DNA from: Halomicrobium mukohataei DSM 12286
Lineage (GTDB): Archaea > Halobacteriota > Halobacteria > Halobacteriales > Haloarculaceae
Reading direction: 5' to 3'
NCBI RefSeq assembly: GCF_000023965.1
Contig: NC_013202.1
Span: 2,820,001 to 2,852,000 of the forward strand
Length of the DNA stretch: 32,000 nucleotides
The notes under the pieces were generated by a model. It was given only the letters and a program-made list of their open reading frames with translations, ran no database searches and had not been told where the DNA came from. The position numbers were made by a program, and so were the translations under genes. Shown here piece by piece: positions 1 to 32,000 of the stretch. Positions within the stretch are counted from its first letter, which is position 1, and each line of letters begins with the position of its first letter.

Positions 1-171
1 ACCCGTGATTCCCAGCGTCCGGGCGCTCTCGATGGCGGCGGCGGCCGCGTCTTCGTCCGGTTCGAAGGTGACGTAGCGAGCGTCCATGTCGAGCTGTTCG
101 TAGGCCGCTTCGTGCATCGGCGGCGACAGCGAGTGACCGACCGGGTTCCCGATCAGACCGAACACGTCCAT
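1..171 (-). CDS. aroE: Shikimate dehydrogenase, N-terminal part (gene runs off the left edge)
   Basis: Hand translation of the reverse strand from ATG (complement of 169-171): [57 protein letters not shown]. The GNPxxHSxSPxxH motif is typical of the AroE N-terminus. Too short to appear in the ORF track. Confidence 0.8.
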
Positions 172-279
172 ATCTCCTGGGCACGCGCGGTGAATATCAA
201 AGATACGGTCGCGACGACCGGCGACCACCCGCCGGCCGTTTCGCAAGCTTTTCGGACGGACCTGTCCAGGGATGTGGTA

Positions 280-1701
280 GTGAGCCGCCTTCGTCATCCA
301 CTGGTGCAGATCGGAGTCGCAGCCGGGCTGACAGCCCCCTGGATGGTGCTGTTCGTCTACAACACGCTGGTCGGGGTCGGTCTGCTCGCCGGCAGCGTCG
401 TCCACTTCGGAACGCTTCCGGAGGTCGCCCTGACGGGGATCGCCGTCCTCGGTGCGTCCTTCCTGCTGGCGTGGGGTGCCGAGACGGCGGAGAAGGACGT
501 GCCGCGTGCCTTCGCGATCGCCGTCCTCGCGGTGCTCGCCGTCGCACCGGAGTACGCCGTCGACGCGCTGTACGCCTGGAACGCCGGTGCCGGTGGCGCG
601 ACGACCGAAGCCTGTAACGCGCTCTCGCCGGCCGCTATCGAGGCCGGCGAGACGGCGCTTGCCGGGGCCTGCCACGACGCCAACCTCGCCGTGGCCAACA
701 TGACCGGCGCGAACCGCATCCTCATCGGGATCGGCTGGGCCGGTATCGCCGTGTTCACCGTCTGGCGGGCCTTCGAGACGAAAGATCCAGCCGTCCAGGA
801 CCGCGAGGGATGGCTCGGCGACTCGGTCCAGCTCGACACGGACATCGCGACCGAGATCACCTTCCTCTTTGCGGCGACGGCGTGGGCCTTCCTGGTGCCA
901 CTGGGCGGGGGCATCGACATCCTCGATACGGTCGTCCTCGTGGGGATCTACGTCGCCTACATCGCGTTGATCCTCAAATCCGACATCGAACAGGGCGAGG
1001 AACACGTCGGCGTCCCCAGATACCTCCAGCAGTGGCCGCTGCCGTGGCGACCCCTGTCCGTGATCGTGCTGTTCGTCTACTCCGGCGTCGTGATCTTCAC
1101 GGCCGTCGAGCCGTTCGCCCACGGACTCGAACAGATCGGGATCGACAACGGGATCCCGCAGTTCTTCATGATCCAGTGGGTCGCGCCACTGGCCAGCGAG
1201 TCGCCGGAGCTGATCGTCGTCGCGGTGCTGGTCAACAAGGCCCGCTCGACGGCCGGTTTCAACGCTCTGATCTCCTCGAAGCTCAACCAGTGGACGCTGC
1301 TGATCGGGACCCTCTCGGTCGTGTTCTCGATTTCGTACGGTGCCTACGGCGTCCTGCCATTCGACGCCAAGCAGGCCGCCGAAATCTGGATCACCGCCGC
1401 CCAGTCGTACTTCGCGCTGGCGATCCTCAGTAACTTCGAGATCAGCATCCGAGAGGCGCTCGTCCTCTTTGGCCTGTTCATCTCGCAGGTGATCCTGGAG
1501 TTCGTCCTGATCCGCGAGTGGCTGGCCCTGCCTATCGACAGCTACGAACTCCTGTTGGCCTACACCGCGGTCTACCTGGTCGCCGGGACGGCGCTGCTGG
1601 TCAAGCGCCGCCAGTCGGTGCAGTTACTGTTCGGGTTGACCGCCGACGCGGTCCGTGACGCGACAGACCGTGAGACCGTCCACGAGGAGTTCGCGGACTG
1701 A
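280..1701 (+). CDS. Polytopic membrane protein, CaCA-superfamily (Na+/Ca2+ exchanger-like) cation antiporter
   Basis: Long ORF ending at TGA 1699-1701 with many hydrophobic segments. Alpha-repeat-like motifs are [11 protein letters not shown] and [14 protein letters not shown]. The start is uncertain: in-frame GTG at 274 and 280, ATG at 343. The ORF-track start at 112 would overlap aroE and gives an Arg-rich, unlikely N-terminus. Confidence 0.55.
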
Positions 1702-3062
1702 TGCTCGCCGTCGTCGTCTCGCGGTCGGACTCGGCCTCCGAACACGTGGGAGAACGACTGCTCGATCTTGTCGAGTGGACGGAGACCGTCGACGAGGAGC
1801 GGCCGGACGGCGACGGTGGCGGCACCGTCTACCGTCGGGACGAGATCGAACTCCGAACGTTCGACTCGATCCACCTCGACCTCGAATCGGTCGCGACGGC
1901 CTTCGACGACCCCGACCTGCTCGTCTTCGCGTCGCGCCACGCCGGTGAGACGGGGCCGCTCCTGACCGCACATCACACGGGAAACTTCGGGCCGGCGGAG
2001 TTCGGCGGCGCGGACGGCGTCCTCGCCCGTGCCTGTCCGAACGCACACCGCAGAGTCGTCGAGGCTCTCGAATCGTTCGCGCCCGAGGGCTACGAGGTTG
2101 GGATGGAGGCGACCCACCACGGCCCCAGCGTCGTCGGCGCTCCCTCGATGTTCGTCGAAGTCGGGAGCGACGAGCCCCAGTGGGACGACGCCGACGCCGC
2201 GCGGGCAGTCGCGCGAGCGATCCTCGCGCTCGAAGACACCGAGCCCGACGCGTCACGTGAGAACGGAACGCGTCGCCACCTCGTGGGCTTTGGCGGCGGC
2301 CACTACGCGCCCAGGTTCGAGCGCGTCCGCCGCGAGACCGACTGGGCGATCGGCCACGTCGGTGCCGACTGGGCGCTGGACGCGATGGGCGATCCCCGGG
2401 ACAACCCGGACGTGATCGAGCGGGCCTTCGAGCAGAGCCGTGCCGACTACGCACTGCTAGAGGCCGAGCGGCCGGCACTGCGCGAGACGATCGAAGGACT
2501 GGGTTACCGCGTCGTCGACGAGACGTGGGTTCGCGAGACCAGCGGCGTCTCGCTGGGACTGGTCGATCAACTGGAAGCCGCGATCGGACCGATCGACGAC
2601 GGCCTCCGGTGTGGCGAGCCCGCGAGAAACCACGACGGCGAGTTCGTCGTCTGGGACCCGTCTGGGGAGTTGCTGGCCAGGGCGAGCGGGATCGACCGGG
2701 AACGGACCCGAGCGGTCGTCGCTCGGACGGCGCTGGCGTTCGACACCGAACAGAACGGGACCGAAGTCGTCGGCCCCGTGGCGCTGCCAGCGCCCGACGA
2801 CCGCGACCCCATCGTCGAGGGACTCACCGCGGTCCTGGCACCGTCGTACGACGAGGTCGTTCGGGACGGCGACTGTCTCCGGGCGCGCGAAACGGCCTTC
2901 GATCCGTCGCTGGCCCGCGAGCACGGCGTTCCGGAAGGCCCGAAGTTCGGACAGCTATCGGCCGGCCGCTCGGTCGAGGTCGACGGCGAGACCGTCGATC
3001 CCGCGGACGTCGTTCGAGAGCGCGTCGACGAGTTCGAACTCGCAGAAGTACGGTCTCCGTAA
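1701..3062 (+). CDS. dtdA: D-aminoacyl-tRNA deacylase, archaeal DtdA type, long form with a C-terminal extension
   Basis: The N-terminus [21 protein letters not shown] and the HHTGN / THHGPS segments resemble archaeal DtdA. The ATG overlaps the upstream TGA by 1 nt (1699-1703 TGATG). It sits directly upstream of ftsZ, as in the conserved archaeal arrangement. Confidence 0.75.
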   Translation: MLAVVVSRSDSASEHVGERLLDLVEWTETVDEERPDGDGGGTVYRRDEIELRTFDSIHLDLESVATAFDDPDLLVFASRHAGETGPLLTAHHTGNFGPAEFGGADGVLARACPNAHRRVVEALESFAPEGYEVGMEATHHGPSVVGAPSMFVEVGSDEPQWDDADAARAVARAILALEDTEPDASRENGTRRHLVGFGGGHYAPRFERVRRETDWAIGHVGADWALDAMGDPRDNPDVIERAFEQSRADYALLEAERPALRETIEGLGYRVVDETWVRETSGVSLGLVDQLEAAIGPIDDGLRCGEPARNHDGEFVVWDPSGELLARASGIDRERTRAVVARTALAFDTEQNGTEVVGPVALPAPDDRDPIVEGLTAVLAPSYDEVVRDGDCLRARETAFDPSLAREHGVPEGPKFGQLSAGRSVEVDGETVDPADVVRERVDEFELAEVRSP

Positions 3063-3164
3063 CTGTTCGGCCCGGAATCGGCCGTCGCCGTCGAGATACG
3101 TCAGCCAGTCGTCAGACAGCAGGGGAACACTAATAAGCGCTCGTTTGTTATCGGCGTTCAAATT

Positions 3165-4334
3165 ATGGACTCCATAATCGACGACGCAATCGACGAGGCC
3201 GAGGAGGAGCGGGAGGGAGGCGATCCCGCTTCCGAGGGGCCCGACCAGGACCAGAGTTCGACCACACCAGACGCCACGAACACGTCTGGGACGATGACGG
3301 ACGAAGAGCTGGCCGACGTGGTCAAGGACCTCGAAACCAAGATCACCGTCGTCGGGTGTGGGGGCGCGGGCGGCAACACGGTCACCCGAATGATGGAGGA
3401 GGGGATCCACGGTGCGAAGCTCGTGGCCGCCAACACGGACGCCCAGCACCTCGCCGACGAGGTCAAGGCCGACACGAAGATCCTCATCGGCAAGAAGCGC
3501 ACCGGCGGCCGCGGTGCCGGCTCGGTCCCGAAGATCGGCGAGGAGGCCGCCCAGGAGAACATCGAAGACATCCAGCAGTCCATCGACGGCTCCGACATGG
3601 TGTTCGTCACCGCTGGACTGGGTGGCGGGACCGGGACCGGTGCCGCCCCCGTCGTCGCACAGGCCGCACAGGAGTCCGACGCGCTGACGATCTCGATCGT
3701 CACCATCCCGTTCACCGCAGAGGGCGAGCGACGCCGCGCCAACGCCGACGCCGGCCTCGAACGCCTCCGTGCCGTCTCCGACACCGTCATCGTCGTCCCC
3801 AACGACCGCCTGCTCGACTACGCGCCCTCCATGCCGCTGCAGGACGCGTTCAAGATCTGTGACCGCGTGCTGATGCGTTCGGTCAAGGGGATGACCGAAC
3901 TGATCACCAAGCCCGGCCTCGTCAACGTCGACTTCGCCGACGTTCGCACCATCATGGAGAACGGCGGCGTCGCGATGATCGGCCTCGGGGAGTCCGACAG
4001 CGAGAACAAGGCCCAGGACTCGATCCGCTCGGCCCTGCGCTCGCCGCTGCTCGACGTGGAGTTCGACGGTGCCAACAGCGCGCTGGTCAACGTCGTCGGT
4101 GGCCCCGACATGTCCATCGAGGAGGCAGAAGGCGTCGTCGAGGAGATCTACGACCGGATCGACCCCGACGCTCGCATCATCTGGGGCGCGAGCGTCAACC
4201 AGGAGTTCGAGGGGAAGATGGAGACCATGATCGTCGTCACCGGCGTCGAGAGCCCGCAGATCTACGGCCAGAGCGAGGCCGAACGCGAGAAGGCCGCCCA
4301 GCAACTCGGCGAAGATATCGACTACGTCGAGTAG
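3165..4334 (+). CDS. ftsZ: Cell division GTPase FtsZ (probably the FtsZ1 paralogue, judged from linkage to secE-nusG)
   Basis: Tubulin/FtsZ signatures [13 protein letters not shown] and [15 protein letters not shown], with an acidic N-terminal extension. An AT-rich box (TAATAAG, about 3131-3138) lies roughly 30 nt upstream of the ATG. Confidence 0.95.
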
Positions 4335-4421
4335 TCGCCGACGAACGACTCGCCCGCTGTCGGTCGTTTCGCTTCCAGATCGGCGAAAAGTACTACTTCG
4401 ACCGCTCGTAAAGACGACAGT

Positions 4422-4640
4422 ATGGTGTCTGCACCGACGACACGGAGCGGCTGGGTGGCCTTCGCCGGTTCGATGATGGTGCTGTACGCGGCGATTCTCC
4501 TGCCGAGTTCGACGATAAATCTGGTCGACAGTCTCGTACTGGGCGCGTTCTACGGGCTATCTATGGCCGTATCTGTCGCGCTGCTGGTCGTCCTCTGGCG
4601 TGGGCTCCCAGATCTGCTCTACCGCCAGAGCGTCGCATAG
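4422..4640 (+). CDS. Small two-TM membrane protein (72 aa), function unknown; has a low-GC paralogue at 23630-23854
   Basis: ATG-started ORF with two hydrophobic helices. A gapless alignment to the 23630-23854 product gives 26 identities over the first 66 positions (hand count), which supports it as genuinely coding. Confidence 0.6.
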   Translation: MVSAPTTRSGWVAFAGSMMVLYAAILLPSSTINLVDSLVLGAFYGLSMAVSVALLVVLWRGLPDLLYRQSVA

Positions 4641-4710
4641 ACAAACGGGAACGACGGCGGACCGGAGGCGTCGTCCGTCACGCGGGCGACGCCGCGGCAA
4701 GATGCCGACC

Positions 4711-4722
4711 ACAATATAGAAA
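4711..4722 (+). promoter_or_regulatory. Putative TATA box for a leaderless or short-leader secE-nusG transcript
   Basis: ACAATATAGAAA is the only AT-rich patch in this intergenic region. It lies about 29-34 nt upstream of the secE ATG (4747), the spacing expected for haloarchaeal promoters. Confidence 0.35.
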
Positions 4723-4746
4723 AGCCCCCGGTGGCTACCGGTCGGC

Positions 4747-4926
4747 ATGGACGTACCCTACGATCTCACCTCGTACGTGCGGGTGCTCAAACTCGCCAGC
4801 ACGCCCTCCTGGGAGGAGTTCTCCAGGGTCGCCCTCATCGCGGGGGCTGGCATCGTACTCGTCGGACTCATCGGATTCGTCATCTTCGTGTTGATGTCGG
4901 TCGTCCCCGGCTCTACGCCAGCGTGA
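4747..4926 (+). CDS. secE: Protein translocase subunit SecE (Sec61-gamma), 59 aa
   Basis: Hand translation: MDVPYDLTSYVRVLKLASTPSWEEFSRVALIAGAGIVLVGLIGFVIFVLMSVVPGSTPA, ending at TGA 4924-4926. It has the Y.RVLK...P.W.EF motif plus a single C-terminal TM, and lies 4 nt upstream of nusG. Below the ORF-track size cut-off. Confidence 0.8.
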   Translation: MDVPYDLTSYVRVLKLASTPSWEEFSRVALIAGAGIVLVGLIGFVIFVLMSVVPGSTPA

Positions 4927-4930
4927 TACT

Positions 4931-5368
4931 ATGGGAATCTACGCAGTCAAAACCACGGCCAGTCAGGAGCGCACCGTCGCAGACATGATCATCAGCCGCG
5001 AGGAGGAGTCGATCCACGCCGCCCTCGCGCCGGACTCGCTGACCAGCTACGTCATGGTCGAGGCCGACGACGCCAGCGTCTTCGAGCGGATCTTAGACGA
5101 GATCCCCCACGCCAACGGCGTCGTCCCCGGCGAGTCCTCGATGTCGGAGGTCGAGCACTTCCTCTCGCCGAAACCCGACGTGGAAGGGATCGCCGAGGGC
5201 GACATCGTCGAACTCATCGCCGGCCCGTTCAAAGGCGAGAAGGCACAGGTCCAGCGCATCGACGAGGGCAAAGACCAGGTCACCGTCGAGCTGTACGAGG
5301 CGACGGTGCCGATCCCGGTCACCGTCCGTGGCGACCAGATTCGCGTGCTGGACAGCGAAGAGCGGTAA
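4931..5368 (+). CDS. nusG: Transcription elongation factor Spt5 (archaeal NusG), NGN + KOW domains
   Basis: MGIYAVKTTASQERTVADMI is an NGN-type N-terminus. The KOW region is GDIVELIAGPFKGEKAQVQRID. Position after secE is conserved. Confidence 0.9.
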   Translation: MGIYAVKTTASQERTVADMIISREEESIHAALAPDSLTSYVMVEADDASVFERILDEIPHANGVVPGESSMSEVEHFLSPKPDVEGIAEGDIVELIAGPFKGEKAQVQRIDEGKDQVTVELYEATVPIPVTVRGDQIRVLDSEER

Positions 5369-5860
5369 CGTAGTCCACAGAGTGCGAGGCGCGCCGGAGG
5401 CGGGCCTCGAAATCCTTTTTCGCCCACGTTTTTGCCACGAGTGGTCAGCTGTGCTGACCCGAGTGGAAAAAAGGTGGAGGCCCGACGGTGCCGATCCCGG
5501 TCACCGTCCGTGGCGACCAGATTCGCGTGCTGGACAGCGAAGAGCGGTAACGTAGTCCACAGAGTGCGAGGCGCGCCGGAGGCGGGCCTCGAAATCCTTT
5601 TTCTCCCACGTTTTTGCCACGAGTGGTCAGCTGTGCTGACCCGAGTGGAAAAAAGGTGGAGGCCCGACGGTGCCGATCCCGGTCACCGTCCGTGGCGACC
5701 AGATTCGCGTGCTGGACAGCGAAGAGCGGTAACGTAGTCCACAGAGTGCGAGGCGCGCCGGAGGCGGGCCTCGAAATCCTTTTTCTCCCACGTTTTTGCC
5801 ACGAGTGGTCAGCTGTGCTGACCCGAGTGGGAAAAAGGTGGAGGCCCGAAGGTCCCGATC
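5301..5860. repeat. Tandem direct repeat: three full 182-bp units (5301-5482, 5483-5664, 5665-5846) plus a degenerate 14-nt start of a fourth
   Basis: The period is 182 (CGACGGTGCC starts at 5301, 5483 and 5665). Neighbouring units differ at one position each: G/T at 5422 versus its equivalents, and one A/G in the A-tract of unit 3. Each unit holds the last 68 nt of nusG plus 114 nt downstream. Confidence 0.95.
5385..5420 (+). terminator. Putative nusG terminator: hairpin plus T5 tract, present once per repeat unit
   Basis: CGAGGC (5385-5390) and GCCTCG (5404-5409) form a stem. This is followed by AAATCCTTTTT, with a T5 run at 5416-5420, 17 nt after the nusG stop. T-runs are the known archaeal termination signal. 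Confidence 0.4.
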
Positions 5861-5867
5861 AGGAGTG

Positions 5868-6440
5868 TTACGGTAGCAGCGACCGCTTCGAGAGGTCGAC
5901 GGTCACGTCGAGATGGTACTGAGTCCATCCGTCGGCGTCGGGCTCGCGGTAAGAGAGGGGCACGGCGTCGAAATGGCCACGGAGCGTGTAGGTTCCGGTG
6001 TCGACGACTCGCTGGCCGTGGATCTCGTACTGTGCGCCGACCGACTCGCCGCCCTCCAGCGTGTTCGTGAGCGGGGTGTTGTCGAGGTGGGCGCTGTTGG
6101 TCGTGACTTCGACCCGATCGGTCTCCTCGTACTGGTCCGACAGCAGGAGGATCGCGTCGGGTCCGCGTTCGCCGGGTGGGGACAAGCCGAGCATGCCGAA
6201 CGGCCAGACGCCCGTCGTCCGGATCTCGATTGGCTTCTCGCCGGTGTTCCGGAGCGTGAGCGCGAGCGTGCCGGGGCTGTCGACCGTCACGTTCCGGTCG
6301 ACGGGAGTTACATCGAGTGCGAGTGGGGCAGCGATGTCGTCGACAGCGACGGCGCTCACGGTATACTCCGTGTCGGCCAGACAGCCCGCGAGCCCGCTCA
6401 TAGCCGCGGTGGCGAGGCCCAGATAGCGGCGTCGGTTCAT
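5868..6440 (-). CDS. Tat-signal lipoprotein (190 aa), function unknown, coupled to the ABC-2 transporter
   Basis: MNRRRYLGLATAAMSGLAGC contains a twin-arginine motif plus a lipobox Cys. Its ATG overlaps the upstream ATPase stop (ATGA at 6437-6440). Confidence 0.7.
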   Translation of the reverse strand: MNRRRYLGLATAAMSGLAGCLADTEYTVSAVAVDDIAAPLALDVTPVDRNVTVDSPGTLALTLRNTGEKPIEIRTTGVWPFGMLGLSPPGERGPDAILLLSDQYEETDRVEVTTNSAHLDNTPLTNTLEGGESVGAQYEIHGQRVVDTGTYTLRGHFDAVPLSYREPDADGWTQYHLDVTVDLSKRSLLP

Positions 6441-7186
6441 CGGTCCACCTCCTCCGTACGAACGGAGTCGCCGGTGAGTTGCATAAACACCGCTTCGATG
6501 GTCGCGTCGGCCGACAGATCACATCGGTCCCGGAGTTCGGCCAGCGAGCCCTCGGCGACGAGTCGGCCCCGGTGGAGAATGCCGACGCGATCACAGACCA
6601 GTTCGACCTGTCCGAGCACGTGACTGGAGAAAAACACCGTCGCACCGCGTTCGGATTCGACTTCGACGACCGCTCGAACGAGGGACGCCCCGTGGGGATC
6701 GAGCCCGGTAAAGGGTTCGTCGAGTACGAGGAGGTCGGGGTCACCGACGAGACTCATCGCGAGGGCCAGCCGCTGTTCCATCCCCTGTGAGAACTCACCG
6801 GCGGGCTTGTCGATCGCGTCGACCAGCCCGACGCGTTCGAGCAGCGATCGCGGCGTGTCGTCGGCGCGCTTCGTGTCGATGACGAGTTCGAGGTGGCGTC
6901 GCGCCGAGAGATCGTCGTAAGTGTCGAACCGGTCAGGGCAGATGCCGACCCGCTGGTGACAGGCGACCACGTCGTTCCACGGATCGTGGCCGAGGACTCG
7001 CGCCGTGCCGGCGGTGGGCTTGATGTAGTTCAACAGGAGGTTGATCGTCGTCGACTTGCCGGCACCGTTGGGCCCGAGGAAGCCGTACACCTCGCCTCGC
7101 TCGACGGTCAGGTCCAGCTCTGAGAGCGCCGTCGAGTCGCCGTACTGCTTCGTGAGGCCGTCCGTTTCGATGGCGGACGGCGTCAC
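6437..7186 (-). CDS. ABC transporter ATP-binding protein (ABC-2 / CcmA-like subfamily)
   Basis: Walker A is GPNGAGKST, the signature is FSQGMEQRL and Walker B is LLVLDEP. The GTG start overlaps the permease stop (GTGA at 7183-7186). Confidence 0.9.
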   Translation of the reverse strand: MTPSAIETDGLTKQYGDSTALSELDLTVERGEVYGFLGPNGAGKSTTINLLLNYIKPTAGTARVLGHDPWNDVVACHQRVGICPDRFDTYDDLSARRHLELVIDTKRADDTPRSLLERVGLVDAIDKPAGEFSQGMEQRLALAMSLVGDPDLLVLDEPFTGLDPHGASLVRAVVEVESERGATVFFSSHVLGQVELVCDRVGILHRGRLVAEGSLAELRDRCDLSADATIEAVFMQLTGDSVRTEEVDR

Positions 7187-8085
7187 GCGAGATCACCCCG
7201 TTCGAAGCGATAGCGAGCCAGTGCCAACGGCAGGATACACCAGGCCACCAGCACGACGAGCCCGAGCGCTTCGTGGAGGTAAGCCGGTGCCGTGGTCTGG
7301 CCGAACGCCGCGTCGACGACGAACGCGTTCACGTTCGTTCCCGGCTGGAGCTTGGTCAGGACCACGCTGTAGCCCGCCCCGGAGTTTCCGACACCGAGGA
7401 GCCAGTTCGTCACGACGCCGTAGGCGCGTTCCGGAGTGAGACGGAGCAAGACGAACAGGAGTCCGTCGGCCGGCGCGGCGTACGGATCGGCGGCGCTGCC
7501 GGTGAGTGCCCCGTAGACGGGGCCACTCGCGAGGCGCTGCCAGAAGACCGTGAGCAGGAGATAGAAGCCGCCGAAGACCAGCGCTGTCGCGCGGACCGTG
7601 CTGGTCGTCACCGCCGACACCGCCGTGGCGACGGAGACGAGTGTGAGGACGTACAGCAGCGTGACGAGCGTGACTCCGAGAAAGAGCAGCGGCGAAAAGA
7701 GCCCGAAGCGAACGGCTCCGAGCAGCCCCAGGACGATCGCGGCCACGGTGACCGGGACCGCGAGGCCGACGCTCCGGCCGACAACCTTCCCGACGAGGAT
7801 GTCGGTGCGGGTCACCGGGAGCCCCAACAGGAACTTCAGGCTGCCGGTGTCTCGTTCCTCGACGATCGCGCGGTAGCTCAGCAGCAACACGCCGAGTGGG
7901 AGGAGAACGCTCCCAGCCGACTGGAGGAAGGCGACCGTCATGTTCTGTCCGAGTTCGTCCCAGGCGAGGTACTGCGGGCGGTACGCCCAGCCGACGAGGA
8001 GGAGGGCCAATAACCAGGGACCTTTGGCGGTGAGAAGCGCGGACGCCTCGTTGCGAGCGATCGGAAACCATCGCGGGAGGGCCAT
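7183..8085 (-). CDS. ABC-2 family transporter permease (NosY-like)
   Basis: About 6 TM segments, lying directly upstream of and overlapping the ATPase gene. I prefer the start at ATG 8085 (MALPRWFPIARNEAS...) because a TATA-like box lies 26-31 nt upstream. An alternative in-frame ATG is at 8127. Confidence 0.75.
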   Translation of the reverse strand: MALPRWFPIARNEASALLTAKGPWLLALLLVGWAYRPQYLAWDELGQNMTVAFLQSAGSVLLPLGVLLLSYRAIVEERDTGSLKFLLGLPVTRTDILVGKVVGRSVGLAVPVTVAAIVLGLLGAVRFGLFSPLLFLGVTLVTLLYVLTLVSVATAVSAVTTSTVRATALVFGGFYLLLTVFWQRLASGPVYGALTGSAADPYAAPADGLLFVLLRLTPERAYGVVTNWLLGVGNSGAGYSVVLTKLQPGTNVNAFVVDAAFGQTTAPAYLHEALGLVVLVAWCILPLALARYRFERGDLA

Positions 8086-8107
8086 ACGATGGGGTCTGTC
8101 TCGCCAT

Positions 8108-8121
8108 CTGATAATACTACC
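8108..8121 (-). promoter_or_regulatory. Putative TATA box for a leaderless ABC-2 operon transcript
   Basis: The reverse strand reads GGTAGTATTATCAG. The TATTAT core lies 26-31 nt upstream of ATG 8085, in otherwise GC-rich DNA. Confidence 0.35.
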
Positions 8122-8153
8122 TATCATACGGAAAGTTGTAGGTCTTTACAAGA

Positions 8154-8179
8154 TCGACCGCACGCCGTCGTGCGGTCGA
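8154..8179 (-). terminator. Strong 11-bp hairpin downstream of the zinc-finger gene (putative terminator)
   Basis: TCGACCGCACG-ccgt-CGTGCGGTCGA is a perfect stem, about 60 nt after the stop at 8240. On the transcribed strand it is followed by TCTTGTAAAG. Confidence 0.4.
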
Positions 8180-8239
8180 CTGGGTAAACGCCTACAACCG
8201 TCCGTATCAGTCACGAACTGCGAGAGCAGCGAGACGCAG

Positions 8240-8545
8240 CTACGGCGCACTCTCGTCGCCTTCGAGGCGGTCGATGACTTCTCTGATGTCGGCGCTCTCC
8301 TCGATGCTCTCCTTGACGTTCTCACGGCGGCGGACCTCGGAGGCGTCGGCGTCGTAGGCTCGGACGTACTCGGCGCGGCTGTGTTCGTCGAACGCGTGAC
8401 GGATCGCGAAGTAGCCGTCGGGAAGCACCGCCCCACAGACCTTGCACGCGATCCGCTCGTGTTCGATAGACTGGTGGACGATGAGGTCCTCCACGCGTTC
8501 GAAAACTTCGCCGTCGGCGTCGATCGCACACTCCCAGCGTGGCAT
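8240..8545 (-). CDS. Small C2H2-type zinc-finger protein (101 aa)
   Basis: MPRWECAIDADGEVFERVEDLIVHQSIEHERIACKVCGAVLPDGYFAIRHAFDEH... contains CxxC-x12-HxxxxH plus an upstream C...HxxxxH, and has an acidic tail. A TATA-like TTTTTATG lies about 25-32 nt upstream of the ATG (8543-8545). The 452-aa ORF-track version is an Arg-rich over-extension. Confidence 0.7.
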   Translation of the reverse strand: MPRWECAIDADGEVFERVEDLIVHQSIEHERIACKVCGAVLPDGYFAIRHAFDEHSRAEYVRAYDADASEVRRRENVKESIEESADIREVIDRLEGDESAP

Positions 8546-8628
8546 TATCCGAGGGGATGCGAGCCGAGCATAAAAACGTTCGTCACGGACGGCGTCGAGC
8601 GGGGCTCCAGACGGATCTGCCTCGCCGA

Positions 8629-8946
8629 TCACGGCCCGTGTTCGAGCCGGTGTTCCCGGTAGAGGACGGCGGTAAAGAGGGCGAACGGGAGCAATCCGAC
8701 GAGTGTCAGACCGAGACCTGCTGCGAGCAGCGGCGGCGGTGTCAGCGATTGGACGACCCAGAGTGTGACGACAGCGCCGGAGGCGATGAAAGACAGGACG
8801 CTGAGGATGACCAGCCCGAAACTCCACTTGCGGAGTTGCCAAGGGAGGTTCTGGGACTTGCGGAGCATCTGGATCAGGACGGCGATCGGCGGGATCACGA
8901 GTGCGACGAGCTGGAACAGCGCCAGTGCGACATCGAGGTCGGTCAT
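8629..8946 (-). CDS. Small membrane protein (105 aa, about 3 TM), unknown function
   Basis: Hydrophobic ORF whose ATG overlaps the stop of the upstream propeller gene (ATGA at 8943-8946). Confidence 0.6.
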   Translation of the reverse strand: MTDLDVALALFQLVALVIPPIAVLIQMLRKSQNLPWQLRKWSFGLVILSVLSFIASGAVVTLWVVQSLTPPPLLAAGLGLTLVGLLPFALFTAVLYREHRLEHGP

Positions 8947-9848
8947 CGCTCACCCTCCGCTCGGCGCTCAACGATGGTACCACCGTCGCCGACGGCCACG
9001 TCGGTCGGGCCGAGCGCGACCGAGCGAAGCACCCGCTCGGTCTCGGTGGCTTCGAGCGTCCATCGCTGGTCGCTGGTACAGCGCGTGATCCCACCGCCGT
9101 CGCCGACGGCGACGATCCGGTCCGTCTCGGCGTCGATGCCGCGGAGCGTCTGTGGCGCTGCTCTGACCGGCGTCCAGTTGCGACACGGGACATCGTACCG
9201 GTAGACGAGACCGCCGTCGCCGCTGACGAATAGTCCCGTCTGGGCGGCCGTGAGGTCTGTGAAGTTGACCTGTGCGTTCCTGATCCCGATACGCGTCCAC
9301 TCGTCGTCGCGCAGAGCGTAGACGTTGCCGCTTGTGTCGGTGCCGTAGACGATGCTGTCGGCGGCGTCGAGTGCCGACAGCGTCGATCCCGAGCCGGGTT
9401 TGACGACGCCACCGAACGTCGGGCACTGATCGGCGTCGAGGTCCGCCCGAACCACTTCACCCGAGCTGTTGGCGACGACGAGTCGCTCCTCACCGGGCTC
9501 GCCGGAGATCGTAATAGCACACCAGGAACTCGTCTTCTCGTCGGGCGCGGAGAAGTCAGACTTGCGTTCGGAAGCGGTGTCCCACAGACCGAGGACACCG
9601 CTAGAGCCAGCGAACCAGCTCCGTTCGCCGTCGTCGGAGACGGTCGCGGCGTTCAGCGTCGCCGACCGTGCGTTGGGGCCACTGTCGATGACGACCCGCC
9701 AGTCGCCGTCCGGCGGTCGTCCGACGACAGTCCCTGCCTCTCCGACGGCGAGGGGACCGGCTGCCGTCCAGACGGCACTCGTCAGCGTCTTGCTCGTCGG
9801 GGAGCTGACGGTACGCCAGCGTGGCTGGGTCGACGACTCCGTCGTCAC
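8943..9848 (-). CDS. Seven-bladed beta-propeller protein (Ycf48/BNR-like fold), no obvious signal peptide
   Basis: Seven repeats of the xVGxxGxhh...W type: AVGEAGTVVG, FAGSSGVLG, VANSSGEVV, TDTSGNVYA, VSGDGGLVY, AVGDGGGIT, AVGDGGTIV. It is a clear paralogue of 15816-16784. I chose the start at in-frame GTG 9848, preceded by GAGGTG. The longer ORF-track start overlaps the upstream membrane gene and is Arg-rich. Confidence 0.7.
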   Translation of the reverse strand: MTTESSTQPRWRTVSSPTSKTLTSAVWTAAGPLAVGEAGTVVGRPPDGDWRVVIDSGPNARSATLNAATVSDDGERSWFAGSSGVLGLWDTASERKSDFSAPDEKTSSWCAITISGEPGEERLVVANSSGEVVRADLDADQCPTFGGVVKPGSGSTLSALDAADSIVYGTDTSGNVYALRDDEWTRIGIRNAQVNFTDLTAAQTGLFVSGDGGLVYRYDVPCRNWTPVRAAPQTLRGIDAETDRIVAVGDGGGITRCTSDQRWTLEATETERVLRSVALGPTDVAVGDGGTIVERRAEGER

Positions 9849-9903
9849 GGCTCGACACCTCGTGTGTGTCCCGCTCGAGGTCGACAGACGGCAGCAAGGC
9901 CGT

Positions 9904-10221
9904 TCAGACGGCCGCAAACAGGAGTGTCGAGAGCGCCCACGTCCCGAACCCGACGGCCAGACTCGCGGGCCAGGTGGTGTGGCAGAACCGTCGGACGACT
10001 GCACTCCAGACCAGCGGGGAGAGGACGACCCCGAGGACCGGAATCCAGCCGAGCAGGAAGTCGACCGTACCGGCGAGCAGGAGGCCGACGAGTGCCGTCG
10101 CCGTCGCTTCGGGGTAGGTGACCGCTTCCGCTTCGGGGATCACCTCGAGGCCGGCGTAGATCGCCGGGCCGAACAGGAAAAATCCCGCGAACAGTCCGAC
10201 GACCGCATGGACGAGACTCAT
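9904..10221 (-). CDS. Small membrane protein (105 aa, about 3 TM), unknown function
   Basis: Hydrophobic ORF MSLVHAVVGLFAGFFLFGPAIYAG... Its ATG directly abuts the stop of the upstream small ORF (TGAATG). Confidence 0.65.
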   Translation of the reverse strand: MSLVHAVVGLFAGFFLFGPAIYAGLEVIPEAEAVTYPEATATALVGLLLAGTVDFLLGWIPVLGVVLSPLVWSAVVRRFCHTTWPASLAVGFGTWALSTLLFAAV

Positions 10222-10458
10222 TCATCTGGCACCTCGCTCCGGCCGAGCGCTGTCGTTGCGGTCGGCTGGTTCCGTAGCGACGTGTTCGAGGGGCTGTCCG
10301 GGCTGCCGTTCGAACACGTAGACGACGGGTCGGTCTGGATCCGCAATCTGATAGCGCTCGCTGCGAGGGGTCGGTCCAGCGAGCGAGCGAAGTAGTTCGG
10401 TCAGTTCGGTCAGGTCGAGCTGTGCGTCCGTGTCGGTGTCATGTTTTTCGTGGATCAT
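10222..10458 (-). CDS. Small acidic soluble protein (about 78 aa), hypothetical
   Basis: MIHEKHDTDTDAQLDLTELTELLRSLAG... has an acidic composition typical of haloarchaeal proteins, and its stop abuts the next gene's ATG. A GTG at 10593 would give 123 aa, so the start is uncertain. Confidence 0.4.
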   Translation of the reverse strand: MIHEKHDTDTDAQLDLTELTELLRSLAGPTPRSERYQIADPDRPVVYVFERQPGQPLEHVATEPADRNDSARPERGAR

Positions 10459-10627
10459 GTACTGTGTCGGTAGCGTCTGTGTCCGGCCGGCCACCTCGGA
10501 CGGCCCGGACACGGTCGGTCGAAGAAACGTTGCGTGGTCGGCCTCGTGTGTCCGTAGAAGCGACGACGGTGCCAGGGAGGACCCGACATCCACAGCACCG
10601 CAGTGTCGCGTCGCCCGCCACTGGCTG

Positions 10628-11011
10628 TCAGGTGCCGCTGGCAGTGGCGTCGGCGTGGTCGTTCGACAGACACGACAGCATCCAGCGGCGGTAGGCGAGC
10701 ATCGCGTTCTCGCCGTGGTCGGTCAGACTGTACCCCTTGGTTCGTCCGTCGATCGGGTAGGTCGTGACGAACCCCTGCTCCTGGAGCTTGTCCAGGTTCT
10801 GGTAGACACGGCTCCTGTTGATCTCCGTGTGCCAGATTCGCTCGAAAGAGCGCGTGATCGCCGCGCCACTTGGCCAGGTCTCGTCGCTGTCGACGATGAC
10901 AAGCAACACGTCGCGCTGGAACCCGGTCAAGTCGAGGACTGATTCGAGACGGTGAGTCACGTCGCTCTCAGTCGCCGTTTGTCCGTGGCGTTCAGATTTA
11001 TCTCTGGTCAT
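10628..11011 (-). CDS. PadR-family winged-helix transcriptional regulator (127 aa)
   Basis: GFQRDVLLVIV..., SRVYQNLDKLQEQGFV and DGRTKGYSLTDHG match the PadR wHTH pattern. The ATG is at the complement of 11009-11011. Confidence 0.8.
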   Translation of the reverse strand: MTRDKSERHGQTATESDVTHRLESVLDLTGFQRDVLLVIVDSDETWPSGAAITRSFERIWHTEINRSRVYQNLDKLQEQGFVTTYPIDGRTKGYSLTDHGENAMLAYRRWMLSCLSNDHADATASGT

Positions 11012-11021
11012 CTTCGATACT

Positions 11022-11038
11022 GGCGGGACTGTCCCGCC
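11022..11038. promoter_or_regulatory. Perfect 8-1-8 palindrome just upstream of the PadR start: candidate operator, or the coxA terminator stem
   Basis: GGCGGGAC-T-GTCCCGCC lies 11 nt upstream of the PadR ATG and about 90 nt downstream of the coxA stop. Confidence 0.3.
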
Positions 11039-11127
11039 ACGATCGCGGCCGGGAGTCGAACCCGACACCTGGCCTGAGTACCGGGCGCGATCAACGGACG
11101 CAGCCACGACGTCGAGGGATCGACCGA

Positions 11128-12663
11128 TCAGTCCCGAGACGTGTCGTCTCGTGTCCGCCACTCGTGGTCGATCGACCGAGGAACAGGACAGTTCTCGACC
11201 AGCTCGCCGTTCCGAACGGCCGTGACGACGTTCAACAGCCAGAGGAGCTGGCCGGTCGCGATTATGTACGCCCCGACAGTCGCTATTGTATGCCATACAG
11301 CAAAGTCGGCCGGATAGGTAGCCATCCGACGGGGTAGTCCGAGCGCGCCGGCCACGAGGAGCGGACAGAACGCGAGGACGGTTCCGACCGCAGTGAGCCA
11401 GAAGTGTGCTCGTGCGAGGCCGGGATCGTACCACCGACCGACGATCAGCGGGAACCAGTAGTAGCTCGCGGCGAACAGTGCCGTCGTGATTGTGCCGACC
11501 AGCAGGAGGTGGAAGTGGCCGACGACGAAGGCGGTGCCGTGCAAGACGAGGTCGACGGGGATCGAGGCGAGGAACACACCAGTGACACCACCGAGGACGA
11601 ACAACGAGACCGCGGCGAGGCAAAACAGCATCGGCGCAGTCAGGCGGACCCTGCCGTTCCAGAGGGTCGTGATCCAGTTGAACGTCTTGACGGCGCTCGG
11701 GACGGCAATCGCCAGCGAGACAGCCATAAAACTCGCCTGCAACCGTGGATCGATGCCCGTCGTGAACATGTGGTGGGCCCAGACGCCAAACGAGAGCACG
11801 CCGATGGCCAGTGTCGAGTAGACCACGTACCGGAACCCGAACAGCCGGCGACCGGCGAACCGGGGGAGAATGTGACTGATGAGTCCCATCGCTGGGAGGA
11901 TGAGGATGTACACCTCGGGGTGGCCGAAGAACCAGAACAGGTGCTGAAAGAGGATCGGTCCACCGCCGTCCGTCGCGAAGAACACCGTGCCGACGTGGCG
12001 ATCGAGGAGCAACATCAACAGCGTGCTCCCGAGTACCGGGAACGCGAACAGCACCAGGCCGGCGGTCGTCAGCATCGACCAGCTGTAGATGTCGAGAGTC
12101 GCCCAGGTCACCGACTCCCGTTCCATCACGATGGTGACGATCAGGTTAACCGCGCTGAGGATCGTGCTGACGCCGGCCAGATGGAGACCGAGCAAGAGGA
12201 AGTCGAAGCCGAGTCCTGGACCCTCGACCGACAGCGGTGGGTACATGGTCCAGCCGGTCGCCGGTGGGGCGAGCCAGCCGACCCCCAGCAAGTGCCCGAC
12301 CGTCCCCGCCCGAGCCAGTACGAGAGCCGGCGGCAAGAGCCAGAACGCCGTCGCGTTGACTCGCGGGAAGGCCATGTCGTCGGCACCGATCAACAGCGGG
12401 ACGAGGTAGTTGGCGAAACCGAACGCGACCGGCGTCGCGAAGAAGAACAGCATCGTCACACCGTGTGTCGTGAAGAAGGCGTCGTATGTCCCGGGCGGCC
12501 AGAGGTCGACGGCCGGCGAGAGCAACTCCGTCCGCACTGCGAGCGCGTCCGTCCCACCCCAGACGCCAGAGAGGGCACCGAACAGCAGATAGTACCGCCC
12601 GATGTCGCGGTGATCGAGCGTCGTCAGCCACGGAGAGAGGACACCGGGCCGTCGGTCGGTCAT
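11128..12663 (-). CDS. coxA: Haem-copper oxidase subunit I (A-type cytochrome c/quinol oxidase CoxA), 511 aa, with no subunit II or III gene nearby
   Basis: All canonical ligand motifs are present: FTTHGVTMLFFF (haem a His), WFFGHPEVY (CuB His and cross-linked Tyr), WAHHMFTTG (CuB His pair), VVGHFHLLLVG (haem a3 / haem a His). The ATG overlaps the stop of the upstream gene (ATGA at 12660-12663). Confidence 0.9.
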   Translation of the reverse strand: MTDRRPGVLSPWLTTLDHRDIGRYYLLFGALSGVWGGTDALAVRTELLSPAVDLWPPGTYDAFFTTHGVTMLFFFATPVAFGFANYLVPLLIGADDMAFPRVNATAFWLLPPALVLARAGTVGHLLGVGWLAPPATGWTMYPPLSVEGPGLGFDFLLLGLHLAGVSTILSAVNLIVTIVMERESVTWATLDIYSWSMLTTAGLVLFAFPVLGSTLLMLLLDRHVGTVFFATDGGGPILFQHLFWFFGHPEVYILILPAMGLISHILPRFAGRRLFGFRYVVYSTLAIGVLSFGVWAHHMFTTGIDPRLQASFMAVSLAIAVPSAVKTFNWITTLWNGRVRLTAPMLFCLAAVSLFVLGGVTGVFLASIPVDLVLHGTAFVVGHFHLLLVGTITTALFAASYYWFPLIVGRWYDPGLARAHFWLTAVGTVLAFCPLLVAGALGLPRRMATYPADFAVWHTIATVGAYIIATGQLLWLLNVVTAVRNGELVENCPVPRSIDHEWRTRDDTSRD

Positions 12664-13865
12664 CGGTCTCGCCACCCGGCTCCCGTGACGTGTGTCCGCG
12701 CGAGTTCCCAGACACCGACGGCACCGATCGCAGTCGCGGACCCGAACGCGAGGACGGGGTCGACGGCGAAGAGGACGCCACCAAGTAGCGGTCCAGCGGC
12801 GACGACGACGGTTCGACGACGGTCGCTGGCCGGTCGGCAAATGGCACCACCGGCACGACGGGCGACGCCCGCGAGGGAGCGAGTGCCGTAGATCGCGAAG
12901 AGACCGCCCACGGCCAGCGGGGTCGGTGGCACACTCACGAGGACGAGGGGGAACGCCGCGACGACGAGGCTCCCGTAGACGAGGAGTGGTCTCGACCCGA
13001 TGGAACCGACGAGTCGGGGGCCAGCGGTGCGGGCCAGTGCTCCGGCGACGATCTCGACGAGCAAGAGGAGCCCGAAGGTCGCCGCCGATCCCAACTGGAT
13101 GCCGAGAACGGCCAGCTCGACGTCGAGAACCCTCGTGACGACCAAGACGACGAACACGGAGACCACGCCCATCGCCACCTCCAGCAGGGAATCCCCGAGG
13201 TGGGGGACAGTGCGGACACGCCGTGACGAGGGCTGCGATCCGGTGTCGTCGAGCGACAGCCAGAGCGCGCCCGCCGTCCCACCCAGCGCGACAGTCAGTG
13301 CGAGGACGATGCGAAAGCCCGCGGAAAACGACGCCGAGAGCACTAACACGATGATCGAGAGCACGAGTGGGCCGAGCACCCAGACGGGTCCGCCGGGTCG
13401 ACGAGTCGATCTCGACGCAGGTGGCCAGGCGTCCGCGAGCGGGACTCCGATCGCGGTGCGAGACCAGTACCAGGCCGCCGGACCGAGCCCACCGGCTGTG
13501 ACGGCCACCCAGAGAGCTAGCGTACTGTCCGTGACCGTCGGAGCGACCAGCCAGGCCAGCACTCCGGCGGTCGCACCAGCCACGAGCACTGGAAGCCTAC
13601 CGGTGTCTCGGCGATCCAACGCAGTGATCGCGAGCCAGAACGTGCCGAACGCACCGATCGCGACCGGACCGACGCCACGCACGCTGAGGTACTCCGGGAG
13701 AAATCGAACAACGACGTACAGTGCTCCGTCGAAGGTCGCCACCGATGCGACGGCCGCGAAGAGATCCGTCAGCGTGCGGTCGACGCGCACACCGTCGACG
13801 ATCTCGAACTGCTGGTCGGTCTCGGGACGGTGTCGCTCCGACTCGGCGACTGGCGGGTCGTCCAT
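12660..13865 (-). CDS. MFS-like polytopic membrane protein (401 aa)
   Basis: About 10-12 hydrophobic segments. ITALDRRDTGRLPVL resembles MFS motif A (D-R-x-x-G-R). The start MDDPPVAESE is preceded by GGAGGT, lies 2 nt after the upstream stop, and the gene is translationally coupled to coxA. Confidence 0.65.
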   Translation of the reverse strand: MDDPPVAESERHRPETDQQFEIVDGVRVDRTLTDLFAAVASVATFDGALYVVVRFLPEYLSVRGVGPVAIGAFGTFWLAITALDRRDTGRLPVLVAGATAGVLAWLVAPTVTDSTLALWVAVTAGGLGPAAWYWSRTAIGVPLADAWPPASRSTRRPGGPVWVLGPLVLSIIVLVLSASFSAGFRIVLALTVALGGTAGALWLSLDDTGSQPSSRRVRTVPHLGDSLLEVAMGVVSVFVVLVVTRVLDVELAVLGIQLGSAATFGLLLLVEIVAGALARTAGPRLVGSIGSRPLLVYGSLVVAAFPLVLVSVPPTPLAVGGLFAIYGTRSLAGVARRAGGAICRPASDRRRTVVVAAGPLLGGVLFAVDPVLAFGSATAIGAVGVWELARTHVTGAGWRDR

Positions 13866-13867
13866 CT

Positions 13868-15433
13868 TCAGGACCTCCGTTCGAGGGCGTTCCGGAATCG
13901 GTGTGTGAGCCACCGCCACCAGCGACCGAGACGTGCGGCGGCGGAGACGACGAGCAGCCACAGCCGGCGGGCGACCACCGTGAGTGGGACGATCGCACGC
14001 CGGAGGAGTGCCCAGCCTCGTTCGAGGTAGGCGGACAGTCGCGTCCAGCGGTCGTCGTCGTGGAGTGGGGTCGGAAGCGTCTCGAGGCCGGCGGTGTCTG
14101 CAGTGTCGGTGTGTGTCCGGACTCGTGTCCTCGCGGCCGAGAGCCACCCGCCGATCGCGAACAGTCCGAAGACGAAGGCGAGGTATGCCACGGAAAGTGC
14201 GACCGTGGCGAACTGGACGACAGATCGGATCGCGCTGACGCCGTCAGAGAGACGATCGGCGACAGTCTCTCGCCCGTAGGCACCGACGACTTCGGCCAGA
14301 AAGATCGGCGTGAACACGAGGTTCAGTATCGTCGTATACTCGCCCGAGAGGGTCCCGCCGACGGTCCCTTGCCGTGGGACGATTCCGAGACCGTTCAGCA
14401 CGTAGTGACTAACGACTCCAGCGACGATCGCGGCGGTCGCCAGTGTCACGAACAGTGTCGCAGCCATACGCCAGCCGTAGTATCGCCGGTAGAGACTGAG
14501 CAGCGGCGGGATCAGGAGGTCGGCGTAGATGAACGACAAGACACCGCCGAAGGGGAGGCCGTTGCGCCACAGGACCAGTGCGAACGGGACGTTGCCGACC
14601 GAACACATGAACGTCAGGATACCGATCAGGACCGCGACGACGGTGTTAGTGAGGACACCGACGAACGTCGACTGACTGCCAAACAGCGCCGTCCACCACG
14701 CCTGGGGCACCGCCGCACCGACGACGCCGGCGATCACGAACCCCAAAACGAGATCGCGGCCAATCATCTCCCAATCTTTGATCGTAGCTCGCGCGACGCT
14801 GCGCAGACTCTGTACGGTCAGGACCGCCCCGCCCTCGTCGTCGCTCTGTGCCCGAGCGACTTGGAGGCAGCCGCCACAGCAGTAGGTCCCGAGATCGCCA
14901 CCGACACGCTCTCTCGTTGCGTTTTCGGGATCGGTGATCGTCGCATCACAGGTCGGACAGGTCTCCTCGTCGTTGCGCCGAACGTGGGCTCGTGCGCGCT
15001 CGATCCACGCCTCCGGGACGACGTGCGTAAACGCCAGCACCATCACGACCACGGCAACGACGCCGCCGAGGTACTCGCCGACGACGAACTGCCAGCCCAG
15101 CAGGACCCACATGGCGAGGCCGAGTTCGATCACCAGATCCGTGCTGGCGAACATGAACGCGCCGAGCGAGGCCGGTGCCGAAGCGCCCTTCTTGAACAGG
15201 GTCTTTGTGGTCCCGACCGCCGAATACGAGCAACTCGACGACGCCGCTCCGAACAGTGCCCCCAGCGACACCTCGCGAACGCCGTCACCGCCGAGGACTG
15301 CCGTCATCGTCTGTCTGTCGACGAACACCTCGACAGCGCCCGACAGCGTCAATCCGAGGACGAGAGCCCACCAGGAGTCCCAGGCCATCTCGGCCGTGAG
15401 TGCAACCGCCGTCCGTAGTGTGTCGATGTACAT
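13868..15433 (-). CDS. DUF318 / SO_0444-like permease (putative Cu/Zn transporter) with an inserted TRASH-like cysteine motif
   Basis: GAASSSCSYSAVGTTKTLFKKGAS recalls the SO_0444/ArsP-type permease family. The central loop carries CPTC-x22-CCGGC, which fits the TRASH pattern C-x2-C-x19-22-C-x3-C. I set the start at MYIDTLR (ATG, complement of 15431-15433). Confidence 0.75.
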   Translation of the reverse strand: MYIDTLRTAVALTAEMAWDSWWALVLGLTLSGAVEVFVDRQTMTAVLGGDGVREVSLGALFGAASSSCSYSAVGTTKTLFKKGASAPASLGAFMFASTDLVIELGLAMWVLLGWQFVVGEYLGGVVAVVVMVLAFTHVVPEAWIERARAHVRRNDEETCPTCDATITDPENATRERVGGDLGTYCCGGCLQVARAQSDDEGGAVLTVQSLRSVARATIKDWEMIGRDLVLGFVIAGVVGAAVPQAWWTALFGSQSTFVGVLTNTVVAVLIGILTFMCSVGNVPFALVLWRNGLPFGGVLSFIYADLLIPPLLSLYRRYYGWRMAATLFVTLATAAIVAGVVSHYVLNGLGIVPRQGTVGGTLSGEYTTILNLVFTPIFLAEVVGAYGRETVADRLSDGVSAIRSVVQFATVALSVAYLAFVFGLFAIGGWLSAARTRVRTHTDTADTAGLETLPTPLHDDDRWTRLSAYLERGWALLRRAIVPLTVVARRLWLLVVSAAARLGRWWRWLTHRFRNALERRS

Positions 15434-15470
15434 CTTTGTCAAGCGAGAGTTGCGATCGGACCGAGCCAAA

Positions 15471-15497
15471 CCGACCGCACTGCGGTCGTGCGGTCGG
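15471..15497 (-). terminator. Strong 10-bp hairpin downstream of the HMA-domain gene (putative terminator or attenuator)
   Basis: CCGACCGCAC-tgcggtc-GTGCGGTCGG lies about 53 nt after the stop at 15551 and is followed on the transcribed strand by TTTGG. The arms share the 9-mers CGACCGCAC / GTGCGGTCG with the hairpin at 8154-8179. Confidence 0.4.
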
Positions 15498-15550
15498 GGC
15501 ACATCGGTCCCCGATAGCGCCGATACTACGATGGCCGAAAAAGGACCGTG

Positions 15551-15754
15551 TCAGTCCTCGACAGTGTAGCCGAGTGACTCGATCGTCTCGACGACCGATT
15601 CGATGGCACTGACCGGCCCCGCGACGGCCACCTCGTCGGCCGGTGCGTCGGCCGCGACCGTCTCGATACAGCACTGGTTAGCGATCTCTTCCTCGACCAT
15701 TTCCTCACAGTTCCGACAGACCATTCCGTCGACGTCGATGATGAACTTCGACAT
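15551..15754 (-). CDS. copZ: Heavy-metal-associated (HMA) domain protein, CopZ-like metallochaperone (67 aa)
   Basis: MSKFIIDVDGMVCRNCEEMVEEEI... carries the GMxCxxC metal-binding motif and has ferredoxin-like-fold length. Confidence 0.8.
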   Translation of the reverse strand: MSKFIIDVDGMVCRNCEEMVEEEIANQCCIETVAADAPADEVAVAGPVSAIESVVETIESLGYTVED

Positions 15755-15778
15755 CGACTGTCCATTCGATCCGTGGCA

Positions 15779-15812
15779 CCCTAAAAATGTAACTTTGATT
15801 ATATTTATTGGC
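15779..15812 (-). promoter_or_regulatory. AT-rich promoter region for the HMA-domain gene
   Basis: CCCTAAAAATGTAACTTTGATTATATTTATTGGC is a sharp AT-rich block. On the reverse strand, CATTTTTAGG ends about 25 nt upstream of ATG 15754. Confidence 0.3.
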
Positions 15813-15815
15813 TGT

Positions 15816-16784
15816 TCAGCCGAACCGTTCGAGGATCGTCCCGTCGCTTCCGACGGCCACGTCGGAGTAAGTGTCACGACCCAGCGCACAACCCTGTAAG
15901 GTCTTGGGAGTGTCCGTGGGCTCTTTGGTCCAGTTGTTCTCTTCGAGCGCGAAGATGTCGCCGCTGTTGCCCACGGCGAGGCCGCGACCGCCCATCCGAT
16001 CGACGGCGTGGAGTGTCTTCTCGCTCGCGTGTAACTGGAGCCAGTTGTAGCCGTTGTAGACGAAGATGGAACCGTCGTCCGCAGTCGCGTCGGCGTGGTT
16101 CCCGTCGATGGCGGCAATATCAGTCAATCCACCTTCCGCACCACGAATGCCGATCGGTGTCCAGCGACTGCCGCTGTTGCGGACGACCGTGCCACCGGTG
16201 TCGACGACGTAGACGGTCCCGTCAGCTACGTCTACCGCCGACGCACTCTCGCCACCGGTCGGCTTCGTGACCGTCTCGCGCCAGCGGACCCGTCCGTTCG
16301 ACCAGTGGCCGGTGAGCAGCTCGCCCGAACTGTTTATGAGATAGACGGTCTCGCCGTTGGCGCGACCGCTGACGGCTACGTCCGTCCAGCTACTGGTCTT
16401 TTGTCTCGGCGCACTGAGGTCGGTCACACTGCCGCCACGAACGTCGTACCGGCCGACCACGCCGCTGGAACCACAGAGCCAGAGATACCGACCGTCGTCG
16501 GTCGCGTCGACGGCAGCGAGTGGGTTTTCGCCGCCAGTCGGCCCGTCTGAGACGACCGCCTCCCACGCGTCGCCGTTCCGCGTCAGGACGAGTCCGCTCT
16601 CACCGACGGCGAAAGGACCGTCGACGCTCATCACAGCGTCCGTGAGCCCCATCCGCGTCGGTGTGTCGACGTCGATCCACCCGTGTGGTGTCTGTTGGGT
16701 CGTCTGACACCCAGCCAGTGTCGTGCCGGCAGCTCCGAGGCCGACCAGAAACTGTCGTCGGCCGACGTTGTGCTCGTCGATCAT
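15816..16784 (-). CDS. Tat-lipoprotein seven-bladed beta-propeller (Ycf48/BNR-like fold), paralogue of 8943-9848
   Basis: MIDEHNVGRRQFLVGLGAAGTTLAGCQ gives a Tat motif plus lipobox. Blade motifs are AVGESGLVL, CGSSGVVG, INSSGELL, VDTGGTVV, TADDGSIFV, AVGNSGDIF, AVGSDGTIL. The ATG overlaps the stop of the upstream DUF2182 gene (ATGA at 16781-16784). Confidence 0.75.
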   Translation of the reverse strand: MIDEHNVGRRQFLVGLGAAGTTLAGCQTTQQTPHGWIDVDTPTRMGLTDAVMSVDGPFAVGESGLVLTRNGDAWEAVVSDGPTGGENPLAAVDATDDGRYLWLCGSSGVVGRYDVRGGSVTDLSAPRQKTSSWTDVAVSGRANGETVYLINSSGELLTGHWSNGRVRWRETVTKPTGGESASAVDVADGTVYVVDTGGTVVRNSGSRWTPIGIRGAEGGLTDIAAIDGNHADATADDGSIFVYNGYNWLQLHASEKTLHAVDRMGGRGLAVGNSGDIFALEENNWTKEPTDTPKTLQGCALGRDTYSDVAVGSDGTILERFG

Positions 16785-17557
16785 GGGAAGGGGAGTCCGA
16801 TCGGCAACAACACGAGGACGCCAGCAACCGCCGAGAGCGTGCCGATCGCCGCGATCAGTTCCTCGTTCCACGGGGGCAACCGTTCGACCACGACGAATCC
16901 CGTCACCGTGACCATCCAGAACGGGTCCATCGTCCCGACCAGCACCAGGAGCAGGAAAAACGGCCAGGTCGTCGTGGCACAGTCGCGTCCGGCCACGAAT
17001 CCGTCACGAATCGCCTGTTGTGGCTCTTTTGAACCCATCTGGGCCGGAGCACAGCAGTTCCCGAGAGCGCGCCGCTTGGCGTCGGTAAACTGGTACCCAC
17101 CGATCAACAGCAGGGTACCCCCCACGACGAGGTTCGGAGCTCCAGTGACGACGGTGGCGATCCCGACCAGCGCCTCGAACAGCAGCGGAACAGTCCCGAT
17201 GACCGTCCACACCACGCTGTAGCTCAAGAGGAAGCCCGAGAGTGCAATCGTCGGCCGCTCGGTCAGTTGACGGTCGTAGTGCCTGATCGCCGGCACCATC
17301 GCGGGATACATCATCGCCGCCATCATCACGCCCCACGAGAGCAGGTACGTGGCGACACCGATCGCCCCGTCGGCCAGCGCACCCGCTTCGAGTGCGCCCG
17401 GGTCGGTCATGCCACGGGTCGAGGGCGGTGTCGGCATCGGCACCCACCCGGCGAACAGGGCGACCCACAGGGCGACTGCGGCCGCGAGCGCGCCGGTCGT
17501 GGCGTGGCGTTGATCGTCGTCGATACGTGACAGGAACTCGGTGATTGTTCTGGTCAT
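16781..17557 (-). CDS. DUF2182-like predicted metal-binding integral membrane protein
   Basis: A polytopic ORF with the Met-rich segment WGVMMAAMMYPAMVPAI, which I recall as characteristic of DUF2182. Confidence 0.7.
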   Translation of the reverse strand: MTRTITEFLSRIDDDQRHATTGALAAAVALWVALFAGWVPMPTPPSTRGMTDPGALEAGALADGAIGVATYLLSWGVMMAAMMYPAMVPAIRHYDRQLTERPTIALSGFLLSYSVVWTVIGTVPLLFEALVGIATVVTGAPNLVVGGTLLLIGGYQFTDAKRRALGNCCAPAQMGSKEPQQAIRDGFVAGRDCATTTWPFFLLLVLVGTMDPFWMVTVTGFVVVERLPPWNEELIAAIGTLSAVAGVLVLLPIGLPFP

Positions 17558-17668
17558 AGGTTGCAGTGTTGTCGAGGCGGGTGGTACGGAGCGAGGCCGA
17601 CATCTGTGGAGCGGTGAATCCTCGGCGGCGGCCGATCACACTGGCGGGGTGGTTCGGGAGCGTCTGGG

Positions 17669-18805
17669 TCAGTCACGGCTATGTCGAGCGTAGCTCGGTG
17701 TCTCTCGAACGGGTGTGAACGGACCTGGAGCGGCCGTCCGCTCGCCTATCGTTGCGATCCGGACGACGAACGAGAGCAACACCGTGAACGGGAAGACTAC
17801 GGCGGCGACCGCGAGACCGACGAGCAATTCGAGGACGAACGGGTGTGCCACCAGCGGTCGTCCGTTCGCGAAGACCAGAATCGTCAGGCCAGCGATCAGG
17901 AACGCCCCCAGCCCGGTGTAGCCGACGATCCGGGAGAGCCGCGAGAGCGCCTGCTTGATGTACAGCGCCTTGTAGTACTGTCTGAGCAGGTCGAGCGCAA
18001 TCGAGAGCTGTTTCAGCTCTTCGATCAGAGTCCGGGCCGGCGGCGAGAGGTCGTCACCGTGGTCTTCGAGGAGCTTCCGGGCCGTCTGGACGTTGTACGG
18101 GTAGTTGTCGCCCATCATCGGGACGAGCAGTTCCTCGATCGGCTGGCGCTGGCCGGTGACCCGAGACTGGATGTGAGCGACCTGCGAGCGGAGGACGGCG
18201 ACGAACGTCGCCCCGGTGTCGTGGGCTGGCCCCGTCGTCGCGTCGAGTTCGTCGGCCAGTCGTTCGACTCGTTCGTCGACCACCGCGACGAGGGCGGCCA
18301 GAAACGGTCCCGGATCGTTCGAGCTGACACCGGCGGCCGGGTCGACCGCTTCGATCTCGGCGCGGAACTGACGGACACTGTTCATCTGTTCTCGGATCTC
18401 GTCGAGCGATCCCACGACGCGGGCCACCGTCAACTGGTTCACGGAGACGACGATCGGCACGAACGAGAATAGCCCGGAGATGATCGCGGTGAACAGCCCG
18501 GTGACGAACCCGGCGTTGCTCATCCCTACGACATCGAGTCCGATCAAGGCGACGAGCGTCGCGTAGACGACACCGGTCAGCAACACCGCGATCGACCACC
18601 GGTTCCCGTCCAGCAGGAACCACCGCCGGACCGACCCCCAGCTGTGATCGTCTAGCAGGGACACGACCACGAGTACGCCCGTGACGACGACTAGGCGAGC
18701 GACGACGTAGAGGTAGTGTGCCCCCAGAGAAGTCGCCCGTACACTCAGCGTCCCGGCGACGGTAATCGCGCGGCGCACCCACTCACGCCGTGACTCGTCG
18801 CTCAT
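17669..18805 (-). CDS. Membrane protein of unknown function (378 aa): about 4 N-terminal TM, a central helical soluble domain, 2 C-terminal TM
   Basis: Clean ORF with an acidic soluble core. Its ATG overlaps the stop of the DUF389 gene (ATGA at 18802-18805). Confidence 0.65.
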   Translation of the reverse strand: MSDESRREWVRRAITVAGTLSVRATSLGAHYLYVVARLVVVTGVLVVVSLLDDHSWGSVRRWFLLDGNRWSIAVLLTGVVYATLVALIGLDVVGMSNAGFVTGLFTAIISGLFSFVPIVVSVNQLTVARVVGSLDEIREQMNSVRQFRAEIEAVDPAAGVSSNDPGPFLAALVAVVDERVERLADELDATTGPAHDTGATFVAVLRSQVAHIQSRVTGQRQPIEELLVPMMGDNYPYNVQTARKLLEDHGDDLSPPARTLIEELKQLSIALDLLRQYYKALYIKQALSRLSRIVGYTGLGAFLIAGLTILVFANGRPLVAHPFVLELLVGLAVAAVVFPFTVLLSFVVRIATIGERTAAPGPFTPVRETPSYARHSRD

Positions 18806-19869
18806 ATCACCGGCACCCCCTGAACGTTGCCCATCTCCACCTGCGCCAACACCAGTGCGAGCGCCACGACCGCGGCACAGAGTACTGCCAGTCGACGGAG
18901 CATCATACTCCGTGCACGGCGCATGTCGGCCATGCTCTCGGGGTGGTAGCCGAGGTACCAGAGGCTGATAATAGAAGCCAGGGTCATCGAGAGGATGTTG
19001 ACCAGCACGACGGCCACTTCGCCGACGATCGCTGCGGGGCGAGCCCAGGCCACGCCGACACCGATCACGCCGATCGGTGGCATCACGGCCGCAGCGATCA
19101 TCACGCCGACGAGGTCCATCGTCCCGCTCGTCGAGAGACTCAGCGCGCCCGCGAAACCGGCTCCCAGGGCCACGACGATCAAGAGGAAGTTGGGGGCCGT
19201 GTGGCTACTCACTTCCAGCAGCGTCCGGACCTCCGGGAAGTCGGAGACGATCGACGAGTACCGGACCAAGAAGGCAAAGCCAACGGCACTGATGAGCGCG
19301 ACGACGGCACCGGTCAGCTGGTACCTGACACTCTTCGTGTAGAGTCGGGGTGCATCGAGGACCGTCGCAACACTCGTCGCCATCACCGGGCCGATCAGCG
19401 GGGCGATGACCATCGCGCCGACGAGCACCGGCAGGGAGTTCAGCAACACACCGGCCGTCGCGACGATGGCGCTGATCGCAGTCATCAACAGGTAGATTAC
19501 CTGATCCGGGACCATGTTCGAGGCCTTCGAGACGAGTTCCCCCCGCGCGACTCCCTGATAGCCGAGCCCCTTGACCTCGTGGTACGGGTTCTCGCCCCGC
19601 CCGAGTCGGTCTGAGACCACTGCCTCGGGCTCGATCACGACGGTGTACAGCTCGTCGTCGATGTCGAGTTCCCTGAGCTTGGTCTGGATGTGTTCGACCG
19701 TCTGTGTCGGGAGTGGGAACTCGATGGCTGCGGTCTCCGTTCCGGCGTCGACCTCCTCGGTCAGCACGTAGTCGAGTTCGTTCTCTTCCAGTACCTCGGT
19801 GACGCGGTGGCGGGCGTTGTCCGTCAGGGTGAGAACCCGGACGACTCGCAAATCCTCTCGGGCCATCAC
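18802..19869 (-). CDS. DUF389 / TIGR00341-family membrane protein
   Basis: An N-terminal soluble domain (LRVVRVLTLTDNARH...) is followed by the hydrophobic region LLMTAISAIVATAGVLLNSLPVLVGAMVIAPLIGPVMA, which is typical of DUF389. Confidence 0.75.
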   Translation of the reverse strand: MMAREDLRVVRVLTLTDNARHRVTEVLEENELDYVLTEEVDAGTETAAIEFPLPTQTVEHIQTKLRELDIDDELYTVVIEPEAVVSDRLGRGENPYHEVKGLGYQGVARGELVSKASNMVPDQVIYLLMTAISAIVATAGVLLNSLPVLVGAMVIAPLIGPVMATSVATVLDAPRLYTKSVRYQLTGAVVALISAVGFAFLVRYSSIVSDFPEVRTLLEVSSHTAPNFLLIVVALGAGFAGALSLSTSGTMDLVGVMIAAAVMPPIGVIGVGVAWARPAAIVGEVAVVLVNILSMTLASIISLWYLGYHPESMADMRRARSMMLRRLAVLCAAVVALALVLAQVEMGNVQGVPVI

Positions 19870-20026
19870 TGGTCACCTGGCCGGGCGTCGCTCCACGCTC
19901 GTCGGTCTGTTCGTGTTTGTTGTCTCATGATAATCGGTAGCTGTGAGCTGGGACACTGCTGTGTGACCACTCGTACCGTCGACTGTGCCAGCCGTTCGCG
20001 CCGGTCGATACGGACGATTGACCGTG

Positions 20027-20587
20027 TCAGATCTGCAGGAACTGCTCTGGCGAAGGTGTTTCTTCGTCGAACGCAGCTGCATACAGCGACGCGAGCAACG
20101 ACCTGATCGCCTCGAGGCGATCACCGCCCAGTCCGTCGCAATTCGTCCCACAGCGCCCAAGAACCGGGCCGTCTCGAATCGCCACGAACGCGAGGCGACC
20201 GTGACAGTCCGGACATCGGATCGTCACGTGGTCGTACATCCACGCGACCTCGTGGTCGTACTCGCGGAGGCGATGTGCGAGTGCCAGCCAGACGTGGCGA
20301 TCTGCGGTCTGTCTCCCATCCGCGGCCCGTTTCAGGCGACGGAGCGCCAGTGCCCCACGCCGGTACAACACGTCGTCGTCCTCGTGGTGTCGTTGGTGAC
20401 ACCGCCTGAAGTGGGCGAGCAAACCCTCGTAGGAGGACTCGACTCGGCCGTTCGTCAGGAGACCGCCACGGTTGCCGGCCAACGAACCGTCCGTTACGGC
20501 CCGGTACCGGCGCCCGCGCTCGTCGTAGTGCTCTGAGTCAGTTAGCGGTGCTCCGGTGTCTGGACAAAATGCGTCGTTACCGATCAT
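20027..20587 (-). CDS. Hypothetical Cys/His-rich protein (186 aa)
   Basis: ATG-started ORF with a zinc-ribbon-like CPDCHGRL...GRCGTNCDG and a His-rich RRCHQRHHEDDD segment. I recognise no family. It is less acidic than its neighbours, hence the moderate confidence. Confidence 0.45.
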   Translation of the reverse strand: MIGNDAFCPDTGAPLTDSEHYDERGRRYRAVTDGSLAGNRGGLLTNGRVESSYEGLLAHFRRCHQRHHEDDDVLYRRGALALRRLKRAADGRQTADRHVWLALAHRLREYDHEVAWMYDHVTIRCPDCHGRLAFVAIRDGPVLGRCGTNCDGLGGDRLEAIRSLLASLYAAAFDEETPSPEQFLQI

Positions 20588-20874
20588 GGGTCGAGAGAAC
20601 TGAAGACGGGACTGTTCGAGTCAGAGTGTCATCCACGCGGACCGTGTCCCTCTGACCGAGTGCGACCACACGTTCGGCCGTGATCGATAAATAGTGGTAA
20701 CAATACCCAATTATCTATTGAGTGTCAGAGCGGGCAAGGGAGGCGTCCGGTCGGGCGGTCGGATCTGTTAGCTCACGCAGTAGGAGTCAGAGCGTCCGGG
20801 TGAGACCGTCCAGAAAGGAAATCACTATCAAGCGCGTTCGACTACCATCGCTCGTGAGCGGTTCCAGGGTGGAC

Positions 20875-21609
20875 ATGCACGTGAAAGTGCTCGACGAACG
20901 CGTCGTCGAGCGGGCGAAAGCGCGCGGACTGGACGTACTCGTCTACGCACCGCACTTCACACGACTCCCCGAGATCGAATCCCGAGCGGCGCAGTACTCC
21001 GACGACGAGCTGACGGTCGTCCCGGCAAGAGAGCTATTCACCGGCAACTGGCAACAGCGCCGCCACGTCCTCGCCGTCGGGCTCTCCGATCCGGTGCCCG
21101 ACTTTCTCACGCTAGAGGGGACGATGGAGGAACTGAAGCGTCAGGATGCCGCCGCGCTCGTTCCCCATCCCGGCTTTCTCAACGTCAGTCTCACGCGCGA
21201 GGAGATCAGGGCACACCGCGACCGGATCGACGCCGTCGAGGTGTACAACCCGAAACACTGGCCCCACCACAACCGCCGGGCGAAGGCCCTGGCGAGTGAC
21301 TTCGGTATCGAGCCGTTCACGTCGTCGTACGCCCACGTCAGGGGCACCGTCGGCGAGGCCTGGGTCGAATTCGACCGCGATATCGACGACGGCGCGGCGC
21401 TCGTCCGCGCGCTCAGAGCGGAGGCTCCCAGACGGGTGTTCCATCGAGACGGGCTCGCGCATCGGCTCCGCTGTGGCGTGGAGTTTTGCCACCTCGGCTA
21501 CGAGAACAGCTGGTCGAAAGTCGATCGCCTCCTGTTGCAGGGGACGGAGCCGACTCACCCGAACCACGTCGCCTACGGCGGTCGGTTCGACGACGTGAAG
21601 GTGTACTAA
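20875..21609 (+). CDS. PHP-domain (polymerase/histidinol phosphatase-like) metal-dependent phosphoesterase
   Basis: MHVKVLDERVVERAKARGLDVLVYAPHF...LVPHPGF...VEVYN...SSYAH follows the His/Asp ligand pattern of haloarchaeal PHP proteins. The start is uncertain: in-frame GTG codons at 20854 and 20869. The ORF-track start at 20722 gives an Arg/Ser-rich leader that looks unlikely. Confidence 0.7.
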   Translation: MHVKVLDERVVERAKARGLDVLVYAPHFTRLPEIESRAAQYSDDELTVVPARELFTGNWQQRRHVLAVGLSDPVPDFLTLEGTMEELKRQDAAALVPHPGFLNVSLTREEIRAHRDRIDAVEVYNPKHWPHHNRRAKALASDFGIEPFTSSYAHVRGTVGEAWVEFDRDIDDGAALVRALRAEAPRRVFHRDGLAHRLRCGVEFCHLGYENSWSKVDRLLLQGTEPTHPNHVAYGGRFDDVKVY

Positions 21610-22100
21610 GCGGCCGCCAGGCCGACGATCTGCATCGCCTCGGTCGGTACGTACTGCGGGAGGACGTGGACGAGGACGATCGCGACGACGACCTCGAAGG
21701 CGGTCACCACGACGGTGACGATCTCGGCGCGGTCGCTGGAGGTGGTGACGCCGGTGGGCGATCCGTACTCCTGGTCCGACAGCGGATAGAACAGCGCGAT
21801 CCCCCGCCGAGAGCCGAAGTAGTCCAGCGCGTAGTGGGTGACGACGCCGAGCCAGACCCACTGGAGGTTCGAGAAGTAGATCGGGTACGCGAGGAAGACC
21901 GCGAGCACCGGGAGGTTGTGCAGCGTCTTGCGGTGGCGGCCGAAGGCGGTGTCCACGTCGGGAAAGAGCGCGCCGAGGACGATCGGCACGGACACCTCGG
22001 CGATCGTCACGAACGTCTCTACGTCGCCGGAGGGTTCGAGGACGTAGCCCAGACCGATACTCAACAGGGCCGCGTTCAACACGTGCCCGCGTTTGTTCAT
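21606..22100 (-). CDS. DUF457 / YdjM-like membrane-bound metal-dependent hydrolase
   Basis: MNKRGHVLNAALLSIGLGYVL...FPDVDTAFGRHRKTLHNLP...THYALDYF gives the DUF457 His/Asp pattern in a small polytopic protein. It is convergent with the PHP gene and overlaps its end by 4 nt. Confidence 0.7.
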   Translation of the reverse strand: MNKRGHVLNAALLSIGLGYVLEPSGDVETFVTIAEVSVPIVLGALFPDVDTAFGRHRKTLHNLPVLAVFLAYPIYFSNLQWVWLGVVTHYALDYFGSRRGIALFYPLSDQEYGSPTGVTTSSDRAEIVTVVVTAFEVVVAIVLVHVLPQYVPTEAMQIVGLAAA

Positions 22101-22187
22101 GCAGTGGTGGCTAGCTGGCGACCGGTATAATGGTCGGCGATTTCCACCGGCGTCCCGCGTCGGTGCCGGTCGGCGTGGACGAGACCG

Positions 22188-22703
22188 TCAGGCTCGTCTC
22201 TGGACCGCGTCCCTGAGGTCCGAGAGGGCCTGTCTGGCGATCTCGCGTTTGACCGTCGTCCGATCGCCGTCGAACTCGTAGCGCTCGACCGCTGTCGACG
22301 AGTCCCCCGTCCCCCACGGTGCGGCGTAGGCGACGCCGACGTAGGCGGTGCCGACCGGGGTCTCCTCGGTCCCGCCCGATGGACCGGCGACGCCGGTGGT
22401 CGCGACGCCCCACGTCGTGTCGGCGGTGTCTCTGACGCCGCGAGCCATCTGGCGGGCGACCGGCTCGCTGACCGCGCCGGCCGCGTCGAGGACCTCGCGG
22501 TCGACCGCCAGCAGGTCCCGCTTGGCGTCGTAGGAGTACGTGACGACCGAGCGATCGAAGTAGTCACTCGACCCCGGCACGTCGGTCAGCAGCGAGCCGA
22601 TCAGGCCGCCGGTGCAGGACTCCGCGACGGCGACGGTCGCGTCGGTCTCGCGCAGTGTCTCGCCGACGCGGGCCTCGATCCCGCCGTCAGTGTCGTCTGG
22701 CAT
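22188..22703 (-). CDS. pncC: Nicotinamide-nucleotide amidohydrolase (CinA C-terminal domain family)
   Basis: VAVAESCTGGLIGSLLTDVPGSSDYF and GVAGPSGGTEETPVGT are hallmark CinA/PncC motifs. Confidence 0.85.
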   Translation of the reverse strand: MPDDTDGGIEARVGETLRETDATVAVAESCTGGLIGSLLTDVPGSSDYFDRSVVTYSYDAKRDLLAVDREVLDAAGAVSEPVARQMARGVRDTADTTWGVATTGVAGPSGGTEETPVGTAYVGVAYAAPWGTGDSSTAVERYEFDGDRTTVKREIARQALSDLRDAVQRRA

Positions 22704-22836
22704 ATCTGATCGTTGGGCGCACTCCGGTATAACGGTTCCAGCCAGATCGCACGGTCGGCAGACCGGTGGATAGTGGGTTTAAATATACGATGCGAACTAA
22801 TTGAAATATACTCTGCGATTGGTACGGACCGCAGTG

Positions 22837-23433
22837 CTACTCAACAGTGACTACAGCACCAGCCCAAATGCTACCAATTGGCTGCTGCGCGTCGTTTGGG
22901 AACCCAGCCTGAATCTGAACGTCTCCAAAGCCGTCGCCCTCAAACGTCGCGTCCAGCTCTACGTTGACGTCTTCGTCTTCAGGTTGCAAGAACTGCTTGA
23001 CAGCCTTAAATTTATACGCGTCATAGTCAACTGGCAGGCTTGATGAGTGGGTGTACTCGAAGTTCTTTTTAATATCGCTGGCAGTGAAGTCAGATGCTCT
23101 CAGTGTCGGCTGTTCTGCATTCTCCGCTTCTACTAAAACAACGAAACTATGCTTGGCAGCGAAAAGAGGGGTTGACACTTCCCAGCTGGCACTGATCGTG
23201 GTATCTTCACCATAATAAATAGTGTAGTCATCAGCTGAGAGGTCAACATTATTTGCCACCTGAGGACTCACCTGACCGCCTTGGGTAGAATCCTCTTTGC
23301 TACCAGTTTGATTGCGAGTCCCTTCTCTACGAGATCCCAAGGCAGACTGCGATACCGTTGACGCCAAACTGACACCAGCAATGGCAGTACCACTCTGTTT
23401 CAGGAACTCTCGTTTGGAAATGTTGGAGTTCAT
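22837..23433 (-). CDS. Secreted protein with a Tat-like (KR variant) signal peptide, 198 aa, unknown function
   Basis: MNSNISKREFLKQSGTAIAGVSLASTVSQSALG has an S-K-R-x-F-L-K motif plus an h-region. The mature part is Ser/Thr/Asp-rich and looks beta-rich. I prefer ATG 23433 over the GTG at 23445. Confidence 0.65.
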   Translation of the reverse strand: MNSNISKREFLKQSGTAIAGVSLASTVSQSALGSRREGTRNQTGSKEDSTQGGQVSPQVANNVDLSADDYTIYYGEDTTISASWEVSTPLFAAKHSFVVLVEAENAEQPTLRASDFTASDIKKNFEYTHSSSLPVDYDAYKFKAVKQFLQPEDEDVNVELDATFEGDGFGDVQIQAGFPNDAQQPIGSIWAGAVVTVE

Positions 23434-23629
23434 TTTTGAACACACTCACAAAATTATTTCTTATTATAATAGATCTAATTAAAAAAGAAGTAATTACCTA
23501 AGTCATAAAGTATAAATTACACTATTGTGTCTGTTGATGCTTGCTCTTTAATCACCATTAGTTTTGGAATATAACACCCTGATTATGATTTGCAGAAAGA
23601 ATTTATTGGTCGGACGCCTGGATTTTCAT

Positions 23630-23854
23630 ATGATATCGGCACCGAACTCAAAAGAAGGATGGATCACATTCGGACTACTTGTCTCGTTCATGTATTCAGC
23701 CATTATAACTCTCAATACGAATACAGGGATACTAGACTCGGCTGTATTGGGACTATTTTATGGAGGGATGATGGCTTTCTGTGTTGTAATACTGGTTTTT
23801 ATTTGGAGAGTGGGCCAATCATTTCTCATCGGCAGAGAAGAAGACTCTGTATAG
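23630..23854 (+). CDS. Small two-TM membrane protein (74 aa), low-GC paralogue of 4422-4640
   Basis: MISAPNSKEGWITFGLLVSFMYSAIITLNTNTGILDSAVLGLFYGGMMAFCVVILVFIWRVG... aligns without gaps to the 4422-4640 product from residue 1. Shared residues include MxSAP, GW, F, Y.AI, DS.VLG.FYG, MA, V, LV, WR. That alignment fixes the ATG at 23630 rather than the TTG at 23564. Confidence 0.65.
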   Translation: MISAPNSKEGWITFGLLVSFMYSAIITLNTNTGILDSAVLGLFYGGMMAFCVVILVFIWRVGQSFLIGREEDSV

Positions 23855-23946
23855 GATTTCCGCCACGGAGCTGATGTATATCTCACATAAACCAGCCAAC
23901 TACAAATTTTAATTGTGTAGAGTAGTTAGTCAGTCATAATTTCATT

Positions 23947-24093
23947 ATGTCCTACAGAACGACGATCGGCTGGTCACTTCTCACTTCCGGACTCGTCACG
24001 CTCGTCCTCGGCTTTCTCCCCGGCAGCGACCTCTTCTGGGGGATCGCCCTGCTCGTGGTCGGCGTCGCCGCCCTCCTGGTCCGCCAGATGTGA
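23947..24093 (+). CDS. Candidate 48-aa two-TM micro-protein (not in the ORF track)
   Basis: Hand translation: MSYRTTIGWSLLTSGLVTLVLGFLPGSDLFWGIALLVVGVAALLVRQM, ending at TGA 24091-24093. It has native high-GC codon usage and begins exactly where the AT-rich islet ends. The only support is ORF shape and hydrophobicity. Confidence 0.4.
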   Translation: MSYRTTIGWSLLTSGLVTLVLGFLPGSDLFWGIALLVVGVAALLVRQM

Positions 24094-24140
24094 CGACCGC
24101 AGACAGAAAGAGAAAGGGGAGTCGACGTACACTGTCGATC

Positions 24141-25262
24141 ATGGACTATCAAACGCCCCGGTTCTTCCGGGTGGTCCAGTACGCGCGGCGCGCCGATCGA
24201 GACGTGATCGACATGGTGTCCGGAAGCCCGGACTGGGACCCGCCCGCAGGTATTCGCGACGGCCTTCGGGAGTACGCCGACTTCCCGGCCGACGACTTCC
24301 AGTACCTGCCGAGCGACGGGCTCCCGGAGCTACGCGAGCACGTCGCCGCCCGGCGCGGAGTCGACCGCGACCGCGTCATCGTCACCAACGGAGCCGGCGA
24401 AGCCAACCACCTCGCGATGTTCGGCGGTCTCGAACGGTTCGGCGGCAACGAGATACTGCTGACCGATCCGGTCTTTCCCTACTACGCCGGGCGAGCGCAC
24501 TTCCTCGACGCCGATGTCGGGTTCGTACCGGTCGAGGATCGAGGCCACCTCGATCCCGAGCGCGTCCGAGAACGGGCCAGCGAGGAGACGGCGGTGATCG
24601 TCGTCAACACGCCCAACAACCCGACGGGTGCGGTGTACGACGCCGACGTGATGGAACGGCTCGTCGAGATCGCCGAAGTGAACGACGCCCTGCTGGTCTC
24701 GGACGAGGTGTACGACCACTTCGACTACACCGGCCGGTTCAGTTCGGCCGTCGAAATCGACTCGCCCAACGTCGTCGCCACCAACTCCTTCTCGAAGGCG
24801 ATGGCGATTACCGGCCTGCGGGTCGGGTACGCCATCTTCCCGCCAGAGGACGGGCCGACCGGCGACCTGCTCGAACGAGCGCGAACGCGACACATGCTCA
24901 CGAACGTCACCGGCTCGCGCCCGGCACAGTACGCCGTCCTGCGGGCGCTCAAGACGACTGGGCCCGAGTACTACGCCGACATCCGAGATCGGCTCCGCGA
25001 GCGGATCGACACGTTCTGTGAGACACTGGAAGCTGCCGGAGCGGAGTACGACCGCCCCGAGGGCGGGTTCTACGTGATGGCCCGCTTCGAGGACTACGAC
25101 GGAAGCTTCGACCACGCCTACGAACTGATCGACGAGGCCGGCGTCGCGGGAATGCCCGGCCAGGCCTTCGGCGACTCGCGCAGCGAGTGGTTCCGCTTCG
25201 CGCTGATGACACCCCGCGTCGACGAGGCGGCCGACCGACTCGCGGCGTTTTTCTCCCGATAG
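24141..25262 (+). CDS. Class I/II pyridoxal-phosphate-dependent aminotransferase (aspartate/aromatic type)
   Basis: VVNTPNNPTG and NSFSKAMAITGLRVGY (PLP-lysine motif) are present. I set the start at MDYQTPRFF (ATG 24141). Confidence 0.85.
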   Translation: MDYQTPRFFRVVQYARRADRDVIDMVSGSPDWDPPAGIRDGLREYADFPADDFQYLPSDGLPELREHVAARRGVDRDRVIVTNGAGEANHLAMFGGLERFGGNEILLTDPVFPYYAGRAHFLDADVGFVPVEDRGHLDPERVRERASEETAVIVVNTPNNPTGAVYDADVMERLVEIAEVNDALLVSDEVYDHFDYTGRFSSAVEIDSPNVVATNSFSKAMAITGLRVGYAIFPPEDGPTGDLLERARTRHMLTNVTGSRPAQYAVLRALKTTGPEYYADIRDRLRERIDTFCETLEAAGAEYDRPEGGFYVMARFEDYDGSFDHAYELIDEAGVAGMPGQAFGDSRSEWFRFALMTPRVDEAADRLAAFFSR

Positions 25263-25484
25263 CTGACCGACAGTCAGCGTCTGATACACCGACCGTGAGC
25301 GTCGAGTAGCGACGGCACTGTCACCGGACGCGGCGTCGTCGCCCTCCTCGTCGGACTGTCCCGACGAGCGTCTTCCCCGTGGTGCGCAACGACGACGGTC
25401 CGTCTCATACTGCCGGCTGTAACTGTTGCAAGAGAGTCGCGATACGGAGTCGCGAAATTCGTCACAGACGTACAGCCGGTAGTA

Positions 25485-26648
25485 TCACTCCCTGACGACG
25501 TTCGATTCGAGGTCCCGCGGGTAGTAGGTGAGTCGCTCGATCCCGTCTGCCGTGATCGCGACGGTGTCCGAGTGGCGGTAGCCGGCCTCGTCGGTGTAGA
25601 GGCCCGGCTCGATCGTGTAGACGTGGCCCGGCCGCATCTCGGCGTCGTTGCCCCGATCGATGTAGGGCGGTTCGTGGCCGTCCATCCCGATGTTGTGACC
25701 CACGTGGTGGCGCGCGAGGTCGGCGACGCCCTGCTCCTCGAAGTAGTCCCACACCGCCTGGTCGACGTGGCTGACCGAGACGCCGGGGCCCATCGCCTCG
25801 AAGGCCACGTCCTGGGCTTCGACCATCAGTTCGAAGTAGTGGGTCTGCTCGTCGCCGACTTCGCCGACGAACATCGTCCGTTCGAGTTCGGCGTAGTAGC
25901 CGTCGACGTTGGCCGTCGCGCCCGTGACGAGCACGTCTCCGGTCGCGAGCCGCTCGTTGGGCGTGTGGCCGTGCGGGAGCGCCGTCTCCGAGCCGCTGAT
26001 GTAGCCGGCGTGGACCGGACCGTCGGCCCTGGTTCGGACGGCGTACTCGGAGCCGAGCGTGTCCAGCATGGCCCGTGACGCCTGAAGCGACGCCCGCTGG
26101 CTGACCGTCGCCGGATGCGCCCCCGGCTCGGTGAGGTCTGCGAGGTGGCGGTGCCCGAGGTTCGCCCACCGCGCGGACTCCTCGATGAGGGCGACTTCGG
26201 CGTCGCTCTTTGCCTCGCGCATCCCGGCCACCCAGCCGTCGTGTTCGGTCACGTCGAGGAACTCGCTCAGCGCCGGCCCCTCGTAGCCCATCACGCCCGG
26301 CGCGCCGTCGCTGTCTGTAAGGACCGTCTCGACGCCGAGTTCCGCGATCGCCTCGGCGACCGTCGCGATCGGCTCGCCGCCGGGGTAGTCGAAGTAGCTG
26401 TGGACGGCGTCGATCCGGGGGTTGGGCTCGACGCGCTCGACTTCGAGTCGGGGCACGGTGATCTCGACGCGCCCGTCGGTGACGACCAGCGCGACCGGGC
26501 GCTCGGTCTGGATGTGATGAAAGCCGGTCAGATACTCGATGCTCGTCGCGTCGAACCAGACGGCACCGTCGGCGTCGGCCGCCGCCAGCCGGTCGCGGAC
26601 GTTCGCGAGGCGATCGCGGAACTCGCTCGCCGGAAGTGTTGTCGGCAT
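25485..26648 (-). CDS. M24-family metallopeptidase (Xaa-Pro aminopeptidase/dipeptidase-like)
   Basis: A creatinase/prolidase-type N-domain is followed by a pita-bread domain, with DVLVTGATANVDGYYAELERT, HHVGHNIGMDGHEPP and YTIEPGLY metal-ligand motifs. Confidence 0.85.
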   Translation of the reverse strand: MPTTLPASEFRDRLANVRDRLAAADADGAVWFDATSIEYLTGFHHIQTERPVALVVTDGRVEITVPRLEVERVEPNPRIDAVHSYFDYPGGEPIATVAEAIAELGVETVLTDSDGAPGVMGYEGPALSEFLDVTEHDGWVAGMREAKSDAEVALIEESARWANLGHRHLADLTEPGAHPATVSQRASLQASRAMLDTLGSEYAVRTRADGPVHAGYISGSETALPHGHTPNERLATGDVLVTGATANVDGYYAELERTMFVGEVGDEQTHYFELMVEAQDVAFEAMGPGVSVSHVDQAVWDYFEEQGVADLARHHVGHNIGMDGHEPPYIDRGNDAEMRPGHVYTIEPGLYTDEAGYRHSDTVAITADGIERLTYYPRDLESNVVRE

Positions 26649-26696
26649 ACTCGCTCCAAGAGCCCGGCCAGAAAAAAGCCACCGCCGCCGGCACTC

Positions 26697-27302
26697 TCAG
26701 AGGCGGTCCCGCGCGGCTTCGAACGCCTCGCGCGTGTTGAGGTTCTCGAAGGTCGCCATCGTCGCGTGGCGTTCGATCTCGTCGCGGTCGATCACTGCGA
26801 CGTCGAGCGCGTCCAGTGTGACGGCCACGCGACGCTGGCCGTCGTCGAGCGCCCGCCGGCAGGCGTCGGCCATCGCGTCGGCGTGATAGACCGCCTGTGT
26901 CGTCTGGAGCCACTCGTCGGGCTGTGGGACGGCACCGTCGTGGCCCGCCGCCCGTTCGAAGAGGTGTGCGACCAGAGCGGGCTCGACGAACGGCATATCG
27001 CAGGCGACGACGGCGGCGTACTCTCCCGCGACCGCGTCGAGTCCCGTCTCGATCCCGGCCAGCGGGCCGCGATCCGGGACGGGATCCAGCGCGAACGAGA
27101 CCGGCACGTCGAGGCCGTCGAGGGCCGCCGCCACGTCCCGACGCTGGTCCGCGCGGCAGTTGACCACCAGCTCGTCGACGACCCGCGCGAGACGGTCGGC
27201 GACCCGTCGAACCATCGGTGTCCCCGCGAGGTCGGCCAGCGCCTTGTCTCCGTCGCCAAAGCGCGTCGAGCGCCCGCCAGCGACGACGACGCCACTCTGC
27301 AT
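26697..27302 (-). CDS. mobA: Molybdenum cofactor guanylyltransferase
   Basis: MQSGVVVAGGRSTRFGDGDKALADLAG carries the MobA nucleotide-binding signature, and VVACDMPF is also present. The start is ATG at the complement of 27300-27302. Confidence 0.8.
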   Translation of the reverse strand: MQSGVVVAGGRSTRFGDGDKALADLAGTPMVRRVADRLARVVDELVVNCRADQRRDVAAALDGLDVPVSFALDPVPDRGPLAGIETGLDAVAGEYAAVVACDMPFVEPALVAHLFERAAGHDGAVPQPDEWLQTTQAVYHADAMADACRRALDDGQRRVAVTLDALDVAVIDRDEIERHATMATFENLNTREAFEAARDRL

Positions 27303-27403
27303 AGCTGGCCGTTCGCGGCGAGTCCTAAAGAGCGTTGGCCGCACGGTCGCGTCCAGTCACACAAGCACAACCCCTTTGCACCGGCCAGCCCAAGCAATCG
27401 CCA

Positions 27404-28360
27404 ATGTCGAAGTGCGACGCGTGTGGTAAGACCGAGAACATGCCGTACCGGTGTCACCACTGCGGGGGGACCTACTGCTCGGAGCACCGGCTGCCGGAGG
27501 CACACGACTGTCCGGGGCTGGACGACTGGGGTGACCCCGACGGCGTGTTCGACAGCGGATTCGACGACAGTGTCGACGACGGCGGAGGCCGCGGACTCGG
27601 CGACCGGCTCTCGGTCGACACCGGGCCGGGCAGCATCCTCGGGTACTTCCGCGGGAACGCGACCTACACCATGCTGGGCCTGATGTGGGTCACGTTCCTC
27701 TTGCAGCATCTGGTGGTCCTCGTGGGCATCCCGATCGGCGGGCCGACCTGGAGCGCGATCTTCACACTCCAGCCCCAGCACCCAGAGTACGTCTGGACCT
27801 GGTTCACCTCCGTGTTCTCTCACGCGCCGCTGAGCCTCGGCCACATCGCGCTGAACAGCATCGTGATCTTCTTCTTCGGCCGGATCGTCGAGGACTACGT
27901 CGGATCGAAGAAGTTCACGATCCTGTTTCTCGTCTCCGGTGCGCTGGCCGGCCTCGGTCAGATCGGGCTCTCGCACCTGCTCGTCTTCCTCGGTTACCAG
28001 CCCGGCCTCGGTGCCGGCGTTCTGGGGGCCAGCGGTGCCGGACTGGCGATCATGGGCGTCCTGACGGTCCTCAACCCCGGCCTCCGGGTCTACCTCTACT
28101 TCCTGATTCCGGTGCCGATCTGGGCGATCACCGGCTTCTACGTGATCGTCAGCGTCGCCGGCATTCTCGGCGTCGGCGGCCCCTTCACCGGCGGCAACGT
28201 CGCCGACATGGCCCACCTCGTCGGCCTCGTGATCGGGCTGTGGTACGGCAGTCAGGTCAAAGGCCAGCGGCGAACGCCCGATCAGTTGCAGTTCGGCGGC
28301 GGCGGTCGCGGACCCGGCGGTCCCGGCGGACCGGGCGGTCCCGGCCGCGGTCGGTTCTGA
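27404..28360 (+). CDS. Rhomboid-family intramembrane serine protease with an N-terminal AN1-type zinc finger and a Gly/Pro-rich tail
   Basis: CDACGKTENMPYRCHHCGGTYCSEHRLPEAHDC is an AN1 finger. The rhomboid core has GASGAGLAIMG (catalytic Ser) and ADMAHLVGL (catalytic His). The C-terminus GGGGRGPGGPGGPGGPGRGRF is encoded by a short GGN-CCN repeat. Confidence 0.85.
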   Translation: MSKCDACGKTENMPYRCHHCGGTYCSEHRLPEAHDCPGLDDWGDPDGVFDSGFDDSVDDGGGRGLGDRLSVDTGPGSILGYFRGNATYTMLGLMWVTFLLQHLVVLVGIPIGGPTWSAIFTLQPQHPEYVWTWFTSVFSHAPLSLGHIALNSIVIFFFGRIVEDYVGSKKFTILFLVSGALAGLGQIGLSHLLVFLGYQPGLGAGVLGASGAGLAIMGVLTVLNPGLRVYLYFLIPVPIWAITGFYVIVSVAGILGVGGPFTGGNVADMAHLVGLVIGLWYGSQVKGQRRTPDQLQFGGGGRGPGGPGGPGGPGRGRF

Positions 28361-29178
28361 TGGAGCCCGCTCGACCCGAGTTCGTCCCCGATCCGGCGCT
28401 CTCGCGCGGCGAGATGGAGTCGCTCCAGCGAGAGATCGCCGCCGAGGCGACGTTCGCGGACGACCTCGGCTTCGATCCGGCGGCGCTCCGGTCCGACCCC
28501 GAGCAGCACAGACTGGGCGAGGATGTCGGGGACGGCTCTGACAGCGCGCCAGCGCAGCCGCTGGTCGCGGGCGTCGACCAGGCCTTCGTCGACGACGTGG
28601 CGGTCTCGGCGGTCGTCGTCAGCCGCGGCGACGAGGTCGTCGAACGCGTCCACGCCGCCGTCGAGACGGAAATCCCCTACATTCCGGGGCTGCTCTCCTT
28701 TCGCGAGGGCGGGGCGATCCTCGCGGCGCTCGGGGAACTACGACGGACGCCGGACCTGCTGGTCGTCGACGGCAGCGGCCGCATCCACTTTCGGGAAGCC
28801 GGGCTGGCGACCCACGTCGGCGTCCTGTTCGACGTGCCCGCGATCGGCGTCGCCAAGAGCCTCCTCTGTGGCCGGCCCCGAGAGTCGCTCGACGGGAAAC
28901 TCTCGGTCGGAACGACCGTCGGAATCGAGGCCGACGACAGCGTCGAGACGGCCACGCCGGGGGCGCTGATCGGCCACGCCGTCCAGACCCGACAGTACGA
29001 CTCGCCCAAGCGCCACGTCAATCCGCTGTACGTCAGCCCCGGCCACCGCGTCGGGGCCGAGACTGTCCCCGAGCTCGTGCTCGCGACCACGGCCGGCTAC
29101 AAGCTCCCGGAGCCGACGCGGCTGGCCGACAGCGACGCCGACGAGGCGAAGGCCGCAGTGCGAGACGATCGGGCCTGA
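28360..29178 (+). CDS. nfi: Endonuclease V (deoxyinosine 3' endonuclease)
   Basis: VAGVDQAF, IPYIPGLLSFREG and VDGSGRIHFREAGLATHVG match the Nfi catalytic motifs. The ATG overlaps the rhomboid TGA by 1 nt. Confidence 0.85.
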   Translation: MEPARPEFVPDPALSRGEMESLQREIAAEATFADDLGFDPAALRSDPEQHRLGEDVGDGSDSAPAQPLVAGVDQAFVDDVAVSAVVVSRGDEVVERVHAAVETEIPYIPGLLSFREGGAILAALGELRRTPDLLVVDGSGRIHFREAGLATHVGVLFDVPAIGVAKSLLCGRPRESLDGKLSVGTTVGIEADDSVETATPGALIGHAVQTRQYDSPKRHVNPLYVSPGHRVGAETVPELVLATTAGYKLPEPTRLADSDADEAKAAVRDDRA

Positions 29179-29204
29179 CAGTCTTCACCGAATCCACGTG
29201 ACTA

Positions 29205-29522
29205 ATGTACCGGTCTGGTGAAGGGCCGGGCGTGTCCCTCCAACCAGTGTTTCTCGCCGCCGACGGCGGCCTCGACTACGATCGGATCGTCACCGAAGTG
29301 GTCCCCATCGCCAACCTGATCCTCCTGTTCGCTGCAGTCTCGCTGCCTGCATTCGTGCTCGGACTGTTGGTGGGTCCGGAACTTAGCGTACTGTTCTTTC
29401 TCGTCGGTCAGTTCGTCCTCGCAGTCGGGGTCGCCGTCGTCCTCATGTACGTGATCGTCCGGGCGCTCCAGCTCCACGAGGAACGCGAGTCGGCGGCGAC
29501 CGACGGATCGGCCGACCGGTGA
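29205..29522 (+). CDS. Hypothetical small membrane protein (105 aa)
   Basis: ATG ORF with two long hydrophobic helices and an acidic tail. No family recognised. Confidence 0.45.
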   Translation: MYRSGEGPGVSLQPVFLAADGGLDYDRIVTEVVPIANLILLFAAVSLPAFVLGLLVGPELSVLFFLVGQFVLAVGVAVVLMYVIVRALQLHEERESAATDGSADR

Positions 29523-29559
29523 CGGGAAGGTTAACTATCAGGGGGGCGAGGCTGCCGAC

Positions 29560-30378
29560 ATGACGAAGACGGCGCTGATAACGGGTGCCTCCTCTGGCAT
29601 CGGGCGGGCGACGGCCGAGGCGTTTCTCGCGGACGACTGGCAGGTGTGGGCGACGGCCCGGAACGAGGCCGACGTGGCCGGTCTCGCCGACTCGGGTGCG
29701 AAGACGGCCGAACTCGACGTGACCAACGCTCGCGAGTGCGAGCGGGTCGTCGAGACGGTCGTCGGGGCCGAGGGACGCATCGACTGTCTGGTCAACAACG
29801 CGGGCTACGGCCAGTACGGCCCCCTCGAAGACGTGACGACGGCACAGCTCCACGAGCAGTTCGACGTGAACGTCTACGGCCCCCACCGACTCACGCGGGC
29901 GGTCCTGCCTCACATGCGGGACCGCGAGGACGGCACGATCGTCAACGTCTCCAGCGTCAACGGCCGGATCGCGACGCCGGGGGCCGGAGCCTACGCCGGC
30001 TCGAAGTTCGCCCTCGAAGCGATGAGCGACTCGCTGCGAGCCGAGGTCGCCGACTTCGGCGTCGACGTGGTCCTGGTCGAGCCCGGTCCCGTGGAGACGA
30101 ACTTCGTCGACCGGGCGGGCGAGGCGATGGCCGACACGGACGCCTCCGGCGCGTACGGGTGGCTCTACGAGCTCTACGAGGACACCGCGCTGGTCAGCGA
30201 GAACGCGGTGTCGGTCTCGCCAGAAGCGGTCGCACACGCGATCCGTGACGCCGCCGTGACCACCGATCCACGGCCGCGATACCCCGTCGGCCAGTTCGCT
30301 CGCGTCGCCACCCTCGCCAGCCACCTCCCGGGTCGCTGGCGGGACCTGGCGGTCGCCGTCCTGCGGAAGCTCGTCTGA
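29560..30378 (+). CDS. Short-chain dehydrogenase/reductase (SDR) family oxidoreductase
   Basis: Contains the TGASSGIGRA cofactor motif, NNAG, and the S...YAGSK catalytic triad region. Confidence 0.9.
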   Translation: MTKTALITGASSGIGRATAEAFLADDWQVWATARNEADVAGLADSGAKTAELDVTNARECERVVETVVGAEGRIDCLVNNAGYGQYGPLEDVTTAQLHEQFDVNVYGPHRLTRAVLPHMRDREDGTIVNVSSVNGRIATPGAGAYAGSKFALEAMSDSLRAEVADFGVDVVLVEPGPVETNFVDRAGEAMADTDASGAYGWLYELYEDTALVSENAVSVSPEAVAHAIRDAAVTTDPRPRYPVGQFARVATLASHLPGRWRDLAVAVLRKLV

Positions 30379-30418
30379 CCGGCCCGGCGTTTTTGCGACT
30401 CGGGCACGTCGTGTCGGT

Positions 30419-31036
30419 ATGCCCGACGCTGCCGTACTCCTGTTCGACGGGGTCGAATCGCTCGACGCCGTCGGCCCGTACGACGTGCTGGCGAGAGCGA
30501 TAGAGAGCGACGGAGCCCTCGCCGACGTGGCGCTCGTGACCGCGACGCCGACCGAGAGCGTGACCGCGAGCAAGGGAACCGAGATCGTGCCACACGGTAC
30601 GCTCGACGCCGAGGACCCGCCCGACTACCTGCTCGTGCCGGGCGGGCGCTGGGCCAGCGGGACCGACGGGGGCGTCAGAGCGGCCGTCGAACGCGGCGTC
30701 GTCCCGGACCTCGTCGCGGACTGTCACGCCGCCGGCTCGACGGTCGCCGCAGTCTGTACCGGTGCGATGGTACTCGCCCGCGCCGGACTCCTCGACGGCC
30801 GCCCGGCAGTGACCCACGCCAGCGCGCTGTCGGACCTCGCCGCCACGGACGCGACGGTCGTCGACGCGCGCGTCGTCGACGACGGCGACGTGCTCACTGC
30901 CGGCGGCGTCACCGCCGGCATCGATCTCGCGCTGTGGCTCGTCGAACGCGAGTGGGGCACGGGCGTCGCCGAACGCGTGCGAACGACGCTCGAATACGAC
31001 CGTTCGGACGACATCTACCGGAGCGAGAGCGTCTAG
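30419..31036 (+). CDS. DJ-1/PfpI-family protein (class I glutamine amidotransferase-like fold)
   Basis: AAVCTGAMVLARAGLLDGRPAVTH is the nucleophile-elbow Cys motif, and TAGGVTAGIDLAL is also present. Confidence 0.85.
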   Translation: MPDAAVLLFDGVESLDAVGPYDVLARAIESDGALADVALVTATPTESVTASKGTEIVPHGTLDAEDPPDYLLVPGGRWASGTDGGVRAAVERGVVPDLVADCHAAGSTVAAVCTGAMVLARAGLLDGRPAVTHASALSDLAATDATVVDARVVDDGDVLTAGGVTAGIDLALWLVEREWGTGVAERVRTTLEYDRSDDIYRSESV

Positions 31037-32000
31037 TCCAGGCAGGCCGCGACGACTTCCAGCAGCTCCTCGCCCTGGACCTCCTCGGCCAGCAGCGGCA
31101 CGCGCCGGACCTCGTGCCCCCGGAAGAGGTCCTGAGAGCGGGCCAGCGCGTCCTGCTGGACGGACCACCGACGGGCACAGAACTCGCAGTCGTCGTGGTT
31201 CGGACCGACGTAGTCGCCCGGTAGTTCCGCGTCGACGACGCTGTCGAGGTCCTGTAACACGCGGTTGACGACGAGGGTTCCGGCCGGGATACCGAAGGCC
31301 TCTAGCCGGTCCAGCAGCCGCTCGGACTCCATCACCGAGAGCTCTTCGGGCACCATCACGACCCGGAAGTCGGTCTTCTCGGGGTCGCGCAGGACCGCCC
31401 GGAGCTGTTCGATCTGCTCGCGCATCGCCTGGAGGTCGCGCTCCATCTCCTCTTGGTCCGCGTCGTCGCCGAACATCCCGCCGAGCCCCTCAAGCATGCC
31501 CGACATGCGATCTTTGAGCGTCAGCAGCTTTCCGAGCATCGAGTCCATCGCCTCGGGCAGTTCCAGCAGTCGGAGCGTGTGGCCGGTCGGCGCTGTGTCG
31601 ACGACCACGCGCTCGAAGCGGTCGTCGTCCATGTACTGCAAGAGCAGTCGCATGGCCGCGGCCTCGTCCGATCCCGGCATCGATCCCGCGAGCGGGTTCG
31701 CGTCCTCGCCGCCGAGCAGCTGTTCGAGACCGCCGAGGTCGCCGTCCATCCCCAGCGGTCCCTCCCCGACGGCGGCCTCCGGGTCGATCTCGGCGGCGTA
31801 CAGCGGGAGGTCCTCGCGGATCCGCGCGGGCTCGGCGGGGATCTCGGTCCCGAGCGTGTCTGACAGGGAGTGTGCCGGGTCGGTCGAGACGACCAGCGTC
31901 GCCGTGCCGTCGCGGGCGCTCGCAAGCGCCGTTGCCGCGGCACAGGTGGTCTTGCCGACGCCGCCCTTGCCGCCGTAGAGGACGTAGTCCGGCGCGTCGA
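31033..32000 (-). CDS. arsA: ArsA/GET3-family ATPase, C-terminal about 320 aa (the N-terminus lies beyond the right edge)
   Basis: Reverse translation at the window edge gives YGGKGGVGKTTCAAATA (P-loop) and VVSTDPAHSLSD. DTAPTGHTLRLLELP (switch II signature) occurs further on. It is convergent with the DJ-1 gene, and the two stops overlap (CTAG). Confidence 0.85.
   Translation of the reverse strand, partial: DAPDYVLYGGKGGVGKTTCAAATALASARDGTATLVVSTDPAHSLSDTLGTEIPAEPARIREDLPLYAAEIDPEAAVGEGPLGMDGDLGGLEQLLGGEDANPLAGSMPGSDEAAAMRLLLQYMDDDRFERVVVDTAPTGHTLRLLELPEAMDSMLGKLLTLKDRMSGMLEGLGGMFGDDADQEEMERDLQAMREQIEQLRAVLRDPEKTDFRVVMVPEELSVMESERLLDRLEAFGIPAGTLVVNRVLQDLDSVVDAELPGDYVGPNHDDCEFCARRWSVQQDALARSQDLFRGHEVRRVPLLAEEVQGEELLEVVAACLD

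Follow-up and report, generated by a model that had tools for sequence, protein, structure and literature searches.

Why should a gene for a haem-copper oxidase subunit I be coupled to two transporter genes and preceded by a copper chaperone gene? For bacteria, the delivery of copper to the buried CuB site has been explained only in part, and to our knowledge no route for copper to CuB has been defined in archaea. We analysed this arrangement in a 32,000-nt stretch of Halomicrobium mukohataei DSM 12286 (NC_013202.1, 2,820,001-2,852,000), hereafter the window; coordinates are window-based unless prefixed C1. A preliminary description of the locus had proposed a four-gene copper-supply and oxidase-maturation operon. 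We infer, with modest confidence, that the product of the locus is an accessory haem-copper terminal oxidase of the A type, accompanied by machinery of its own for assembly and for the delivery of copper, dedicated to copper insertion into that enzyme.

Results and Discussion

coxA lies at the centre of a conserved gene island

The reported minus-strand order (CopZ, hairpin, permease, 2-nt gap, MFS protein, ATGA overlap, 511-aa CoxA, PadR) was confirmed in full, positions included. The ArsP-MFS-CoxA triad is embedded in a larger conserved island of ~12 minus-strand genes (8629-20587), with CoxA at its centre. The island order is zf186, DUF389, DUF7972, (PpoB2), Tat-lipoprotein propeller, (CopZ), ArsP, MFS, CoxA, PadR, (3-TM protein), second propeller and 3-TM protein, where brackets denote variable members. 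The oxidase-linked gene cluster is evidently real, but the unit has ~12 genes instead of the 4 first assigned to it. Among the loci queried for it, the NosY-like ABC transporter gene (6440-8127) showed no conservation alongside the island.

All five genomes that have a close orthologue of the MFS protein show the triad and its flanking genes in the same order. So do 20 of 25 loci selected around ArsP or MFS, 5 additional loci reached through CoxA, 12 additional Natrialbales-type loci and, in a scan of species-representative genomes, ~33 of the 80 loci retained. The genome-collection scan was seeded with the ArsP alignment, the MFS alignment being too divergent as a seed. The permease-MFS-coxA linkage withstood the co-conservation test set in the preliminary description: of 401 sampled Halobacteria genomes, at least 35 (~9%), belonging to seven families, carry the island. 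Some islands are plasmid-borne, and none was found outside the class Halobacteria. No description of the cluster was found in the literature searched, which does not prove that none exists.

Unrelated transporter genes could in principle adjoin a redundant coxA copy by accident. However, dozens of species from seven families share the gene order, neighbouring genes abut or overlap (2-nt gap, ATGA), and the loop variant of the permease described below exists only beside CoxA. A neighbourhood whose order is repeated in dozens of other genomes is not a product of chance; the synteny data effectively refute fortuitous adjacency, which we regard as highly improbable.

CoxA is an intact subunit I paralogue

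CoxA (511 aa; 11128-12663, minus strand) is an A1-type haem-copper oxidase subunit I paralogue that matched COX1 at 479 bits and TIGR02891 at 603.5 bits, the latter just below the cut-off of 670.75. It lacks the extra N-terminal TM helix present in housekeeping copies. All six His ligands, the helix-VI Tyr (HPEVY), the K-channel Lys and the D-channel Asn/Asp/Glu are retained in the window protein. The equivalents of the six His, Tyr288, Lys362, Arg481/482 and Trp172 were invariant in 25/25 linked CoxA proteins; the D-channel positions are relaxed in part of the clade and vary in up to 8 of the 25. These findings bear out the earlier statement that every haem and CuB ligand motif is kept, and they show that the island CoxA is, as judged from its sequence, a catalytically intact subunit I paralogue.

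The same gene had been described as an orphan. COX2, COX3 and CtaA indeed gave no match in the window; matches to them lie elsewhere in the genome (C1:2683744, C1:1868434, C1:1673784 and C1:2684612), which contains three A-type coxA genes and one A-type coxB. However, the islands of Halosimplex, Halorientalis and their relatives carry coxB, and coxC was detected in most of them. Island coxB encodes a full CuA motif in three loci, two of which have an adjoining coxC, and coxB-like matches were found beside further islands, most with coxC. Because related islands encode their own coxB, "orphan" describes only a local state. Haloarchaeal "orphan" coxA copies can be organised accessory isoenzymes, not debris. 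coxA, coxB and coxC are often dispersed in haloarchaea (Haloferax volcanii, PMC8305020 supplement). Sco1 and Cox11 gave no match in this genome.

The permease contains a TRASH/YHS-type loop

The gene at 13868-15433 (minus strand) encodes a 521-aa ArsP_1/DUF318 permease (Pfam ArsP_1 240.3 bits, cut-off 32.3, model 2-294 of 294). The NCBIfam SO_0444 model (NF033936) gave only 78.1 bits against a cut-off of 300. The central loop carries CPTC (159-162), 22 residues and CCGGC (185-189), exactly as the preliminary description had it, and the resulting pattern C162-x22-C185-x3-C189 fits the TRASH/YHS pattern C-x19-22-C-x3-C. Cys159, 162, 185, 186, 189, 68 and 277 were all invariant in 24 linked orthologues. 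Cys68 and Cys277 are located at breaks in predicted helices, and a helical extension of ~100 aa forms the C terminus.

Every linked ArsP has the loop, either as CxxC...CCxxC or as the variants CPTCGM...FCGEAC and DPVCGM...YFC(S/C)xxC, and it was absent from all solo ArsP proteins checked, archaeal and bacterial. The sole loop-bearing ArsP without a detectable CoxA is situated at a contig end. Profile matches of the loop were weak: 19.6 bits (E 0.0011) to TRASH_HVO_1752_C, below the 27-bit Pfam cut-off, and E 0.032 to ATPase-cat_bd. In the AF2 model of the permease (pLDDT 81.6), the loop forms a beta-hairpin plus a helix, and helices are broken at the conserved Cys residues. The model has a weak fold likeness to YdaH and ArsB (AbgT/ArsB secondary transporters); a sequence search for a PDB relative of ArsP gave a lone match, which was spurious. 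By its cysteine pattern, the loop is most probably a genuine TRASH/YHS-type module. TRASH domains bind Zn and Hg as well, a point that counts against a copper reading.

Two copper-chaperone families belong to the island

The CopZ-like HMA metallochaperone (67 aa; 15551-15754, minus strand) contains GMVCRNC and has its own AT-rich upstream region. A GC-rich hairpin, read from the sequence, separates it from the permease gene (~15471-15497, minus strand). The protein matched Pfam HMA (31.2 vs 24.8 bits) and fell below the cut-offs of the NCBIfam CopZ models (30 against 91 bits). The HMA assignment given earlier stands; as the copper chaperone of the unit, however, CopZ is a variable, non-core member, being detected in or next to some islands only.

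A second candidate chaperone is encoded at 16781-17557 (minus strand). This PpoB2/DUF2182 membrane copper-chaperone homologue has a Met-rich segment (Pfam PpoB2 159 vs 28.7 bits, model 2-188 of 188) and occurs in 16 of 26 linked loci (~60%). For the PpoB2 family (COG5486), specific transfer of copper to the enzyme encoded in the same operon has been shown (PMC2855505), and hand-off of copper from HMA to TRASH proteins has been proposed in Halobacterium (PMC3600143). Because PpoB2, a second copper-chaperone family, also belongs to the island, copper supply centred on the oxidase is the best available reading. The absence of CopZ and of PpoB2, each from many islands, counts against it.

The same parts might instead form a copper or soft-metal homeostasis or stress island. 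Under PadR control, surplus metal would then be expelled or buffered by CopZ, the TRASH-permease and PpoB2, and the oxidase paralogue would be carried along or would profit, for instance by standing in for a housekeeping enzyme that is damaged by metal or short of copper. The SO_0444 family, annotated by NCBIfam as Cu/Zn efflux transporters, is among the relatives of ArsP_1, and in Shewanella an arsP/DUF318-related gene matters under zinc stress. TRASH and HMA proteins are familiar from resistance systems, some islands are located on plasmids, and the patchy distribution is consistent with an accessory trait. However, the metal genes were seen in this arrangement only together with CoxA, and CoxA and MFS form the tightest pair. 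CoxA is indispensable, whereas CopZ and PpoB2 are dispensable. The permease falls outside SO_0444 by its score, and neither a P1B-ATPase nor a multicopper oxidase was noted in the islands, although neither was the object of a directed search. We consider a stress island unlikely.

The MFS protein is a constant neighbour of CoxA

The gene between those of the permease and CoxA encodes a divergent 12-TM-type MFS protein of 401 aa (12660-13865, minus strand). It starts at 13865, 2 nt past the permease stop, and is translationally coupled to coxA, its stop overlapping the coxA start (ATGA, 12660-12663). The window protein scored 18.6 bits on MFS_1, below the 33.4-bit cut-off; homologues at 36-41% identity scored 53-75 bits, above it, and an Atlas search placed the protein at 0.98 to MFS_1 clusters. 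Wherever detected, the MFS protein is encoded directly upstream of CoxA, and orthologues share 25-42% identity. An MFS-CoxA fusion suspected in one locus was rejected; a stop codon separates the two ORFs.

The preliminary description had likened this protein to the bacterial copper importer CcoA. MxxxM (TMH7) and HxxxM (TMH8) are the conserved copper-binding motifs of CcoA/CalT importers (PMC8406296, PMC6362234). Both are missing from the island MFS proteins, no column of conserved Met, His or Cys was observed among 18-19 orthologues, and several of these have only 1-2 Met in total. The analogy to CcoA therefore fails on motifs.

A fast-evolving MFS protein with no metal ligands and with translational coupling to CoxA would suit a specialised oxidase complex. 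The MFS protein, the ArsP-type permease, DUF389, DUF7972 and the small TM proteins would then be structural or accessory subunits, or movers of a non-copper substrate: another metal, a haem precursor, or a thiol or other metabolite tied to the electron donor of the oxidase. Two small proteins encoded downstream of PadR, tm3a and tm3b, match small oxidase subunits in size and topology; D-channel residues are relaxed in part of the CoxA clade; and DUF7972 paralogues also adjoin solo ArsP genes, a hint of an oxidase-independent ArsP-DUF7972 partnership. Against this, the invariant TRASH cysteines, PpoB2 and CopZ indicate a soft metal, the island contains no cuproenzyme other than CoxA (and CoxB, if encoded), and the propellers have no cofactor ligands. 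This reading, in either form, is in our estimate improbable.

A candidate copper route to CuB

In the preferred reading, an accessory oxidase with a dedicated copper supply, CopZ, or another HMA chaperone where CopZ is missing, would pick up cytoplasmic Cu(I) and hand it to the TRASH loop of the permease, which the positive-inside rule places on the cytoplasmic face. Cu(I) would cross the permease past the invariant Cys68 and Cys277 and be released at the outer face or laterally; the Met-rich PpoB2, the lipoprotein propeller or both might then hand copper to CuB of nascent CoxA and, where subunit II is used, load CuA. The MFS protein, co-translated with CoxA, would act as an obligate partner; it may be an assembly scaffold or may transport something other than Met/His-bound copper, and its part in the route is the least certain. 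Expression would be controlled by PadR, and in this genome the single coxB and coxC, which are unlinked, would supply subunits II and III. The linkage, the TRASH loop and PpoB2 thus make oxidase-centred copper supply the best available reading, in which copper transport, co-transcription and a role in maturation would be attributes of the island. Since ~90% of the sampled haloarchaea mature their oxidases without the island, it cannot be the general CuB route.

The genes of the bacterial CcoA route are dispersed, whereas the haloarchaeal genes lie in one island together with the oxidase gene. The CcoA-CopZ-CcoI-SenC/PccA route, which serves CuB of the cbb3-type oxidase in Rhodobacter capsulatus, likewise combines an MFS protein, CopZ and a membrane exporter with a cytoplasmic Cys module for one haem-copper oxidase, and copper passes the cytoplasm before insertion (PMC4725013, PMC5829832, PMC8406296). 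The island differs in that its exporter is an ArsP_1-type secondary permease, not a P1B-ATPase, its MFS protein lacks MxxxM/HxxxM, its target is an A-type and not a C-type oxidase, and its host is archaeal. We propose, tentatively and with some doubt, that a TRASH-gated ArsP/DUF318 secondary permease holds the place of the bacterial P1B-ATPase CcoI and, with a PpoB2-type chaperone and the MFS protein as obligate assembly partner, constitutes an undescribed self-contained oxidase metallation route. If so, CuB insertion in archaea would have its first defined pathway, and ArsP-family permeases would gain a physiological role new to them.

Other known systems resemble single parts of the island. 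In Marinomonas mediterranea, the PpoB1/PpoB2 tyrosinase operon places the gene of a COG5486/DUF2182 membrane protein beside that of a copper enzyme, which specifically receives copper from the membrane protein (PMC2855505). The partner there is a tyrosinase, whereas here it is a membrane oxidase, and the island PpoB2, found in some islands only, is coupled to a lipoprotein propeller. MFS proteins without CcoA motifs are also linked to an A-family haem-copper oxidase where YhjE-like MFS genes cluster with cyoABCD, and E. coli yhjE/ydiM/yfcJ are needed for active bo3 oxidase (PMC10588857). They belong to another MFS subfamily, however, and the bacterial system has no TRASH-permease, PpoB2 or propellers. 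A TRASH module proposed to take copper from small chaperones is shared with Sulfolobus CopM/CopT/CopA and with the TRASH-domain Lrp-family regulator of Halobacterium (printed as VNG1197C in PMC3600143) and its HMA chaperones; there, the TRASH-bearing proteins are regulators or chaperones and govern a resistance ATPase, whereas here TRASH lies in the central loop of an oxidase-tied permease. SO_0444 Cu/Zn efflux proteins and the ArsP organoarsenical permease share Pfam ArsP_1 (240 bits) and conserved Cys in half-repeat motifs with the island permease, which nevertheless reaches only 78 of the 300 bits of the SO_0444 equivalog cut-off. Compared with its ~50%-identical haloarchaeal solo ArsP paralogues, only the island permease has the TRASH loop and the C-terminal extension.

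The island is a concrete, genetically testable candidate copper pathway in a genome with no Cox11 or Sco1 match. It also provides physiological context for an ArsP_1 subfamily, DUF389, DUF7972 and the paired propellers.

Other island members and regulatory elements

The first gene of the conserved island encodes zf186, a soluble Cys/His-rich protein (186 aa; 20027-20587, minus strand) whose family is present in 17 of 26 linked loci and which had no match in a Pfam search. It is followed by a DUF389 membrane protein (18802-19869, minus strand; Pfam DUF389 106.8 bits; 21/26 linked loci), the stop of which overlaps the start of the DUF7972 gene (ATGA). The DUF7972-type helical membrane protein ("u378"; 17669-18805, minus strand) comprises ~6 TM and a helical domain, scored 0.97 to DUF7972 clusters in Atlas and occurs in 20 of 26 linked loci. 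Its AF2 model (pLDDT 79) is all helical; sequence searches revealed no PDB relative, and Foldseek gave nothing better than E 0.05 at TM ~0.2. The start of prop1 (15816-16784, minus strand) overlaps the PpoB2 stop. From its sequence, prop1 is a seven-blade-type beta-propeller with a Tat signal (RRQFLVG) and a lipobox (LAGC). RR, the lipobox Cys and structural Trp/Gly/Ser/Glu are conserved, no conserved metal ligands were observed, and a sequence search of the PDB gave no relative. DUF389, DUF7972, zf186, the propellers and the small TM proteins may point to another function altogether.

The PadR-family regulator (10628-11020, minus strand; Pfam PadR 35.1 vs 27 bits) follows CoxA in most linked loci. 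PadR is atypical as a copper sensor, which counts against the copper-supply reading. A perfect 8-1-8 palindrome just upstream of PadR (11022-11038, plus strand), with no second copy in the window, is a candidate operator or coxA terminator. Promoter and terminator scans with bacterial-type models gave nothing useful in this archaeal sequence. The module downstream of PadR (8629-10458, minus strand) comprises an acidic 78-aa ORF, tm3a (3 TM), prop2 and tm3b (3-4 TM). No relatedness was detectable between tm3a and tm3b. prop2 is a propeller paralogue without a signal peptide, and prop2 and tm3b are kept after PadR in most linked loci.

Gene organization around coxA

ORF listing and translation, together with Pfam and NCBIfam profile scans, revealed a chain of ~12 minus-strand genes around coxA (8629-20587), hereafter termed the island. 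The first gene, zf186 (20027-20587), encodes a soluble 186-aa protein with Cys/His clusters (CPDCHG...CGTNCDG) that had no family match; it is the first island gene in 17 of 26 loci, and may function as a metal sensor or represent a zinc-ribbon protein. It is followed by a DUF389 gene (18802-19869), which overlaps (ATGA) the gene for a DUF7972-type membrane protein identified by Atlas search (17669-18805), and by a PpoB2/DUF2182 gene (16781-17557; 159 bits), which overlaps (ATGA) prop1, encoding a Tat-lipoprotein beta-propeller (15816-16784). The CopZ/HMA gene (15551-15754) has its own AT-rich region upstream, and a hairpin (~15471-15497) separates it from the gene for a 521-aa ArsP_1/DUF318 permease, ArsP (13868-15433; 240 bits). 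A gene for a 401-aa MFS protein (12660-13865) begins 2 nt past ArsP and shares an ATGA overlap with coxA (11128-12663; COX1, 479 bits), which encodes a 511-aa A1-type haem-copper oxidase subunit I. An 8-1-8 palindrome (11022-11038), padR (10628-11020) and a group comprising an acidic ORF, tm3a, prop2 and tm3b (8629-10458) follow; tm3a and tm3b encode small 3-TM proteins, and prop2 is a second propeller without a signal peptide. Every element in the preliminary description was recovered with the same coordinates and junctions. The conserved unit, however, extends beyond the genes named there.

Conservation and distribution of the island

When 151 genomes of the family were searched with the MFS protein, close orthologues (at least 44% identity) were found in only 5 other genomes, the remaining matches being generic MFS paralogues (~35% identity). 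In all five, PpoB2, propeller, CopZ, ArsP, MFS, CoxA, PadR and second propeller genes occurred in identical order. A class-wide search was performed with ArsP (401 genomes) and CoxA as queries, and neighbourhoods were then fetched. The ArsP-MFS-CoxA triad with its flanks was present in 20 of the 25 neighbourhoods built around ArsP or MFS, in 5 additional loci reached via CoxA, and in 12 loci of the Natrialbales type, whose left module has a divergent orientation. The linkage is conserved beyond this genome: at least 35 of the 401 sampled Halobacteria genomes carry the island (families f1, f2, f4, f5, f6, f8 and f9). Chance adjacency of the transporters and coxA was excluded. Clustering of all ORFs from 26 linked loci (those carrying the triad linkage) gave the consensus order zf186, DUF389, DUF7972, (PpoB2), prop1, (CopZ), ArsP, MFS, CoxA, PadR, (tm3a), prop2, tm3b.

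A wider scan of ~186,000 species-representative genomes with an ArsP alignment, from which 80 loci were kept, yielded ~33 named carriers, all Halobacteria. They include Halococcus, Haloprofundus, Haladaptatus, Halosimplex, Halomarina, Halorientalis, Halobaculum, Halarchaeum, Halorussus, Natrinema, Natrialba, Natronoglomus, Halomontanus, Saliphagus and others; bacterial ArsP matches were solo genes without exception. Three islands are plasmid-borne (L107, Haloferacaceae archaeon 50 plasmid p3; L114, Haladaptatus halobius; L160, Natrinema zhouii) and the CoxA tree follows taxonomy only in part, which suggests that the island spread laterally among haloarchaea. No description of it was found in the literature that was searched.

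CoxA and its probable oxidase partners

In the genome, which consists of two replicons (3.11 Mb and 222 kb; 3.33 Mb), COX1 matched at five loci, COX2 at two (one of them beside a plasmid ba3-type COX1) and COX3 at one. The genome has three A-type coxA genes versus one A-type coxB, which adjoins a ctaA; Sco1 and Cox11 had no match in it. The fifth COX1 match (G000:C1:1886951-1888297) is much weaker (172 bits), lies ~6 kb from a housekeeping (non-island) coxA and ~18 kb from coxC, and may be a divergent member of the haem-copper family.

The island coxA had been described as an orphan. The A-type coxB is indeed 136 kb away; however, coxA1, coxB1 and coxC1 are dispersed in Haloferax volcanii too (PMC8305020 supplement), so that such a coxA is not unusual here, and several related islands have a coxB of their own. 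In three genomes (G026, G101 and G045) a coxB paralogue with a full CuA motif follows tm3b, accompanied by coxC in G026 and G101, and coxB-like matches adjoin further islands, most with coxC. These neighbours suggest that this CoxA is part of a genuine CuA-type terminal oxidase isoenzyme. Window-type islands either lost coxB and coxC or never had them. Island-borne coxB was recorded at L039, L040, L065, L106, L117, L131, L135, L165 and L192, with a full CuA motif where checked; at one of these, tm3b and coxB are separated by a TFB-like gene.

A CoxA tree was built from 63 sequences, including 25 linked and 34 housekeeping copies. One single change splits the two groups; with the linked group unresolved at its base, the split is unsupported. 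At ~510-545 aa the linked CoxAs are shorter; the hydrophobic N-terminal extension is missing from them, and their branches are longer. CoxA paralogues from loci L061, L063 and L064 (family f6), which have no island genes, form a small clade that keeps the extra N-terminal helix and branches among island CoxAs, not with housekeeping ones.

Alignment of the 25 linked copies showed that the six His ligands and the equivalents of Tyr288, Lys362, Arg481/482 and Trp172 are invariant. The view that this CoxA keeps every haem and CuB ligand therefore holds for the whole linked group, including the window copy, and the protein is under strong catalytic constraint. The D-channel equivalents N121, D132, N139 and E286 differ in as many as 8 of the 25 linked CoxAs versus 0 of 34 housekeeping copies, E286 being replaced in one linked copy; the window CoxA has the canonical set. 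In some island CoxAs, proton pumping may be relaxed.

A loop-bearing ArsP subfamily

All 25 linked ArsPs first examined contain CxxC-x22-25-CCxxC in the central TRASH/YHS-type Cys loop, whereas five solo paralogues away from oxidase islands (~50% identity) lack both CxxC and CCxxC and are ~100 aa shorter. In a 24-sequence alignment, C159, C162, C185, C186 and C189 are invariant, as are C68 and C277, which lie within two pseudo-symmetric S-C-S segments. Three islands have variant loops: CPTCGM...FCGEAC (one) and DPVCGM...YFC(S/C)xxC (two), the latter being the classic YHS/TRASH signature. The isolated window loop scored 19.6 bits against TRASH_HVO_1752_C (cut-off 27) and weakly matched a metal-binding domain family of cation ATPases. 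In an AF2 model of ArsP (pLDDT 81.6) the loop forms a beta-hairpin plus helix, and helices break exactly at C68 and C277; Foldseek revealed a weak but high-probability likeness of the model to two secondary transporters, YdaH of the AbgT family and ArsB. Arg/Lys-rich stretches on both sides of the loop would, under the positive-inside rule, make it cytoplasmic. The loop was absent from every solo ArsP checked in the linked/solo comparisons, the species-representative scan and the Natrialbales-type loci, and just one loop-bearing ArsP had no CoxA detected nearby; it lies at a contig end. The loop-bearing subfamily is evidently specific to the island.

Possible role of the island

Three families with copper precedents (HMA, TRASH and PpoB2) accompany CoxA, and the founding member of the PpoB2 family supplies copper specifically to the enzyme encoded in the same operon (PMC2855505). 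The accessory genes in island form were never found without CoxA. The most economical reading of these gene contents, to which we give somewhat better than even chances, is that the island would encode an accessory terminal oxidase and a copper-insertion route dedicated to it, under PadR control. The tightest pair is MFS-CoxA, which stays joined even in a locus where ArsP is relocated to the island end. A copper-stress island carrying the oxidase as a passenger, the preliminary alternative, fits worse than copper insertion, since it is the metal genes that vary and CoxA-MFS that stays fixed; we consider it unlikely.

Orthologue, Pfam and Atlas searches showed that the MFS protein is a true yet divergent member of MFS. 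Across 18-19 orthologues, the invariant or near-invariant positions are restricted to Gly, Pro, Trp and Phe; Glu271 and Arg351 are mostly conserved, and conserved Met, His or Cys residues are absent. CcoA, to which its role had been likened, is defined by Met/His motifs (PMC8406296, PMC6362234); these are missing here, and at the level of motifs the analogy fails. The closest precedent for the MFS-oxidase link is that of YhjE-like MFS genes tied to bo3 oxidase, unexplained there (PMC10588857). The lack of metal ligands in MFS would also suit transporters that handle another substrate or serve as structural subunits, as would the many island members without an assigned role; we give this explanation a low probability beside copper insertion.

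Other members and surroundings

In prop1 and prop2 only structural residues are conserved, prop1 having in addition a twin-arginine motif and a lipobox. No structural relative of the DUF7972 protein was found. Weak (~30% identity) DUF7972-like matches adjoin several solo ArsPs without an oxidase (L118, L145, L168 and L199), a hint that ArsP and DUF7972 proteins may be partners irrespective of CoxA. A NosY-like ABC-2 permease and ATPase pair (6437-8127) lies directly downstream of the island and was not conserved with it in the loci where queried. At 23001-24000, GC content falls sharply to 42%, versus ~65% for the genome.

Follow-up and report, generated by a model that had tools for sequence, protein, structure and literature searches.

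How a segment so poor in G+C came to lie in the chromosome of Halomicrobium mukohataei, and what its two genes may do for the host, are the questions raised by this locus. The window that we analysed is the whole 32-kb stretch of DNA, and all positions are counted from its first letter.

Extent and age of the insertion

The preliminary description had placed an abrupt AT-rich islet at 22771-23946, and our calculations agree with it. The G+C content of these positions is 0.428, compared to 0.664 for the remaining window (z = -7.5), and this is the single trough of such depth within the 32 kb. Windows of 500 bp have a mean G+C of 0.664 beyond the islet (SD 0.031, minimum 0.582) and values of 0.38-0.50 within it. 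Counted per 60-nt line, G+C is 14-31/60 in the islet and 36-45/60 directly outside. The earlier hand counts were thus right in finding low values inside and high values outside, but the values themselves differ from our recount line by line. The GC3 of the islet genes is 0.50 (the 198-aa gene) and 0.41 (orf74), compared to 0.86-0.93 in the native neighbours.

The AT-rich positions are the core of a slightly longer segment. In BLASTN against the empty site of Halomicrobium katesii (L005), homology stops at 22740 and restarts at 23947, and therefore the entire intergenic region differs, beyond the AT-rich part alone. The inserted or replaced segment, 22741..23946, has a G+C of 0.434, compared to 0.664 for the remaining DNA. 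H. katesii DSM 19301 lacks it, although its flanking DNA is 96-98% identical, with 98-100% in the 100-bp blocks on either side of the islet. In that genome pncC and the 48-aa gene lie 116 bp apart, and 79 bp of those are unalignable and fall where the islet sits. Outgroup Haloarculaceae likewise have a compact spacer of 63-79 bp between the two genes. A recombination tract from a divergent relative was considered and rejected, because the coding sequence on either side has 98-100% identity to H. katesii.

By these sequence comparisons the segment is an insertion specific to the H. mukohataei lineage, and its codon usage is foreign. The recent horizontal acquisition suggested in the preliminary description is supported by the empty H. 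katesii site, the compact outgroup spacer and the low GC3 of both islet genes. Presence of the segment at the same site in relatives had been named there as the sign of old vertical inheritance, and the opposite was found, the site being empty in H. katesii. We assume that the cassette entered the intergenic region after the H. mukohataei lineage split from H. katesii, and that its composition has not yet drifted to the level of the host.

Both flanks are native. On the left is pncC (22188..22703, minus strand), encoding a CinA-family nicotinamide-nucleotide amidohydrolase (Pfam PF02464 9e-55, TIGR00199; GC3 0.90), the promoter region of which (22704..22740, minus strand) was kept with its conserved motif TGGAACCGTTAT...CCAACG. 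The TATA-like box GGTATAAC at 22726-22733, which had been described as intact and was indeed found so, is part of the motif TGGAACC[A/G]TTAT...CCAACG conserved across Haloarculaceae. On the right is a 48-aa membrane ORF (23947..24093, plus strand; GC3 0.86) with BLASTN matches in L005, L006 and Haloarcula loci; H. katesii and strain LC1Hm each contribute a member to its cluster. In Haloarculaceae this ORF is kept beside pncC, and downstream of it lies an aminotransferase gene (24141-25262). According to the junction alignment and the comparison of upstream regions, the AT-rich right end of the islet (23855..23946) abuts the start codon of the 48-aa gene in place of the ancestral upstream region, so that the original promoter of this gene has probably been replaced. 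At the left edge, directly 3' of the 198-aa gene, a repeat search found paired 18-nt direct repeats, TTTAAATATACGATGCGA and TTGAAATATACTCTGCGA, at 22778..22818 with a gap of 23 nt; they have no counterpart in the other modules compared.

The 37-bp promoter stretch of pncC at 22704..22740 is about 65% identical to that of H. katesii, compared to 99-100% in the adjacent coding DNA. This divergence is greater than expected from a simple insertion and counts against the explanation that we give below.

An assembly chimera or contaminating DNA had been left as an alternative, and only the abrupt change of composition favors it. We regard its chance as negligible. The region 22704-24089 (1,386 bp, both junctions) is identical in the complete chromosome CP045142.1 and in one independent read-set assembly, a second Logan read-set assembly has the same gene order over both junctions, and a third has the left junction at 100% identity (the Logan assemblies compared were SRR017869, SRR017870 and SRR5381736).

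The two genes and their products

As had been described, the islet holds two divergent genes, at 22837-23433 (minus strand) and 23630-23854 (plus strand), separated by a spacer of 196 bp with a G+C content of 28.6% (23434..23629). The orf74 ATG is preceded, by about 27 nt, by a TATA-like AATTTATT at 23600-23607, and TTATAATAAG lies on the minus strand at 23469-23460, about 32 nt upstream of the ATG of the 198-aa gene. From the TATA spacing of archaea, we infer that the spacer is a bidirectional promoter, which would supply the promoters of both genes and from which both would be read outward. It also contains an imperfect palindrome at 23452-23495.

The gene on the minus strand (22837..23433) is an ORF from ATG for an acidic protein of 198 aa (pI 4.38), recorded as WP_126967065.1 under the name 'hypothetical protein'. 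The probability that 198 codons stay open by chance at the composition of the islet is about 5e-5. The predicted layout is a Tat-type signal followed by about 25 aa of linker and an Ig-like beta-sandwich of 140 aa. The signal consists of SKREFLK and a mildly hydrophobic stretch that peaks at 1.15 (Kyte-Doolittle) and is not TM-like, and a lipobox cysteine is absent. Among the relatives, 10/14 have RR within an S/T-R-R-x-F/V-L-K-like motif, and KR is found in the islet protein (S-K-R-E-F-L-K) and one relative. The Pfam TAT_signal model gave a weak match to 2/14 family members. Some Tat substrates are reported to tolerate such a lysine (PMC3387779). Compared to the haloarchaeal Tat substrates (Szabo and Pohlschroder 2012, PMC3387779), the islet protein has the same charged N-terminal motif, weakly hydrophobic stretch, Ala-rich cleavage region and acidic mature part, but it has K-R rather than the R-R of most of its relatives, and no lipobox. 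The precursor may be exported via Tat; it would then probably be cleaved, and the extracellular product would be a soluble Ig-like beta-sandwich of about 15 kDa.

The AF2 model of the 198-aa protein has a pLDDT mostly >88 from residue 61, and nine strands are predicted over residues 60-197. Foldseek returned generic sandwich matches only (E 1e-4 to 1e-3, TM 0.3-0.58, identity 6-15%), the best structural neighbors being cohesins, pilin and adhesin domains, complement MG domains and arrestin-like sandwiches. The fold matches in BFVD were generic Ig-like domains as well. The predicted fold shares a nine-strand sandwich of about 140 residues with the cohesins 2jh2 and 5nrk, TTHA1873 (7wwo), YcnI (7me6) and pilin domains. 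However, identity to Ig-, cohesin- and arrestin-like domains is only 6-15% at these TM scores, with no match to a PDB profile or a Pfam model. Because the fold matches are generic, they give no clue to function. A copper-binding, YcnI-like function was rejected, since the islet family lacks the conserved metal-binding histidines of YcnI and has no invariant histidine in its alignment. Only W84 and G177 are invariant in the family alignment, and none of the invariant residues looks catalytic.

Sequence searches found few relatives. A search of PDB sequence profiles gave no significant match (best E 0.52), Pfam gave weak Tat-signal matches only for 14 members of the beta-sandwich family at E <= 1, NCBIfam gave no match for the two islet proteins or their relatives, and a word-index protein search with the 198-aa protein found the protein itself only. 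The family has 15 members among 1.84 billion representatives, and identity across its members is 25-47%. As far as these searches indicate, both protein families of the islet are rare and unnamed and are without a Pfam model. The nearest relative of the 198-aa protein is located on a metagenome contig of 1.2 kb and is 47% identical. This distance, the KR in the Tat motif and the existence of two members without a partner are further points that count against our explanation.

The gene on the plus strand, orf74 (23630..23854), encodes a membrane protein of 74 aa with two hydrophobic segments. Its AF2 model is a helical hairpin (H8-29 and H34-73, pLDDT 80), which would lie in the membrane with both ends probably in the cytoplasm, and the predicted extracellular loop is only about 5-8 residues. 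No NCBI accession for orf74 was found among the exact-sequence matches retrieved, which left a Logan gene call only, and the gene is missing from the CP045142 gene list. We nevertheless take it as a real gene, because its homologs adjoin homologs of the 198-aa gene. It is 27% identical (E 9e-9) to the divergent 73-aa neighbor of the closest beta-sandwich homolog. BLASTP gave no alignment of orf74 with the 61-aa neighbor in L085, and that link was found via phmmer chains and the HMM only. In the partner alignment, small residues of TM2 are conserved as the motif G-x-x-[FYL]-G. A holin-like role for orf74 was considered and rejected, since its charged C-terminal tail is not kept in the partners.

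A resident paralog of 72 aa (WP_015763883.1) is encoded in the same window at 4422..4640 on the plus strand, between ftsZ and secE/nusG (neighbors by Pfam). It is 39% identical to orf74 (E 2e-17), has a G+C of 0.62 and a GC3 of 0.75, and has no adjacent beta-sandwich gene. The partner family HMM, run against 12,598 ORFs, matched the ORFs linked to beta-sandwich genes and this paralog only, which is the sole non-training match (E 1.4e-7).

Distribution, source and movement of the pair

The pairing of the two genes is conserved. In 8/10 of the family genes examined, a partner gene lies within 18-208 bp of the beta-sandwich gene, and the orientation of the pair is divergent at four of these loci, convergent at three and tandem at one. 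The members without a partner are those at L092 and L093. The contexts vary widely. They include a site next to ParA on a Haloarcula salina plasmid, an IS1595/IS4-type transposase cluster with two copies, an Orc/PolD region, the vicinity of a TctBC transporter and a carotenoid gene region. A MNT/HepT toxin-antitoxin pair, DpdA and AAA_5 genes are neighbors at other family loci. Haloarcula salinisoli and the Haloarcula salina plasmid are the only named organisms with relatives; both belong to the high-GC Haloarculaceae, but the copies that they carry also lie in GC troughs.

The family loci almost always lie in a local GC trough, with a module G+C of 0.47-0.55 compared to 0.56-0.66 in the flanks at most loci. 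The similar G+C of 47-55% in different hosts, despite a protein identity of 25-47%, could be taken as a sign of ancient vertical inheritance, in which the pair was kept AT-rich by selection and was lost in H. katesii. We consider this highly improbable. Neither H. katesii nor any of the outgroup loci, with their common compact spacer, has the segment, and the family is extremely rare. Moreover, the pair at L098 has a G+C of 63% and 69% in a background of 72-78%, so that the proteins do not require AT-rich genes, and the selection for AT-richness raised in the preliminary description is disfavored.

The same description had named a Haloquadratum-like, nanohaloarchaeal or viral donor, and our results do not bear this out. 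It is true that the G+C of the islet genes (41-49%) resembles the 48% of Haloquadratum walsbyi (PMC2841640) and that the acidic proteins imply a halophilic source. However, a distant-mode BLASTN of the islet and a TBLASTN of the 198-aa protein found no match in the phage and plasmid collections, nor did TBLASTN of the relatives P0021 and P0004 in the plasmid collection. The 50,697 phage records contained no nucleotide or protein match, PHROGs contained none for the islet proteins or their relatives, and scans of IMG/VR (alignments A5 and A4, relatives P0008 and P0018) found no relative on its contigs. Scans of JGI metagenome contigs with A5 and A4 also found nothing, as did Rfam searches of the islet at E <= 1 and of the whole window at gathering thresholds. 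The named relatives occur only in high-GC Haloarcula and Halomicrobium, and those checked lie in GC troughs of higher-GC genomes, which points to a shared mobile pool rather than to one low-GC organism. Direct transfer of the segment from a low-GC genome is therefore unlikely, and the Tat-like signal together with the pI of 4.4 favors a haloarchaeal source pool.

The islet had been described as free of mobility functions, and we confirmed this. The 32-kb window contains no tRNA, the genes called over 12188-32000 include no integrase or transposase, and the repeat search showed no terminal inverted or direct repeat or target-site duplication at the islet ends. The comparison of modules found no non-coding or att-like motif common to them. 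The readings as a MITE, an IS or an integron cassette were rejected for the lack of target-site duplications, terminal repeats and a shared non-coding motif; an integron gene cassette would have an attC-type terminal hairpin repeat and an integrase nearby, and neither is present. With no mobility gene, tRNA/att target or flanking repeats, the segment also differs from a classical integrative island. What it does have is deviating composition and codon usage, an empty site in a relative, and homologs in unrelated contexts and on mobile replicons, as in a horizontally acquired islet.

As a whole, we think it quite probable that the islet arrived by horizontal transfer as a non-autonomous two-gene cassette, which carries a conserved pair of an exported sandwich protein and a membrane hairpin. 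As a functional unit, the pair would belong to a flexible gene pool of low G+C shared by Haloarculaceae and related haloarchaea, circulating via plasmids, IS-rich islands and chromosomal intergenic sites. Host recombination or neighboring elements, and not genes of its own, would move it.

No insertion mechanism is visible in the repeat and motif comparisons, and this also counts against the cassette explanation.

Possible functions and comparison with known systems

The mode of action that we consider most likely would be a cooperation of the two products, in which the membrane hairpin protects the producer from the exported protein or docks it, and the pair would thereby serve an accessory function at the cell surface or in competition. 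The preliminary description had thought of accessory or conflict functions, and such a role is plausible from the context. So is the idea that an effector is secreted and has a protector or dock in the membrane, and two functional readings can be compared.

In the first, the 198-aa protein would be a secreted toxin of the archaeocin or halocin type, orf74 would be a small membrane immunity protein, and the 72-aa paralog would be an orphan immunity gene. An exported protein lies beside a small membrane protein, the pairing is kept despite changes of orientation, the distribution is strain-specific and patchy with plasmids and IS elements nearby, the neighbors at other loci include the MNT/HepT pair, DpdA and AAA_5 genes, and an unpaired paralog is found in the core genome; all of these would fit. 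However, no Pfam family was matched (including halocin C8, if the library has one), no PADLOC defense model matched either islet protein or any of six relatives, and the known halocin families (HalC8, HalS8, HalH4 and others) gave no Pfam/NCBIfam similarity and no named homologs. The sandwich is generic and Ig-like, with neither a pore-forming nor an enzymatic signature, and conserved catalytic-looking residues are lacking. We can suggest a toxin with its immunity protein only tentatively.

In the second reading, the predicted sandwich would be a surface or binding protein, similar to an adhesin or cohesin, that is held at the hairpin or signals through it in a non-antagonistic role. The cohesins and the pilin and adhesin domains among the best structural neighbors agree with this, and the TM2 motif of the partners is suited to helix packing. 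On the other hand, the structural matches are all weak, the short outside loop of the partner offers little surface for docking, and the 198-aa protein lacks any anchor such as a lipobox or PGF-CTERM. A binding function thus appears doubtful.

A more specific proposal would be that the pair forms a new archaeal module for inter-strain competition or self-recognition, in which an integrase-free cassette brings a Tat-exported effector with its cognate protector, and the paralog between ftsZ and secE acts as an orphan protector. We consider this rather unlikely, but if it were true, H. mukohataei with the islet and H. katesii without it would be a ready natural test pair. If the two proteins are an effector and a protector, the archaeal antagonism systems, of which few are known, would gain a new protein class. 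Like the pairs of a bacteriocin or halocin and its immunity protein, the islet has a signal-peptide protein beside a small multi-helix membrane protein, is mobile and patchy, and has an unpaired paralog of the small gene elsewhere in the genome. It differs from them in that it has no similarity of sequence or fold to any known halocin or bacteriocin and that its exported domain is an Ig-like sandwich.

Haloarchaeal chromosomes are well known to contain foreign DNA of low G+C, and its arrival is an ordinary kind of event. An example is the 53-kb region at 50% GC in Haloferax volcanii (Hartman et al. 2010, PMC2841640). The event at our locus is ordinary as well, while its cargo is undescribed: two unnamed families travel as a pair, no NCBI accession was found for one of the genes, and a core paralog lies beside ftsZ and secE. 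The islet shares with haloarchaeal low-GC islands the drop of G+C in a genome of about 66%, the strain-specific presence, cargo with no assigned function, and relatives linked to plasmids and IS elements. In contrast to them, it is only 1.2 kb long with two genes, has no recombinase, transposase, tRNA target or flanking repeats, and lies among housekeeping genes at a site exactly between two start codons. With an empty site in a relative of about 97% identity, it offers a clean and minimal case for studying how integrase-free cassettes enter haloarchaeal genomes.

Composition and surroundings of the islet

Sliding-window composition has a single G+C trough across the 32-kb window. In 200-bp windows, G+C falls from 0.63-0.78 to 0.29-0.53 at about 22700-23950 and returns to 0.56-0.71 beyond, and all 500-bp windows outside the islet are at least 0.58. 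The segment 22771-23946 has a G+C of 0.428 and its spacer 0.286, compared to 0.664 for the remainder of the window, which places the islet 7.5 SD below the local mean. The sharp AT-rich islet claimed in the preliminary description was therefore recovered, and codon usage agreed with it: GC3 is 0.50 in the gene for the 198-aa protein and 0.41 in orf74, compared to 0.86-0.93 in six neighbouring genes. The composition of the islet is foreign and is not a side effect of protein content. The 198-aa protein is as acidic as native haloarchaeal proteins (pI 4.38, 15% Asp + Glu), which points to a salt-in halophile as the source.

The content and flanks were also found as first described. The 198-aa ORF (22837-23433, minus strand, measured from its ATG) and the 74-aa orf74 (23630-23854, plus strand) are divergent around a spacer of 196 bp (23434-23629), with pncC/CinA (22188-22703, minus strand; PF02464 at 9e-55, plus TIGR00199) on one side and a class I/II aminotransferase gene downstream on the other. 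Mobility genes were said to be absent, and indeed there was no tRNA in the 32-kb window, no integrase or transposase among the called genes covering 12188-32000, and no terminal repeat at the islet. The earlier description missed a 48-aa high-GC membrane ORF (23947-24093, plus strand) that directly abuts the islet. Haloarculaceae share this ORF directly upstream of pncC. At its stop it overlaps a long GTG-start ORF (24090-25262) that includes the aminotransferase gene; it is probably a true small gene and shares a transcript with the aminotransferase gene. The islet extends up to its ATG, and the upstream region of the 48-aa gene, like that of the aminotransferase gene behind it, is now probably islet DNA. 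Since the insertion, this transcript would depend on islet DNA or on transcription continuing out of orf74.

Insertion into a compact ancestral site

The exact pncC protein and the islet are present in the NCBI chromosome CP045142.1, and Logan assemblies of three read sets (SRR017869, SRR017870 and SRR5381736) contain the same genes, with matching sequence wherever compared. A chimeric or contaminating segment is thereby excluded. With one genome scanned per GTDB species, the nearest relative by pncC was H. katesii DSM 19301 (98% protein identity). Its locus aligns with the window at 95.9% over 20867-22740 and at 97.8% over 23947-31031, with no alignment between, and only 116 bp separate its pncC start codon from the start of the 48-aa gene. 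The two genes are 63-79 bp apart in the metagenome-assembled genome L006 and in several Haloarcula species. The compact spacing is thus the ancestral state, and the 1.2-kb segment was gained by the H. mukohataei lineage, which upholds the proposed recent acquisition. This is a lineage-specific insertion of foreign-composition DNA carrying two intact genes and no self-mobility genes, and we regard the islet with good confidence as an acquired two-gene accessory cassette.

The 100 bp of coding DNA flanking the islet on each side match H. katesii at 98-100% identity, which gives no indication that a divergent donor contributed a long recombination tract. The remaining options for entry are illegitimate recombination, or a double crossover via very short homology at both gene starts. 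The pncC-proximal 37 bp (22704-22740) keep the promoter motif TGGAACC[A/G]TTAT...CCAACG conserved across Haloarculaceae; the promoter box GGTATAAC (22726-22733), described as intact, lies within it. At non-motif positions, 13 of these 37 sites differ from H. katesii, far above the divergence of nearby intergenic DNA, and the adjacent coding DNA is 99-100% identical. Fast promoter turnover since the insertion might account for this, as might replacement of a very short tract.

Two other differences from H. katesii were observed. Synteny ends abruptly at 20866/20867 (11837/11838 in the H. katesii locus), just upstream of the start of a PHP_C-domain gene; nothing in the 8.7 kb of H. katesii sequence compared beyond this point corresponds to window 1-20866, which marks a second, larger rearrangement or indel breakpoint. 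At about 31031-31034 of the window, a small indel between blocks of 98% identity leaves the window without about 84 bp that H. katesii has (2716-2801 in its locus).

A beta-sandwich protein and its hairpin partner

A word-indexed search of 5.8 billion proteins found no match to the 198-aa protein besides itself; an exhaustive HMMER search of 1.84 billion representatives returned 15 proteins, the best at 47% identity and the others at 26-37%. With one exception, family members are 164-235 aa long, and all but the N-terminally truncated copies have four parts in fixed series: a charged N-terminus with a motif like S/T-R-R-x-[FVI]-[LV]-[KR], a weakly hydrophobic stretch that has an Ala-rich segment at its end and lacks a lipobox cysteine, an acidic or polar linker, and an all-beta domain of about 140 aa, usually with a C-terminal L-x-[VI]-E. 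K-R replaces R-R in the window copy and in one relative. Because a minority of Tat substrates tolerate lysine substitution (PMC3387779), the protein is still likely to be exported by Tat. In an AlphaFold2 model from a 14-sequence alignment, pLDDT is mostly above 88 from residue 61 on, and nine strands span residues 60-197. Foldseek matches among PDB and viral models were all generic sandwiches of the Ig-like type (cohesins, arrestin N-lobes, complement MG domains, pilins, TTHA1873 and YcnI; E about 1e-4, TM 0.3-0.58, identity 6-16%), and Pfam, NCBIfam, PHROGs, PADLOC and PDB sequence profiles gave no match. W84 and G177 alone are invariant, and the family alignment contains no catalytic or metal-binding signature.

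The product of orf74 has two hydrophobic segments, modelled as a helical hairpin (H8-29 and H34-73, pLDDT 80). Its exact sequence exists only as a gene call in Logan; the matches retrieved include no NCBI accession. At L095, the locus of the closest beta-sandwich homologue, the product of a divergent 73-aa gene aligns with that of orf74 across 63 residues without gaps, at 27% identity (E 9e-9). Divergent partners were found in the window (74 aa, 196-bp gap), L095 (102 bp), L085 (61 aa, 127 bp) and L097 (72 aa, 90 bp), convergent ones at both copies in L089 (64 aa, 18 bp; 63 aa, 208 bp) and in L094 (63 aa, 208 bp), and a tandem one in L098 (72 aa, 72 bp). phmmer interlinked these partners at E 1e-4 to 1e-10, compared to at least 0.004 for the controls, two unrelated small membrane ORFs. 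Among 12,598 ORFs of the window and the non-redundant fetched loci, an HMM built from seven partners matched only the partners and one further ORF (next best E 0.95), and the beta-sandwich HMM matched exactly ten genes, eight of them with a partner alongside (all except those of L092 and L093). The adjacency persists through three different orientations and is strong evidence for a functional pair; on these alignments, orf74 is a real, conserved partner of the beta-sandwich gene.

The further ORF (4422-4640, plus strand) encodes WP_015763883.1, a 72-aa two-helix membrane protein annotated 'hypothetical' and 39% identical to orf74 (E 2e-17). Its gene lies between ftsZ (3165-4334) and secE/nusG (4747-5368), has a G+C of 0.62 and a GC3 of 0.75, below neighbouring genes, and has no beta-sandwich neighbour by HMM search. 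Possible readings are an older remnant of such a module that has partly ameliorated, an orphan partner, or a housekeeping ancestor of the partner family. Nearby, a 182-bp tandem repeat (5301-5860; 3.1 copies, 98% identity, no Rfam match) starts within the 3' end of nusG/spt5 (4931-5368), which leaves the end of this gene and the region downstream in triplicate.

Inside the 29%-GC spacer, TATA-like boxes precede the two ATGs by about 27 and 32 nt and would give near-leaderless divergent transcripts. Tat would export the 198-aa precursor, with cleavage probably following the Ala-rich segment, the hairpin would sit in the membrane with both ends intracellular and an external loop of about 5 residues, and the two products may act together. 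For the function of the pair, an effector with its protector and a surface protein with its dock are candidate readings of low and equal probability, and the balance goes to something else.

Distribution and origin of the pair

The neighbours of the pair are wholly different between loci: housekeeping genes in the window; a Na/Ca exchanger and a saccharopine-dehydrogenase-like gene in L085-88, with carotenoid genes and two MNT/HepT-pair genes within a few kb; a subtilase gene in Haloarcula salinisoli (L092); an Orc/Cdc6 and PolD region in L093; ParA on a 132-kb Haloarcula salina plasmid (L094); a TctBC transporter in L097; and a transposase cluster in L089. The distribution is patchy and multi-context. 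Gene G+C is 0.49 in the window (flank 0.66), 0.47 in L085 (0.59), 0.49 in L092 (0.60), 0.55 in L093 (0.63), 0.49 in L094 (0.56) and 0.50 in L097 (about 0.67); in L089, where the whole region is IS-rich, it is 0.50 (0.51). The pair is mobile and usually lies in a GC trough. In L098, gene and partner are at 0.63 and 0.69 (flank 0.72-0.78), so AT-rich genes are no requirement for these proteins. The L098 case speaks against selection for AT-richness, which had been offered as the alternative to acquisition, and for residence time as the main variable.

The L089 copies (3320-4268 and 8001-8759) are diverged and lie about 4 kb apart on one metagenomic contig, surrounded by IS1595, IS4-type (DDE_Tnp_1) and IS240-like transposase genes and adjoined by DpdA and AAA_5 genes. 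One of their hairpins is identical to that of the Haloarcula salina plasmid.

No non-coding motif common to the modules was found. No family member appears in phage, IMG/VR or PLSDB data, and the Haloquadratum-like or nanohaloarchaeal/viral donors first named are unsupported. Low-GC, IS-associated foreign DNA is a recognised trait of haloarchaeal chromosomes (PMC2841640). The insertion itself is an event of a known kind, and its cargo is a pair of undescribed families.
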